DNA of 64,000 bases from Spirochaetaceae bacterium (GCA_965224705.1 OZ245056.1:1472001-1536000), one strand, 5' to 3'; positions 1 to 64,000 are shown, numbered from the stretch's first letter. Notes: a model not told the origin generated them from the letters alone. A program made the numbers and translations.

Positions 1-759
1 TCCCAGGCTTCCCACATAGGCTGTATTGAAACTCCAGTTGCCGTTTCCCCCGTAGATGGGATCGTAGGTTCCCTCCAGGGCTTCTTTTAGTCCCTCCTCA
101 CTGTTTTGCGAATACCCCCGCCAATAGTAAAGGATCATGCATAAACAGGTGGGGCTGCACCAGGAACGTCCTCCTTTGCTGTAGTTAAACTGAGATTGAA
201 CCGGTACATCTTCAATGCAAACCCTCTTTAGTATGTCCCCCGGGAGGGAAGATCCTGCCCGGGGCATAGGCGAACTAAAGGTGAGGGCCGCGGCGTTGAG
301 AATGGGCATTGCCCCTCCACTGACCTGGTTGAGCCTTATCATCATCTGAAAACGCCGACAGCATCGTTTGAGCGTCAGGGTGTCGGTGGAAACGGCGGCA
401 TCTTCATCCTCCTGATCTATGAAGGAGAACTTCTGGATCAAGGCTTTCGGAGGAGCCCATACCGCCATCCGGTACCAGGTTGTCCACCGATGGCCGATCT
501 CCCCCCTCAGGAATACTTCCATCCACCCATGGTTCCCGCAGAGGGCATTCCACGAAGGGATTATCTCTTGAATATCGAAGGGGCTTTCCACCACCGGGCT
601 GAGCAGTTCCACCGTCCCGGCAATGGGAAGGGTGCTCTTCCACCCCAGGGAGGAGTAAACTGACTCTTGATCTAAGGCATTTTTCCCGGTAGTCTGAAAG
701 TCGAAGAGGCGGAATCCTGTTTTGTAAGCACCATCATTTTGCTGTATCATGTTATCCAT
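1..759 (-). CDS. C39-like (papain-fold) peptidase family protein, runs off the left edge
   Basis: Manual translation from the ATG at 759 is open to the window edge (MDNMIQQNDG...WCSPTCLCMILYYW...YDPIYGGNGNWSFNTAY). The CSPT and GNWxFNTAY motifs are typical of peptidase C39-like proteins. It is absent from the ORF track because its stop lies outside the window. Confidence 0.75.
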   Translation of the reverse strand, partial: MDNMIQQNDGAYKTGFRLFDFQTTGKNALDQESVYSSLGWKSTLPIAGTVELLSPVVESPFDIQEIIPSWNALCGNHGWMEVFLRGEIGHRWTTWYRMAVWAPPKALIQKFSFIDQEDEDAAVSTDTLTLKRCCRRFQMMIRLNQVSGGAMPILNAAALTFSSPMPRAGSSLPGDILKRVCIEDVPVQSQFNYSKGGRSWCSPTCLCMILYYWRGYSQNSEEGLKEALEGTYDPIYGGNGNWSFNTAYVGSLG

Positions 760-2408
760 GCAAGTTTGTAAGATACTAAAAAGTCGCGGGATAAACCAGT
801 TGTTTAACTCCTTTGTGTGTTTCCCCTTGTTTTTCTGATACTACACTATCATGGTGGAGTTTTAAAGCTCTCTGAATTCTAAGATTTTCCATTGGGAGGC
901 CATTCATGCACGAATTGGGACGCCCCGGTGCTTTGTTCATGCTCGGGTTGTACGGATGCGAAAAACTTGGCGAAAAAGATAAAAGACTCCTTGAGCTGAT
1001 TAAACCTTCCGGGATAATTCTTTTTAAGAGAAATATCCAGACCGCCGAACAGGTTGATCGCCTCATTGATGAAACCGCAAGGTTTCTTGGGTACAAACCG
1101 CTTATTTCGATTGATCAGGAAGGAGGCATCGTCAGCCGCCTCACCGAGGGCTTCACTGTTTCTCCGGGAGCCATGGCCCTGGGCCGGACGGGGAATAGCC
1201 AATATGCCTACGAGGCGGGGAAAATACTGGGAAAAGAGATGAAAGCCCTGGGCATCGACTGGGATCTGGCCCCGGTTGTCGATATTAACAACAATCCGGA
1301 TAATCCGGGGATCGGAATCCGTTCTTTTGGCGATAAAAGAGAAATCGTCACCGAATTTGCCGGGCAGTTTGTCCGCGGCCTGGAAACCCAGGGCATTATT
1401 TCCTGTCTGAAGCACTTCCCCGGTAAGGGACGGGTAAGGATAGATGCCCATCTGGATATGCCGGTTCTCGACGTGGAAGAAGCCGTGCTATTTGAAGAAG
1501 AACTCCATCCGTACATGAAGATTAAGTCCCCCAGCTGGATGCCAAGTCATGTCCATTATTCGGCACTCCAGACCAAGAAGGAACCCGCTTCGGTGAGCCG
1601 AGAAATCCTCACCGATTTAGTGAGGGGACGCCTTGGATATGGCGGTGTCCTTGTTGCCGACGACATGACGATGGGGGGTGTAACCAACTACTATTCGGTT
1701 GCCCAGGGGGTCAAGCTTTCCTTCTATGCCGGCATGGATGTCCTGCTTATCTGCCATGATTATGATAAGCAGGTTGAGTCCTACAATGTTCTTGTAAAAG
1801 AGGTCGAACAAAATGAGACGGCCCGAATGAGGATGGAGGAATCCCTCAAACGGATAGAAGGCCTCTTTCTTTTGAGGAACGTCGAAAAACCTTCCAGGGA
1901 TTGCCTGGGAGAACCGGCCCATCTTCAGGTGATGAGGGAGATAAGCGGTAAGGCCGTTGAAATATTGAAGAACGAAGATAAGGCCATTCCCCTCAAAGGT
2001 GTTGATCTGATTTATGCGGTTGATTTGGGAACCGGAAAAGTTCAGGTGGAGGATAAAAACCGGGAGGCTTGCCCACCGGCTTTCCGGCTTTCCCGTGAAA
2101 CAGGGGCCCCCGTGACAAGAATTACACAGGAAATTCTTGCCGCCCCTACCGAAGCAGCCAGGGCCGCCGGGGGCAAGAAGGTTGTTATCTTCACGGAAAA
2201 TGCCCACCTCGACGGAGGGATGAAGGCTTTTATCCGGGAACTTTCCCGTAAGGCAGGGGTGTTGACGCTATGTGCGTTGAGGAATCCCTACGACCGGGAC
2301 ATTGAGGGGGTACGGAATGCGGTCTGCTCCTATGGATATACGCCGATGCAGCAGGAGAGTATCGTTGAGCTGATGCTGGGTGGGGGATAATCAAACGATG
2401 TCCGCCTC
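444..2408. repeat. ~2-kb direct duplication unit A, copy 1 (5' part of the C39 gene + nagZ)
   Basis: Near-identical to 5494-7751 once the MITE at 5702-5986 is removed. Confidence 0.95.
906..2390 (+). CDS. nagZ: GH3 beta-N-acetylhexosaminidase (NagZ-like), copy 1
   Basis: SIDQEGG, APVVD, RSFG, KHFPGxG..DAH and ADDMTMGG motifs, plus a C-terminal GH3 domain (LRNPYD). Confidence 0.9.
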   Translation: MHELGRPGALFMLGLYGCEKLGEKDKRLLELIKPSGIILFKRNIQTAEQVDRLIDETARFLGYKPLISIDQEGGIVSRLTEGFTVSPGAMALGRTGNSQYAYEAGKILGKEMKALGIDWDLAPVVDINNNPDNPGIGIRSFGDKREIVTEFAGQFVRGLETQGIISCLKHFPGKGRVRIDAHLDMPVLDVEEAVLFEEELHPYMKIKSPSWMPSHVHYSALQTKKEPASVSREILTDLVRGRLGYGGVLVADDMTMGGVTNYYSVAQGVKLSFYAGMDVLLICHDYDKQVESYNVLVKEVEQNETARMRMEESLKRIEGLFLLRNVEKPSRDCLGEPAHLQVMREISGKAVEILKNEDKAIPLKGVDLIYAVDLGTGKVQVEDKNREACPPAFRLSRETGAPVTRITQEILAAPTEAARAAGGKKVVIFTENAHLDGGMKAFIRELSRKAGVLTLCALRNPYDRDIEGVRNAVCSYGYTPMQQESIVELMLGGG

Positions 2409-2589
2409 TGAACTTTAATGAAAAATTACGATATTTCATTAAGCACATTTCTTCTTTCTGCTGCCTCTGAGCCTGTATGCCTGGAGGAACGCATCGCTGA
2501 CAAACTGGGCGTCATTCTTTTTGGCAAAGGCCTTTCGGCCTGGGGAATTTTCCTATGCTTTTTTATTGACCCATGCTACACTCTATACC

Positions 2590-4353
2590 ATGAAGAAACG
2601 CTTGTCCCAGGGTATCTCTGATTTCAAGAAATTCATCGACGAAAACTGTTATTTTGTCGATAAAACCCATCTCATCAAGTATCTTATCGACAATCCCAGC
2701 GAAGTACACCTGATTACCCGCCCCCGGCGTTTCGGCAAAACCCTGAATTTGAGCATGATCCGCTATTTCTTTGAGGCTCCCTGTCCGGGGAGTTCCGAAC
2801 CGGCTAACGGCTATCTCTTTGACACTATGTCTATACGCGATCATCCCCGGTGCGTCCAGTACCAGGGGCAGTATCCGGTGATACATTTAAGTTTCAAGGA
2901 TGCCAAGGGGGCTTCGTTTGATGAATGTATGGAATTGATCAGGGATATGCTCTCCACGGAATACCGTCGGCATGGGTATTTACAAGATTGTAAAGTATTG
3001 CGTGATTCTGAGCAGAAAGTTTTCTCCAAAACAATTGATAAAAACGGCACAGATCAGGATTATGCACAATCCATAAAACACCTCTCATCCTGGCTAAAGC
3101 GAGCCTACGGCAAGCCAGCCTACATTCTGCTGGACGAGTACGACACTCCCATGATGGCCGCCTACCTTGGGGGGTATTACAGCCAGATGGCATCCTTCAT
3201 CCGCAGCTTCATGGTACAGAGCTTCAAAGACAACCCCAACCTGAAGCAGGGGGTGGTCATCGGCATACTCAAGGCGGCCCAGGAGAGCATCTTCAGCGGC
3301 TTTAACAATCCGGCGGTGTCCACCATCCTGGACCCGGACATGGAGGACTGCTTTGGATTCACCGATGGCGAAGTGGTGAAAATGGCATCGTATTACGGCC
3401 TGAAAGACAGAATGGAGGAGATACGGCAGTGGTACAACGGCTATGTTTTCGGCAGCGGCACCGTTATCTACAACCCCTGGAGCATTGTCAGTTTTCTTAA
3501 CAAGCCAGCAGCGGGTCTACGCCCCTACTGGGTAAACACCAGCGACAACAGGCTGGTGCGGGAGGCCCTGCAGTTGGAAAGAAACGAATCCATCGAAATT
3601 GTCTCCCGCCTGCTGGGGGGAAGGGAGGTGAGAAAAGAGGTCTACCACCACATCGTCTACCCGGAGATAGCGAAGAGCCCTGATGCGGTGTGGAGTTTTC
3701 TTCTCCATGGCGGCTATCTGAAGGCCACCGACCGGCAGCAGCATGAATACGGCCAGGATTATCGTCTGTCGATTCCAAACAAAGAGGTGCACTATGTTTA
3801 CAACAAGATCATTAAATCCTGGCTGGATGACGAGTTTCAGGCCAGGGAAGATTTTCTGGCCTTCATCCGGGGCGTGAGGGAGATAAATCCCCGCCTGATT
3901 GAGCTCAGCCTGACTGCGATGCTGCGGGTACTGGCCAGCTTCCACGACATGGCCCCAACCGGGCGCCCGAAGTCGGATAAAAGGAATAAGAAAAGCGGAG
4001 AGATGTTCTACCACGGCCTTCTTCTGGGCTTGCTGGCCTATCTTGGCGGAGAGTACATGGTGGAGAGCAACCGGGAATACGGCACCGGTCGGGCGGACAT
4101 AGTGCTGACCAAGCGCGCCGCCCGGGGGTGTAGCTGGAGCGACGAGGCTCTGCTCTTTGAACTGAAGCAGGAAGACAGCGGCAGCACAACCCCGCTGAAG
4201 CAGGTGGCCGCCGAGGCCTTAAGTCAGGCCATGGAAAAGTACACGGACGGCGCAATGGCCAGGTGGCAGCCCAAACGCTCTCTGGTGCTGGGGGTGGGTT
4301 TTCGCGGGAAGGATCTGGCACTGGTCTACGAAAGCCTGCCGCATGCTGGCTGA
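2590..4353 (+). CDS. AAA-ATPase-like + PD-(D/E)XK nuclease (DUF1703/PDDEXK_9 type), paralog 1
   Basis: GISDFK..YFVDKT, RPRRFGKTLNLSM, LLDEYDTP, YNPWS, FYHGLLLGLL, SNREYGTGRAD, FELK. ATG 2590 is preferred: TGnTACACT lies 7 nt upstream and the start aligns with paralog 2. Confidence 0.92.
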   Translation: MKKRLSQGISDFKKFIDENCYFVDKTHLIKYLIDNPSEVHLITRPRRFGKTLNLSMIRYFFEAPCPGSSEPANGYLFDTMSIRDHPRCVQYQGQYPVIHLSFKDAKGASFDECMELIRDMLSTEYRRHGYLQDCKVLRDSEQKVFSKTIDKNGTDQDYAQSIKHLSSWLKRAYGKPAYILLDEYDTPMMAAYLGGYYSQMASFIRSFMVQSFKDNPNLKQGVVIGILKAAQESIFSGFNNPAVSTILDPDMEDCFGFTDGEVVKMASYYGLKDRMEEIRQWYNGYVFGSGTVIYNPWSIVSFLNKPAAGLRPYWVNTSDNRLVREALQLERNESIEIVSRLLGGREVRKEVYHHIVYPEIAKSPDAVWSFLLHGGYLKATDRQQHEYGQDYRLSIPNKEVHYVYNKIIKSWLDDEFQAREDFLAFIRGVREINPRLIELSLTAMLRVLASFHDMAPTGRPKSDKRNKKSGEMFYHGLLLGLLAYLGGEYMVESNREYGTGRADIVLTKRAARGCSWSDEALLFELKQEDSGSTTPLKQVAAEALSQAMEKYTDGAMARWQPKRSLVLGVGFRGKDLALVYESLPHAG

Positions 4354-4400
4354 TATTGAACACCGAGTCCATTGAGACGGGTCGTACTCCTGGAAAGGCA

Positions 4401-4988
4401 TCAGTCGGAATCGGGCAGGCCGTTCATGACATAGGTTCCTGTGTAAAGGAAATCACACAATCGTGACGGATTGTACATATAAGAAGGATATCCATAATCG
4501 ACCCAATTGGAGATTTCTTTATCATATGCGGCATCCATGCGGATAATTTTCCCGTCTTCATATCGGATCAGCTGATCACTCTTATAAGTCTTATCATTAT
4601 AGGTAATCCTAATACCGAGATAACGAACAGCTTCTTTTATATCGGTTTTTTTCAATTTAGATTCTTCATGTCCCGGAGAGTGAGGGGATTCCACTATGAA
4701 TCTAATGGATCCTTCCTCTAGTTTTTCAGTATCATAATACCCCTCATCGTTCCAAATTCTGTAAAACCGGGATATCCAGATATTGTCATGTATAACCCCG
4801 CCCTCCTGATCAACAACATCTATATGTATACTCTCCAGGTGTTCATCCAAATTCGGCAAATTGTTAATCTGGACCGTAAAACCGAAGAAGTAAATATCCG
4901 GATCACTGTCCGCAGGCAGTTGAAGACAGGATGTAAGTAATAACACCGCAAAACCAATGAAAATAAGCAAATGAATTGATTTTTTCAT
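4401..4988 (-). CDS. Hypothetical lipoprotein
   Basis: Signal peptide with lipobox LLTSC. Confidence 0.7.
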   Translation of the reverse strand: MKKSIHLLIFIGFAVLLLTSCLQLPADSDPDIYFFGFTVQINNLPNLDEHLESIHIDVVDQEGGVIHDNIWISRFYRIWNDEGYYDTEKLEEGSIRFIVESPHSPGHEESKLKKTDIKEAVRYLGIRITYNDKTYKSDQLIRYEDGKIIRMDAAYDKEISNWVDYGYPSYMYNPSRLCDFLYTGTYVMNGLPDSD

Positions 4989-5111
4989 ATTTTTACACCT
5001 CTCGAAGATGAAGAAGCCGGATGATGCTTCAATTCGCTGAAGGCATTATCTTCGGATACTCTAATATGTCCTGAGAAGCAGATGAACATCGATAAGAATC
5101 TACGAAAACTG

Positions 5112-5146
5112 GCGAAAATCGGCGAAATCTGCGAAATCTGCGGATA
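5112..5146. repeat. Short 9-bp tandem repeat (GCGAAATCT-like x3-4)
   Basis: ggcgaaaatcggcgaaatctgcgaaatctgcggat. Confidence 0.7.
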
Positions 5147-5311
5147 AAACAGGTTGATTCTCTCAATACAGGACACAATGTCAATAGTTATGGGTGGTTC
5201 CGACAGCCAATGATTCCTTCACCAATTCCGTATTCTCAAGGGTTGAAAAGCAGTTTTTTGACTGAAGAGTCGATCAGACGAGTGGTTGAGGTAAAAAAGG
5301 AGGACGTGTTT

Positions 5312-5500
5312 GTGAAAAGAATGTATTTCTCCCTATTGGCAGTCGGCCTGCTACCTTGTGTCCCTGGAGCCTTGCCGCCCGGGGTGATGAAGAAGCAGGC
5401 AAGAATGGAGAGATAACGGTTGAATCCGGGGTGAAAAGGGGCGGCATTGTGAATGTAACCTCTTCAAAACAGGGAGTTTTGATTAAAAATTTCAAGCCTT
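5312..5500 (+). pseudogene. 5' fragment of an OppA-like peptide ABC solute-binding protein gene
   Basis: AGGAGG RBS, then MKRMYFSLLAVGLL..., a frameshift into SLAARGDEEAGK...KRGGIVNV...GVLIKNFKP (resembles the family 5 GG...NFNP N-terminus), cut off at the duplication junction. Confidence 0.5.
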
Positions 5501-6101
5501 TGGGAGAAACCCATACCGCCATTCGGTACCAGGTTGTCCACCGAGGGCCGATCCTCCCCCTCAGGAACACTTTCATCCACCCATGGTTCCCGCAGAGACA
5601 TTCCACGAAGGGATTATCTCTTGAATATCGAAGGGGCTTTCCACCACCAGGCTGAGCAGTTCCACCGTCCCGGCAATGGGAAGGCTCCTCTTCCATCCCT
5701 GGAGTCTGTCGGACTTACGCCTCACGGCTCGATTTTGCCCTTCTCTCCAGAAGCAAGCCTCCTGCTTGCTTCTGGAGAGCCGCCTTCGTTCGTTTTCGCC
5801 GCCATCCGTGGCGGCTTTTCCTCGCTATCGCTCGGCACTCTCTCAGGATGCGAGTCCATAGACTCGCATCCCCTGCTGCGGCGTTGCCAAAATACTCACG
5901 TAGCCCAACTACGCTCCGTTTTTGTCGCCTTGCACCAGGAAAAAATCATCAAAAATCGCCTCGAAGCCTTAAAGTCCGACAGACTCCCAGGGAGGAGTAA
6001 ATTGACTCTTGACCTGAAGCATTTCTCCCGGTAGTCTGAAGGCCAAGGAGACGAAAGCCTGTTTTGTAAGTGCCACTATTCTGCGGGATCATGTTATCCA
6101 T
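5500..6101 (-). pseudogene. Truncated second copy of the C39-like peptidase gene
   Basis: Matches 444-759 but is interrupted by a MITE, frameshifted, and lacks the catalytic C-terminal half. Confidence 0.85.
5702..5986. mobile_element. MITE family A (IS1182-type ends), long variant with an internal hairpin insert
   Basis: TIR GAGTCTGTCGGACTT / AAGTCCGACAGACTC with flanks CCTG/CCAG. The empty site is visible in copy 1 at ~645. Confidence 0.92.
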
Positions 6102-6248
6102 GCAAGTTTGTAAGATACTTAAAAAATCGCGGGATAAACCGGCTGTTTAACTCCTTTGTGTGTTTCCCCTTGTTTTTCTGATACTACACTATCATGGTGG
6201 AGTTTTAAAGCTCTCTGAATTCTAAGATTTTCCATTGGGAGGCCATTC

Positions 6249-7733
6249 ATGCACGAATTGGGACGCCCCGGTGCTTTGTTCATGCTCGGGTTGTACGGAT
6301 GCGAAAAACTGGGCGAAAAAGATAAAAGACTCCTTGAGCTGATTAAACCTTCCGGGATAATTCTTTTTAAGAGAAATATCCAGACCGCCGAACAGGTTGA
6401 TCGCCTCATCGGTGAAACGACAGGATTTCTTGGGTACAAACCGCTTATCTCGATTGATCAGGAAGGAGGCGTCGTCAGCCGTCTCACCGAGGGCTTCACT
6501 GTTTCTCCGGGAGCCATGGCCCTGGGCCGGACGGGGAATAGCCAATATGCCTACGAGGCGGGGAAAATACTGGGAAAAGAGATGAAAGCCCTGGGTATCG
6601 ACTGGGATCTGGCCCCGGTTGTTGATATTAACAACAATCCGGATAATCCGGAGATCGGAATCCGTTCTTTTGGCGATACAAGAGAAATCGTCACCGAATT
6701 TGCCGGACAGTTTGTCCGCGGCCTGGAAACCCAGGGCATTATTGCCTGTCTGAAACACTTCCCCGGTAAGGGCCGGGTATGGATAGATGCCCATCTGGAT
6801 ATGTCGGTTCTCGACGTGGAAGAAGCCGTGTTATTTGAAGAAGAACTCCATCCTTACATGAAAATTAAATCCCCCAGCTGGATGCCAAGTCATGTCTATT
6901 ATTCGGCACTCCAGACCAGGAAGGAACCCGCTTCGGTCAGCAGAGAAATCCTCACTGATTTAGTGAGGGGACGCCTTGGATATGACGGTGTCCTTGTTGC
7001 CGACAACATGACGATGGGGGGTATAACCAACTACTATTCGGTTGCCCAGGGGGTCAAGCTTTCCTTCTATGCCGGCATGGATGTCCTGCTTATCTGCCAT
7101 GATTATGATAAGCAGGTTGAGTCCTACAATGTTCTTGTAAAAGAGGTAGAGCAAAATGAGACGGCCCGAATGAGGATGGAAGAATCCCTCAAACGGATAG
7201 AAGGCCTCTTTCTTTTGAGGAACGGCGAAAAACCTTCCAGGGATTGCCTGGGAGAACCGGCCCATCTTCAGGTGATGAGGGAGATAAGCGGTAAGGCCGT
7301 TGAAATATTGAAGAACGAAGATAAGGCCATTCCCCTCAAAGGTGTTGATCTGATTTATGCGGTTGATTTGGGAACCGGAAAAGTTCAGGTGGAGGATAAA
7401 AACCGGGAGGCTTGCCCACCGGCTTTCCGGCTTTCCCGTGAAACAGGGGCCCCCGTGATAAGAATTACACAGGAAATTCTTGCCGCCCCTACCGAAGCAG
7501 CCAGGGCCGCCGGGGGCAGGAGGGTCGTCATCTTTACGGAAAATGCCCACCTCGACGGAGGGATGAAGGCTTTTATCCGGGAACTTTCCCGTAAGGCAGA
7601 GGTATTGGTGCTATGTGCGTTGAGGAATCCCTACGACCGGAACATTGAGGGGGTACGGAATGCGGTCTGCTCCTATGGATATACGCCGATGCAGCAGGAG
7701 AGTATCGTTGACCTGATGCTGGGTGGGGGATAA
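6249..7733 (+). CDS. nagZ: GH3 beta-N-acetylhexosaminidase (NagZ-like), copy 2
   Basis: Same length as copy 1, about 22 of 494 residues different by eye; first gene of the namZ operon. Confidence 0.9.
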   Translation: MHELGRPGALFMLGLYGCEKLGEKDKRLLELIKPSGIILFKRNIQTAEQVDRLIGETTGFLGYKPLISIDQEGGVVSRLTEGFTVSPGAMALGRTGNSQYAYEAGKILGKEMKALGIDWDLAPVVDINNNPDNPEIGIRSFGDTREIVTEFAGQFVRGLETQGIIACLKHFPGKGRVWIDAHLDMSVLDVEEAVLFEEELHPYMKIKSPSWMPSHVYYSALQTRKEPASVSREILTDLVRGRLGYDGVLVADNMTMGGITNYYSVAQGVKLSFYAGMDVLLICHDYDKQVESYNVLVKEVEQNETARMRMEESLKRIEGLFLLRNGEKPSRDCLGEPAHLQVMREISGKAVEILKNEDKAIPLKGVDLIYAVDLGTGKVQVEDKNREACPPAFRLSRETGAPVIRITQEILAAPTEAARAAGGRRVVIFTENAHLDGGMKAFIRELSRKAEVLVLCALRNPYDRNIEGVRNAVCSYGYTPMQQESIVDLMLGGG

Positions 7734-7799
7734 TCAAACAATGTCCGTCTCCCCCTGTGCTCCCTGTTTACCCATGGTCTGATTGAGTGGGAGAAGCGG

Positions 7800-9062
7800 G
7801 TGATCAAGAACAGCGAAAAAACCACCTGGTTTGGCTCCGAGGTACTGACCGACCACGAAGAGGGTCAGGGGCTGCGCGACTACCTTCGGGGCCGCAAGGT
7901 AGGAATACTGGCCCATTCAGCATCCCTGGACCGCCGCCTGCGGCCAGTATGGGAAAGAGTCGCCGCCCTTGGGAAAATCAAAATAACAGCCCTTTTTGGA
8001 CCTCAGCATGGATTCGCTGGAGAGAAACAGGACAATATGATCGAGAGTGGGGACACCTACAACCCCGAACTTGATGCTCCGGTGTTCAGCCTCTATGGCG
8101 AAACCCGTCGGCTCAAGCCTGAGTGGCTTGATTACTTTGATGTGCTGCTGATCGATCTGCAGGATGTGGGTGTTCGGGTCTACACCTTTCTGACAACCCT
8201 GACCTACATCCTGGAAGACCTTGCCAACCGGGACGATAAGGAGGTCTGGATCCTTGATAGGCCAAACCCCGTTGGAAGGGCAGTGGAGGGGCTGCGGCTG
8301 AAACGGGGCCATGAGAGTTTCGTGGGGGCCGCAGAAATCCCCATGCAGCATGGCCTCACCATGGGCGAGTTTGCCTCCTGGTATATTGGAACAGGGCGGT
8401 TAAACACCCGTTTAAAAGTTGTTCCAATGATCGGCTGGAAGCCGGAAAACCCCTGGCCGATGGACCACCCCTGGCTGCAGCCAAGCCCCAACATGCCGGG
8501 ACTCTATACCGCCCGTTCCTACCCCGGCACCGTCCTCCTGGAGGCAACAACCCTGTCGGAGGGGAGGGGAACCACTCGGCCGCTTTCGCTATTCGGCCAC
8601 CCGGAGGTGAACTGGGAGGATGTCCACGGCTGGATTGAGGCCTACGCACCGGGGGCCTTTGATGGGGTTGGCCTGCGCCGGGCTGTCTTTGAACCAACCT
8701 TTCATAAACACTCAGGGAAGAGGTGCGGCGGCTATGAACTCATCGCCGAAGATCCCCTCTACGATCCCCGCCGATTCAAACCCTATCGGCTTATCACATG
8801 GGTGCTCATGGCGATTCGCAGACAGCATCCGGACCTTCCCCTCTGGATTTCGCCTCCCTACGAGTACGAATACAGGCGGATGCCCATCGATGTCATCAGT
8901 GGGAGCGATCGGCTGCGCCGCTGGGTGGACGGGGATGGAAGCGCTGTTGACTCTCTGGAAGCCTTTATTTCCGCGGACGAGGAATCCTGGCGTGAAGAAA
9001 TCCGCGGCTGGCTCCTCTATGGGGGGCGGGAAAAAGGACAATCCCCTGACAGCCATGACTGA
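7800..9062 (+). CDS. namZ: DUF1343 exo-beta-N-acetylmuramidase (NamZ/YbbC-like)
   Basis: LFGPQHGF, SLYG, DLQDVGVRVYTF, LDRPNP, PSPNMP, SEGRGTTRP motifs. Confidence 0.9.
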   Translation: MIKNSEKTTWFGSEVLTDHEEGQGLRDYLRGRKVGILAHSASLDRRLRPVWERVAALGKIKITALFGPQHGFAGEKQDNMIESGDTYNPELDAPVFSLYGETRRLKPEWLDYFDVLLIDLQDVGVRVYTFLTTLTYILEDLANRDDKEVWILDRPNPVGRAVEGLRLKRGHESFVGAAEIPMQHGLTMGEFASWYIGTGRLNTRLKVVPMIGWKPENPWPMDHPWLQPSPNMPGLYTARSYPGTVLLEATTLSEGRGTTRPLSLFGHPEVNWEDVHGWIEAYAPGAFDGVGLRRAVFEPTFHKHSGKRCGGYELIAEDPLYDPRRFKPYRLITWVLMAIRRQHPDLPLWISPPYEYEYRRMPIDVISGSDRLRRWVDGDGSAVDSLEAFISADEESWREEIRGWLLYGGREKGQSPDSHD

Positions 9063-10887
9063 CTCCCCCAACATCGACGCTTCGACCCTGCGTAATCGGG
9101 CCTCCGAACTTGCCGAGAGGTTTGTGAAGGAGGAGACTCAGTTTCACCTTGGGTTTCTTCCAACGGAAAAATCCCACCCCGCTACCCAGAATTTCAGTTT
9201 CACCATTGCAAAGGATACCCTCGAAGGAATCCGGTGCCTCCTCGCGGTGGATGCGGACATTCCTCCTGTGGCCCGAAGAGTCTTTCGCTCGGACTCCTAC
9301 GATAAACTGGTGAATGCCATGGCCGCGGCGGGGCGGAACCACAATAAAATCTGCTTCTCCGGCTGCGGAAGCACCGGGAGATTGGCGGTGATGCTGGAGG
9401 CCATGTGGCGGCAGGCATGGGAAGACCGTGCCGGTCTGGAGCCTGGTGCGGCGGACAGTTCCAGGGACAGCCCCGATCCGGCCCTTCGGATGGCCAACCT
9501 CGGCAGAAGCATTATCACCGGGGGGGACAGGGCCCTGGTTCGATCCGTTGAGAACTTTGAAGACTTTCCCCAGTTCGGCGCCCGGCAGGCTGCCGAATTG
9601 GGCCTTGAAAAAGGAGACATCCTGATAGCCATGACCGAGGGGGGCGAGACGCCCTCGGTACTGGGAACGCTGGATCAAGCATTGAGCCGCGGCTGCCGGG
9701 TCTTTCTGGTTTTTAACAATCCCGCGGAGCTGCTGCGGGAACACATCGAACGTTCGCGGCATGCCATTGACAACCCGGAGGTTACCGTCCTCGACCTGTA
9801 CACCGGATCCATGGCTTTATCCGGTTCTACGCGTATGCAGGCAACGACCATTGAGATGCTCGTGGTCGGTGCCGCCGTGGAGGAGGCATTTTCGATTCTG
9901 GCCAACGAAAAGCCCCAGGATCGAGAATCACTGGCCGAAATCTTTGCAGCGATGCTCGGTGACCTGAATTCACCGGAGAATCTTCGCGTCATTGCCCGTT
10001 TGGCGGAGGGCGAGCGAAAGGCCTATTCCTCCGGCGGGCTGGTCACCTACTTTGCCCCGCACTGCCTGCTTGATTTATTCTGCGATACCAGTGAACGTAC
10101 TCCAACCTTCATGCTCCCCTGCTTCAGGGCTTCGGACGATCATTCATCGCCTTCATCCTGGGCCTATGCAAAAGACCCGACGCGGCCCAGTGACCAGGCG
10201 TGGCGTGCTATGCTTCGACGCTCCCCGCGGGGACTTGGGTGGCAAAGCCCGGACTACCGGGCCATGGGGGCTCCTTCCGGCTTCGTCGATAATCCACCCT
10301 CCCTTGGAATCCGGGAGATCGCCCGCTACGCCATAGGATCGGAGGCGGATTCATCGAGGCCCCGGGAGGCCCCGAATTGGTGGCTCCAGGTAGCCGGAGC
10401 CGACTGGCCTCCTGGCGGTCTTCAGGGTGTCGATACCCTCTGGCTGGGGGGGCCGGTAAAACCGGAGGCAGAGTTTTACCCTGGCAGGACCCTGGCGGCG
10501 GAAGAGTTTGAGTTTAGAAACAGGGGGGATTTTTTAGAGGGCCCCTCAGGAATCCCCACAACCTATAGGATGGGAGTGAACATCGAAGACAGCCCCATTG
10601 CCCTGTGGCAGCATATTCTGATAAAGCTCCTTTTCAACACCCTCAGCACCGCCACCATGGGACTCATGGGCAGAATACGGGGCAACTGGATGATACAGCT
10701 CAATCCAACCAATAAGAAGCTCATCGACCGGGGAAGCCGAATTGTGGCCCATCTGGCCGGGATCGACTACCCTTCGGCATGTATGGAATTATACCTTTCC
10801 ATTCTCTCCCAATCATCTTTGGAATCTGGTGGAGATCGGGCAACGACCTCTCCCGTGGCGGCGGCCCTCCAGCGTCTTGGATGTTGA
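9055..10887 (+). CDS. MurQ/glucokinase-regulator-like double SIS-domain protein
   Basis: LPTEKSHP, GCGSTGRL, GGDRAL...ENFED, SGSTRM, K..LNTLSTATM..MGRIRGNWM..LNPTNKKL.DRG motifs. ATG 9055 overlaps the namZ stop. Confidence 0.75.
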   Translation: MTDSPNIDASTLRNRASELAERFVKEETQFHLGFLPTEKSHPATQNFSFTIAKDTLEGIRCLLAVDADIPPVARRVFRSDSYDKLVNAMAAAGRNHNKICFSGCGSTGRLAVMLEAMWRQAWEDRAGLEPGAADSSRDSPDPALRMANLGRSIITGGDRALVRSVENFEDFPQFGARQAAELGLEKGDILIAMTEGGETPSVLGTLDQALSRGCRVFLVFNNPAELLREHIERSRHAIDNPEVTVLDLYTGSMALSGSTRMQATTIEMLVVGAAVEEAFSILANEKPQDRESLAEIFAAMLGDLNSPENLRVIARLAEGERKAYSSGGLVTYFAPHCLLDLFCDTSERTPTFMLPCFRASDDHSSPSSWAYAKDPTRPSDQAWRAMLRRSPRGLGWQSPDYRAMGAPSGFVDNPPSLGIREIARYAIGSEADSSRPREAPNWWLQVAGADWPPGGLQGVDTLWLGGPVKPEAEFYPGRTLAAEEFEFRNRGDFLEGPSGIPTTYRMGVNIEDSPIALWQHILIKLLFNTLSTATMGLMGRIRGNWMIQLNPTNKKLIDRGSRIVAHLAGIDYPSACMELYLSILSQSSLESGGDRATTSPVAAALQRLGC

Positions 10888-10907
10888 AGACTCCCAGGGG
10901 TTTTTGC

Positions 10908-12092
10908 TTGAATAACAGCATTCTGGAAATAGATATTGGAACACTGCAGGAGAATATGGCACGGATAGTCGAAGTCGCTGGCGCTTCCTGTAGGGTTGCC
11001 GCCGTGGTAAAGGCGGATGCCTATGGTTTGGGTGCGGCGGGAATTGCCCCTGCCCTTATATCCCGGGGGGCCTCCATGCTGGCGGTTGCCCGCTGCGGTG
11101 AGGCATTGGAGTTAAAGAGGATCCACCCTGGTTTGGTGAATATCCTGATAATGGGGCTTTGCGGAGATGATGAGCTGGAGAAAGCCTGCGGTAACAACTT
11201 TATAATAACCATAGACAGCTGCAGACAGGCAAAACTGCTATCCGACATGGCCGTGAAAAAAAACCTCAAAGCCAATATTCACATTAAAATTGATACGGGC
11301 TTCAACCGCCTCGGTTTGAAAACCTCGGATCCGAAGGCTGTGGATGAATACAGGATGATATGCTCCCTTCCCCGCCTGAAGGTGGGGGGCGCTTTCAGCC
11401 ACCTTGGACTTGAAAGCTTTGAATCCGACAAAGAGCAGATGGACCGGCTTCAGCGATTTTTTGATAAGCTGGAATTTGAAAACCTGCCTATCGGGTTGAA
11501 ACACGTATGCGACAGTATTGGGTTTGTCCGTTATCCCCAGTACAGGCTGGACATGGTTCGGATAGGGGCACTCTTATACGGAATGAAGCCCGTCGAAACT
11601 TCCCTGACAGATGATCTTGATCTGCGGTTTCCCCTTCGGTGGAAATGTCCTGTGATCAGAATAGCAAGGCTTAAAGGGGGTGAGGGGGTCGGCTATAATT
11701 ACAGCTGGAGGGCCCCTCCGGAAGGCGCTCTGATAGCCACTCTGCCGGTAGGCTATGCCGATGGCTATCGCCGCCTCCTGTCCAATAGGGGGGAGGTCCT
11801 GCTTAAGGGGAAGAGGTGCTCCGTGGTAGGCTTGATCTGTATGGATCAGATGGTAATTGATATTTCCGCTGTTCCCGGCGCAGATTTGAATGATACCGTA
11901 ACCCTGCTGGGAAGGGATGAGACGGGTCATGAAATATCTGCTATTGAAATGGCGGAATGGGCTGGAACCAATAGAAATGAAATTCTTTCTTCTATCGGGC
12001 GGCGGGTTGAACGGCATTATGTAAGGAGCGGCAGGGTGGAAGCCCTTTTGAACTACCTGAATTCACCTCCTTATAAAAGGGTTGATCTATGA
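10908..12092 (+). CDS. alr: Alanine racemase
   Basis: AVVKADAYGLG, HIKIDTGFNRLG, PVGYADGY, GLICMDQ motifs; TTG start inferred. Confidence 0.92.
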   Translation: MNNSILEIDIGTLQENMARIVEVAGASCRVAAVVKADAYGLGAAGIAPALISRGASMLAVARCGEALELKRIHPGLVNILIMGLCGDDELEKACGNNFIITIDSCRQAKLLSDMAVKKNLKANIHIKIDTGFNRLGLKTSDPKAVDEYRMICSLPRLKVGGAFSHLGLESFESDKEQMDRLQRFFDKLEFENLPIGLKHVCDSIGFVRYPQYRLDMVRIGALLYGMKPVETSLTDDLDLRFPLRWKCPVIRIARLKGGEGVGYNYSWRAPPEGALIATLPVGYADGYRRLLSNRGEVLLKGKRCSVVGLICMDQMVIDISAVPGADLNDTVTLLGRDETGHEISAIEMAEWAGTNRNEILSSIGRRVERHYVRSGRVEALLNYLNSPPYKRVDL

Positions 12093-13276
12093 CGGAAACG
12101 GAGCTTAAGAAACTTCTTGGGGACATCAAGAAACACGAAAAATTTATAATTGGACTGAGGAGAGAACTTCACAGAATTCCAGAACTGGGACTTGATGAAA
12201 AGGAGACTTCCGGCCTTATCCGGAAAACACTCTCAGCCCTGAATATTGAATACACCTCCAGGGACACCGCTGTGACCGCAGTTATAAGGGGAAAATCCGA
12301 AACCCCTGTCGTAGGGCTCAGGGCGGACATTGACGGCCTTCCGATTCATGAGAAAACAGGACTGAGTTTTTCCTCTGTTAACCCAGGGAAGATGCATGCC
12401 TGCGGCCATGACGGACATACCGCCATACTGCTCGGGGCTGCGAAATGGTTTTCAGACAACCAGGACAAACTTAAAGGGACCGTTAAATTATTCTTTCAAC
12501 CCGCAGAGGAGTCTGTCGGTGGGGCCGAGGAGATGATAAAAAATGGCGATCTGGAGAATCCCACCGTTAATAAGATTTTCGGTCTTCATGTAATGCCCTA
12601 TCTCAAACCGGGCTTTGTGGAAGTGAAAAAGGGGGTTTTAAACGGTTGTAGTTCAAACATATCGATAGATATAAATGGGGTATTAGGACATGGGGCCTAT
12701 CCGGAAACCGCCGTTGATGCGGTGATGGTTGCCGCCCAGGTTGTTAGCGGGGCCCATACCCTGGTCAGCCGCCGAGTTTCGCCCCTGGAGCAGGCTGTTA
12801 TTAGCTTCGGGATAATTGAAGGGGGGAAGGCCCAGAATATTATTGCCGATAGAGTATCCATCCGGGGGACAATGCGTGCCGCCGATGAGAAAGTCAGGGA
12901 TCAACTCATCGTACGGCTTAAGGATCTTGTTAAGCATACATGTGCCGCCCATGGAGCTGTCGGGGAGATCGATATCTCCTACGGCTATCCCACCCTCATC
13001 AATAACAGCGAAGAGACAGAACGAATCGCAAGAATTGCGGGGCGGATGCTCGGAAAAGAAGCCGTCCACTGGAAAGAATCCCCAAGCCTGGGAGTCGAGG
13101 ATTTCGCATTCTTCCTCAAGGAGAGGCCCGGAGCCTTCTATCATGTCGGCTGCGGTTTTGGCCAAGGAAGGGAGTGCCGCCTCCATTCCTCCGATTTTCT
13201 TCTCAATGAGGATTGCCTTATTGTGGGAACCGCCATGCAGACTGCCCTGGCCCTTGATGTATTTGATAATGGCTGA
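12089..13276 (+). CDS. M20D amidohydrolase
   Basis: LHRIPELG, LRADIDGLP, MHACGHDGH, FQPAEE, EDF motifs. Confidence 0.9.
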   Translation: MTETELKKLLGDIKKHEKFIIGLRRELHRIPELGLDEKETSGLIRKTLSALNIEYTSRDTAVTAVIRGKSETPVVGLRADIDGLPIHEKTGLSFSSVNPGKMHACGHDGHTAILLGAAKWFSDNQDKLKGTVKLFFQPAEESVGGAEEMIKNGDLENPTVNKIFGLHVMPYLKPGFVEVKKGVLNGCSSNISIDINGVLGHGAYPETAVDAVMVAAQVVSGAHTLVSRRVSPLEQAVISFGIIEGGKAQNIIADRVSIRGTMRAADEKVRDQLIVRLKDLVKHTCAAHGAVGEIDISYGYPTLINNSEETERIARIAGRMLGKEAVHWKESPSLGVEDFAFFLKERPGAFYHVGCGFGQGRECRLHSSDFLLNEDCLIVGTAMQTALALDVFDNG

Positions 13277-13319
13277 CTCCTTTGCAAAGGAAGTGCGGCC
13301 AGAAGCCGGTGAATCTTAA

Positions 13320-13334
13320 AAGTCCGACAGACTC
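13320..13334. repeat. Solo MITE-A/IS1182 terminal repeat
   Basis: AAGTCCGACAGACTC with no partner end. Confidence 0.7.
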
Positions 13335-13365
13335 TTTGGGTTCATCTTTTGGAGGAGGGATCACT

Positions 13366-14652
13366 ATGAAATCACCCTGTGAAGTTCGCAATGGACAGTT
13401 GTATTTTGAAGACTGTAGAGCGGAAGATATGGCCCAAAAATATGGAACACCTCTCTACCTCATGTCTGAAACCTTCATGGAGGCAAGGATTGACGAGATA
13501 AAAAGGAAATTCATAGATAAATACCCCGAAGTTCAGGCGGTTTATGCGAGTAAGGCGTTTCAGACTCTCCAGATGTGCCGAATGATCTCCGAATCGGGGC
13601 TTGGACTCGATGTCGTTTCCGGCGGAGAACTTTACACGGCCCTGAAGGCGGGAGTTGATCCGAGAAAAATCTATTTTCATGGTAACGCAAAAACCGATGA
13701 GGAACTTCTATATGCCGTAAAGGCCGGGGTGGGAAGACTCGTTGTTGATAGCCTGGATGAACTAAAAGCCCTCGAAGCAATTGCCCGAGAGGAAGACAAA
13801 AGGGTATCCATTTTATTCCGGATAACCCCCGGCGTGGACAGCCGTACCCATGGGTACATCTCAACCGCTGGTGTCGATTCAAAATTTGGCATTCCCCTCC
13901 AGAAGGACACCAGGAATCGTTACATAATCAAAGCAATGGAATGTTCCCATATAGTCCTTAGGGGATTCCATTTTCATGTGGGATCTCAGCTAATGGAGAA
14001 TGTCTCCCACCTGATGGCCCTTGATATTCTGATCAGATTACTCAAAGATGTGAAGGAGGAACTTGGATTTCCAACGGAAGAAGTGAACCTGGGAGGCGGA
14101 TTTGGCGTTCGGTATACAAAAAACGACAAACCCCAGCCATTTGAACATTTTACCGATCCATTGATGCTCAGGCTCACAGAGCAGTGCAGGAGATACGGAC
14201 TGATGCGTCCCGGGGTAACGATAGAACCGGGGCGGTGGATTACGGCGGAAGCCGGAATAACCCTGTACCGAATTTGCTCGGTAAAAAAGATACCCGGAAT
14301 AAAAACCTGGGTTTCCGTTGACGGCGGCATGGGAGATAATATTAGACCGGCGCTGTACCAGGCGGAATATGAAGCCTCCCTTGTGGACAGGGCGGGGAAG
14401 GAGGGAAATACCCCCTGCTCCATTGCCGGAAGATACTGTGAAAGTTCGGATGTTCTTATCCCTGAGGCGAATCTTCCAGATCCCGCGAGAGGAGATGTTC
14501 TGGCCGTTTATGCAACCGGGGCCTACAACTTTTCCATGGCCAGCAGCTACAATCGAGTGAGAAAACCGGCGGTTGTCCTGGTAAAAGGCGATAGACATAG
14601 GATGAGTGTAAAAGGGGAAACCTACGAGGACATAGTAGCCAGAGATGTTTGA
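13366..14652 (+). CDS. lysA: Diaminopimelate decarboxylase
   Basis: YASKAF, DVVSGGEL, HFHVGSQ, EPGR, DGGMGDNIRPALY, CESSD, GAYNFSMASSYN; GGAGG RBS. Confidence 0.95.
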   Translation: MKSPCEVRNGQLYFEDCRAEDMAQKYGTPLYLMSETFMEARIDEIKRKFIDKYPEVQAVYASKAFQTLQMCRMISESGLGLDVVSGGELYTALKAGVDPRKIYFHGNAKTDEELLYAVKAGVGRLVVDSLDELKALEAIAREEDKRVSILFRITPGVDSRTHGYISTAGVDSKFGIPLQKDTRNRYIIKAMECSHIVLRGFHFHVGSQLMENVSHLMALDILIRLLKDVKEELGFPTEEVNLGGGFGVRYTKNDKPQPFEHFTDPLMLRLTEQCRRYGLMRPGVTIEPGRWITAEAGITLYRICSVKKIPGIKTWVSVDGGMGDNIRPALYQAEYEASLVDRAGKEGNTPCSIAGRYCESSDVLIPEANLPDPARGDVLAVYATGAYNFSMASSYNRVRKPAVVLVKGDRHRMSVKGETYEDIVARDV

Positions 14653-14662
14653 GATCGCCTCA

Positions 14663-14685
14663 TGAGGCGTAAGTCCGACAGGCTC
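14663..14685. repeat. Solo MITE-A end
   Basis: TGAGGCGTAAGTCCGACAGGCTC followed by CTGG. Confidence 0.75.
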
Positions 14686-14724
14686 CTGGATCTGACCGGA
14701 AACAGTTTTACTCACAGGGTCGGA

Positions 14725-15174
14725 CTAATCAAGAATCCGATAATCCACCATTTCAGCTCGAGGAGTACCATCCGTACCGCCGATAAGTCGGCATACAATG
14801 AGTAATTGACGGCCTGGAGGGATGTAATCCGCTGTTGGTTTTCCGGGCCGTGTCGAGGGAAATACATCCAGCCAGGATTCTCCCCTGAACAGGATCTGGC
14901 AGGCATAGGAACGAACCTCCCTGGTGCCTATCCAGGCTCCCCCCAGAAGTGTAACCCATACATTTATACCCGCAGCGGTTTCTTCAATATATGAGTCACC
15001 AACGACACCCTCCAGGATAACCAATCGCTGAGATTGAACTGCTTCTTCTACAAGGGCAGGATCTTCCAATGAAGATAACACAAAATCAAAATCTACAATT
15101 TCGCTGAATGATTGTCCCCAGGAAAAAAGAGGAAAGGAAAGAAGGATTGTTGCAAAAAGGGCTTTCACAGGCAT
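14725..15174 (-). CDS. Hypothetical secreted protein
   Basis: 149-aa ORF with a signal peptide. Confidence 0.7.
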   Translation of the reverse strand: MPVKALFATILLSFPLFSWGQSFSEIVDFDFVLSSLEDPALVEEAVQSQRLVILEGVVGDSYIEETAAGINVWVTLLGGAWIGTREVRSYACQILFRGESWLDVFPSTRPGKPTADYIPPGRQLLIVCRLIGGTDGTPRAEMVDYRILD

Positions 15175-15244
15175 CTCAGATTCTTATAATAATTGAAAAG
15201 AATTGAAATATCAACTCCTTGAGAGCACAGGGATGTCTGATAAA

Positions 15245-15274
15245 TTGACATTCATACAGCGGACAAGTTACAAT
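15245..15274 (+). promoter_or_regulatory. Sigma70-type promoter, leaderless arrangement
   Basis: TTGACA-N18-TACAAT, ending 6 nt before ATG 15281. Confidence 0.6.
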
Positions 15275-15280
15275 TAAATT

Positions 15281-15799
15281 ATGAAGGATGTCAAAATAGA
15301 TATTCACATGAGGAAAACGGATCCTATTCCTGATGGCCTGGTGTTAAAGATTGAGGGTCAAATCAGTACATCCAACGCCCTTCAATTTCAGAAAAAAGTG
15401 ATTGAAGCGATGGGGTTTGATTTCGTGTATCTGTTTTTCGACTGCAGGAAACTATCATCGATTTCCAGCTCAGGAATTGGAGCGTTTGCATATATTCAGG
15501 ATTTGGTGAGCGAAAAAGATGGGAGAATGATTCTTTGTGGGCTGCCCCATAAAGTCTCCCGTCTGTTCAATCTTCTTGGGTTCAGTGAGTATTTTATCTA
15601 CTGCAGCAACATTGGTGAAGCAATCGAGAAACACTACAAAGAAGTTATAAATCTGGTTGACGACTACGTATTCCCTGTGATTTTCCGCTGTCCGGGTTGT
15701 TCACGAAAACAAAAGGCTACTGAGATGGGAGAATTTCAATGTGCTGACTGTAAAACAGCCCTCATCGTGGAGGAAACAGGTGATATCCATCTTAAATGA
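15281..15799 (+). CDS. STAS anti-sigma-factor antagonist with C-terminal Zn ribbon
   Basis: LSSISSSGIGAF STAS motif; CPGC...CADC. Confidence 0.85.
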   Translation: MKDVKIDIHMRKTDPIPDGLVLKIEGQISTSNALQFQKKVIEAMGFDFVYLFFDCRKLSSISSSGIGAFAYIQDLVSEKDGRMILCGLPHKVSRLFNLLGFSEYFIYCSNIGEAIEKHYKEVINLVDDYVFPVIFRCPGCSRKQKATEMGEFQCADCKTALIVEETGDIHLK

Positions 15800-15805
15800 T
15801 TCAAG

Positions 15806-15965
15806 GAGTCTGTCGGACTTTAAGGCTCGAGGCGATTTTTGATGATTTTTTCCTGATGCAAGGCGACAAAAACGGAGCGTAGCTGGGCTACGTGAGTATT
15901 TTGGCAACGCGGCAACAGGGAAAAGGGGCAAAAATCGAGCCGTGAGGCGGAAGTCCGACAGACTC
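15806..15965. mobile_element. MITE family A, 160 bp
   Basis: 15-bp TIRs and a perfect CAAG target duplication. Confidence 0.92.
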
Positions 15966-15976
15966 CAAGATCTGAG

Positions 15977-17614
15977 TCAAATCTGCAATCTCTCATGGTG
16001 TCCGCCATACATTTTGTCCCTGAGTAATGCTATATCCTGATTTTCAAGGTACTCTTCGAATTTCATTCGACGATCAATAATGCCCTCAGGTGTGAATTCG
16101 ATGATACGATTTGCAATGGTGTTGATGAACTGGTGGTCGTGGCTGGCAAAAACAATCGTACCGGAAAACTCAATGAGGCCATTGTTCAAACTGGTAATGG
16201 TTTCCAGATCCAGGTGACCGGTGGGATCATCGAGAACAAGGACATTGGCCTGACTGAGCATCATTTTTGACAGTAGACATCGGATCTTCTCTCCTCCCGA
16301 CAGTACTCTTACCTTCTTCAGAGATTCGTCCTGCGTAAAAAGCATGCGGCCAAGGAAACTTCGGATATAGGTTTCATCCTGTTCTTCTGAATACTGACGA
16401 AGCCAGTCGATGAGATTCATCTTGTTATCAAAAAAAGACTGATTCTCTTTTGGGAAGTAATCAACAGTGGCCGTAACACCCCATTTGAAACTGCCGGAAT
16501 CCGGCTTTGAATCACCAGCAATGATATCCATAAAAGTGGTTTTAGCCAGGTTATTCGGCCCGACGAAACCGACTTTGTCACCTCCCTGAAGGTTCAGATC
16601 CCAATCCTTGAAAAGAACGTCCCCATTCAGAGATTTAGTGAGTTTTTCGGTTTCCAATACAACCTTCCCCAATGCCCGCTCTGGAGAAAATCCGCAATAG
16701 GGGAATCGTCGGGAGCTTTTTGGCAGGCTGTCAAGATCAAGCTTTTCCAGTTCCTTCATTCGACTTGTCGCCTGACGGCTTTTAGCCACATTCGCTGCAA
16801 ATCGCTGAATAAATGCCTTGAGTTCTGCTGCACGGACTTCCGCTTTTTTGCGCTGATCTTTCTGCTGCTGTGCTATAAGCTGACTTGCCTGCTGCCAGAA
16901 TGAGTAATTCCCCATGTAAAGGCTGATCTTATTGAAGTCAATATCAGCGATATGAGTACAAACCTTGTTAAGAAAATGTCTGTCATGGCTTACAACGATA
17001 ACAGTGTTATTGAACTTCAGCAGAAATTCTTCCAGCCATTGAATTGATTCTATGTCCAGGTGATTCGTTGGCTCATCAAGGAGAAGGATGTCTGGATTAC
17101 CGAACAAGGCCTGGGCGATAAGAACTCGTACCTTGATGCTTTCATCCACTGAGCCCATCAGGTTATCGTGGAAACTATCATCAATCCCCAGCCCTGCGAG
17201 TAGAATGGCGGCTTCACTTTCAGCTTCATACCCTCCCATCTCAGCAAATTCACCCTCAAGTTCTGCAACTCTCATGCCCTCTTCATCGGTCATACTGGTT
17301 TTGGAATAGATCTTCTCCCTCTCTTTCATTACCGAGTAAAGTTTTTCATATCCTGAAATTACAGCGTAAAGGATCGAGTAGTCATCAAAAGCATCTCGCC
17401 GCTGAGCCAGAACAGCCATGCGCAAATTGTCCGGGATATGAATCTGCCCGGAATCATATTCCTGTTCTCCTGAAAGGATGTTGAGAAAAGTTGACTTCCC
17501 GGAACCATTTGCGCCGATTAAGCCATAACAGTTCCCGGGAGTAAATTTGATATTCACATTTTTGAACAACAGCCGTTTCCCGAAAGAAAGACTGACATCT
17601 GAAACTGTAAGCAT
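15977..17614 (-). CDS. ABC-F family ATP-binding protein (YbiT/YkpA-like)
   Basis: Two ABC domains (GANGSGKST, LLLDEPTNHLD, LSGGEK) and no TM segments. Confidence 0.92.
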   Translation of the reverse strand: MLTVSDVSLSFGKRLLFKNVNIKFTPGNCYGLIGANGSGKSTFLNILSGEQEYDSGQIHIPDNLRMAVLAQRRDAFDDYSILYAVISGYEKLYSVMKEREKIYSKTSMTDEEGMRVAELEGEFAEMGGYEAESEAAILLAGLGIDDSFHDNLMGSVDESIKVRVLIAQALFGNPDILLLDEPTNHLDIESIQWLEEFLLKFNNTVIVVSHDRHFLNKVCTHIADIDFNKISLYMGNYSFWQQASQLIAQQQKDQRKKAEVRAAELKAFIQRFAANVAKSRQATSRMKELEKLDLDSLPKSSRRFPYCGFSPERALGKVVLETEKLTKSLNGDVLFKDWDLNLQGGDKVGFVGPNNLAKTTFMDIIAGDSKPDSGSFKWGVTATVDYFPKENQSFFDNKMNLIDWLRQYSEEQDETYIRSFLGRMLFTQDESLKKVRVLSGGEKIRCLLSKMMLSQANVLVLDDPTGHLDLETITSLNNGLIEFSGTIVFASHDHQFINTIANRIIEFTPEGIIDRRMKFEEYLENQDIALLRDKMYGGHHERLQI

Positions 17615-17643
17615 GAGTTTTCTCCTTATGTTCTATTTTGAAT

Positions 17644-19608
17644 CTAATCCAATGCGGCAAGAAATCCCTGCATTTCATCTTCTGCTTCCCGGACAAATTT
17701 CTCCAACAGTTCATCCTGAGAATACGTTATGAATTTACCCAGCGTACTTGATGCATCAGAATCGATATCCCGGTTGTGCCGTGCATAGGTGGATTGATAA
17801 AATGCCAGTTTCTTCTCCGGGTTAATACCATAGTTTAAAATCGTCCGGGCACCATCCTGAAGAAGATTCAGTTTGACCAGCAGATCATCATCCGAATCAA
17901 CCGACCAGACTCCCAGGTAAATCGGATTGTTGTTAATCGTCATATCTCCAACAAACTCCCCCCGCAAAACGGAATTACGATCACTGCCGAGATATCCTAC
18001 AAAGTCCAGATGCTCGGCCAGTTTCCTGTCGGTGGCCAGGAAATCTCCTGTCGAGGGATTCAAGGTGAAAATGATAACTTTGTCCAGTGATTGTCCATAG
18101 CTTTTTAGCTGAACATCTCTGTATTCGGCAAGGTTAACATGTTTTTCAAGTTCTGCACGCCTATTTGCCACCTGACGTGCCGTCGTGGACAGCCAGGTAT
18201 TCAGCGCTGGATGTTCTCCCTTCCATTCGCTTACCCGGGATTCAAGCTGTTTTTCATCAATGCTTTTCTGCCAATAGGAGAGGACAACTCTAAAGAGATC
18301 CCGAAGGTTGTGTTGACGGCTGAAGCGTTCCAGGAGTTCATAAAGAAAGATTTCCTTCTTGCGTAATCGCCATATAGCCGTAACAATATCCGTACGAGAG
18401 GATTCACTGTTGATAACAATTTCCTCAGCAAGGCCCTGAAGTTCGTGAAACCGCCGCTGCAGCGAAGAGAATCGCTTCGTCAATCCAAGGGCAGATCGCT
18501 CAAATCGGATTGTCCAGGTCGTCCCCACACCTGTTTGACTCTCTACTTTCAGGCGGTCAGGGCCAAAAATACTCCACACCTGAACCGTACCGAACCCTTC
18601 ACCCTTACCGGCCGTTTTGGTTGATTTCCCAATGAAAGCCGGCATTCCTTTCTCGTCGCATTCAAGTAACGCTTCAGGTATTCCATGGCCATTGTCTGAT
18701 ATTCTCAGCAGCACGGCATCATTTCCCTCATTGGTCAGGGAGATGGATAACCGTCCGGGTCTATCTCCCCCCTCCATGGCATCTATCGAGTTGGAAGCAA
18801 GATTGACCAATGCCCGGCTTATATTCAGCCAGTGACCCAGTACGGTGGGTTTTGGGGCCGAAAGAGTAATCACCAGTTCTATTTCTGACCCACATGCTTC
18901 AATGTAGGGAACAAGGCGTTCCAGAATCAACTCCTGAATATTGACTTCATGGGCCATGGCCATGGAATCTCGGTATGTATTGAGCATATTCACCAGAGAG
19001 GTGGTTTCACGGTTGATATCTTCAATAATTCGTCCGGCATTTTCCGGTGCCAGGGCATTGACCATGGCATTGAGAGAACTCAACACCTTGCGGGCATCAT
19101 GCCGGGTCCGTCCAATTTCATCGGCAGCGGGTGCCTTGCGGGATTCAGAACCAATATTCTTGAGGATGGCCTCCCGAGACGCAGTGAGTCGATAGTAAAC
19201 CATGTTTCGGTAAACGATGTTGTCTTCAGGATCGAAACCCTTATTCTGGAAAAATTCCAGCGTTTCGTGCTGTTTCTCCCAGACATAGAGATAAATCTGT
19301 GATTTTTCTGGAATCTTTTCAGCCAGATGTTCAATAAAGGAAGTTCCAATGCCTCTGCCCCGGCCATAGGGGCTGGTTACAAGCTTGTAGATCAAATACT
19401 CGGATCCATCGGATGAAACATAGGTAAGGATGTATCCAAGGATTTCACCTTCCTCAATCCAGGCAAAGCTGTGTTCACGGTCTTTCCGCGCGGAGGCATC
19501 TTTTATATAAGGCGATGGAATGATGAATGTATCAATATTGAGCAGGGGATTTGTATGAATCCGCTTTTCAATCTCCGGGGTGAGTATAACTATGTTTTCA
19601 TATTTCAT
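17644..19608 (-). CDS. GNAT acetyltransferase-histidine kinase/HATPase fusion protein
   Basis: RGRGIG acetyl-CoA motif, H-box-like RHDARK, N-box NLASNSIDAM, DNGHG, GEGFG. Confidence 0.75.
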   Translation of the reverse strand: MKYENIVILTPEIEKRIHTNPLLNIDTFIIPSPYIKDASARKDREHSFAWIEEGEILGYILTYVSSDGSEYLIYKLVTSPYGRGRGIGTSFIEHLAEKIPEKSQIYLYVWEKQHETLEFFQNKGFDPEDNIVYRNMVYYRLTASREAILKNIGSESRKAPAADEIGRTRHDARKVLSSLNAMVNALAPENAGRIIEDINRETTSLVNMLNTYRDSMAMAHEVNIQELILERLVPYIEACGSEIELVITLSAPKPTVLGHWLNISRALVNLASNSIDAMEGGDRPGRLSISLTNEGNDAVLLRISDNGHGIPEALLECDEKGMPAFIGKSTKTAGKGEGFGTVQVWSIFGPDRLKVESQTGVGTTWTIRFERSALGLTKRFSSLQRRFHELQGLAEEIVINSESSRTDIVTAIWRLRKKEIFLYELLERFSRQHNLRDLFRVVLSYWQKSIDEKQLESRVSEWKGEHPALNTWLSTTARQVANRRAELEKHVNLAEYRDVQLKSYGQSLDKVIIFTLNPSTGDFLATDRKLAEHLDFVGYLGSDRNSVLRGEFVGDMTINNNPIYLGVWSVDSDDDLLVKLNLLQDGARTILNYGINPEKKLAFYQSTYARHNRDIDSDASSTLGKFITYSQDELLEKFVREAEDEMQGFLAALD

Positions 19609-20918
19609 TGTGCGTTCACTTCTGTCTTCCAAGAATCAATAATTCCGGGCTGGTTAACCCTGTACCGTCGAAAAACGGCATCGCCCCTTCGTACCCGTTC
19701 GCCAACAAAAACTGTGACATTGCTGCCTTTACCAGCTTCATCAACTGAAATACCATCCCTCAATATTCTGTTGACTTCCACCTGAAGCGTTCCCGTTGTA
19801 GAACCCTGGATGAGTAATACATCACCTGCTGCCATTTTTGCACTTTGAATTCGAATTTCGGCCACCCCGGGCTTACGGAAGTAATTGACCACCGTACCAA
19901 CGGTTTCCTTCTTATAGTCTGCCTGACTGTTGGGTTTCTCTGCCCACTCACCAACCGGTTTTCCAAGATAGTGTCCGCTGTGAAAACCTCGATTGAACAC
20001 GGATTCAAGCTCCTGGGTGAGTTCCTTTTTCAGTCTGTCAAAACCGGGACAGGGAACGAAGGGGGAACGAACCTCTTCTGCAATCTTCCACCATACATCT
20101 ATTGCCCTGCGGTAGGTTTTGGTAACAGTTGATACATATTCAGGATTGCGCATACGCCCTTCGATCTTAAGCGATGCGGCCCCTGATGTCAGAATTTTAT
20201 CAATGAACGGCATTGTACAGAGATCTTTTGGACTCATCACATAATTCCGGCCTATTTCAAACTCATATTGGCCCTCAGTATCAATAATTCTGTACTCCCG
20301 GCGACAGGGCTGGAGGCATTTCCCCCTGTTCCCTGAGTGTCCGGTAACAGATTCCGACAGGAAGCATCGGCCGCTGACAGAGACACACATGGCTCCATGG
20401 ATGAAAACCTCCAGTTCCACGAGGTCTGCTTCATCCTTTCCCAGTCTGGCTGTAAGATTTTGCCGAATACGGGAGAAATCATTGAGGGAGCATTCCCTTG
20501 CCATAACAAAGCGGCGGATTCCATACGTTTTATAGTATTCCACTATGCCTGCTGAATTGCTGACCGAAGCCTGGGTGGATAGATGCATGTCCATACCGTG
20601 CTTTCTTACCATCTGAATAACAGCCGGATCCCAGCCAATAACAGCATCCACCCCGGCGGTTTGGGCTGTATCAACAACAGTTTCAAGGGCGGTTAATTCG
20701 TTTTCGAATATAATTGTATTAAGAGTGAGGTAACCCCGCGCCCCATAATTCCTGCACTGCTGCATCACTTCCGGCAATTCCGCAAGAGAAAAATTCCGTG
20801 CTTTATGCCGCATATTAAATGTACCCGCACCAAAGTACACCGCATCCGCTCCAGCCTTGAGGGCCGCTGTCAGACAGGCGGCATCACCAGCAGGAGCTAG
20901 AAGTTCAGGAGGTTTCAT
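19605..20918 (-). CDS. Peptidase U32 family protein (RNA hydroxylation, TrhP/RlhA-like)
   Basis: PELLAPAG, HGAMCVSVSGRC, NRGKCLQPCR, SPKDLC, SLKIEGR motifs. Confidence 0.9.
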   Translation of the reverse strand: MKPPELLAPAGDAACLTAALKAGADAVYFGAGTFNMRHKARNFSLAELPEVMQQCRNYGARGYLTLNTIIFENELTALETVVDTAQTAGVDAVIGWDPAVIQMVRKHGMDMHLSTQASVSNSAGIVEYYKTYGIRRFVMARECSLNDFSRIRQNLTARLGKDEADLVELEVFIHGAMCVSVSGRCFLSESVTGHSGNRGKCLQPCRREYRIIDTEGQYEFEIGRNYVMSPKDLCTMPFIDKILTSGAASLKIEGRMRNPEYVSTVTKTYRRAIDVWWKIAEEVRSPFVPCPGFDRLKKELTQELESVFNRGFHSGHYLGKPVGEWAEKPNSQADYKKETVGTVVNYFRKPGVAEIRIQSAKMAAGDVLLIQGSTTGTLQVEVNRILRDGISVDEAGKGSNVTVFVGERVRRGDAVFRRYRVNQPGIIDSWKTEVNAQ

Positions 20919-21065
20919 CTTTTATCCAGTGCAGTCAGAATACTTACTCATACTGCTTTTAAGAGATCTGCCATGTTGCCATAGTTGTACTGATGGAGTA
21001 AAGGGGCCTTATCTACTTAAAAAAATGCTTTTGCTCAGTAATTCAAAAAAACAACAGAACCCGCA

Positions 21066-21232
21066 TAGAAATTCCCCAAACTAAAAAAAATCATCCACCC
21101 TGTCCCAGTAATCCATGAAAACTCTTGTGCCTCCTTGTAGGGACAGTTCTGTCCACCTTTTATACTTTTTGGAGAAGAAGATGCATCTTTGCTGAAGTAA
21201 AGGAGATGTCGGAGGCGTTTGGGGAATTTCTA
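21066..21232. mobile_element. Putative MITE family D
   Basis: 16-bp perfect inverted repeat TAGAAATTCCCCAAAC / GTTTGGGGAATTTCTA bounding 167 bp of non-coding DNA. Confidence 0.6.
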
Positions 21233-21241
21233 AAGGAGGTG

Positions 21242-21270
21242 TTGACAATATCGATTTGCTCCTATTATAA
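21242..21270 (+). promoter_or_regulatory. Sigma70-type promoter
   Basis: TTGACA-N16-TATTAT. Confidence 0.5.
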
Positions 21271-21373
21271 ACTTTGCATAGTGTCGCGAAGGTTGTAGAA
21301 CACGAAATTTCTGTGCTTCTCGTCGTCCTTCAATTGGAAAATTCCGCAATGGACACACTCTTCATGGCACCAG

Positions 21374-21534
21374 GAGTCTGTCGGACTTTGAGACTTCGAG
21401 GCGATTTTTGATGTTTTTTTTCCGATACAAGGCGGCAAAAGCGGAGCGTAGCTGGGCTACGTGAGCATTTTGGCAACGCCGTAGCGGGAAAAAAGGGCAA
21501 AAATCGAGCCGTGAGGCGTAAGTCCGACAGACTC
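21374..21534. mobile_element. MITE family A, 161 bp
   Basis: Same TIRs and core as 15806-15965; flanks CCAG/CTGG. Confidence 0.9.
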
Positions 21535-21554
21535 CTGGGAGTCCCACTAATTGG

Positions 21555-21717
21555 GGACTTGCGAAGTGATTTCGAGGATTCTCCCCGCTTCAAGACGGCC
21601 TGTATGCATGCAGCGCACAGGCAGGCCGGGGCAAGCGTATGGACTGCGTGAGCATTCGGCAATGCGGAAGCAGGAAAAGGAAAAAATCACCGCAGGCATT
21701 TCAATCCGGCAGGCTCC
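21555..21717. mobile_element. Degenerate MITE-A-like element
   Basis: Eroded core (gcgtatggactgcgtgagcattcggcaatgcg) and eroded end (aatccggcaggctc). Confidence 0.5.
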
Positions 21718-21758
21718 TCGCTAAAGCGTAAACCTTTTGAGAATAGGAGTAATAGACA

Positions 21759-22229
21759 GTGAAACGTCGTCTTACACTGATCCTTCTGTGCCTGATCCCC
21801 TTCGTGATCTCCGCCCAGAACAAGAAAGATGTAGCCCTCGTGTATCCATCGGGTCACACAAAATTCGCGGGCCGTGCCCGTAAGGACATCTTCAAGGCTT
21901 TCAGAGGCCAGGCCGTGAACCTGGATGAGTTCAAAATGAGAGAGGCCATGCCGGATATCCTGGAGAAATACGACACCGTTCTCTTGATGCTCACGCCCGA
22001 AGACCTCAAGGCGAAAAACATCCAGGCCATACTTAAAGCGAGTCGGGAGGCAAACCAGAAAACAGGTCAGAACGCGGGCAGGAAAACGGCGAGAGTCCTT
22101 GTTTGGCAGCTTGCGGCGGTGAAGGGGGATGTCGCAGGTGTCGATGCCGTTACATCGGCCACCAAAGAGTCCCCGGCCAAAGCGACTCTCAGGAAGAGCA
22201 TTCTCCCCTTCCTTTTGGGATCGCCGTAG
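21759..22229 (+). CDS. Secreted flavodoxin-like protein with a VDAVTSAT motif
   Basis: AGGAG RBS, signal peptide, C-terminal DAVTSAT. Confidence 0.6.
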   Translation: MKRRLTLILLCLIPFVISAQNKKDVALVYPSGHTKFAGRARKDIFKAFRGQAVNLDEFKMREAMPDILEKYDTVLLMLTPEDLKAKNIQAILKASREANQKTGQNAGRKTARVLVWQLAAVKGDVAGVDAVTSATKESPAKATLRKSILPFLLGSP

Positions 22230-22254
22230 ATGCGAAAACTGGGTGCTATCGCCG

Positions 22255-22563
22255 TAATATCGGCGGGTTGGGTGATACTACACATCCGATTTTTATGAAA
22301 AATGTGCCCCCGGCACCCCGGTGAGAATCACTGGCCCCTACGGGCGTTTCGTCTACAAACCCGATGGACGCGGGAAAAGCCTTTTCATCGCCGGAGGAGT
22401 GGGTGTGACACCGTTCTTGAGCATCATCGACACATTGAAAGAGCAGAGTTTGGAGACTCCAGTTCATCTTCTATGGCTCTGTTCCATGGAAACGGATTTC
22501 TTCGATCGGGAAGAAGTGGAAGACGGCGCATTCATCGCGAAGCGTTTTCTTTTTAATTCATAG
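22255..22563 (+). pseudogene. Fragment of a ferredoxin-NADP-reductase-like (FAD/NAD-binding) gene
   Basis: GLGDTT.../PGTPVRITGPYG...FIAGGVGVTPFLS spread over two frames; no N-terminus. Confidence 0.7.
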
Positions 22564-22837
22564 GCAAACCGTGCATCGCAGGGACAAAGCTCGTCAGGAT
22601 CATTGAAAAGGCTTAGAAACCTGCATGCTGCAATTGACACCACGGATGTTAAAGTATAGGCTTTAATGTGACTGATGCGTATGATTTGAAAACTTATTCA
22701 TTCTTTGAGGAACACATCGGAGGTAGTTGGGTTCAATAAAAAATGGTTTACCTTGAGAATCATTACAGTTTGATGTACATTTGCTCCGATATATCAGGAA
22801 AGAACCTCAAGAAATAGCAGGAGAAGAGTAATCCAGA

Positions 22838-23485
22838 ATGACAATATCTTTAATGCAGATAATAGCATGGTGTGCTTCCATTCCGGTTTTCTTTGCTTTC
22901 TTCATGAAGACAATGATCCCATTGAGGATCGTGGCTATTTCAAGCAATTGTATCTTCATTCTGTATGGGGTCCTTGGAATACTTCAGGGAATCTCGGAGG
23001 TATTGCCGATTATGGTGCTGCATCTCAGTCTGCTGCCACTGAATTGTATTCGGCTTAAACAGGCAAGACAGCTGATTAAACGCGTTGAAACAGCATCATC
23101 CCAGGAGAAATTGTCGAATGAACTCATCCCCTATATGACCTTGAAAAAATATAAAGAAGGTACAACCCTATTTCATAAAGGAGACCGTGCGGATCGATTC
23201 TACTACATCAAGAAAGGTTCTGTCATAATTACCGAACTGAACAAGACACTGGGAGAAAACAAGGTTTTTGGCGAAGTAGGCATTTTTGGCCCTGGCTCGG
23301 TCAGATCTGCCGGGGTTGTCTGTCTTGAAAACAGTGAAATATACAACATTTCAAAGAGAAAAATGCTGCAGCTCTATTTTCAGAATCCAAAGTTTGGTTT
23401 TTTTATCGTTCGGCTGTTGTCGAATTACGCATTGGATAATGTTAATAAACTGCATTATCCTGATGTTGAGGATGAGACAGAATAG
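22838..23485 (+). CDS. Membrane-anchored cyclic-nucleotide-binding protein
   Basis: N-terminal TM helices; LFHKGD, FGEVG...RSA cNMP motifs. Confidence 0.85.
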   Translation: MTISLMQIIAWCASIPVFFAFFMKTMIPLRIVAISSNCIFILYGVLGILQGISEVLPIMVLHLSLLPLNCIRLKQARQLIKRVETASSQEKLSNELIPYMTLKKYKEGTTLFHKGDRADRFYYIKKGSVIITELNKTLGENKVFGEVGIFGPGSVRSAGVVCLENSEIYNISKRKMLQLYFQNPKFGFFIVRLLSNYALDNVNKLHYPDVEDETE

Positions 23486-23641
23486 AAAATCCGTCTCCTG
23501 CGAAACCTGTTTCCCTGAATTTGAGGTTCCTGTTGTTATACTTCGGTCAGAGTTGCTTATTGACAATGAAGAATAAGTATTCTATTTTGTGACTATCTTT
23601 TATGCCATTCTCTGTATAGAGTTTTTTCTGGAGGTATTATC

Positions 23642-25567
23642 ATGAGTGTTTTGAACAATATCAGCATATCCACCAAGCTCATTCTTTTCCTGTTTATCCC
23701 GCTGTTAATAATTTCTGTACTTATCTATGCAGGGATATATTTCACCTTGAATGATCTTGAATCATACATGATGAATGAAACGGAAAAAATGCTTATGAAC
23801 AAGCATAAACAGGAATTGAAATCTGTGACTGAAGTCGGGATCTCAGTGATACTGAGCGTTTACAATGATCCCGATATTCCTGAGGAAATGAAATTCAATA
23901 TGGCGGCATCCCATCTTCGGGAACTTGAATTTGGAACTGATGGATACTATTTCGTGTATGAAAATGGCACCGGAAAGAATCTGATCCATGGTGGTAACTC
24001 GAATCTTGAAGGAGTGAACCTGTGGGAATTTCAAGATCCCAACGACCCTCAGTTCATGATACAGGAATTAGACCGGGTTGCCAATGAGGGCTCTCTTTTT
24101 CATCAGTACTACTGGACTAAAAGAGATACTGATACCACCCATCCAAAGCTTGGAACGGCGCAGCTGATTCCAGGTACCAACATGTGGATTGGAACTGGAA
24201 CGTACCTGGATGAAATCGAGACTGAGCTTCAAGTCGTGCACGATTCAGTTGTACGGAAAAGCAATGAGAGGCTGCAGCCGTTTATAATTGGGTTTATTGC
24301 ATACCTTCTAATTGCCCTGCTGTTCATCATCCGGCTGTCACGTAGTTTTACCAGACCGATAAACAGTGCAACAACATTTGCAACAGCTATGGCAGGTGGT
24401 GACTTATCTGTTTCACTGGCAGTGGAGTATGATGGCAAAAATGAAATCGGGATGTTGATAGGCTCATTGAATCAAATGAAGAGCAATTTCTGGAACATGG
24501 TTAACAGCCTTCAGGAGGTTTCAGCCAAACTGTTGACAAGCAGTGACCAGATCAATAATTCTGTTACTTCAATGAATCAATTTGCAGATAATCTGGTGAG
24601 GGGTATATCCGGGATTGAGGATCAGATTATTTCTTTTGAACAATCAGTGGACCATACGAAACAATCCTCAGATGATATCAATACTTTTATTAACAAGCTG
24701 ACGGAACTGATCGTTAACCAGGCATCGGCCCTGACTGAATCTACTGCTTCCATTGAGCAGATGTCATTGAGTATTCAAAACATTGCCAAATCAACCGATG
24801 AGAAATTCCTTCTTGCAAGGGAACTGGAGTCACGAGCACAAAAAGGTGTTTCCGAAATGCAGGTTACAACAGGGATTATCAAAGAGATGGCTGAATCGGC
24901 CAATGTAATGATGGATATGATCGCCGTTATCAACAATATTACAACACAGACAAACTTATTGGCCATGAATGCATCTATTGAAGCAGCCCATGCAGGTGAA
25001 GCTGGTAAAGGGTTTGCTGTTGTTGCCAATGAAATTCTCAAGCTGGCCAAGGATACTTCGGCCAATGCCAAACAGATTTCTGATTCTTTGAAGAATACCA
25101 TGGCATTGATCAGCAATTCAAAGAAGTCAATCACCAATACCGAGCAGTTATTCGACAATCTGGTGGTAGAGATTAAGGGATTGGCAAGCAGTATGACTGA
25201 AATGAAGAATCATTCCCAGGAACTGGCAACTGGCAGTACTCAAATCACCTATGCCCTGGGTGATATCATGTCAATAACTGAAAATGTGAAAGAATCATCC
25301 AGTACCGCTCTTGAAAAAGTTGGAACAATTGATGGACATATCGATAAACTGGTTAATGATTTCACCAAGACCAAAGATGGACTTGAGATAATCGTTTCAA
25401 GTACTCAGGAGCTGTCGCAGCACATTGTTCATGTACAAACCATTGGTGAAAACAATTCAGGCATAGTTTCCAGCCTTGACACCACTGTTGTATCATTCAA
25501 TCTTTCTGAGGAACAGAAAAAAAAGAACTCTGATGAAAAAAAATCAGATGAAGCTGAGGACTCCTGA
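23642..25567 (+). CDS. Methyl-accepting chemotaxis protein (Cache + HAMP)
   Basis: Two TM segments, Cache-like [33 protein letters not shown]. Confidence 0.95.
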
Positions 25568-25579
25568 GCTCCCAGGCTC

Positions 25580-26875
25580 CTAAACTTCTTTGCAGGCCTT
25601 ATACAGGTTGGCAAATAGGGTCTGGATCTGATCTTCAGGCAGGGATGAGTACGCTATTCGCACTAAATCAGCCAGCGCAATCACTCCTGTGTCATATCTG
25701 GTCAAAAGCTTTTGCCTAACAGCTTCGCCATCACCTTTCTTGATATGGACACACATGAAGTAGCCTGAATTGAATGGTAGAGCTTCAAACTCCTCTAAAT
25801 ACTCCGGGTGAGACTTTAAAATACTCACTAAAAGATCATGCCGCTGTTTCAACAGATTGTATGCACGCTTCTTTTCCTTCTTATAATCCGCATCGTTATA
25901 CGCAGCGAGAAGCAGGGACTGAGAAAGATGAGAGTCATTGGAAATGCTTCCTCTGACCCGGCCGGCAGCTTTATCTTCTAAAACACCAAGAGCCTTGCTG
26001 CTTAATCCCCTGCCGGCAAAAGTAATAAAACCAACCCGCAATCCCCATACATAATCCTCCTTTGTTGCACCATCAACTTTGCATGCAACAATACGCTCGT
26101 GGAGATTGGCACATCGGGCAAACAGCGATTCCTTGAAGATTCCTTCCCGGTAAACCAGACCAAAATAAGCATCATCGGTTATTAGAAGAATCGTTTTCCC
26201 TGCATCGGCAGCCGATTTCAAAGCCAGTACAACGGCTTCCGCCTCGTTCTCTGTGAGAGTATATCCTGTAGGATTATTGGGAAAATTAAATAAAACAATC
26301 TTTTTATCACCCGGCATCATCAATGCCTGTTGTAATCCCTCAGTATTGAAATCACCCGTTGAATCCCTGCCCTTAAAGGTCGGATAGGTTTTAAATACGG
26401 TTTGATAGGCTTCCGAGAAAAGAAGCCTGTAATTTCCCCAGTAATGCTCCGGCAGGATGATTTCATCACCCTCATCAAAGAAAAGGTAACCGGCCACTGC
26501 CAGCCCATGCGTAAGGGCGTTAGTGACTACCGGCCGAGATATCTCCGTGTTTCCCAGCAGAGGATTTTTTTCTCTGATCATTTCCTTCCAGAGGTCCCGA
26601 AGAGCTGGCTTCCCATAGCTGGGAGCATAACTGAATACATCTTTGGGGTTGAGTTTTATAAGTTTTTCAAGGGAGGCCAACCGCAGGGGAGTCCCATCGT
26701 CGTTCCTGGCTTCCCCTATCGAGGCATTGATGGTTTTGTTCCTGGCTTCCAGACCTTGAGCAACAAGACCTTTTCGAGGGAAGAAGATACCTCTTCCCCG
26801 TTTGGACAGAAGTCTCAGTGCTGCTTTTCCTTCGATTTCCAGAATACTGTTCAATTCAGTGGCTTGCGGATTCAT
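25580..26875 (-). CDS. Class I/II PLP-dependent aminotransferase
   Basis: NFPNNPTGY, DDAY, DGATKE..WGLRVG. Confidence 0.9.
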   Translation of the reverse strand: MNPQATELNSILEIEGKAALRLLSKRGRGIFFPRKGLVAQGLEARNKTINASIGEARNDDGTPLRLASLEKLIKLNPKDVFSYAPSYGKPALRDLWKEMIREKNPLLGNTEISRPVVTNALTHGLAVAGYLFFDEGDEIILPEHYWGNYRLLFSEAYQTVFKTYPTFKGRDSTGDFNTEGLQQALMMPGDKKIVLFNFPNNPTGYTLTENEAEAVVLALKSAADAGKTILLITDDAYFGLVYREGIFKESLFARCANLHERIVACKVDGATKEDYVWGLRVGFITFAGRGLSSKALGVLEDKAAGRVRGSISNDSHLSQSLLLAAYNDADYKKEKKRAYNLLKQRHDLLVSILKSHPEYLEEFEALPFNSGYFMCVHIKKGDGEAVRQKLLTRYDTGVIALADLVRIAYSSLPEDQIQTLFANLYKACKEV

Positions 26876-26915
26876 ATTGACCTCCCTTCTATTTTATTCG
26901 ACAGATGAATTCCTG

Positions 26916-29312
26916 TCATCCAGACAACCGGGATAATGCTGCAAGTTTCATTAATCCCTTCCTGACTCTGTAATTTATGCTGTTGGATTCAAAGTGACCA
27001 TTTTTTTGCTCCCTACCAGCATTCATACCAGCGAGGAGGGTCATGACTTCATCCATATCTTTTGCCGTCCAGACATGAAACGCTCCTGCTTTGATTGCAG
27101 CCATAACTCTGTCAGACAGGATAACATTGTTCACATTGCCAGCAGGTATGATGACTCCCTGCTGTCCAGTTAATCCCCTGGCTCTACATACTTTGAAAAA
27201 ACCTTGAATCTTTTTTTGTATCCTGCCTACAGGCTGGATCTCTCCCAGCTGGTTTACAGCACCCGTAACCGCCACATCCTGCCGAATCGGCAAATTAGCA
27301 ATTGCAGAAAGAAGGGCGGCCAGTTCCGCAGCAGATGCTGAATCACCATCAATTTCATAGTAAGACTGTTCAACGGCAAGACTGGCTGTCAATGAGATAT
27401 TACGATGTGCAAACCGCTGTCTTATATATCCTTCCATGAGGAAAACACCCTTGTCATGAAGTTCTCCTGAAAGTCCGGATTCCCTCTCTATGTTGATCAG
27501 TCCATCCTTCCCCGGGCTGACTGCTGCTGTAATTCTGAGAGGGATCCCAAATGAATACGCACCCCTTTCCAGTACAGCCAATCCGTTAACGGTACCAATT
27601 CTCCTTCCTTCAACAGAGAGCATAATCATTCCATTTTCGATCTGTTCCATGAGAACTTGTTCTGGTAGATTATTCATGTACTCCCGGCAGTCAATTGCCT
27701 TTTGAATCATTTCTCTGTCAATACATGATTTGCTTTCTTGAGCGGCAGTATAATCCGATTCCCGGATAAGATCTCCGATTAAACTGAACTGTGTGCTGAG
27801 CCTGTCGCGCCGTTCTGCCAGATGGATACCATAGGCAATGATTTCCCTGATGCCATCCGGATTAACAGGCTTGAGATTCTCCTTACGTACAAAACCATGG
27901 ATGAAGGCAGCATATTCATTCTCGGTTTCTGCCTGTCGCGGCATATCCGCGCTGAACTCAGCGGTAATCTTAAACAGTTTGAAAAAATCGTCATCATTCT
28001 CACCAATGGATTGATAGATCCTTTCAGAGCCGATTAGAATTACCGTTGTTTCCGTAGTAATTGGTTCAGGTTTCATTAGAATTGGAAGAGGGCCGAGGGA
28101 TGTTGACTGTACTTCCGGTACAACGTGTCTGGTTTGAAAAGCCCTTTTCAGTTCTGGCCAGAGATTCTCCCTGGAGAATACATCTTCTGCCTGAAGGATG
28201 AGAAAACCTCCATCGGCCTTTAGGAGGGAACCAGCCTTTATCATCATCATGTTTGTCCGGATTTCTCCCGAAACATCGTATCTGGCTTCAATGGAACCGA
28301 AAAGATTCAATTTTGTCGGATTGGTTTCATGAACAACGGGCCGCCTGTCGACTCCATGTCTGTCCAGTACAATATTCACCCCATAGTGAACATCCAGGTC
28401 GACCTCCTCCGCTCCTTCGTCATTATCATCTCCAATGAACCAGTGAGCGTTTTCTACAACATCAGCCGCTATGGCTTCAAGGTGATTTCGAACATCCTCA
28501 CCCTTCCACTGCTTCAATATAACCGTGCATTCTTCCCCGATCCCGGGCTGTATCGTTTCCGTTCTCAGTTCTTTCAGCTTTCTTTCCAGTGACTCCCGGG
28601 CCGTTTTCAAATCTCGATGTATTGAGTTCATATCGTCCATGAGGGCAAAATAACGTTCCCGGGTTTCCTTCCATGTTTCTTGAGAAACAGACCCTGTGGG
28701 GATCTGATTCTGCAGTTCCTCAAAGCGCACTGTTTCACCATCGATAATCGGAGCAATATCCATGGACAATCCTTCCTGTACATCCTCGGTTTGTACCATA
28801 CGGAATCCCTCCGCATTGAGCTGACTCTCAAATTCCGCCAGGATTTCATTTTCCTTCCTTTCAACTCCATGAATCAGGGCAACCTTTTCAGTTTTGTACG
28901 TTTCCGAGTCAAGATCTTGGGTGATTCTGTTTTGAATCCGTTTGATAAGAAGAATTATGTCTTTTTTCAGTTTGCCAGCCGTCCCCTCAGGAAGAATCAG
29001 GGGCCTGGGTTTGTCTGGTTCATTGAAATCCTGGACATAGACAATGTCCCGCAGATTTCCATTTTTTCGGTTATTATGATTAAGAATATCAAGTATTGCT
29101 GTATGCTTCCCGATTCCGGATTCTCCCACTACAAGTATGTTATACCCTTTTGCGTTGATGGCCATGCCCATCTTCAGGGCTTTTACAGCTCTTTCCTGAC
29201 CAACAACCGACCAGGTTCGTATGCTGTTGGGTGCTGCGGGGCTGGAATTTGATGGCCTGTTTATATCCAGGACAATATCCTTGTATTTCAGTTCAACTGG
29301 CAGCTGCAACAT
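26916..29312 (-). CDS. Lon-family (LonC-like) protease
   Basis: GESGIGK, EQSY..IDGDSAS (catalytic Ser), PVG..QKKI (catalytic Lys). The start could alternatively be 29336. Confidence 0.9.
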   Translation of the reverse strand: MLQLPVELKYKDIVLDINRPSNSSPAAPNSIRTWSVVGQERAVKALKMGMAINAKGYNILVVGESGIGKHTAILDILNHNNRKNGNLRDIVYVQDFNEPDKPRPLILPEGTAGKLKKDIILLIKRIQNRITQDLDSETYKTEKVALIHGVERKENEILAEFESQLNAEGFRMVQTEDVQEGLSMDIAPIIDGETVRFEELQNQIPTGSVSQETWKETRERYFALMDDMNSIHRDLKTARESLERKLKELRTETIQPGIGEECTVILKQWKGEDVRNHLEAIAADVVENAHWFIGDDNDEGAEEVDLDVHYGVNIVLDRHGVDRRPVVHETNPTKLNLFGSIEARYDVSGEIRTNMMMIKAGSLLKADGGFLILQAEDVFSRENLWPELKRAFQTRHVVPEVQSTSLGPLPILMKPEPITTETTVILIGSERIYQSIGENDDDFFKLFKITAEFSADMPRQAETENEYAAFIHGFVRKENLKPVNPDGIREIIAYGIHLAERRDRLSTQFSLIGDLIRESDYTAAQESKSCIDREMIQKAIDCREYMNNLPEQVLMEQIENGMIMLSVEGRRIGTVNGLAVLERGAYSFGIPLRITAAVSPGKDGLINIERESGLSGELHDKGVFLMEGYIRQRFAHRNISLTASLAVEQSYYEIDGDSASAAELAALLSAIANLPIRQDVAVTGAVNQLGEIQPVGRIQKKIQGFFKVCRARGLTGQQGVIIPAGNVNNVILSDRVMAAIKAGAFHVWTAKDMDEVMTLLAGMNAGREQKNGHFESNSINYRVRKGLMKLAALSRLSG

Positions 29313-29357
29313 TGTTTGAATATAGCGGTAAATCATTCTCTGGACTATAATGGAGCG

Positions 29358-30119
29358 ATGAAATTAGCAGAATTTGATAAATGGGCAAGGTCTGTTCTGG
29401 AATTTCAGGGTATTGATTCTCTTGATTCAGCCATAAATGGGATACAGGTTGGAGATGTCAATGCTGAAATTTCCAGAATTGCCTTTGCAGTAGACGCCTG
29501 TGAGGACTCTTTTGTCCAGACAAAGGAAAGTGGGGCCCAGGCTCTTTTTGTTCATCACGGCCTGTTTTGGGGATCGGCTTATGCTCTCACAGGTGTTCGA
29601 GGCAGCCGTATTCGTTTCCTCATGAAAAATGACATAGCTCTATACGCCTGTCACCTGCCTCTGGATCGTCATCCGGAACTTGGAAACAATGCACAGATGG
29701 CCAGAGTTCTGGAGTTGACCCAACTGAAGGAATTTGGGGACTATAAGGGACAGAAAATCGGCTGTAAAGGTCTTTTAAAAACTGGTATGGATCTGGAATC
29801 GGTTGTAATTCGTCTGTTCGGCGCATGGGACAGTAGAATCAATGCCTTGAGATTTGGACCAAAGAAGATTTTCAATGTTGGAATTATCTCCGGAGGGGCT
29901 GTTTATGAGGTAAGCCAGGCCATTGATGAGAAATTAGACCTTTATATTACCGGCGATTCATCCCATAATATCTACCATGAATGCAAGGAGGCTGGAATCA
30001 ATGTTCTTTTTGCTGGCCATTACCTTACCGAATTGTTCGGAGTCCGGGCCATGTCGGAACGTGTAAAAACGGAATTGGGACTGGAAACTCATTTCATTGA
30101 TGTTCCAACCGGATACTGA
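29358..30119 (+). CDS. Nif3-like dinuclear metal centre protein (DUF34)
   Basis: NGIQV, VHHGLFW, HLPLD.HP..GNN, AGHY.TE motifs. Confidence 0.92.
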   Translation: MKLAEFDKWARSVLEFQGIDSLDSAINGIQVGDVNAEISRIAFAVDACEDSFVQTKESGAQALFVHHGLFWGSAYALTGVRGSRIRFLMKNDIALYACHLPLDRHPELGNNAQMARVLELTQLKEFGDYKGQKIGCKGLLKTGMDLESVVIRLFGAWDSRINALRFGPKKIFNVGIISGGAVYEVSQAIDEKLDLYITGDSSHNIYHECKEAGINVLFAGHYLTELFGVRAMSERVKTELGLETHFIDVPTGY

Positions 30120-30132
30120 TGGAGAAGACCAT

Positions 30133-30651
30133 TTGAAGAAGTATAAATATTTCTTGCTTGCGGCTGTTATTCTGGCTGCAGACCAGATCACCAAAATTCT
30201 GATTGTTAAATACATCCCTCTGCACAGTATTGGATGGAGTTTCTCCGGTGATTTTTTTCGTCTCATACATGTGAGAAATCTGGGAATGGCATTCAGCCTG
30301 GGGAATAGCTTCCCCCCCCTGCTCAAGACAGTCGTAATGATCATACTTCCCCTCAGTGTTCTGTCAGTAATCGGTGTGCAGATTGTTCGCAACAGCAATC
30401 TGACAAACGATCAGCGCTGGATATTTGCCGTAATACTTGGGGGAGGTCTGGGGAATCAAATTGATCGCATTTTCAGACAGGAGGGTGTTGTTGATTTTCT
30501 TGATTTCAAGTTTTATGGTCTACTGGGTATGGAAAGATGGCCTACTTTCAATATAGCCGATTCAAGCCTTGTAATCTCAATGATTCTACTGATTCTGTTC
30601 CAAATCATTCAGGAGGTAAGATTAAAAAAGAATCATGAACAAGAAGCTTAA
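30133..30651 (+). CDS. lspA: Signal peptidase II
   Basis: DQITK, NLGMAFS, GGGLGNQIDR, VVDF, FNIADS. Confidence 0.95.
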   Translation: MKKYKYFLLAAVILAADQITKILIVKYIPLHSIGWSFSGDFFRLIHVRNLGMAFSLGNSFPPLLKTVVMIILPLSVLSVIGVQIVRNSNLTNDQRWIFAVILGGGLGNQIDRIFRQEGVVDFLDFKFYGLLGMERWPTFNIADSSLVISMILLILFQIIQEVRLKKNHEQEA

Positions 30652-30919
30652 CACATTTTGTTTCTTAGTCATTGCAACAATTCTCAATCTCGTCATGCTT
30701 GCAGTCCTGGCGGTTGTTCTCCTTCTTTTTTTTGAACTGACTTTCAGAAATATCGAGGAGGTATCTCAAGGGCTGTCATTGCTGGCCATCATAGTCATTC
30801 TTTCCGGCTCCATTGGCGGTTCTTTTTTACTCTATTCCAGAATTATGAAATGGGCCGCCGAAAAATGGAATCTGGAGAATTACCTGACTTCGATGTTTAA
30901 ATCTGGTAGAAAGCATTGA
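30635..30919 (+). CDS. Small membrane protein
   Basis: Two hydrophobic segments; AGGAGG upstream; overlaps lspA. Confidence 0.7.
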   Translation: MNKKLNTFCFLVIATILNLVMLAVLAVVLLLFFELTFRNIEEVSQGLSLLAIIVILSGSIGGSFLLYSRIMKWAAEKWNLENYLTSMFKSGRKH

Positions 30920-31341
30920 ACTCTGTCGATGAATTCTGGAAATCCCGTGAAGAGGAACTGGGGACCGCTATCCTTTACAAAACGCTGGGCAAAATGATTC
31001 AACCAGAGAGCAGGATTCCTCTCTGGGGTATTCTATACACAACGGTCAATGCTGTCTATTTTCAGACATTTGAGTCTGAGAGCTGGATATCTTCCCTGAT
31101 CTCAAGAAAGAATGGCCGGAAAAAAACTGAAGACAAAATCATTGAAATCCCTGCTTCATCTCTCATTCAAGCTGAGATTATCCAGCCAGAGAAAAAAATA
31201 TTAAAACTGTTCAGTCAATCACCCACGGTCCGCTTCTCCTGGTATGATACCATTTCAGATGAAAAACAGATCTTACTTGCTGAAATAGTTGGTAACGCTG
31301 AGGCTCTTCTTTCCTCAGTGCCCGGGAACAGCCTGCCATGA
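30916..31341 (+). CDS. Hypothetical protein
   Basis: Translationally coupled 141-aa ORF. Confidence 0.65.
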   Translation: MNSVDEFWKSREEELGTAILYKTLGKMIQPESRIPLWGILYTTVNAVYFQTFESESWISSLISRKNGRKKTEDKIIEIPASSLIQAEIIQPEKKILKLFSQSPTVRFSWYDTISDEKQILLAEIVGNAEALLSSVPGNSLP

Positions 31342-31401
31342 TGGAAAAATCTGAAGGACACGTTTTCATGCCGGAGAGAGATTCACTGTAAGGAGATAAT
31401 T

Positions 31402-31989
31402 GTGAAAAAAGGATTCATTGTTATAGTGCTGCTGTTTGCGATGTTCCTTCCTGGATCATGTATGACGGCCAGTATTATCTGGACACCCATAGGGAAAGCA
31501 ACGGCTACTGTTGGTTTGAGTTCAGCGAAAGGCGCAAAGTTGCTGGCGATTCGGAGTATTAACGGTCAGAGGCAGGCAAATCCATGGACGTTTTATGTCC
31601 CGTCTAAAACTCAAGAGTCCAGACCCAGAATACTTGGAGAAGGTAGGAATGCCAATGTCGTCCTCCTGGACGCATCTGTTGATTATGAACTGGAATTAGG
31701 TCTTTATCAGTCCCGGAGACTCCCGCAGCAGGATCGTCCAGAATGGCATGAATCAAAACCCGTCATTACACTCAAAGCTCTGGATCCGCAGGGAAAATAT
31801 GTTATGACTTTTCATGGCCCTGCTTTTTCCCTGGACAGCGGCAAGAAGACTTTTGGAATACTTCGATTAAGAAAGGGATTGACATCAATACAGCAGTGGG
31901 AATTATACGGTACTGTTGTCCCTGACGCCGAAAATGCCTATAAGAGAACAACCTTTTACGAGTTTGAGGAAGTTAAACCAATTTCTTAG
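31402..31989 (+). CDS. Hypothetical lipoprotein
   Basis: AAGGAG RBS; signal peptide ending in PGSC. Confidence 0.65.
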   Translation: MKKGFIVIVLLFAMFLPGSCMTASIIWTPIGKATATVGLSSAKGAKLLAIRSINGQRQANPWTFYVPSKTQESRPRILGEGRNANVVLLDASVDYELELGLYQSRRLPQQDRPEWHESKPVITLKALDPQGKYVMTFHGPAFSLDSGKKTFGILRLRKGLTSIQQWELYGTVVPDAENAYKRTTFYEFEEVKPIS

Positions 31990-32322
31990 CTGTCCATGAC
32001 ACTGTCCTTCTCAGAAGTTTGCCAATCAATCTGTGTAAAGCTCCACGCAGTAGCTTGTTGTAGCCTGGTTTTGTTAGAATCCAGCCAGATATAGACTCCC
32101 TGTCTGGTATAGTCATTGAATACTGAGTGATGGATGTGATTCGGCGCTCACTCTCTGGAACGGCGGGAACCCTTATCGGTGAGAACCATTGTAAATGCTT
32201 ATCCTGTAAGATATAAATTTGATAATGAGAGCAGCCGGTCTATTTAACAAGCTTCCTGACACAGCATAAGGGCTCACAAACGAACTGGAATCGGAGCAAT
32301 ATTCCCTACAACCTGACCATCG

Positions 32323-32739
32323 TTAATCAATCCAGTTACCTCTTATTTCATTGTGTATTTCTTCAATCTCAGCTGCTGATAGTTTCAAGAATTCAACATC
32401 ATGCTTGTGAGTATCCTTTTTTTCTACAATGTAAACCGATGAATTTTTTTTCATCAAAAGGTGATGCCAGACTCCTTTCGGAATATTATAAATAGTTTCT
32501 TCCTCCAATATTGAGTAATCAATTCTAGACGGCTTTTCATTCCTGTCCATAGTAATTAATATCGATTTTCCCTTCAGGTGGATAAAAACTTCATCCGTAT
32601 GAATATGACGCTCCATCTGAGTTATCTGTTCTACAGGAGGAGCATGATTCAAAAAAGCGATCTGCCATTCACCACTGCCTTTCGAAGAGAAGAAAACAGG
32701 CTTAAACCATGGTTCGGTATTGGGAAATTTCTCAATCAT
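32323..32739 (-). CDS. Cupin-fold protein
   Basis: ERH..TDEVF and YNIPKGVWH; AAGGAG RBS before ATG 32739. Confidence 0.75.
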   Translation of the reverse strand: MIEKFPNTEPWFKPVFFSSKGSGEWQIAFLNHAPPVEQITQMERHIHTDEVFIHLKGKSILITMDRNEKPSRIDYSILEEETIYNIPKGVWHHLLMKKNSSVYIVEKKDTHKHDVEFLKLSAAEIEEIHNEIRGNWID

Positions 32740-32842
32740 ACAAACTCCTTTGCTTACAGAATCATCAATACCTGGCTGCGACAACAGAATGGATCGGGAA
32801 CTGTCAATAAAAGCCGTCACGCCCTTACCGCAGATCTTTCCC

Positions 32843-33715
32843 TTATCTGCCATCATGAACAATCAGATCATAGATTCGTTCCAGATCGTCCTGATTATAC
32901 CAGGATATTTCTATTTTTCCTTTAGACAGGGTTCCCTTCAATTTCACCTTCGTTCCCAGCGAAGAAATAAACTGTTCTTCCAATCTTGAGATTTCCGGAT
33001 CCTTACTATTTGCTGTTGAATCCGTCCTGCGCTTACCCGTGCTTCTATGACCACGATTCATGTCAACCGCAGCCACTTCGGCATCTCTAACCGATAATGA
33101 ATCTGCCATTATCCTTGAATAAAGGGTTTCCTGATCCGCCGGGTTGGTTACGGCCAGAATAGCCCGTGCATGTCCAGCACTCAGTTCCCCATTTTCCATT
33201 GCATTTTTCATTCTTGCAGGAAGCTTGAGCAGCCGCAAAAGATTGGCTACTGTCGATCTTTTTTTGCCGACTTTGTCTGCAACATCCTGCTGGGATAGGT
33301 TAAGTGAATCCATCAGGTGATAGTACGCCTTCGCCTCTTCCAGCGGAGTAAGATCTTCTCTCTGAACATTTTCAACGAGCGTAATTTCAAGCCTCTGTTC
33401 CGGGCTGAATGTTTGAACAATGACTGGAACTTCGGCTAAACCAGCTTCTCGACTGGCTCTCCATCGACGCTCTCCAGCAATAATCATGTATGTATCATTC
33501 AGACTTTTTTCTGCCAGAATGGGCTGTATAACGCCCTGTTGTCTGATTGACTCTGCAAGCTCTTTCATCGTTTCCGGGTTAAATCTTTGCCGGGGTTGTT
33601 CCGGGTTGGGAACAAGGCTGTCAATCGAGATGCTCATTACATCCTGTATTGACATATTGAAATCATCGCCTAATAGAGCATCCAATCCCTGACCAAGAGC
33701 TTTTTTTTTAGACAC
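32843..33715 (-). CDS. parB: ParB/Spo0J partitioning protein
   Basis: ALGQGLDALL, PNPEQPR, IAGERRWRA, ENVQREDL. Confidence 0.95.
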   Translation of the reverse strand: MSKKKALGQGLDALLGDDFNMSIQDVMSISIDSLVPNPEQPRQRFNPETMKELAESIRQQGVIQPILAEKSLNDTYMIIAGERRWRASREAGLAEVPVIVQTFSPEQRLEITLVENVQREDLTPLEEAKAYYHLMDSLNLSQQDVADKVGKKRSTVANLLRLLKLPARMKNAMENGELSAGHARAILAVTNPADQETLYSRIMADSLSVRDAEVAAVDMNRGHRSTGKRRTDSTANSKDPEISRLEEQFISSLGTKVKLKGTLSKGKIEISWYNQDDLERIYDLIVHDGR

Positions 33716-34475
33716 GATCCATAACCTCTTTTGCTAATGCTGAATAACTTCTGGCACCAATGCAGCCTGGATCATATAAATTGATTGGTTTCCCATGACT
33801 GGGTGCTTCTGAAAGTCGCACATTTCGTGGAATAACTGTTTTAAATAGATATTCCGGCTGTCGTTTGAATGCATTCTTCATCTGTTGAATTACCTCATGT
33901 GATAATCTTGTTCTGGCATCAAACATTGTGAAAACGATTCCACCAATTCTCAGCCTCGGGTTTAAGTTCTGTTGAATACGCTTAATTGTTTTGAACAGCA
34001 TGTTAAGGAAACCCACCAATGAAAAGTATTCGCATTGAAGTGGTACTATCACTGAATGAGCGGCCACAAAACCATTAATTGTAAGGATTCCAAGCGATGG
34101 GGGGCAATCTATAAAAATATAGTCATATTGATCCAGAACAGGCTGTAAGGCATTTCTCAAATATTGTTCCCTCTGTTCCGCATTCGCAAGCTCAACGGTT
34201 ATTCCTGATAGACTTATGTTTGCTGGCAGAAGATCCAAACTCGGTTGTGGTGTTGACACGATGGCTGAAAAAATTTCTGCTTCCTTAATCAGCACTTGAT
34301 AAACTCCGATCAGAGGGTTCTGAACTCCAACACTGCTGCTGAGATTTCCCTGAGGATCAAAATCAACCAGCAGGACTTTTTTTCCAGATTCTGCTATGCA
34401 GGCGGCAATATTAACCGCTGATGTTGTCTTCCCAACACCGCCCTTCTGGTTTGCAAAGACAACCACATGACCCAT
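33708..34475 (-). CDS. parA: ParA/Soj ATPase
   Basis: NQKGGVGKTT, DPQGN, DCPPSLG, IPRNVRLSEAPS. Confidence 0.95.
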   Translation of the reverse strand: MGHVVVFANQKGGVGKTTSAVNIAACIAESGKKVLLVDFDPQGNLSSSVGVQNPLIGVYQVLIKEAEIFSAIVSTPQPSLDLLPANISLSGITVELANAEQREQYLRNALQPVLDQYDYIFIDCPPSLGILTINGFVAAHSVIVPLQCEYFSLVGFLNMLFKTIKRIQQNLNPRLRIGGIVFTMFDARTRLSHEVIQQMKNAFKRQPEYLFKTVIPRNVRLSEAPSHGKPINLYDPGCIGARSYSALAKEVMDRV

Positions 34476-34703
34476 TCTTCTATAATAACACCTGTTTGCT
34501 GATTGACCAACCCAAATTGCACTTTCAGACCTGTTCTCATGGGCAATTTCACCGGGACTACTCAATTAATACAAAATTGACATTTTTTTCATTTTAGGTA
34601 TCGCTTATGGTAGTCTAAACCGATTATACTAGTATAACCTGTTTAAGGGAATTAAATCTGTTTTCTATTTTACATCGGGTTTCCAATTGGACAAACTAGT
34701 ATT

Positions 34704-35768
34704 ATGAAATCAAAAAGTATGAAACTAAATCGTGCAACCCTCTTGAAAATGCCAAAGATTGAGGTCCATCGCCATTTGGAAGGAACATATCCAATCCAGT
34801 CATTGTTCAAAATGGCTAAAAAAAACAAGCTTGACGTCCCTGGCGACATAGAATCCTTTAAGAAAGCATTTCAATTCCCAAAAAACCATAAGCCCGATTT
34901 TCTTCTGTTCCTCAGTAAATTCAAAAAATTCTGGTACAAGAGTATGGAGGACATCTCATCCATAACTTATGATTCGGTATTGTCACTGGCAGATGAGAAC
35001 TTATTCTACATTGAGCTTCGCTTCAATCCACTTCATTTCACAGAACTCACAGGACTGGATCCCTCCGCTGTCACCCAGACAATTATCAACTCAAGTAAGA
35101 ATGCTGCCAGTAAAACCGGCCTTCAAATACGGTTTCTTCTAACGTTTAACAGGGGAGTACAAACGGCCAAAGAGATGATTCAGACGTATCGTGAGCTTCA
35201 AAAAGTTGACCTGTCCAGTGTCGTCGGAATTGATCTTGCCGGAGATGAAATAAACTATCCTCCTGAATTATTCATTGAATTCTTTGATGTCATTAAAAAA
35301 GATGGACATTTTAAAATTGATATACATGCGGGAGAGGTTACAGCTTCAGATGGCATCTGGGTATCAATTGATCAGTTGCATGCTGATCGCATAGGTCATG
35401 GTATTTCCGCAATTCATGATCCGAAATTACAGAAAGTACTGAAGGACGAAAGAATATTCCTTGCGCAATGCATCTCAAGTAATTACCAGACAGGTTCATG
35501 GGTCGATGAGTCTACCCATCCCATGAAAAGGCTTTACGAATCGGGTATTCCAATAACAATGGCATCTGATGATCCAACAATACAGGATACTGATTTAACC
35601 GATGACTACGTGAAAGCTGTTACTAATTTTGGATGGACAGCGGATACACTGGTTCAACTGAACCTGGATGCGATTGAGTCCTCATTTCTAACAGATGCAG
35701 AAAAAGCATCCATCAGTAATGAATACCTTATGGCTGTGAATTCATACCGGAGCAATTTTCGGATATAG
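34704..35768 (+). CDS. add: Adenosine deaminase family protein
   Basis: PKIEVHRHLEG, DLAGDE, HAGE, RIGHG, SDDP. Confidence 0.88.
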   Translation: MKSKSMKLNRATLLKMPKIEVHRHLEGTYPIQSLFKMAKKNKLDVPGDIESFKKAFQFPKNHKPDFLLFLSKFKKFWYKSMEDISSITYDSVLSLADENLFYIELRFNPLHFTELTGLDPSAVTQTIINSSKNAASKTGLQIRFLLTFNRGVQTAKEMIQTYRELQKVDLSSVVGIDLAGDEINYPPELFIEFFDVIKKDGHFKIDIHAGEVTASDGIWVSIDQLHADRIGHGISAIHDPKLQKVLKDERIFLAQCISSNYQTGSWVDESTHPMKRLYESGIPITMASDDPTIQDTDLTDDYVKAVTNFGWTADTLVQLNLDAIESSFLTDAEKASISNEYLMAVNSYRSNFRI

Positions 35769-35791
35769 GGCTTGCGGTCGTAATTGCGGTA

Positions 35792-37402
35792 TTATTGGGG
35801 AACCTTTCCTACCGTGGTGATGGACAGTATCGCTTCTCCCACCCGTTCGTCGGTCTGTCCGGCCCGCTGCTTCTTCTTCAATCCCCGGTTACGGGCGATT
35901 ACCGCTCCCATCCCCTTGTAAACGTGATACCGTTCGCCGTCGATCACGGCGATTTCGGTGATGGCCTCCCCGGGTTCTTCCGAATAGGCGGTAACAACCA
36001 ACTGTTCCACCCCCAGGGGAGGAACCACCTCAAATAAAAAGGGAAACCTGACCGCCCGGGCCACCCGGTCTATCCCGATGTAGTAGGAGGGCTCCAGAAG
36101 AACATACTCCCCGGTGGCAAGCCGGTAGGTTATTCGTAAAAAGGCGGGCTGGTTCACCCTCAGGTAGAACTGAAACTCCTCCTCTTCTTCAAAGACCAGG
36201 TTTTCTCCGGCCCGTCCCTTCTGGCTCCACACCTCCACATTGATGCCGCCATCGGTAATCGCCTCTTCGGAAAACTCCCTCAGGGCCGCCACCGCCTGGT
36301 CGTATCCCCGGGGCTCCAGGTTAAACCGACTCTTTACGGCGGCCGCCGGAAAGGTAACGGTGGTCATGCCTGCAATTTCTTCATCCTCCAGGGCGATGAT
36401 ATTGAGCCGGACTTCCGGTAATTTCTCCCAGTATACTCCCTTTATCCGAAGTTCTCCCCTCTTGCGGGGAAGGAAGGAAACCAGCCTTTCCCGCAGGGCT
36501 TCGGCGGCGTAAACTCCGAACTCGCTGGAGAGCATACTTTCTCCATAGGTGAGGGGAGGGCTGATTGCCGGGGTACCCTCCACCCCCTGGCTTTTGAGGG
36601 CGATGGCAATTTTCTCCAGAGCTTCTTCAAAGGTGGCCGCCCTGGTACCGCCGGTTTTGTCAAGGGCCCTTTTGATTTTTGTTTTCAAGGCCTCAAAGGC
36701 GGATTCATCAATTCCTATCCGGGAGTAATAATCCTTCCTTTTTCCCACCGTAAGATAATGGTTGGCCGTCTTTTCGATTGCACCGATTACAGGAAGCCCC
36801 TGGATGACAATATCATACAGGCGGGTCAGATCGCTGCTGCTCCGGTCCATTTCCTCCTCAATTTCCTGGAGTTTTGTCAGTGATTCTTTACCCTTTTGAA
36901 CATAGAACTCCAGCAGGTGAGACCGCTTGATGACGGCCAGGACATAGAGGTTCTTCTTCTCTGCTTCAATGACGTAGTCTATCCCGGCCACTTCCATGTC
37001 GGTGGTGGTTACGGTTTCCGTGTCAACTTCTGTGAACGAGTCACCTCTCCCTCTGGAAAAACCTTTTTCACGAATAATGGTCTGGCTTCTTATATGAACC
37101 ATTATCCGCTGGACCAGGTCGGTCAGTGCCGCTTCCCTGGCACGACTGAGGGCTTCCGTTTCTCGAACTTCGCCCCCCGACCTCCCCGTATTGCCTTCGG
37201 TCTGTTGAACCATGGCAAACCCGGTCAGGTACAGGGCGTCCGGGTACTGGGGGTGCCGTAATCCGTAAGTTCGAGACCATTCAGAGAGGGCCGTAAGAGG
37301 ATTCAGGGATATCAGAGCCAGAACAGTAACGCCCATGGATCGTCGCATGAAGTCCATGCTATTAAACCCGGCAGGTTTAGTCAACTCAGCCGCCTTGATC
37401 AT
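35792..37402 (-). CDS. Exported protein with an LPP20-like N-terminus and DUF4384-like C-terminus
   Basis: Hydrophobic leader; C-terminal VEVWS.KG...F.E.E....YLRVNQPAF...VPPLGVEQL pattern. Start position uncertain. Confidence 0.55.
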   Translation of the reverse strand: MIKAAELTKPAGFNSMDFMRRSMGVTVLALISLNPLTALSEWSRTYGLRHPQYPDALYLTGFAMVQQTEGNTGRSGGEVRETEALSRAREAALTDLVQRIMVHIRSQTIIREKGFSRGRGDSFTEVDTETVTTTDMEVAGIDYVIEAEKKNLYVLAVIKRSHLLEFYVQKGKESLTKLQEIEEEMDRSSSDLTRLYDIVIQGLPVIGAIEKTANHYLTVGKRKDYYSRIGIDESAFEALKTKIKRALDKTGGTRAATFEEALEKIAIALKSQGVEGTPAISPPLTYGESMLSSEFGVYAAEALRERLVSFLPRKRGELRIKGVYWEKLPEVRLNIIALEDEEIAGMTTVTFPAAAVKSRFNLEPRGYDQAVAALREFSEEAITDGGINVEVWSQKGRAGENLVFEEEEEFQFYLRVNQPAFLRITYRLATGEYVLLEPSYYIGIDRVARAVRFPFLFEVVPPLGVEQLVVTAYSEEPGEAITEIAVIDGERYHVYKGMGAVIARNRGLKKKQRAGQTDERVGEAILSITTVGKVPQ

Positions 37403-37407
37403 GACTA

Positions 37408-39571
37408 CACCGAAAACTATCGCCCCACAACCCCGCTAGAACAAAAATCCGGTCTGGATCTGGAATATGCCGGTGGGCATGAATTCAGAAAAGCTAGGGT
37501 CAAACAAAATAGAAAGCGCACCGCCGATGTCGATGAACCAGCGTTTCTCCGGAGCTACCCGCACACCCAGCCCTAAATCAAAAGGAAAATAACCAACTTC
37601 AAGAAAGTGGGCCATTCCAAAATCAAAACATCCATACACATTCACCGGTATGGCCCAGGCGGTTTTGTAGCGAACACCTGTAGATAATTCCACCCACATG
37701 TCGGTGCTGTTGGTGCCTGCTGAGAAACCCATAGTCCAGGCCCAGTTCCGGCTGAAGTTGCGGGCGTAATGGATGCTACCTCCAACGATGGATGAGTATG
37801 ATAATGAGTATAAGGAGAAATCACTTCTGGCGACAAAGCCTGCAGACAGCTCATGGGACTTGCTGCTTCCCACCAGTCCGCCGGATTTGCCTTTCTCCTG
37901 CCTTACCTCCCCGGTGAAGCTGCCCTCCGGCAGGGAGGTGCGGGCCTCGCCCACCGCCGCTCCCACTTTTTTGCGCCCCTCCACATACACGTCCTCCAGA
38001 ACAATGTCTGTTATGCGGGCCTTATTGCCGGTTCTACCGAACAGCCCCACGTGGTCTTCGGCGGGGCGGGAGATGTAGAGGCGGCTGATTCTGTGGCCGC
38101 TGCCGTCAAAGGTGCCGGTGAATTTTTCTCGCACCGATCCGGCTATGGGCTGGAAGTTGTGATCGCCCAGGCCATCGCCATCGGCATCGGGGAAGCTGAT
38201 ATCGGCCATCTGGGTGTAGGCTCCTGCCGTGTTCTGCCGCATGGCCTGTAGGTCCTGCCAGGCATATATCTCCGATGGGCGGTAGGAAAGCGTGAATTCG
38301 CGGCTGTCGGAGCCGCGGGATAGGACAAGCACCACCGCACTGCGGCCCTGCACCGTGGAGGTGAAGTCCGTTATGTCTTTTGCAAAGAGCTGAAACCGTC
38401 CATCCAGAATTGTCTGGGAGCCGCTTGCACCGCCCATCTGCCACTGATAGCTGCCGCCGGGTACCGGGGCTGCCATAATCACGGGTGTTCCGGCGAGAGA
38501 GGGGTCTTTTATTGCCTGACCCAGGATGCTGTGCTCGCCGGAGTAGGTGCTTAAAACCGCCTCGTCCAGCGATGAGGCGGCGGTGTAGGCGGGCAGATCC
38601 GGCCTGTTGCCGTCCAGGGCCGCTGCCGCGCTGGGTGCACCCGCCGGATCGCCAAAGAAGAAGTTTGATGTCATGCTGGAGTTGCGCCAGGGCACCTGAT
38701 TGCGGTTCATCCTGGTGGTTTCGGCAGTAACCAATTTCATCAGATCGTCCACTTCCAGCCCCGGCTCGCGGATGTAGCTCAGCAGGGCGGCAGTGAAAAA
38801 ACCGTTCCTGCCGGCGGGATTGTCGCCTGCCGTCTTGCCGGGCGAGGTGGAATAGATGATCATGGACTCGGGCGGCTGAACACGGACGATGGCCAGGCCC
38901 TTTTCGCCGCTGCGGGCATAGCCGGGGTAGGGATTGTCGCGGCAGGAATCCAGGATGATAATGTTCTTCTGGTTTCTGGACTGCTCCATCTTGCTCATCA
39001 GCAGATCCACCGGCACGCCAAAGTACTCCAGCTCGTCCTGGCTTTGAATGTCGGCATCAACCGGGATGATGTAGTTCTGGCCGCTTACCTGGGCACCGTG
39101 GCCGGAGTAGTAGAACAGGCCGGTGGAATCCCTGTTCAGGCTGTTGCCGAAGTCACGTACTGCCTGGATGGTTTGCCTCTTGTCGGCATCCACCAGAGTG
39201 GTAACGCTGAACCCCAACTCCGTTAAAACCGCCGACATGTCGGCGGCATCGTTGACGGGGTTCTTCAGCGGATTGGAGGTGTAGGCACTGTTGCCTATCA
39301 CCAGGGCCAGCCGCTCCTGGGCGAACAGGGCTGTGCACATCAGAGACAATAATGTCAGTAAGAAGCATTTTTTCATCATAGCAATCCTTTTGTATCGCAA
39401 TTCACCTGAACGGAACTGGTTTTCAGCCACACCCCAATTCTTACACATTGTTGAAGAACTGTTATAGGAGGCCGCTAAAAACAGTTTTGTGTCCCGAAGA
39501 ACTATAATCATGCATCAAATAAAATTATTACGCAACCCGGAATCTCTCTTCGTCCAGGGGCAATCGCATCT
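37408..39571. repeat. ~2.2-kb direct duplication unit B, copy 1
   Basis: Matches 41553-43760; ends in a solo MITE-B terminus (GGGCAATCGCATCT). Confidence 0.95.
37436..39379 (-). CDS. Secreted caspase-family (C14) protease + GLUG-like domain + C-terminal beta-barrel, copy 1
   Basis: Signal peptide, ALVIGNSAY, YSGHG, LDSCR, FTGTFDGSGH, amphipathic strands ending in TGFLF. Confidence 0.85.
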   Translation of the reverse strand: MMKKCFLLTLLSLMCTALFAQERLALVIGNSAYTSNPLKNPVNDAADMSAVLTELGFSVTTLVDADKRQTIQAVRDFGNSLNRDSTGLFYYSGHGAQVSGQNYIIPVDADIQSQDELEYFGVPVDLLMSKMEQSRNQKNIIILDSCRDNPYPGYARSGEKGLAIVRVQPPESMIIYSTSPGKTAGDNPAGRNGFFTAALLSYIREPGLEVDDLMKLVTAETTRMNRNQVPWRNSSMTSNFFFGDPAGAPSAAAALDGNRPDLPAYTAASSLDEAVLSTYSGEHSILGQAIKDPSLAGTPVIMAAPVPGGSYQWQMGGASGSQTILDGRFQLFAKDITDFTSTVQGRSAVVLVLSRGSDSREFTLSYRPSEIYAWQDLQAMRQNTAGAYTQMADISFPDADGDGLGDHNFQPIAGSVREKFTGTFDGSGHRISRLYISRPAEDHVGLFGRTGNKARITDIVLEDVYVEGRKKVGAAVGEARTSLPEGSFTGEVRQEKGKSGGLVGSSKSHELSAGFVARSDFSLYSLSYSSIVGGSIHYARNFSRNWAWTMGFSAGTNSTDMWVELSTGVRYKTAWAIPVNVYGCFDFGMAHFLEVGYFPFDLGLGVRVAPEKRWFIDIGGALSILFDPSFSEFMPTGIFQIQTGFLF

Positions 39572-39674
39572 CGGGGTCCTGGCATGATATATTTTCCAGT
39601 CCGTCTCGCATTAACCCGGTTGGATTTCTGCTATTGCTTCCATTCCCCATAGCATTTCGCTATAATGCAATACT

Positions 39675-41432
39675 ATGCAAACCTTGCAACTGGGTATATC
39701 GGATTTCAAGAAATTTATTGACGAAGGCTGCTACTTTGTCGATAAGACCCATCTTATCCGTTACCTTATTGATAATCCCTGCGAAGTCCATCTTATAACC
39801 CGTCCCCGCCGCTTTGGCAAAACCCTGAACCTGAGCATGATTCGCTATTTCCTGGAGGCTCCATCACCGCCAAAAGAACGAAAGGGGCCAAAATGGCTTG
39901 CCCGGCTTCGCTTGCGCCGAGCCCTTCCCTCCAATGCCTATTTGTTCAAAGATCGTTTCATCGCCTCCCATCCGCGCTGTGCCGAGTTTATGGGGCAGTA
40001 CCCGGTCATCCATTTGAGTTTTAAGGATGCCAAGGGTGCTTCATTCAATGAGTGCATGGAAATTATCAGAAAAATGCTTTCCGCAGAATACCAGCGGCAT
40101 GGGTATCTACAGGGTTGCGGAATGCTGCACGAAGCCGATAAAAATTTATTTTCCAGAGTATTGAACAGAAACGGCACGGATCAGGACTGTGCCCAATCCA
40201 TTGAATACCTTTCATCCTGGCTCCACCGCGCCTACGGCAAACCGCCATACATCCTTCTGGACGAGTACGACACACCCCTGCATTCGGCCCATGTGGATAA
40301 GTATTACGACCAGATGATCGCCTTCATCCGCAGCTTCATGGTGCAAACCTTTAAGGACAACCCCCACCTGAAGCAGGCTGTGCTTATCGGCATACTGAAG
40401 ATTGCCCAGGAGAGCATCTTCAGCGATTTCAACAACCCCAGAGTAAGCACATTGCTGGATCCGGAAATTGAAGACACATTCGGGTTCACAGAATCCGAAG
40501 TGGAAGCCATGGCCGCTCATTTTGGTCTGGAAAGCACCATGGACGGCATAAAACAGTGGTACAACGGCTACCTCTTCGGCGGGGAAACCGTCATCTACAA
40601 TCCCTGGAGCATCGTTAGCTTTCTTGGCCGCCCCAGAGCCGGGCTGAAACCTCACTGGATAAGCACCAGCGACAACAGACTCGTCAAGGAGGTCATCAAA
40701 CTCAAGCGCCGGGATGCGAAAATGACAACAGAAAAACTCCTGCGGAAAGAGGAAGTGCGCAAGCCGCTCTTAACCAACATTCCCTACACTCAGATAGAAA
40801 ATGATCCGGATGTGGTATGGAGCTTCCTTCTCCACAGTGGCTACCTCAAGGCCTCCGAAATGCACCAGGAAGAACTGGGAACTAGCTGGCGGCTCTCCAT
40901 ACCCAACAAAGAAGTGGAGACGGCCTGGAAAACCGTGGTGCTTAACTGGTTGAAGGAGGATCTGTCCGTCAACGAGGATTTTACGGACTTTGTCAGTGGC
41001 ATCAGAGAAGCCAATCCCAGGCTGATTGAACGCGGCCTGAAGCGAATCCTGTTCGGCCTGGCCAGTTATTACGATAGCGCATGGGACGAGGAGGACAGAC
41101 GGGAAAACTTCTACCACGGCCTGGTGCTGGGTCTTCTGGCCTATCTTGGTTCGGCTTATACCGTGGACAGCAACCGGGAGTACGGGAGGGGCCGCTCGGA
41201 CATTGTGGTGGTCAGGAAGGGGAGCGATCCCGCTCAGGCCGAAGAGGCTTTTGTGTTTGAGTTCAAGCAGGGAAACAGTGCCGCTGATACCGCACTGGAA
41301 ACGTTGGCCCAGGCCGCTTATGCCCAGGCAGTGGAGGGATACCTTGACGGGGTTAAGGAGAAATGGCATCCGAAGGAATTGTTGGTTCTGGGAATTGGTT
41401 TCCGGGGGAAGGAACTTGTCTCTGCATTGTGA
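39675..41432 (+). CDS. AAA-ATPase-like + PD-(D/E)XK nuclease, paralog 2
   Basis: Same motifs as 2590-4353; TATAAT 8 nt upstream of the ATG. Confidence 0.92.
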   Translation: MQTLQLGISDFKKFIDEGCYFVDKTHLIRYLIDNPCEVHLITRPRRFGKTLNLSMIRYFLEAPSPPKERKGPKWLARLRLRRALPSNAYLFKDRFIASHPRCAEFMGQYPVIHLSFKDAKGASFNECMEIIRKMLSAEYQRHGYLQGCGMLHEADKNLFSRVLNRNGTDQDCAQSIEYLSSWLHRAYGKPPYILLDEYDTPLHSAHVDKYYDQMIAFIRSFMVQTFKDNPHLKQAVLIGILKIAQESIFSDFNNPRVSTLLDPEIEDTFGFTESEVEAMAAHFGLESTMDGIKQWYNGYLFGGETVIYNPWSIVSFLGRPRAGLKPHWISTSDNRLVKEVIKLKRRDAKMTTEKLLRKEEVRKPLLTNIPYTQIENDPDVVWSFLLHSGYLKASEMHQEELGTSWRLSIPNKEVETAWKTVVLNWLKEDLSVNEDFTDFVSGIREANPRLIERGLKRILFGLASYYDSAWDEEDRRENFYHGLVLGLLAYLGSAYTVDSNREYGRGRSDIVVVRKGSDPAQAEEAFVFEFKQGNSAADTALETLAQAAYAQAVEGYLDGVKEKWHPKELLVLGIGFRGKELVSAL

Positions 41433-41552
41433 GGAATAACCCACTGATAGGCCGGACAGCTTGCTGTAAAAAACATAGTGCCTTGAAGAATGTGGAACTC
41501 TCCCCGCCGTGCGCGGCAGGCAGGCCAATCTTCAGGGGTGTGCCGCCCCGGT

Positions 41553-43760
41553 CACTGAAAACTATCGGCTCGCAATCCCGCTAGAACAAAAAGCCGGTCT
41601 GGATCTGGAATATGCCGGTGGGGATAAATTCAGAATAGCTAAGGCCATACAAAATAGAAAGCGCACCGCCGATGTCGATGAACCAGCGTTTCACCGGGGC
41701 TATCCGCACACCCAGCCCTAAATCCAAAGGCACAGACATAGAAAAACCTCCCCCCGAAAAGTAGGCAATTCCAAGATCCGAATATCCATACACATTCACC
41801 GGGATGGCCCAGGCGGTTTTGTAGCGAACGCCTGTAGAGAATCCCACCCAGGGGTTGTCGGTGTAGGGGTAGGAGAATCTGGTGTCGGTGTAGGTGGAGG
41901 TGCCTGCTGAGAAACCCATAGTCCAGGCCCAGTTCCGGCTGAAGTTGCGGGCATAATGGATGCTTCCTCCAACGATGGATGAGAATGAGTCTGATGTGTA
42001 TGAGAAATCACTCCTGGCGACAAAGCCGACAGACAACTCATGGGACTTGCTGCTTCCCACCAGTTTGCCGGATCTGCCCTTATTCTGCCTTACCTCCCCG
42101 GTGAAGCTGCCCTCCGGCAGGGAGATGCGGGCATCGCCCACCGCTGCTCCCACTTTTTTGCGCCCCTCCACATACACGTCCTCCAGAACAATGTCTGTTA
42201 TGCGGGCCTTATTGCCGGTTCTACCGAACAGCCCCACGTGGTCTTCGGCGGGGCGGGAGATGTAGAGGCGGCTGATACTGTGACCGCTGCCGTCAAAGGT
42301 GCCGGTGAATTCTTTCGCACCGCTCCGGCTATGACCTATGGGTTGGAAGTTGTGATCACCCAGGCCATCGCCATCGGCATCGGGGAAGCTGATATCGGCC
42401 ATCTGGGTGTAGGCCCCCGCCGTGTTCTGCCGCATGGCCTGCAGATCCTGCCAGGCATATATCTCCGATGGGCGGTAGGAAAGCGCGAATTCGCGGCTGT
42501 CGGAGCCGCGGGATAGGACAAGCACCACCGCACTGCGGCCCTGCACCGTGGAGGTGAAGTCTGTTATGTCTTTTGCAAAGAGCTGGAACCGTCCATCCAG
42601 AATTGTTTGGGAGCCGCTTGCACCGCCCAGCTGCCACTGATAGCTGCCGCCGGGTACCGGAGCTGCCGTAATCACGGGTGTTCCGGCGAGAGCGGGGTCT
42701 TTTATTGCCTGACCCAGGATGCTGTGCTCGCCGGAGTAGGTGCTTAAAACCGCCTCGTCCAGCGATGAGGCGGCGGTGTAGGCGGGCAGATCCGGCCTGT
42801 TACCGTCCAGGGCCGCTGCCAGGCTGGGCGTACCCGTCGGATCGCCAAAGAAGAAATTTGATGTCATGCTGGAGTTGCGCCACGGCACCTGATTGCGGTT
42901 CATCCTGGTGGTTTCGGCAGTAACCAATTTCATCAGATCGTCCACTTCCAGCCCCGGCTCGCGGATGTAGCTCAGCAGGGCGGCGGTGAAAAAGCCGTTC
43001 CTGCCAGCGGGATTGTCACCTGCTGTCTTGCCGGGCGAGGTGGAATAGATGATCATGGACTCGGGCGGCTGAACACGGACGATGGCCAGGCCCTTCTCGC
43101 CGCTTCGGGCATAGCCGGGGTAGGGGTTGTCGCGGCAGGAATCCAGGATGATAATGTTCTTCTGGTTTCTGGACTGCTCCATCTTGCTCATCAGCAGATC
43201 CACCGGCACGCCAAAGTACTCCAACTCGTCCTGGCTTTGAATGTCGGCATCAACCGGGATGATGTAGTTCTGGCCGCTTACCTGGGCACCGTGGCCGGAG
43301 TAGTAGAACAGGCCGGTGGAATCCCTGTTCAGGCTGTTGCCAAAGTCGCGCACTGCCTGGATGGTTTGCCTCTTGTCGGCATCCACCAGAGTGGTAACGC
43401 TGAACCCCAACTCCGTTAAAACCGCCGACATGTCGGCGGCATCGTTGACGGGGTTCTTCAGCGGATTGGAGGTGTAGGCACTGTTGCCTATCACCAGGGC
43501 CAGCCGCTCCTGGGCGAACAAAGCCGTGCACATCAGAGACAGTAATGTCAGTAAGAAGCATTTTTTCATCATAGCAATCCTTTGTATCGCAATTCACCTG
43601 AACGGAACTGGTTTTCAGTCACACCCCAATTCTTACACACTGTTGAAGAACTGTTATAGGAGGCCGCTAAAAACGGTTTTGCGCCCCGATCAATCTATTA
43701 GCATGCATCAAATAGAATTATTACGCAACCCGGAATCTCTCTTCGTCCAGGGCAATCTCA
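41553..43760. repeat. Duplication unit B, copy 2
   Basis: Direct repeat of 37408-39571. Confidence 0.95.
41581..43572 (-). CDS. Secreted caspase-family protease + GLUG-like domain + beta-barrel, copy 2
   Basis: Caspase domain identical in protein sequence to copy 1; barrel loops differ. Confidence 0.85.
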   Translation of the reverse strand: MMKKCFLLTLLSLMCTALFAQERLALVIGNSAYTSNPLKNPVNDAADMSAVLTELGFSVTTLVDADKRQTIQAVRDFGNSLNRDSTGLFYYSGHGAQVSGQNYIIPVDADIQSQDELEYFGVPVDLLMSKMEQSRNQKNIIILDSCRDNPYPGYARSGEKGLAIVRVQPPESMIIYSTSPGKTAGDNPAGRNGFFTAALLSYIREPGLEVDDLMKLVTAETTRMNRNQVPWRNSSMTSNFFFGDPTGTPSLAAALDGNRPDLPAYTAASSLDEAVLSTYSGEHSILGQAIKDPALAGTPVITAAPVPGGSYQWQLGGASGSQTILDGRFQLFAKDITDFTSTVQGRSAVVLVLSRGSDSREFALSYRPSEIYAWQDLQAMRQNTAGAYTQMADISFPDADGDGLGDHNFQPIGHSRSGAKEFTGTFDGSGHSISRLYISRPAEDHVGLFGRTGNKARITDIVLEDVYVEGRKKVGAAVGDARISLPEGSFTGEVRQNKGRSGKLVGSSKSHELSVGFVARSDFSYTSDSFSSIVGGSIHYARNFSRNWAWTMGFSAGTSTYTDTRFSYPYTDNPWVGFSTGVRYKTAWAIPVNVYGYSDLGIAYFSGGGFSMSVPLDLGLGVRIAPVKRWFIDIGGALSILYGLSYSEFIPTGIFQIQTGFLF

Positions 43761-43968
43761 TTCTATCCCCACAAGGATAAAAAAACTGATTCTGGGGGAT
43801 CGAATGAAGTTTTCTTCAATAGTAGGAGTTTGTCAACTTTTCGTTATCGTTGTGAGGGGAATAATCACCTTGAACACTCTGCGCTCTCTGCGTCCTCTGC
43901 GGTTAAAAAACCATGGTAAGAAATTACCTTAAACACTCTGGTTAGTGGATTTCAGATGCGATTGCCCT
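43749..43968. mobile_element. MITE family B
   Basis: TIR AGGGCAATC(G/T)CAT / AGATGCGATTGCCCT; inverted homolog at 54702-54913. Confidence 0.85.
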
Positions 43969-44024
43969 GGCCCGGTGAAGAAAAGCGCACAGCACGCGGC
44001 CAATTCCTCCTTCCCGGCGATCTG

Positions 44025-46850
44025 TCAGTCCTGCTTGCCGGGCGGGATATTGGCCGTGAGATAATCGTGTATTCTGCGGTGAACCCGGGCCTCATTGAGC
44101 TGATATCCGAGGGACCGTATCTCCTGTTCGTCTTTTCTGTGGCGTGCGAGAATAACGGACAACTGAGCTTCCAGGGCCGTTCGTCTCCACATAGGATCGT
44201 CCATCCGTGCATTCAGCTCCGCAGCCCGGTTTTTTTCGTTTTCAATGTCTTCTGCAGTTACATAATCTGTGTATGGGTATGCCCCAAAGTCTTCTCTATA
44301 GTGGGGTGTCTCCAGAACCACATCCATGTCTGGTATGACTGTCCTGTTGTTTTTCTCTACCTGAAGCTTCAGCGTGAAAATCTCTTTGGATTTCACCTGG
44401 AATTCTACGAATCCTTTGTTGACGGGCAGGGAGACGAGATCTTTTTCCATGAAGTCAGTCAGGGAGGCCTTCTCGGCGGCATAAGAGGTTTGGAACGCGA
44501 CTTTCGTCGTTTTGTCGGAGAGATTCACGCCCCGAACGATCAGCCCACTGCCGTCTTCGCTGCGTTTGATGCCGGTGACTTTGACACATCCGGCACTGTC
44601 TTTCAGGCTAAACCAGGACTGCTCGCTGCCCAGAGGTCCATCGTGGGCAACGGAGGATATCACGATCACATCGTTGTTGAACTCATCCGCCTGGGCCGTA
44701 ATCCCGGAGTAGGCGTCCCCGGTATGGGGACAGACGGCGTATTCGAAGGTCATTTCCCGCAGACACTGGGCGTCGGGGGTGTAAATCTCGGGGCCGGCAT
44801 CTCCAATTCTTGTGTTGATTTTTTTGGCAATCCAGCCAACGGAACGGAACAGGGTAAGAGCTGCAGTGCCGCCGTCGACAATCTGATACTCCGGCAGACC
44901 TTTGCTGAAGACAGCCATTCCCTCCCGGCCATCGTTCAAGTCCAGAAATTCCCTTGTGTGGAAATAGGTTGACGGCTCGGATTCCCGGGCCCCCACAATC
45001 ACTTTTGCCACATGTTCCGGGACTTCTTCGCTGTATTGGGTTCTATGAATCGGCCGTTCGGTAATGTCGAAGGGGCTGGCGGCAAAGGCCGTTTCCGCCT
45101 TGAATCCCGTCGGAAAGAGAGTCCTCACCCGATGATCTTTCACGGTATTCTTGAGACAGGTGCGGCATTTCACCACCGGGGAATCCGCTTCAACGGTGTA
45201 GTAGCTCACCACGGGCATTGCCGCAGTTTCACGGCTCCGTTCCGTGTGGCTGTTGGTATCCGAGACCGGAAGATCCATCTGGTAGGATACTTTGAAACAA
45301 GCTTCCCACGGGGTATCCCTCAGCAGCGAAATCCGGGCCTTTGCACATTCCGTGGTAATCACCCGGTCTTTATCGGGATAGGAGTAATTGTATTCGTCCC
45401 CGGAATCACCCATGTCCTCCAGAATCCCGAGATTTCGATAACTTCGGTGAGTCTCCTTGAAATAAAGGTTGAATGAGCCGTTGTCGTTCAAGACAAAGCG
45501 AATCCGGCTGTTTTCCGAGAATCGGGGGCCGGTTTTCAGCGGTTCATTGACTGAATCCTGTTCAGTCACCACCTTGAAGCCCATGGCCGGAATGTTTCGG
45601 ACGAAGCGCGACTCGCCCTTCCACTGGACAACGGCACTGCGCTGCCGAAGCATTGTGTTGAAGACGATCATGGCTTCATGCCCAGAGGCCGAGGAAGTAT
45701 CCGCCAGGGCGGCAATGGTGGAGAGCTTGTCCTCCAGCAATGAGTGGGCAAGTTGGTGAACCTGACGGTTTCGCTGCTCCATATCGAGGTGAACGTTGTC
45801 AATGCTAACCCCGCAGATGCTGTCATGGGGGTGGTTTTTCAATAGGAGTTTCCAGGCCTGATCAATCTGGTTTTTTCCGTAGTCATCTCCCAACTGACTG
45901 GCGAGCAGAGCCAGGGGTTCCACCCGCTGTTCAAGCAATTTCTGCATCTGGTCGTTCTGGATTTTCAGGTACATCCGGGAGGACATGACACCGGGAAACA
46001 CCGATATGAACCGGCCATCGTAGAGGGCCCCCGTCAGAACCGGTAGATCCGGCTTCTCGGCGGCAATGGCGCGAATGTAACTGTCGGGGTCGTTCTGAAT
46101 GGTTTCGTAGTTCTCGCCGTTGAGTTTGCCGGTTCGGATATAGGGCTGAATATCATCGGGAATCATCTCCTGATCGTATCCGTTCATCATCAGGAGATTG
46201 GAGGTGGTGGCAAAAGGTTTGAGTTTTTTCACCTCCATCTCCATCCGCTTCTGCATGATGTCGCCGTACTCTGCCAGTCTCATGACATTGCGATAGCTGT
46301 TCAGCAAGTAGATTGCAAGTATCTGGGTGCCATCGGGAGATTCCCAGAGGAATTCCGAGGTTACGTGCTGAGGATCCATGGCCACGCCTCTCCAGACGAA
46401 GAGTCCTTCGAGACCGGCCAGCTTATGGATTTGTGCCGTTTGGGAAATCTGGCCGAAGTTATCCAGCAGCCATCCCGATTTCATGCCTCCGCCGAGGGAG
46501 TCGGCAAGCTTCCCACCGATCAGAAGATTGCGTACCAGAGACTCCTCACTGAGAAGCTGCCAGTCGGGCTGCAGGTAGTAGGGGCCGATGAATAGAGCTT
46601 GCCGCTCAACATGGAACCTGAGTGTCCGTTTGGCATCGGAAACCGACATGCCGTTTTTTGAGAGTTCCTCGAAGTAGTCTTCAACCATGGACAATTGGCC
46701 GTCGAGGACAAACTTATAATCCGGTTCCTTCTTGAGCATGGAAAACAAACTGTCGAAGAATGGGATCAGCCATTCATTTGTGTAGGGACTGTTAAGATAC
46801 CACTCCCGATCCCAATGAGTGTGGGAAAGAATATGAGCTGTGTAGTTCAT
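44025..46850 (-). CDS. GH38 alpha-mannosidase / mannosylglycerate hydrolase-like
   Basis: SHTHWDREWY, FVLDGQ, GPYY.QPD, D.FGQ, NHPHDSICG, LTLFRSVGW. True start is ATG 46850. Confidence 0.9.
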   Translation of the reverse strand: MNYTAHILSHTHWDREWYLNSPYTNEWLIPFFDSLFSMLKKEPDYKFVLDGQLSMVEDYFEELSKNGMSVSDAKRTLRFHVERQALFIGPYYLQPDWQLLSEESLVRNLLIGGKLADSLGGGMKSGWLLDNFGQISQTAQIHKLAGLEGLFVWRGVAMDPQHVTSEFLWESPDGTQILAIYLLNSYRNVMRLAEYGDIMQKRMEMEVKKLKPFATTSNLLMMNGYDQEMIPDDIQPYIRTGKLNGENYETIQNDPDSYIRAIAAEKPDLPVLTGALYDGRFISVFPGVMSSRMYLKIQNDQMQKLLEQRVEPLALLASQLGDDYGKNQIDQAWKLLLKNHPHDSICGVSIDNVHLDMEQRNRQVHQLAHSLLEDKLSTIAALADTSSASGHEAMIVFNTMLRQRSAVVQWKGESRFVRNIPAMGFKVVTEQDSVNEPLKTGPRFSENSRIRFVLNDNGSFNLYFKETHRSYRNLGILEDMGDSGDEYNYSYPDKDRVITTECAKARISLLRDTPWEACFKVSYQMDLPVSDTNSHTERSRETAAMPVVSYYTVEADSPVVKCRTCLKNTVKDHRVRTLFPTGFKAETAFAASPFDITERPIHRTQYSEEVPEHVAKVIVGARESEPSTYFHTREFLDLNDGREGMAVFSKGLPEYQIVDGGTAALTLFRSVGWIAKKINTRIGDAGPEIYTPDAQCLREMTFEYAVCPHTGDAYSGITAQADEFNNDVIVISSVAHDGPLGSEQSWFSLKDSAGCVKVTGIKRSEDGSGLIVRGVNLSDKTTKVAFQTSYAAEKASLTDFMEKDLVSLPVNKGFVEFQVKSKEIFTLKLQVEKNNRTVIPDMDVVLETPHYREDFGAYPYTDYVTAEDIENEKNRAAELNARMDDPMWRRTALEAQLSVILARHRKDEQEIRSLGYQLNEARVHRRIHDYLTANIPPGKQD

Positions 46851-47013
46851 AGGCACCTCTAAAAAACCCGATTTCGGAATCTGGCGCAGAGATTTTTCAC
46901 TGATACAAGGCGACAAAAGCGGAGCGTAGCTGGGCTACGTGAGCATTTTGGCAACGCAGTAGCAGTGGTAAGGATCAAGCCAGAAACGGAATAGGTGTTT
47001 TTTAGAGGTACCT
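46851..47013. mobile_element. MITE family C (family-A core with different TIRs)
   Basis: AGGCACCTCTAAAAAAC / GTTTTTTAGAGGTACCT, with TCAT on both flanks. Confidence 0.88.
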
Positions 47014-47022
47014 TCATATGCT

Positions 47023-47973
47023 TTAGCCCTTAACTCCACCTTCGGATAGTCCGGAAACCATGTTCTTCGCCAGCATGAAGAAGAAGAGGATGATTGGAGC
47101 GAGGGTCATGGTGGATGCCGCCATGATGCGGTCCCAGATGCTGTTCTTCGAGTGAAAAAGGGCCTGAATGGCGACCGAAAGAGTCCGCATGTCGCTAAAG
47201 GGCTTGAGGAAGACCGATGCGTAGAGGTACTCGTTCCACGCAATAATGAAGCAGTAGACAAATACGGTGATCAACACCGGCCTGGAGAGAGGAACGACAA
47301 TCTTCACGATTATCTGCAATCTCCCGTATCCGTCGATCAGTGCCGCCTCTTCAATGGACTTTGAAATACCGCGGAAGTAGTTACCCAGCATATACAGTGC
47401 GAGGGGGAGGGTTTGCATAATGTAGATGAGAATCATGTAAATGAAGACACCTACAGGACTTTTTGTGAATCCCAGAGACGTTCCCATTTGGTAGAGGGGA
47501 ACCATGAGAATCACTCCCCCAAGGAGATAGACGAATAAGGTGCCCCGTCTGAGCAGGGCTCGGCCCCGGAATTCCAGTCGGGCCAGCGCGTAGGCCGCAA
47601 ATACCGCGAGAGTCATAGAGAACATGGTCGCGGCGATAGAAAGGACGAAGGAGTTCAGCATGTAGCGGGGGAAGGGAAAAGGATTCTTGTCCTGGTATTT
47701 CTCCATAAGGAGCTGCCGCTGTTCCTCCGTTAGCCTGGGATTGTCCAGTATTGCCTTGATCGCCTCGTTCTGGGCTGCGTCGATTGGTTTAAATCCCAGG
47801 ATTTCCTTGTATGAATCCCATCTGACTTTTGAGGGTATCAGCGAAGGATTGGCCATGTCCTGAACATCTTTCAGGGAAACCGAGATAATCTGCAGGAACG
47901 GGAAAAGGCAGAAAAGGACGATGGCGATGACGGCCGCTCCCACCAGCGTGTTATTGACAATTCTTTTCATCAT
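47023..47973 (-). CDS. Carbohydrate ABC permease (MalG-like)
   Basis: EEAALIDG, AWNEY motifs. Confidence 0.92.
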   Translation of the reverse strand: MMKRIVNNTLVGAAVIAIVLFCLFPFLQIISVSLKDVQDMANPSLIPSKVRWDSYKEILGFKPIDAAQNEAIKAILDNPRLTEEQRQLLMEKYQDKNPFPFPRYMLNSFVLSIAATMFSMTLAVFAAYALARLEFRGRALLRRGTLFVYLLGGVILMVPLYQMGTSLGFTKSPVGVFIYMILIYIMQTLPLALYMLGNYFRGISKSIEEAALIDGYGRLQIIVKIVVPLSRPVLITVFVYCFIIAWNEYLYASVFLKPFSDMRTLSVAIQALFHSKNSIWDRIMAASTMTLAPIILFFFMLAKNMVSGLSEGGVKG

Positions 47974-47977
47974 GTGC

Positions 47978-48847
47978 CTACCACTTCAGAATCTTTTTGA
48001 TGTAATAAACGATGCCGATACCAACCAGCGCCAATTGAATGAACGCGGCCGCAGCGGCCAATCCCTGATCAATCACACCCGCGAATGCCTGCTCATAAAT
48101 GAATACCGATAGAGTCTTGATTTGGGGCGAAAGGAGGTAGATATCCTCGAAGCGATTCAGGTTCCAGATTATTCTCAAAAGAATGGTTGTCCCCAGAACG
48201 AATTCGATTTCCGGCAGGGTGATTTTCCAGAAGCACTGCCACGAGTTGGCCCCATCAATTCTCGCCGCTTCGTACATGCTCTTGTCGATGATTTGTAATC
48301 GGGAAAGGACGAGCAGGTAGGTGATGGGGAAGTATTTCCACGTTGTAAATGCGATCAAAACCCAGAGGACCGATTCGGGATCTCCGATCAGATTCGTATC
48401 CGGGCTGATCAGGTGCAGCTTGTCGGCAAAAATGAAATTGAAAATTCCATTCACGGGGTCGAAAATAAACTGCCATCCAAACACCATGGAGATTACCGGC
48501 GCGAAGTAGGGCAGTATAATGAGGGTTCGGGCCAGGGAGCGCAGGGGAAAGGTCCTGTTCATCAGAAGTGCTGTCCCCAGCCCGAGGAGTGTCGATCCCG
48601 CTACCGATCCAAGGAGGAACAGAAGTGTCGTCCAGAGCGAACCGTAGTATCTGGGGTTCGACAAAAGGTTTTTGTAATTACTCAGCCCGATGAAGGTTCG
48701 AGTTCCGTCGAGTTTGACATCGAAAAAGCTCAGGATGAAATTAAGAACTGTCGGGTAGGCGATGAGAATACTGACGACCAGAACGGCTGGCGCAACCAGT
48801 CCCCAGGCCATTCTTTCGTCTTTTCTTCCTGCTGTCCCGACAGTCAT
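47978..48847 (-). CDS. Carbohydrate ABC permease (MalF-like)
   Basis: FIGLSNY, YEAARIDGA; start at 48847. Confidence 0.92.
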   Translation of the reverse strand: MTVGTAGRKDERMAWGLVAPAVLVVSILIAYPTVLNFILSFFDVKLDGTRTFIGLSNYKNLLSNPRYYGSLWTTLLFLLGSVAGSTLLGLGTALLMNRTFPLRSLARTLIILPYFAPVISMVFGWQFIFDPVNGIFNFIFADKLHLISPDTNLIGDPESVLWVLIAFTTWKYFPITYLLVLSRLQIIDKSMYEAARIDGANSWQCFWKITLPEIEFVLGTTILLRIIWNLNRFEDIYLLSPQIKTLSVFIYEQAFAGVIDQGLAAAAAFIQLALVGIGIVYYIKKILKW

Positions 48848-48857
48848 CTGCTTGCTC

Positions 48858-50243
48858 CTATTGTTCGAGTAGGCGGGCCATTTCTTTCGCGGCGGCGGCA
48901 ATTTCAGCGTCGATGTCTTTGTTCTCAATTGTAATACTGTAAAGCATCTGAGCCAGAATATTTTTGGAGAGAATGGTTGCGGATTCGGGTAAGACGATTC
49001 CATCTTTCTCCAGGAAGTCCTGGATGTTTCCCAGGCCGCTGGCAATCTCCATGATTTTGTCTCTTCCATAGCGGGAGTACACGCCCTTGGGGTCGTCCAG
49101 GAACGCATCCGACTTCAATACGGCGTTTGTCGTCGGCAGGAGTCCGCCGGGCTGAATATGAACATAGGGGATGTAATTTTCCTCGGCCATGAAGTACTCG
49201 GCAAGTCTCTTGGCAGCGGCGGTTTTCGCTTCGTCCCCGGTCTTCAGCACACTCAGCGACATTATCTCGCCGTATCCTGTACTGTCGGAATTGGAAATAG
49301 TGGAAATGAAACCGGTGTTGTTCACGAGATTCTCATCAAACTCGCCGCCTTCAAGGTCGGAAAAATTCTCGGAAGAGAGGGACGAAGCGGCGACTTCGGC
49401 GATGGACAGATCGTCCATGATGTAGGTGGAGTAGTAGAACATTGCCATCTTACCCTGAAGGTAGTAGTCCCGGGCTCTCCAGGTTTGGGGACCCGGCGGG
49501 GTATACTGAGAGAGTTCTTTGTAGTATTCGACAGTTTCCCGAAATTCCGGTGAAGAGAGGGCAAGATTGCCTTTAGAATCGAACAGATGGGCACCGTTGG
49601 CGGTGGCCAGATGGGTGAACACTTGCTGCGTGTAGTTTTCGGGTTTTGTGCCGATGAGGATGCCGTACTGTTTTTTGGCCGGATCGGTGAAGTATTCCGC
49701 GGCCTTGAGGATGGCATCCCAGGTGGTGGGCGGTTCAAGGCCGGCATCTTCAAACCAGTCGGTTCGGTACCAAAAACCCTGGGCCGTGAAATGGAAGGGG
49801 ATGCCGAAGAGGCGTCCGTCACCCATCCGCATCTTATCCACTGAACCGGGATAGAACGCGTTCTGACCAACGCTCTTGACGACTTCAGCGTTTGCCTCGG
49901 CGTTGACCAGGCCCTCTTCCAGGAAACTCATCGCGTAGAAACTCTGGATTTCAACCAGGTCGGGACGATTGGCTTCACCGGCGGCAGCCAGTTGGGCGGT
50001 AAATTCATTCTCTTCAACCGGCAGCATGGTGACTTTGATGTCGGGATTGAGAGTCTCGAAGACATCCAGGATCAGTTGAATTTGTTCCTGGCGTTCACTT
50101 TGGGTTTGTCGGGTCCAGAACTGGATCTCCACAGGCTCCTGGGCCTTGCCCGCATCTTCCGACGTGCCATTGCCGAACAGCATGCCCTGGATGGTGAGCA
50201 TGATAAGAGTCCAGAGAAAAGTGACCTTCATAAAACGTTTCAT
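48858..50243 (-). CDS. Sugar ABC solute-binding protein
   Basis: Signal peptide, WYRTDWF..AGLEPPTTWD; AGGAGG RBS. Confidence 0.9.
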   Translation of the reverse strand: MKRFMKVTFLWTLIMLTIQGMLFGNGTSEDAGKAQEPVEIQFWTRQTQSERQEQIQLILDVFETLNPDIKVTMLPVEENEFTAQLAAAGEANRPDLVEIQSFYAMSFLEEGLVNAEANAEVVKSVGQNAFYPGSVDKMRMGDGRLFGIPFHFTAQGFWYRTDWFEDAGLEPPTTWDAILKAAEYFTDPAKKQYGILIGTKPENYTQQVFTHLATANGAHLFDSKGNLALSSPEFRETVEYYKELSQYTPPGPQTWRARDYYLQGKMAMFYYSTYIMDDLSIAEVAASSLSSENFSDLEGGEFDENLVNNTGFISTISNSDSTGYGEIMSLSVLKTGDEAKTAAAKRLAEYFMAEENYIPYVHIQPGGLLPTTNAVLKSDAFLDDPKGVYSRYGRDKIMEIASGLGNIQDFLEKDGIVLPESATILSKNILAQMLYSITIENKDIDAEIAAAAKEMARLLEQ

Positions 50244-50260
50244 TAGAACCTCCTTTAATT

Positions 50261-50275
50261 AATGCAAATTGCATT
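50261..50275. promoter_or_regulatory. LacI-type operator 1
   Basis: Palindrome AATGCAA-A-TTGCATT in the divergent intergenic region. Confidence 0.7.
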
Positions 50276-50370
50276 CAAATTATGCAATTAAGATAGTAGC
50301 GGGCAAGTTTCTTGCTGTCAAACAAAATATAGGAATCTGTTGCAAATTTTTCCGAAATGCATTAAAATTG

Positions 50371-50385
50371 TATGCAATTTGCATA
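50371..50385. promoter_or_regulatory. LacI-type operator 2
   Basis: Palindrome TATGCAA-T-TTGCATA. Confidence 0.7.
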
Positions 50386-50411
50386 AAACAGTCGTGCCGA
50401 GGAGTTTTTTC

Positions 50412-51380
50412 TTGATAACCATATCCGATGTTGCCCGTCACTGCGGCGTCAATGAATCAACCGTCTCCCGGGTCCTCAACAACAATCCAACGATCAGCCG
50501 GGATACCGCTCAAAAGGTCCGCCGCGCCGTTGAGGAACTTGGCTATACCCCAATCCGGAAGCACAAGAATAGACGGAAATCCGATGAGATCATGCTGGTA
50601 ATGCCGAACACATCCCTCTACACGCTGGGATCCACCGTGAAGGAGATGGCCCTCACCCTCGATGAGCTGAACTACGATATCCGCATTGTCAATCTCCACC
50701 AAAAACGCCGAATTGATCCCGAAACGGCCAGGGAACTCTGCTCAAAGGGGACGGCCGGTATCATTCTCTATGGGTGCATCGTTCCCGAGGAGACGGCCCG
50801 GGTTTTCTACAACAGGAATATGCCGGTGGTTGTCCAGCAGGGTCAGACAAAGCATCTGGTTTCGGTGTGCGTGAACAATTACAACGGAATGAGAGACGCG
50901 GTAAGTTATGTCTTATCCCGGGGGTATGAAAATGTCGGATTCATCGCCTGGGAGCCATTGGATTACAATGTCAGAACCCGATTTGACAGTTTCCGGAATG
51001 TTCTTGAGGAGAGCGGCCTGAGCAGCGGCATGAACGCATTTGGTCAATTGAATCTCGACGGCGGATACCAGGCGACGATGGATCTTCTGGATGCTCATCA
51101 GGTGGATGCCATTGTCTATGCCACAGACATCATGGCGTTCGGCGGTATCAAATACCTGAATGAAGAAGGTATCCACTATCCCAGGGACATAGGCCTGGTG
51201 GGGTTTGACGATTCCTACATGTCCGAGATTCTCGGGCTGTCATCCATGTATCAGCTTCTGGATGAAAACGCCGACCTGGTTATCGAAAATCTTCTCTGGA
51301 TGATAGAGAATCAAACCGTCAGCCCGGCGAAGGAAATACTTCTGACACCGAAGCTGGCGGTGAGGGATTCGCTGCGGTGA
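50412..51380 (+). CDS. LacI family transcriptional regulator
   Basis: TISDVARHCGVNESTVSRVLN, LGYTP, VGFDD. Confidence 0.95.
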   Translation: MITISDVARHCGVNESTVSRVLNNNPTISRDTAQKVRRAVEELGYTPIRKHKNRRKSDEIMLVMPNTSLYTLGSTVKEMALTLDELNYDIRIVNLHQKRRIDPETARELCSKGTAGIILYGCIVPEETARVFYNRNMPVVVQQGQTKHLVSVCVNNYNGMRDAVSYVLSRGYENVGFIAWEPLDYNVRTRFDSFRNVLEESGLSSGMNAFGQLNLDGGYQATMDLLDAHQVDAIVYATDIMAFGGIKYLNEEGIHYPRDIGLVGFDDSYMSEILGLSSMYQLLDENADLVIENLLWMIENQTVSPAKEILLTPKLAVRDSLR

Positions 51381-51384
51381 TAAT

Positions 51385-52131
51385 CTATCCGTCCATGAGT
51401 ATACGCAGCATTTTTTCATGATTATTCAGAAAATACTTCGCAACCGAAAAGTGTTCCGTCTCTTCATATTTCACGACATTTATCTCATCATCACCTAATT
51501 GGTATAATACTGCATCAGGGTATGCCATTATAATAGGCGAGTGAGTGGCGATAATGAACTGCGATCCCTTTGAAACAAGATCATTTATGCGCGTTAACAG
51601 TGCCATTTGCCTGTTAGGAGATAACGCCGCCTCCGGTTCATCCAGAATATAGAGGCCCTGACCACCGAACCTTTTCGTCACAAGAGACCAGAAAGATTCT
51701 CCATGGGACTGCTCATGAAGTGATACACCGCCATAGGAGTTAATAACGGGCGGCCCGAAGGAAAACTCTGCATCAAGCTTTTCTATTTCTGTAGCAACAT
51801 TAAAAAAACTCTCTGCCCGCAAAAAGTAGCCATCTCCCGGTCTTTTAACGCCTCGCGAAAGGCGAAGGTATTTCCAGAGGATTGAATGTGATTCACGAGT
51901 TCCGAATCTGAAATTTTTTGTTCCACCCTCTGGATTGAATCCCCAGGCTACTGCAATCGCTTCCAATAAAGTTGATTTACCATATCCGTTTTCACCAATA
52001 AAAAATGTAACTGCTGGATTCATCTCAAGCGACTCCAGCGATTTAACAGCGTTCAAACAAAAGGGGAATCTGTCAAATGACTCAATTTCATCACGTTTCA
52101 ACTTGACTTCAACCAGGTAGTGGTCTTCCAT
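51385..52131 (-). CDS. Predicted ABC/AAA ATPase (COG3910-like)
   Basis: GENGYGKST, SHGESF, LDEPEAALSP. Confidence 0.85.
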   Translation of the reverse strand: MEDHYLVEVKLKRDEIESFDRFPFCLNAVKSLESLEMNPAVTFFIGENGYGKSTLLEAIAVAWGFNPEGGTKNFRFGTRESHSILWKYLRLSRGVKRPGDGYFLRAESFFNVATEIEKLDAEFSFGPPVINSYGGVSLHEQSHGESFWSLVTKRFGGQGLYILDEPEAALSPNRQMALLTRINDLVSKGSQFIIATHSPIIMAYPDAVLYQLGDDEINVVKYEETEHFSVAKYFLNNHEKMLRILMDG

Positions 52132-52143
52132 TACTATCCTCCC

Positions 52144-52521
52144 CTACGTGTCAAGAAGCATGATCAAGTTTCCGCATGTGTCCTCAAACAGGTTTTGAAT
52201 TTCCCATTGAGGCCTGGCAAGATCATCGCGAAATTTCACACCCCGGGATTCCAGCTTCCTTCTTCCCTCTTCCACACTGTCAACACTGAAGACGATGATT
52301 GGCAATCCAGCAGCATAAACATTTTCCTGGTAAGTCTTTGCAAAAGAATCACCGCGCGGCTCAAGGAGCAGCGAAGTTCCATCCGGCTCCTCCGGGGAGA
52401 CAACAATGGCGAGCTGCGCATCTGGGTCGAACTCTTTGGTTTGGAATCCGAGAACTTCCGTGTAAAATTTGTGCGCTTTGACCGGATCATCAACAAATAC
52501 GCTTGTCAATGCAATTTTCAT
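52144..52521 (-). CDS. VOC/glyoxalase family protein
   Basis: VFVDD..KA..FYTEVLGF...FEDTCGNLI. Confidence 0.9.
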   Translation of the reverse strand: MKIALTSVFVDDPVKAHKFYTEVLGFQTKEFDPDAQLAIVVSPEEPDGTSLLLEPRGDSFAKTYQENVYAAGLPIIVFSVDSVEEGRRKLESRGVKFRDDLARPQWEIQNLFEDTCGNLIMLLDT

Positions 52522-52544
52522 TCTTCCTCCAGGTACACAGAATG

Positions 52545-52559
52545 AAGTCCGACAGGCTC
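52545..52559. repeat. Solo MITE-A/IS1182 end abutting a CTAG that contains the nucleotidase stop codon
   Basis: AAGTCCGACAGGCTC|CTAG. Confidence 0.7.
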
Positions 52560-54557
52560 CTAGTACATAATGCGCCTATCTTCGTTCCGGTCGGTTTCGG
52601 CGATGTTATAGCCTTCTCCCTCAGAGGGATGGAATGCCGCCAGGTATTCCGCCATGGCATCCTGTTCGCCGCCTGTGTAGCTGAAAGAGCTGTTCTTGCC
52701 GGGATCGGCGGCCAGATTTTCATCGGGATAGTCCGTTTCTTCGCCGTAGCCCTTACCTTCGTAGAGGTTCCGTCTTTCTGGATTGCTCAGTTTGTCGTAG
52801 GGGTAGGCATCGCCGCCGCCGGCCAGGAAGTTGAGAGTGACCAGTCGGAATACCCGGTCTTTATCGCCCTGGAGAGCGCCGCCGGAGACAACCGTGTCCC
52901 GCACCGCGCCGCTGCTGTCCAGAATTTCCAGGCTGGTGATGCGGCTGTCCGCTTCTCTGGACACATCAAAGGCCATTCGCATACCGCCGATCTGGGGGAA
53001 TTTGCCGGGAGTTTGGCCTTCGGCTGTTTCCGATATGCCATGTTCCAGAAGCATCACCAGCTCTTCGGCGGTGGCGTTGAGCGTACAAAGGCCGTTGTCA
53101 AAGCGGAGAGTGGCCTTCAGATGACCTTCGGAGATGCCTCCTCCCCTGGGAGCGGAGTATACCGCTTCGGAGTAATCGGTGGAACCCGGGGGAACCACGG
53201 CGGAACCGATTTCGGTTCGGATACCTCCGCCGTTCTTGAGGGAGATATCGACGGGAACATCGGAGAACAGGTTGGCATACCAGAGGTTGGCATCGGTGGA
53301 CAGGTTACCCAGGTTGGTCTCCTGGGTTCTCACCTGGGAACGGCGGCCGTCCAGATAGACTTTGGTGTAACCCACGATGTTGCGGAACTGGGCGTTGATG
53401 ACACTGTTTAGGGCGTCCCTGACGGCGACGAGCTTCTCATCGGGTGTGCCCCCCGCGGCCGCGGTGTTTTCCGGGGTGGAGGCGTAAGCGCCGTTCACTT
53501 CGCTGTCCAGGCTGTCCCGAACGACATACCCGTCCTCGTCGAAGGAAACGACCAGCCGTCCCAGGTATTTGTAGTCGCCATCCACATTGACCACCAGGGT
53601 GGGCATGCCGGCGGCGTCGGTCGTTTCGTAGGGGTAGTCCATGGTGAACGCATCGTCACCGGGGAAGAGGACGTCGGTCTTGTCGCCCATGCGGGTGTTG
53701 GAACCGCCGCCCACGATGATGTCCACGCCGGTGAGCAGTTCGGCCAGAGCCATCTCCACCTGGAGCTGCTGCATGTGGGTCAGAAGAATAATCTTGTTGA
53801 CCCCCATGGCGGTCAGCCTGTCAACTGACTTCTGAATAATCGCCGCCAGGGCGGCGGGGGATTTGTCGGATACGGGATTCACTTTGATGCCGCCCACGCT
53901 GGTTATCGTATCCAGAATGGGGGTGGAGGCCCCCACGAGACCAATTTTCTCGCCATTCACCTCAACAAAGGTGTAGGCGGCCACTTTTCCTTTCAGGTCG
54001 TCGGCGGAAGCCCCGTTTTCGCCCATGAGTTCTTTCGTGTCGTCATCGGTGCTCCAGTCCAGATTCGCGGAGAGGTAGGGGAAGAGGGCACCGGGGAATT
54101 CCACGCCGTCTTTGGATTCAGCTTTGATGGCATCGGCGAATTCGCCGGGACCCGCGTCCAGATCGTGGTTGCCCATGGCGGAAGCCTTGACACCCAGGTA
54201 ATTCATAAAGGCGATGTCCGCGTGTCCCGGTTCGTTGCTTCCGGTGACGGCACGGACGGCGCCCTGTTCAGCGGCGTAGAAGCGGGGCCCCGGAATCAGG
54301 TTGTCTCCGGTGCTGACCACCAGGGTGGATCCGCCGTATTCCGGATGGGCCTTGAAGCCGTTTACCAGGGCTGAAAATTCGTCAACAGCATCCAGGGCGG
54401 TTTCCTCGCTGCCGTCGATATCGGCGAAATGGAGCAGCTGCAGGGTGTAAGCAGCCGGTCCGGCCTTGTAGGAACTGACTTCAGCCCTGGTCTGACAACC
54501 GGCAAGCAGCAGGGCGGCCAGAGCGGCGGTCCAAAGAGACAGGTACCTTGTTTTCAT
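52560..54557 (-). CDS. Lipoprotein 5'-nucleotidase / metallophosphoesterase
   Basis: Lipobox LAGC, LQLLHFAD, GD, MGNHD, NGGGIR, FPQIGG. Confidence 0.9.
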   Translation of the reverse strand: MKTRYLSLWTAALAALLLAGCQTRAEVSSYKAGPAAYTLQLLHFADIDGSEETALDAVDEFSALVNGFKAHPEYGGSTLVVSTGDNLIPGPRFYAAEQGAVRAVTGSNEPGHADIAFMNYLGVKASAMGNHDLDAGPGEFADAIKAESKDGVEFPGALFPYLSANLDWSTDDDTKELMGENGASADDLKGKVAAYTFVEVNGEKIGLVGASTPILDTITSVGGIKVNPVSDKSPAALAAIIQKSVDRLTAMGVNKIILLTHMQQLQVEMALAELLTGVDIIVGGGSNTRMGDKTDVLFPGDDAFTMDYPYETTDAAGMPTLVVNVDGDYKYLGRLVVSFDEDGYVVRDSLDSEVNGAYASTPENTAAAGGTPDEKLVAVRDALNSVINAQFRNIVGYTKVYLDGRRSQVRTQETNLGNLSTDANLWYANLFSDVPVDISLKNGGGIRTEIGSAVVPPGSTDYSEAVYSAPRGGGISEGHLKATLRFDNGLCTLNATAEELVMLLEHGISETAEGQTPGKFPQIGGMRMAFDVSREADSRITSLEILDSSGAVRDTVVSGGALQGDKDRVFRLVTLNFLAGGGDAYPYDKLSNPERRNLYEGKGYGEETDYPDENLAADPGKNSSFSYTGGEQDAMAEYLAAFHPSEGEGYNIAETDRNEDRRIMY

Positions 54558-54701
54558 GATGTTTCCTCCTATCGGAATTATTGATCAATTTCGTTCATAG
54601 TAGGGGAAATTATGCGTCCTGTCAATCCAGTATCCTTTCATGAGCAGGGCGGTCTCCCCGCATTCGATTCCGATTTTTTGCAGAACTCACAGGCCCATAT
54701 T

Positions 54702-54913
54702 AGGGCAATCGCATCTAAAATCCACTTATGAAAGCCTTATTCATGATTCTTAACCGCAGAGGACGCAGAGAGCGCAGAGTGATCAAGGTAATTATTCACA
54801 TCACAACGATAACAAAAAGTTGACAAATTCCTCCTATTGAAGGAAACTCCATTCGTTCCCCCAAAAATTAGTGTTTTTCATTTTTTTGGGATAGAATTAG
54901 ATGCGATTGCCCT
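54702..54913. mobile_element. MITE family B, opposite orientation
   Basis: AGGGCAATCGCATCTAA / TTAGATGCGATTGCCCT; interior matches the reverse complement of 43749-43968. Confidence 0.88.
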
Positions 54914-54964
54914 GGGCCCTATATCCCCTTACATTTCCCCTCCAATTTCAATAGTATACGCTAG

Positions 54965-56569
54965 GAGTTTGTCGGACTTTAAGAGAATGCATAAAACGGT
55001 TACACTCAAAGTCATGTCATCAAAATTCGTCACTGTAGACAGGGAAACGCCCATGCTGTTTCCCCCGGATCTCCGGGAGTGGGTAAAGAAAGACAGTCTG
55101 GCCCATTACATAATAGATGCCGTGGATACCATAAACATACACAGTTTCTCTATTAACCAGAGAGACAGCGGCGATGCCCAATATTCACCGCGAATGATGC
55201 TGTGCCTGCTCATTTATTGTTATGCCACCGGGCGGTTCTCATCGCGCATGATAGAGGAGGCTACCTACAATGATGTGGCCGCACGCTATATATGCGGGGG
55301 AGACCATCATCCGGATCACGATACAATATGCACATTCAGGCGAAAAAATGGGGAGGCCATCAAGGAGGCGTTTGTCAAAGTCCTGATGCTGGCCAAAGAG
55401 ACGGGCATCATGAAGAAAGTGGGCGGCATCAGCATAGACGGGACGAAAATCAAGGCTAATGCAAGCAAACATTCGGCGGTCAGCTACAAGAGAGCGGGGC
55501 AGACGATCCGCCGATTGGAGCGGGAAATCGAAGAATTGATGAAAAAGGCGGAACAAGCCGATAGTACACCGCTGGAAGACGGTTTGACCATTCCTGAAGA
55601 GCTTTCAAGGCGAGAGGAGAGAAAGACGAAACTGAAAGAGGCCCAAAGAATAATAGAAGAAAGGTATGAACAGGAAAAAAAGGATAAAGAGGCAGAATAC
55701 GGGAAGCAGGTGGCGCACCGGGAGGAGATGAAGAAAGTCGGCAAGAAGGTGGGACGCAAGCCTGGGAAGCCCCAGGATGAAGAAGATCACCTTGATGGGA
55801 TGCAGGTGAATTTCACCGATGAAGAGAGCCGAATTATGAAGTGTGGAGGCGGCAATCACTATGAGCAATGCTACAATGCCCAGGCGGGGGTGGACACCGA
55901 GGGAAGCATGCTCATTCTTGGATCCTATATAACTAATCATACCAATGATAAGAAAGAACTTAATCCTGCTATCGATTCGGTTGATGCGGAAATCAGAGAG
56001 ATTGAGAGTGTCTGTGCTGATACAGGGTATTATAGCGAATATGCCGCAAGCACAGCCGAGAACGATGGAAAGGGTCCCAGGATATACTGCGCTGTTGAAA
56101 GAACCAAGCACCACTATGGCATTGAAGATGTTGAGAAAAAGGACGAGAAGGGACTTGATGAAGAGAATTGCACCACACAGGAAATAATGAAGCGCAGGCT
56201 GAAGTCCAAAGAGGGTAGGAAAAAATACAAAAAGAGGAAAGAAACCGTGGAGCCAGTCTTTGGCATAATTAAAGAGGTGATGGGATTTAGAAGTTTTCAC
56301 TTAAGAGGCCTGGAGAAGGTCAATCTGGAATGGCAGCTGGTAAGCCTTGCATACAATTTCAAGCGGATACACAGGATAGCTATGCCCCAAGCAGTGTAAA
56401 AAAGGAGAAAAGAGGTCTTTTTCTTCTGAAACCAGAGCAAAAGGCAACTGTTTTTGCCTGGATTAGGGGCAGCTACAGCCTTGTGCCAGATTTTTTTCAT
56501 AACGAATGAAGAAATGAAGAGAACTGGTTTAGCAGGCGGTTTTATTGAGAGCCTAAGTCCGACAGACTC
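54965..56569 (+). mobile_element. IS1182-family insertion sequence, apparently intact
   Basis: TIR GAGT(T/C)TGTCGGACTT; perfect CTAG target duplication at 54961-54964 and 56570-56573. Confidence 0.95.
55014..56399 (+). CDS. IS1182 transposase
   Basis: LFPPDLREW, SSRMIE, PDHDTI, IDGTKIKANAS, ADTGY, RKETVEPVFGIIK. Confidence 0.95.
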   Translation: MSSKFVTVDRETPMLFPPDLREWVKKDSLAHYIIDAVDTINIHSFSINQRDSGDAQYSPRMMLCLLIYCYATGRFSSRMIEEATYNDVAARYICGGDHHPDHDTICTFRRKNGEAIKEAFVKVLMLAKETGIMKKVGGISIDGTKIKANASKHSAVSYKRAGQTIRRLEREIEELMKKAEQADSTPLEDGLTIPEELSRREERKTKLKEAQRIIEERYEQEKKDKEAEYGKQVAHREEMKKVGKKVGRKPGKPQDEEDHLDGMQVNFTDEESRIMKCGGGNHYEQCYNAQAGVDTEGSMLILGSYITNHTNDKKELNPAIDSVDAEIREIESVCADTGYYSEYAASTAENDGKGPRIYCAVERTKHHYGIEDVEKKDEKGLDEENCTTQEIMKRRLKSKEGRKKYKKRKETVEPVFGIIKEVMGFRSFHLRGLEKVNLEWQLVSLAYNFKRIHRIAMPQAV

Positions 56570-56618
56570 CTAGGTCCCCGCGGGATTTTTCCATTAGAAG
56601 CGTGGGTCCGAGGAGTTC

Positions 56619-56936
56619 CTACTCAGTATATAGGGTCCATCTATAACTGTCGCCATTACTAACAGTCACACTTCTTGAGGCGAACTCACTGTCCCAAGAA
56701 TCTCTCGCCGACATTGAAACAGTATAATCACCAGAACCATTCCATTCGATAGTCCAAGTATCTGAAGTATTGCCACTCATTATCCGACTGTTCCCATCAA
56801 TCGTCACAGTCAGGGCCCATCTAGTCTCATTCTTCACCTCAATTGTTGCCGACTTCTGAAAGAATTCACATCCTGAGAACAAGATCGCTACCATTACTAC
56901 CAACACAAAAAAGCAAAGATTCCGTTTTGATTTCAT
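56619..56936 (-). CDS. Small lipoprotein
   Basis: Lipobox FSGC followed by a beta-rich domain. Confidence 0.7.
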   Translation of the reverse strand: MKSKRNLCFFVLVVMVAILFSGCEFFQKSATIEVKNETRWALTVTIDGNSRIMSGNTSDTWTIEWNGSGDYTVSMSARDSWDSEFASRSVTVSNGDSYRWTLYTE

Positions 56937-56994
56937 CTTCCATTCTCTCCTTGTGCCTAAGATACTTGGTTTAAAAAAAATATCAACAGGGTAC

Positions 56995-58674
56995 TAGACC
57001 GAAGTTTTGCCGAAGAAGTTAGTAATTCGCTATCAAGAAAAGATTTACAAATAAATTCTGTGTTGTTTACTACTTACACCTCCCTGTTCGCATGGGATTG
57101 TACTGTATGTTTAGCAACTCAAATACCTTTGTATGAAAAGGATTTAACTCACTTCCCTGCGAGTAGCAGGGGGCGTTATCCACGGCAGGTCGAATGTCGA
57201 TGATGGCTACAGCCGAAAGAGAATCAATAAGGGATCGAAAGCTCATCACGGGATATCCTTCTTCGTTGACTTTACGTTCTGCTTTGTGATTGCCATGAGG
57301 TGAACGCAAAGCCTTCCTGACAGGTGAGCTTTGCCTGCTCTTGTCTTGATACTCATCCATAAACAGCAGAGGTTTGAGTTTTTCCCTCATAGCAAACTCC
57401 ACGTAATAGGCAAGCAAGCACAGATAAAAGTGCCCTTTCACCCGACCTGCAAGACGATGATGAATGGGACGGGCCTGTAGTCCGGCTATTTTCAAGCCGC
57501 GAAACACCTCCTCCACTCGTTGAAGATTTTTGTAGTTCTCCACACTTTCTGGTGTTTGCATTCTATCGCTTTCCACATTGGTTCGCAGAATATAAATACC
57601 GTCACAGGCCTCTTCCTGTCCGATAGATTCTTCGTTTCGGGAAAACAAAAAGTCATCGTCCCTGATCTCTACATTGAAATGCTTGCCCATTTTATACTTT
57701 CCAATAATTCGGCCATATCGTTCGGCAATCTTCACTTTGCCCCGTAAAGCTCTTTTTTCCCTTCTTGCGGCTTTCTGGATGGCACATAATTTACCTTCAG
57801 CTGCACTCAACAGTTCCCGCCGTTTGTTCCTGCGTTCCTGAGCAAGATAAGGATTGCGGCACACGATAAGCCGTTCTCCGGGAAAGTCTTCGCTGTGTAT
57901 TTCCCATAAATCCGTTTCATTAAAGAGTTCCGGGGTAATACTCCGGGTACTAACCAGCTTCTTGACTGCTGAAGCACTCAAGGCTCCAAGCCATCTTATC
58001 CAGTCTCCATTGTCAAGCATCTCTTCTTTAATGTTTTTGGCTGTAACCATTCCCCGATCACCGACAAACACTATTGCTTTGCCCAGCTTCCTTAACTTTT
58101 CAAGCTGCTCTGCTACGGTAGTGCCGTCACTTCTGTTGCCCTTAAATACTTGAGCTCCAACCGGAACGTCGTATCGATTTGTCATGACACCTAACTCTAT
58201 TTGCCGTTTATCCCTTTTCCCGTCCCGGCTATATCCGCATTCAGCAAGTGAACAGTGAGAACCTTCATCCCAAAAGGAACTCAAGTCGTACAGCAAGATC
58301 GTATCATCCTTGAGAAGAGGTTTCCTTCGTGAACATTTTCTCCGGAGAGATAATTCTTGCCCCCTTAAGGAGAGCATGAAATCCTTCTCTAATTTCAGCA
58401 GACCAATCAGTGAGATTGGCTATTGTTGTAGTCGTGGGTTTTCCATTGACGCGGGTTGATTTTCGAAGGAGCCAACAGCCTGGAGAGTTTCTATTTTTGA
58501 TATACTGGATATACATATGCTGCATTATAGCATGTATTATTTATATGTCAAGCTATTAGTAATATGAAAATCCGTATTACATGCGTACATTTTTCGTCTT
58601 TTTCAGCGGTATATTCTTGTAACTTTTTTCAGAAAAAGAAATTAACTGGATTTTGCGCAAAAAACTTCGGTCTA
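56995..58674 (-). mobile_element. IS1634-family element, defective
   Basis: Inverted ends TAGACCGAAGTTTT / AAAACTTCGGTCTA enclose the transposase remnants. Confidence 0.8.
57070..58516 (-). pseudogene. IS1634 transposase, frameshifted and internally deleted near 58320
   Basis: N-terminus (LLRKS.R.NGK...TIANLT) and core (LYDLSS, GYSRDGK, VGDRGM, YKNLQRVEEVFR, RPIHH) lie in different frames. Confidence 0.85.
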
Positions 58675-58982
58675 ATCTATCCGCCAGCCTTTTAGCTTCC
58701 CTGGGATCAAATCTTTCATAAAGAGAGCCCGTGGAATGGGTGTTGAGGTTATCCATAACAAGATAATTTTTTCAGCATCGGGAAAATCACAATCAACAAG
58801 CTCCTTGATCTCTTCCGCCCATTCAACAATTCTTGTTTTCTTCTCTCTGATATTGGCCTTGCGCCAAGCCCCTAACGGCTGAACAAACAAATACGTTGGC
58901 TGTACCGTTTCTTTCATATTCATAATCATACTTGCCTACCTTTCCTGTCCGTATGGCAAAAGGAACTTTTGTCTCTTTTTTG
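58675..58982 (-). pseudogene. IS630-family transposase fragment
   Basis: YDYEYERNGTAN / FVQPLGAWR...WAEEIKELVD.DFPDAEKI / MDNLNTH across frameshifts. Confidence 0.8.
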
Positions 58983-59064
58983 TCCGTCAACAAGCAGAGT
59001 GTCCATTTGTTTCTGCCTTCAGCGCGGGGGGCTCGCGTCTAGCATCGGAGCGCATCAACAGCTC

Positions 59065-61521
59065 TTATTTGCAAAAACAACAATTCAGAAATGTCAATAG
59101 CAACATGGACGTTGATTGGCGTCTCCTATTCCTCGTTGATAATTCGTTTATACAGAACCGGATTCTTTCGAATTCTCCTCGAGATTTTCGCTGATAGGCC
59201 CTTGATTTCCTTCCGGTTTGCTTTCTCTTTCTCATCCTCCAATAGCTCGCAACGAAGGAAAAATTCTTCAAGTAATAATATGTCAGGATAGGTCTTAAAT
59301 ACCTCATCATTGTCGGCCAGATAATCTAGCTTGCCGTTATATGCAAGCAGTAAAGATACAACTAATAGGGAAATTGCGACATTTCTGTCAGTAATGTCTT
59401 TCGCCTTCAATGCGTCATGCACAGACTCGTAGATTTCTGTTAAGTATTTTGATCTGTAATGTAATGCGAACACTTCCATTAGCATTATATATTTAAGCAA
59501 CTTGGGTATTTTGAACTCCTCTGGGATGCTCGAAATGAAATCTTCGATACTATTTGCATACTCCGAGATTGACGCCTGCATCAGATCTTTACGAACACTC
59601 GCATCGGTTTTATAGGATGATTGAATTAAGTATCCAAAGTTCAACAGGTGAAGGAGCTTTTTTTCATCATTGAGATCCGACACTCGACCATATACTTGCT
59701 TTAGGAGATCTTCGTTTTCCTTACGAATGCCACAATAGAAATAAACAACCTGATCCCACCATCCCGATGGTAACAATTTTACGATATCGTTGATATCAGA
59801 TTTCAACGATATCTTTTTGGCGAAGAAATATTCTTGAAAGGATAAATGCCTGAACTCAAATTCCTCGTGCTCGTTCTGGCACAAAAGGTTGGTGTGATTA
59901 ACAAGTTCATCAAGCATTTTTTTCGTATCAAATGTTCTTCCGAGACGTTTTGAAGTCGTTCTAAATACCTCTTGAACTTCCTTTTCGGGACACGACAGTA
60001 CATTCTTCTGATGCATAAAAAAAGCCAAATCCTCTAAGAAAGTTTCTTTGTCGTTGGCTTTATAGAAGGATTCTACTCGTCTATCTAGATTCCATTTTCC
60101 TAATAGCAGATCCGTAAACATAGAGTACAATTCGGATAGATTTGACGGTATTTCAACGTTACTATCTGCATCAAAGAGTATAGCAAGTAAAGTAATAACC
60201 AATGGTGTGTTTGGAAGCTTGTCGAGGAGATTGTGATCCTTGAGATGCTCAACAAGTCTCTCTTTTTTGTTGGAAAACCATTTCCTCACGAAAGAACTAA
60301 TTTGCCGCATGGAGAAGTCGCCAACTTTCCAGGTTCTGTATTCTGATAGAGGATTAGTGGTCTGGAATTTATTGTTTCGCGAAGTTACTACTATGGTGTC
60401 AGCTATCTCTTCTATGTATTCAAGCATTGAGAAGAATGCATCCTTCTCGTTTTGTAGTGTTAATTCATCATAACCGTCAAGAAACACAATAATTTTGTTT
60501 TCGTTGAAGAGCTTATCCAATTCAGTAACGGAAATTGATTGCTCTTTGCTTACATACTCTTTGATGTGTTTTTCTGGAGTGCCTTTAAATTCCCGAACTA
60601 GGTTCTTCAATTTTATCAGTAATGGTATACGACCGACATTCTTAATCTCATAATCTGCGACAAGTCGAAGAGTTAGTGACCTCAAAAGTGTAGTCTTTCC
60701 TGCACCGGCATTCCCTTTAACTAAATAGTGTCCAGGTTTCTCAATCAGTTTTACCAAAGTAGATTTTGTATGTTTTACAGCTGGTTTCTTGTTCTCTATG
60801 ACCTCTTCTTTTCTTATTAGCTTAGGTTCTATGAAAATATCGGAAATTTTCCGTTCTTTCCCGTCATACAAAGAGATGTTATTTAATTCGTTTAATGATT
60901 CACACCTTGTCTTTAGTTGATGAAAATATCTTGATAGTGCTCCGCTTGATACTACATATGCCTCCGGCAGATATATGTCTAGATATCCAATAAGTTCATT
61001 CGTGTCAATATATTCTATATTCGAGAATTTTAGTTGATCTGCCATGTTTACAAAGGCTTCCCGTGCGGAATTGCTGATATTTCCGGAAGATGTCACAATA
61101 ATTGAATTAAAATGCACCTTCTTTTTTTCGAGAAGACTGTCATAGCCTGAATTAATCGTCATTCTGATCTGCTTTTCTACGTTAGCAATGATTTCCTTGT
61201 CCTTTGCACTTGTAGCATTGGTAATATCATCTTTCTTAACGATGACCGCCGTATATTCGTGTCGGTTAAATTTGTTTTTCGAAACAAGAACGATATCCTT
61301 TCCTTTTTCATCGTTCCCATGAGTATCAATCACCGCTTGGAATTCCATATTTCTAAAGAGGGGAATTAAGACTTCCTTGCGGAGGTAATTCTCGTTGGGA
61401 ATGTTCTTCAGGAATGCTGCTTTTTGTGATTGATTCAAGTTCATCTCGTTCTCCTACTTATTCAATACTTAAGTTGAGCTAAGGAAGGCGAGGCTGGAAA
61501 GATTCTGTTTTTGCAAATAAC
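59065..61521. mobile_element. Cassette-like unit bounded by a 15-bp inverted repeat (attC-like)
   Basis: TTATTTGCAAAAACA (59065-59079) and TGTTTTTGCAAATAA-C (61506-61521). Confidence 0.5.
59126..61444 (-). CDS. NACHT NTPase with an N-terminal Mrr-like restriction-endonuclease domain
   Basis: THG.DEKGKDIV...VIVK, GNAGAGKTT, FLDGYDE, TSR, TPL, F.HLSFQEYF; visibly AT-rich. Confidence 0.85.
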   Translation of the reverse strand: MNLNQSQKAAFLKNIPNENYLRKEVLIPLFRNMEFQAVIDTHGNDEKGKDIVLVSKNKFNRHEYTAVIVKKDDITNATSAKDKEIIANVEKQIRMTINSGYDSLLEKKKVHFNSIIVTSSGNISNSAREAFVNMADQLKFSNIEYIDTNELIGYLDIYLPEAYVVSSGALSRYFHQLKTRCESLNELNNISLYDGKERKISDIFIEPKLIRKEEVIENKKPAVKHTKSTLVKLIEKPGHYLVKGNAGAGKTTLLRSLTLRLVADYEIKNVGRIPLLIKLKNLVREFKGTPEKHIKEYVSKEQSISVTELDKLFNENKIIVFLDGYDELTLQNEKDAFFSMLEYIEEIADTIVVTSRNNKFQTTNPLSEYRTWKVGDFSMRQISSFVRKWFSNKKERLVEHLKDHNLLDKLPNTPLVITLLAILFDADSNVEIPSNLSELYSMFTDLLLGKWNLDRRVESFYKANDKETFLEDLAFFMHQKNVLSCPEKEVQEVFRTTSKRLGRTFDTKKMLDELVNHTNLLCQNEHEEFEFRHLSFQEYFFAKKISLKSDINDIVKLLPSGWWDQVVYFYCGIRKENEDLLKQVYGRVSDLNDEKKLLHLLNFGYLIQSSYKTDASVRKDLMQASISEYANSIEDFISSIPEEFKIPKLLKYIMLMEVFALHYRSKYLTEIYESVHDALKAKDITDRNVAISLLVVSLLLAYNGKLDYLADNDEVFKTYPDILLLEEFFLRCELLEDEKEKANRKEIKGLSAKISRRIRKNPVLYKRIINEE

Positions 61522-61614
61522 GACCCAAGCTTATCTGACGCTCAGTGTCCAGTGTAGCTGATCGGCGGCAATTCTGCAACCGCAAAATGGATGACAAAAC
61601 TGAATGTGTGCGAA

Positions 61615-62287
61615 GTGTGCCCAACATGACCAATATCCAGCGGGTGAAAATCCCACAAAGCCCTGATGGGGAGTATTTCAAACTTCATTGAAAAGAAACT
61701 GAAACTCGTTGTCAACGAGGAGAAGAGTAAGACAGAAAAGGCCGATGTTATCAAGTTTCTGGGTATGACTATTGTGGCCGGAATGATCACGATTTCGTCG
61801 GTGTCAATGAGCAGAGCCAATGATATGCTTTGTGAATTGATTCCCAGACGGACGAATCAGTCTATTGAGGCTACAGTGGAAAAGCTGAATATCTGGTACC
61901 GGGGCTGGAGCGGATATTACGGTATGACCGAAGATAAGCGCCAGCTTCAAAGGGTGGAAGCCCATGCCAGAAGGCGATTGAGATCCCGAATAGTGTATGA
62001 GCACAAGAGGCCCCGAAATCTGAAACGCACCCTGTTAAAAAGGGGAGTATCAGAGTATGCGGCCAATCGAATTATCAACAATAAGGGTATCTGGGCGACT
62101 TCAAGGAGTCCGGCTATGCACAAAGCTTTTCCCAATCGCTATTTCATTGAAGAACTCGGGCAGTTTATCTATTCAGCCTGAGACTGAAAGAAATTGGACA
62201 CATGCATGAGGAGCCGTGTACGGACCCGTACGCACGGTTCTGTGAGAGGACGGCATCCCTGCTTTCGCAGGGTGCCTCCTACTCGAT
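61615..62287 (+). mobile_element. Internally deleted class C-like group II intron
   Basis: 5' end GTGTGCCC..CATG...GGGTGAAAATCCC; short domain V at 62211-62240; domain VI with bulged A at 62281; ends ACTCGAT. Confidence 0.85.
61666..62181 (+). pseudogene. C-terminal fragment of a group II intron RT/maturase
   Basis: LKLVVNEEKS, KFLG, LN.WYRGWSGYY, RRRLR; RT domains including YADD are missing. Confidence 0.88.
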
Positions 62288-62376
62288 GCGTAGCTGGGCT
62301 ACGTGAGTATTTTGGCAACGCAGCAGCAGGGGAAAAGGGCAAAAATCGAGCCGTGAGGCGTAAGTCCGACAGACTC
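62288..62376. mobile_element. Right half of a MITE-A
   Basis: GCGTAGCTGGGCTACGTGAG...AAGTCCGACAGACTC begins immediately after the intron 3' end. Confidence 0.85.
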
Positions 62377-62589
62377 CATGACCGCTGTCTACGCTTCGCA
62401 TGACACCTCACGATGACACACTTAAAGACTCGCTTCTGCCTGCATGGCCAGTGCCTTAACAGATGGGATTGATGCCCATCAGGTTGTAAAAGAAGTTTCT
62501 GTAACTAAAATCCTATTCTCCAGACTTCCTCTCCTTACTAGCTTTCATAGCGCACTTTGTGATAATTTCTTGTTCGTGGGGAATGTCTA

Positions 62590-64000
62590 TTATGAATCAT
62601 AAAAAACCGCCAGTTCCCTGCCCTTAAAACCTGCCCCCAGAACAAGCAGGCGCTGCGGATGCCACTTTTCCCTTACTCCGTCCAGGTATTTTTCTACTGC
62701 CTGGGTATGGGCTTCCCGGGCTAAATCTTCCAGGGCTTTGCCGTCCTTCACATTCCCATGCTTGAATTCCAGCAGGACGGCTTCCTCGGCCTGGGCCGGA
62801 TTGCTTCCCTTCTTGATCACCACGATGTCCGGACGGCCTTCACCGTATTCCCGGTTGCTCTCAACGGTATACGCCGGGCTCAGGCAGGCCAGAAGACCCA
62901 GTACCAGGCCGTGGTAGAAGTTCTCCCGTCTGGATTCCTCGTCCTCCCACTCCTCTTTACTCCTGGCCGTATCATGGTAGCTGGCCAAGCCGCGAAGAAT
63001 TCGGGACAGTCCCCGTTCTATGTGCCGGGGACTGGCTTCCTGTATGCCGGTGACGAAGTCCGTGAAGTGTTCGTTTATCTTGATATCTTCCTTAAGCCAG
63101 CGGGAAATAACGGTAATCCAGGCGGTTTCCACTTCCAGGTTGGGAATGGCAAGCCGCCATGTTATGAGCCTGTGTTCCTGCTGTCTTTCGGAGGCTTTCA
63201 GGTAGCCGCTGTGGAGTAGAAAGCTCCATACAACATCGGGGTCGCTTTCTATCTGAGGGTAGGGAATGTTGGTCAGCAGGGGTTTGCGGACTTCCTCCTT
63301 CCGCAGGAGTCTTTCTATGGTCATTTTGGCTTCCCGGCGGTCTAACTGGATGACATCCTTGATCAGCCTGTTGTCGCTGGTGCCTATCCAGTGGGGTTTC
63401 AGTCCGGCTCTGGGGCGGCTAAGAAAACTGACGATGCTCCAGGGGTTGTAGATAACGGTGTCCTCGCCGAAGAGGTAGCCGTTGTACCATTCTCTTATGC
63501 CCTCCATCTCGTCTTCCAGTCCAAAGTAGGCGGCCATGGTTTCCACTTCGGATTCTGTGAACCCGAAAGTGTCTTCAATTTCCGGGTCCAGCAATGTACT
63601 GACCCTGGGATTGTTAAAGTCGCTGAATATACTTTCCTGAGCAACTTTCAATATGCCGATCACCACGGCCTGTTTCAGGTGGGGGTTGTCCTTGAAGGTC
63701 TGCACCATGAAGCTGCGGATAAAGGTGATCATCTGGTCGTAGTACTTATCCACATGGGCCGAATGCAGGGGGGTGTCGTACTCGTCGAGAAGGATGTAGG
63801 GTGGTTTGCCGTAGGCCCGGTGGAGCCAGGCGGAAAGGTATTTGATGGACTGGGCATAGTCGCCGTCCGCAGCATTTCTGTTCTGAATTTCCGTATAGTA
63901 TTGTATTTTTGATTCATCAAAAAACTCACTTTCAAGAAGATAGTTATGTCTCTCAAATTCATCTGCGATGACTGACTTCACTAAATCCATACTTTCTTCT
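62590..64000 (-). CDS. AAA-ATPase-like + PD-(D/E)XK nuclease, paralog 3 (5' end outside the window)
   Basis: LLDEYDTP, YNPWS, ENFYHGLVLGLL, SNREYGEGRPD, LEFK. Confidence 0.92.
   Translation of the reverse strand, partial: EESMDLVKSVIADEFERHNYLLESEFFDESKIQYYTEIQNRNAADGDYAQSIKYLSAWLHRAYGKPPYILLDEYDTPLHSAHVDKYYDQMITFIRSFMVQTFKDNPHLKQAVVIGILKVAQESIFSDFNNPRVSTLLDPEIEDTFGFTESEVETMAAYFGLEDEMEGIREWYNGYLFGEDTVIYNPWSIVSFLSRPRAGLKPHWIGTSDNRLIKDVIQLDRREAKMTIERLLRKEEVRKPLLTNIPYPQIESDPDVVWSFLLHSGYLKASERQQEHRLITWRLAIPNLEVETAWITVISRWLKEDIKINEHFTDFVTGIQEASPRHIERGLSRILRGLASYHDTARSKEEWEDEESRRENFYHGLVLGLLACLSPAYTVESNREYGEGRPDIVVIKKGSNPAQAEEAVLLEFKHGNVKDGKALEDLAREAHTQAVEKYLDGVREKWHPQRLLVLGAGFKGRELAVFYDS

Follow-up and report, generated by a model that had tools for sequence, protein, structure and literature searches.

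Paired spirochaete genes encode an exported caspase-type protease fused to a predicted outer-membrane barrel with variable outer loops

Two neighbouring genes of a mollusc-associated spirochaete, each encoding an exported C14 protease joined in one chain with what is predicted to be an outer-membrane barrel of eight strands, show accelerated change as well as insertions and deletions confined to the four outer loops, and several loop alleles are present in natural samples. The protease was found to be under purifying selection. The protein is tentatively regarded as a receptor-protease activated by clustering, with a neighbouring DUF4384 protein as substrate or inhibitor, a reading in which our confidence falls a little short of even. 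The genes occur in mollusc metagenomes and were analyzed in a window of 64,000 nucleotides, the whole stretch of DNA considered here, with the following features.

35792..37402, minus: gene of an exported LPP20-like/DUF4384 protein, following copy 1 in the same orientation at a distance of 33 nt
35879..35887, minus: Arg506-Gly-Leu in the DUF4384 protein, a motif proposed as bait loop
37436..39379, minus: copy 1 (P0001), 647 aa, architecture as in copy 2, with loops 2 and 3 shorter
37439..37855, minus: barrel of copy 1
38123-38143, minus: frame-shifted segment in copy 1
38645..39319, minus: C14 protease domain of copy 1, protein identical to copy 2
39675..41432, plus: AAA-ATPase_like and PDDEXK_9 gene, between the copies
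41581..43572, minus: copy 2 (P0002), 663 aa, with signal peptide, C14 protease, Ig-like domain, truncated GLUG helix and eight-stranded barrel
41584..42042, minus: predicted eight-stranded beta-barrel of copy 2, residues 511-663, C-terminal Phe
41614..41655, minus: variable outer loop 4 of copy 2, residues 640-653, b7-b8
41722..41769, minus: variable outer loop 3 of copy 2, residues 602-617, b5-b6
41848..41901, minus: variable outer loop 2 of copy 2, residues 558-575, b3-b4, 11-residue length difference between copies
41974..42012, minus: variable outer loop 1 of copy 2, residues 521-533, b1-b2
42055..42732, minus: Ig-like domain and truncated GLUG/M26-type beta-helix of copy 2, about residues 281-506
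42310..42336, minus: frame-shifted segment in copy 2
42838..43512, minus: C14 protease domain of copy 2, residues 21-245, with His94 and Cys146
43513..43572, minus: predicted Sec signal peptide, residues 1-20 of copy 2, judged from the sequence
43747..43970, strand not given: 224-bp element upstream of copy 2, bounded by terminal inverted repeats

Both paralogues are open, intact reading frames on the minus strand; the start of copy 1 was set to the one it has in common with copy 2, upstream of which lies the start given by the ORF caller (39511). A preliminary description of this DNA treated 37436..43572 as one caspase-barrel feature, of which the two copies stand, but the interval also encloses an unrelated plus-strand AAA-ATPase/PD-(D/E)XK gene, which belongs to a family with 44 full-length members in this genome and is not considered part of the caspase-barrel system. 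One end of the 224-bp element recurs upstream of copy 1 (39558-39571) and the element lies at the border of the duplicated unit, the DNA upstream of the copies being identical in 176 of 190 aligned columns. Since this genome readily duplicates genes, the two copies need no special cause. An assembly artefact is unlikely as well, because contigs of run X1 agree without a single difference with each copy's 3' end and flanks, with no contig bridging the copies; among the listed contigs of four sequencing runs none spans the whole locus. Transcription was not evident from RNA-run contigs over the genes (depth 3-9), and promoter and terminator scans gave signals no better than chance.

In the protease, residues 1-245 are identical in both proteins, as had been noted for the first ~240 residues, with 18 synonymous and 0 replacement changes between the copies; this 5' part of the genes could have been homogenised by gene conversion. 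Peptidase_C14 (PF00656) spans residues 23-241 (E 4.6e-36, 125 bits vs a Pfam cut-off of 21.4) and the dyad of His94 and Cys146 is kept, so that the exported C14 protease with intact dyad proposed earlier was recovered. The predicted export signal is probably not that of a lipoprotein, because the orthologue P0042 has no Cys at the signal-peptide position. The nearest solved sequence to the protease alignment is the MALT1 paracaspase (E 1.2e-28), and the acidic S1 residues Asp44, Asp144 and Asp186 are retained in 36, 39 and 37 of 39 spirochaete homologues, which points to a paracaspase of MALT1 type (MEROPS C14B). The S1 assignment draws on residue roles in MALT1. For reference, Asp95/Asp211 of TbMCA2 were used as described in passages of PMC4357240, according to which paracaspases are Arg-specific and activated by dimerisation. 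Cleavage after Arg or Lys is predicted for the present protease, and dimer-dependent activation is predicted from its likeness to MALT1. With MALT1 it shares the His-Cys dyad, the acidic S1 positions and the succession of protease and Ig-like domain; the protein described here differs in being bacterial, exported and barrel-fused, and its dimerisation and specificity are predictions. A Lys160-Gly-Leu motif occupies the post-Cys loop, and [RK]GL was found downstream of the catalytic Cys in 39/39 spirochaete caspases.

The last 157 residues, modelled with a three-sequence alignment, gave eight strands ending in Phe (pLDDT 70.5, pTM 0.67), with lower confidence when a longer construct was modelled. 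The model matches OprF-N, NspA and OmpW (Z 18.4, 17.6 and 16.8), and Foldseek likewise matched it to eight-stranded outer-membrane barrels; no Pfam barrel family scored above cut-off. The modelled fold and its matches thus favour the small outer-membrane-type barrel of ~8 strands ending in Phe suggested previously. In keeping with such a barrel, there are a predicted signal peptide, a C-terminal aromatic residue and BAM in the genome (Omp85 match, BamA present). The topology check on the C-terminal end called for in the preliminary description was run and placed the variable sites of the predicted barrel in outward loops; from the fold, the loops are predicted to lie outside and the protease inside, in the periplasm. 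The OmpA/OprF N-domain, NspA, Ail, OmpW and the Treponema TP0126 group are alike in fold, short periplasmic turns, variable outer loops and terminal Phe, whereas the present barrel forms the C-terminal part of a protein and is preceded by an enzyme arm of 500 residues.

The four alternating inter-strand segments in which divergence had been seen correspond to the b1-b2, b3-b4, b5-b6 and b7-b8 loops, outward in an OmpA topology, and they vary across strains too. Between the copies, 22/47 loop residues differ compared with 8/92 in the scaffold (p 6e-7), and loop replacement (31/109 sites) exceeds the synonymous rate in the rest of the gene (43/442 sites; p 2.4e-6), alignment near indels inflating the loop counts. 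The concentration of divergence in loops is therefore upheld, but the scaffold is not invariant, one of its eight differences lying in the third periplasmic turn. Eighteen differences fall within one 60-residue window, a number reached in 0/5000 shuffles; duplicated GH3 genes from the same 64-kb window, used as a control, showed no clustering (5; 4918/5000 shuffles). Instead of being uniform or periplasm-facing, which would have spoken against the earlier claim, variation is thus clustered in outward loops beyond chance. Further loop alleles came from three sequencing runs and one database protein, and the loop 3 core comprises 10, 13, 19 and 7 residues in four alleles. Compared with the window, the three runs differ by 9-13% plus gaps at the barrel end and by 2-3% at the protease end.

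Outer loops are commonly variable in outer-membrane barrels (passages of PMC6016234, PMC8407342), and for spirochaete outer-membrane proteins such variation under outside pressure is documented (PMC6016234, in part), which lends weight to the main rival of the receptor-protease, a passive anchor with evasive loops: the barrel would hold a periplasmic protease controlled otherwise, e.g., by the DUF4384 protein, and its loops would vary as phage or host handles or by relaxed constraint. We consider this possible, if unlikely. It is in line with a loop dN/dS between the copies of 1.36, indistinguishable from 1 (p 0.5), with the 260-residue insert that parts protease and barrel and is missing in P0042, and with the interchangeable C-terminal modules of exported spirochaete caspases (lectin fold, hydrophobic hairpin, TPR, unrelated barrels). 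However, the loops are rich in aromatic residues (14/61 vs 8.8% background) and outpace the gene's synonymous clock, and paralogous proteases of the genome are fused to DGR-varied binding domains. Moreover, two intact alleles with near-identical upstream DNA give no escape and suit a wider repertoire better.

What had been called a linker between protease and GLUG region is not a plain one, as it contains the Ig-like domain. The whole middle module is homologous to spirochaete GLUG lipoproteins and is absent from P0042; residues 370-663 as query retrieved GLUG proteins only (40), and homologues carry PF07581. The putative GLUG/M26-type beta-helix, a fold typified by an N-cap and repeated GG(L/I)(V/A)G rungs, ends after about three rungs and has no Pfam match. 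The pair AGSVREK/GHSRSGAKE, formerly taken for a diversified GLUG loop, proved to be the same DNA in two frames (a compensated frameshift, 7 nt lost and 1 nt gained), within which copy 2 keeps Gly413 of the family. A beta-helix placed immediately ahead of a C-terminal barrel is reminiscent of the passengers of type Va autotransporters, and an unusual autotransporter displaying protease, Ig domain and helix outside, to act on host or competitor proteins, would also agree with the likeness of the helix to a putative IgA1-protease helix (3n6z, Z 12.4), its derivation from GLUG lipoproteins and the mollusc origin of the metagenomes. Nevertheless this is improbable: the helix is just a stub that the orthologue lacks, the model shows eight strands and no linker helix before strand 1 where type Va has a 12-stranded barrel with a lumen helix, and in OmpA-type barrels both termini are periplasmic and a chain would not fit through the narrow lumen. 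A narrow channel is described in passages of PMC8407342.

The DUF4384 gene beside copy 1, missed earlier and judged the best lead to the protease target, is the only one in the genome. DUF4384 is present in 36/47 caspase-bearing vs 32/253 other spirochaete genomes and lies within 6 kb of an exported caspase in 13/36 (about 0.4 expected), figures whose significance is overstated as the genomes are kin. All 14 of the aligned DUF4384 proteins contain RG[LIF], and 16/19 ORFs of a more distant set contain [RK]G[LIM], so that an exposed [RK]G-hydrophobic motif is common to DUF4384 proteins and exported caspases. In the parts of bioRxiv 2022.08.17.504292 concerned, DUF4384 is one C-terminal type of Csx30, the substrate of the caspase-like Csx29. 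The shared basic-Gly motif may nonetheless be structural, because MALT1 does not require a cut in its post-Cys loop (PMC4357240, in part). The close relative G009, like most of 11 orthologous loci, keeps the DUF4384 gene with no caspase beside it, two of four other caspase-barrel loci had no DUF4384 neighbour within the stretches examined, and no solved structure matched DUF4384. That the protease acts in trans in an ECF sigma/anti-sigma switch is very improbable; three sigma factors of ECF size are encoded in the genome, and a zinc-finger anti-sigma follows one of them, yet none of either kind is found close to the locus, an anti-sigma domain is missing from the DUF4384 gene, and no sigma factor stands beside the four other spirochaete caspase-barrel genes in their ORF lists.

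Four of the seven strong caspase genes of the genome end in a lectin-fold domain matching the template of a diversity-generating retroelement (DGR), with adenine-biased mismatches in three (14/33 vs 2/85; 18/33 vs 5/85; 18/32 vs 8/87) and a weaker bias in the fourth (20/33 vs 19/85); the reverse transcriptase of this DGR is broken up by stop codons. Rewriting of the barrel loops by a programmed system, whether this DGR or TprK-like conversion with silent cassettes as donors, is hardly credible, for even if block-like loop replacement, raised loop dS (0.26 vs 0.11, p 0.08) and a single contig of low depth, in which copy-2 sequence passes into copy-1 sequence through a new loop 3, suggest recombination, the genome holds no template and no third copy of the barrel DNA, the loops of copy 1, copy 2, P0046 and the X7 variant have no donor in this single-contig, 95% complete genome, and large indels are unlike a DGR.

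The architecture, not recognised as characterised in the preliminary description, is not unique: P0042 has the same fusion without the middle module, barrel-like tails occur in 4/68 sampled spirochaete caspase ORFs, and Atlas clusters with caspase-barrel fusions exist, so that such fusions recur in databases, even though our literature search found no published description. A barrel profile gave four matches in 1.84 billion representatives, only P0042 being a true new relative. Close relatives were found neither in 400 genomes of the phylum nor in JGI metagenome contigs; 37 family genomes gave a single weak match, plasmids no full-length match, and 117 further caspase homologues of P0042 no barrel-like tail by a heuristic. 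The barrel of G020 was rejected as not detectably related (hhalign 1.1%), and the other three barrel-like tails are heuristic calls alone.

In the receptor-protease as we envisage it, a multivalent outside ligand, perhaps phage, host lectin or competitor, would bind the four variable loops and cluster the barrels; periplasmic protease domains would thereby be paired and switched on, and would cut the DUF4384 protein, as substrate or cleavable inhibitor, after Arg or Lys. The output may be envelope defence or stress signalling. Read as a spacer, the Ig/GLUG insert would exclude allostery via the barrel and permit activation by proximity.

Bacterial caspase homologues with a C14 domain behind a probable signal peptide and modular C-termini, including FGE-sulfatase, have been reported (Asplund-Samuelsson 2012, PMC3501461), an outer-membrane barrel fusion not being named in the passages concerned. 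Csx29/Csx30 (type III-E) and PCaspase/PCi (type III-B) also encode a caspase-like protease with a dedicated substrate or cleavable inhibitor (passages of bioRxiv 2022.08.17.504292, 2023.06.23.546230), but work in the cytoplasm, are triggered by CRISPR and are linked with sigma factors, whereas the present system is exported and has neither CRISPR nor sigma factor. The coupling of a protease effector to a binding surface that varies is likewise seen in DGR-diversified putative antigen sensors (PMC10907252, in part) and Treponema TvpA (PMC4891356, in part), a type that the other exported caspases of this genome fit; the barrel differs in not being a DGR target, in its large indels and in facing outside the outer membrane.

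Taken further, and here we are doubtful, the protein might be an antibody-like receptor-protease across the outer membrane, with loops as binding site, clustering that dimerises the paracaspase, and Arg/Lys-Gly cleavage of DUF4384 proteins and sister caspases as a periplasmic cascade; the protein and the DGR-varied caspase-lectin paralogues would then make up an immune repertoire at the level of the envelope in a host-associated spirochaete, and bacterial caspases would generally have DUF4384 as their bait domain. Concerning the function and targets of exported bacterial caspases, the locus offers a candidate substrate bond, Arg506-Gly507 of the DUF4384 protein, a named activation route by clustering-driven dimerisation, and natural alleles differing in outer loops only. 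If the anchor reading alone holds, the DUF4384 link remains a testable lead; if the receptor reading is true, bacteria would possess a receptor made of one chain whose signal crosses the outer membrane through proximity, and a function could be assigned to DUF4384.

The two genes share one architecture and were located as follows:

37436-39379, minus strand, copy 1, ORF of 647 aa
41581-43572, minus strand, copy 2, ORF of 663 aa

Both copies are 92% identical, and the preliminary description, a secreted caspase fused to a small outer-membrane barrel with hypervariable loops, was borne out except for a 'GLUG loop' difference, which had been counted as loop diversification and is instead a single DNA segment read in two reading frames. 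Copy 2 retains Gly413 (numbering from copy 2), found in 18 of 19 aligned sequences, so the form in copy 1, also present in the sequencing runs X3 and X7, is derived. The Peptidase_C14 match spans residues 23-241, and the best solved-structure match of a profile of 39 spirochaete homologues was the MALT1 paracaspase (E 1.2e-28); acidic residues occupy positions 44, 144 and 186 in 36/39, 39/39 and 37/39 spirochaete homologues, respectively. Paracaspases cleave after Arg and are activated through dimerisation (PMC4357240), and by analogy both properties are predicted for this protease. The middle region was modelled as an Ig-like sandwich followed by a short GLUG/M26-type helix (3n6z, Z 12.4); it has spirochaete GLUG lipoproteins as homologues, and the same genome encodes one of these.

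The model of the final 157 residues (pLDDT 70.5) has eight strands and matches NspA, Ail, OmpA and OmpW, and Atlas agrees with a barrel (0.97); in a longer structure model the barrel was poorly resolved. In the OmpA-type topology N- and C-termini are both periplasmic, so the model predicts the protease inside, in the periplasm, and the variable loops outside. The structure model set the loop boundaries, with the ten residues nearest each periplasmic end assigned to the membrane. Between the copies none of 245 protease residues differs despite 18 synonymous changes, whereas the barrel differs at 8 of 92 scaffold residues versus 22 of the 47 loop residues that align; the 14 gap positions of the barrel all fall inside loops 2 and 3. 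Loop dN/dS was 1.36, not significantly above 1; the replacement rate in loops exceeded the synonymous rate in the rest of the gene (p 2.4e-6), and the duplicated GH3 genes of the window displayed no clustering of differences. Compared with copy 2, the partial, frameshifted database protein P0046 is identical at 53 of 63 strand residues and 22 of 53 residues in loops 1-3. Among the matches listed, base differences at the protease end amounted to 24/996, 12/620 and 39/1349 in runs X3, X7 and X6, and at the barrel end, with some flank included, to 99/1054, 64/509 and 41/310; changes common to X3 and X7 yield the residue of P0046 at 5 of 8 codons among these matches. One X7 contig (depth 2.6) contains an in-frame loop 3 of seven residues.

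The genome comprises 3.0 Mb in a single contig. The same-genus genome G009 is labelled Spirochaetaceae and the sequencing runs containing the stretch were mostly mollusc metagenomes (three studies), which points to a spirochaete that occurs with molluscs. Between the copies lies one member of an AAA-ATPase_like/PDDEXK_9 (PD-(D/E)XK) family with 44 full-length paralogues in the genome, many as tandem arrays, and the following members in the window:

2521-4353
39675-41432
62590-63990

The duplicated unit begins where a small inverted-repeat element ends. In a same-genus relative (G009, ~92% nucleotide identity) the flanking genes are directly adjacent with nothing in between, and therefore 6.6 kb was either gained here or lost there. 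The inverted-repeat element (200-225 bp; window 43747-43970 and 54702-54915) has six long copies, one adjoined by an IS transposase gene, and its end motif has 43 exact genome matches. A GH3 gene pair (644-7751, 96% identical) is likewise duplicated either side of an AAA-ATPase/PDDEXK_9 gene; among the genome-wide matches listed, these are the only two cases of other genes duplicated in this manner, both in the window. A possible defence gene at 59126-61444 encodes a 772-aa NACHT-domain protein and stands beside transposases and a group II intron reverse transcriptase fragment. The genome also carries three copies (G000:C1 331882, 1652954 and 1071852) of a group II intron-like reverse transcriptase of 421 aa, one with an internal stop.

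The component parts are already known and the caspase-barrel fusion recurs. An orthologue, P0042, lacks the middle module (protease 60%, barrel ~33% identical), and Atlas has two clusters, one of 109 members (0.97 to P0042) and another of 66 members that combines C14 with OMP_b-brl_2. In a chosen subset of spirochaete loci a heuristic found barrel-like tails on 4 of 68 caspase ORFs, and the sole tail compared was unrelated to the barrel studied here. Searches of literature listings and of openly available paper passages turned up no account of such a fusion. What sets this locus apart is its tandem alleles with hypervariable loops, its GLUG insert and a pairing with DUF4384 that involves no sigma factor. 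In many exported spirochaete caspases the C-terminus consists of a hydrophobic helical hairpin and a coiled coil (G000:C1:217433-220426; L028, L029, L055, L057, L066, L072, L075), possibly another envelope anchor. Small C-terminal barrel-like tails also occur in spirochaete genes that lie in tandem and encode fibronectin-like domains at the N-terminus (L012:401-2631; G000:C1:2047252-2050112).

The only DUF4384 gene of the genome starts 33 nt past copy 1 on the same strand. Among 300 genomes of the class, which are kin and non-independent, 36 of the 47 that have a strong caspase match also encode DUF4384, versus 32 of the 253 that lack one; in 13 of the 36 the DUF4384 gene and a caspase are no more than 6 kb apart, against ~0.4 expected. 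Two of the four other caspase-barrel genes are situated two genes downstream of a DUF4384 gene. In all 39 caspases the loop that follows the catalytic Cys, the one cleaved in effector caspases (PMC4357240), contains [RK]GL; RG[LIF] is present in 14/14 aligned DUF4384 proteins, and 16 of the 19 ORFs matched at 20 more distant loci, one ORF ending at a contig end, carry [RK]G[LIM] in the corresponding position. Elsewhere, 23 cyanobacterial orthocaspases have a fused DUF4384 domain (PMC8283722), and DUF4384 forms one C-terminal type of Csx30 (bioRxiv 2022.08.17.504292). However, in G009 and most orthologous loci the DUF4384 gene has no caspase neighbour. In two genomes a conserved co-directional cluster (L093:754-8971, L094:4626-12997) encodes a pair of exported proteins, one DUF4384 and one ARMT1-like protein, and a caspase that carries PEGA or Sel1 repeats and ends in a barrel-like tail. 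Exported caspases at L016:7828-9186 and L058:2020-3378 have, by eye and with no Pfam match, an LPP20-like C-terminal region echoing the LPP20 domain of the DUF4384 neighbour.

We tentatively favour activation by proximity, at somewhat under even chances: a multivalent ligand would bind the loops and gather the barrels, upon which the tethered paracaspases would dimerise and cleave Arg/Lys-Gly in the DUF4384 protein. This is preferred because two intact alleles are kept with near-identical upstream DNA, the loops are rich in aromatic residues (14/61) and variation by a diversity-generating system (DGR) offers a parallel. The same observations speak against the barrel as a passive anchor with evasive loops, which is rather unlikely, yet stays close to proximity activation because barrel loops vary in many bacteria. 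Surface display of the protease is improbable, and an ECF switch acting in trans slightly more so, as no sigma factor was found near the locus. Programmed loop variation is the least credible, since neither DGR template nor donor cassette for the barrel was detected anywhere in the genome, and mutation plus recombination among alleles is thus the simplest source.

The genome does possess a DGR, with avd present and the reverse transcriptase interrupted by stops:

G000:C1:2202573-2212753; 1539226-1541572; 2907837-2909780, DGR and variable regions

Template repeats lie at 2210369 and 1539226. Four of the seven strong caspase genes, all exported, end in an FGE/lectin-fold domain that matches these repeats with adenine-biased mismatches and contains the variable regions; other FGE genes match more loosely. 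The genome therefore has two ways of linking variable surfaces with an exported protease that is itself conserved, a combination resembling the DGR 'antigen sensors' proposed in PMC10907252.
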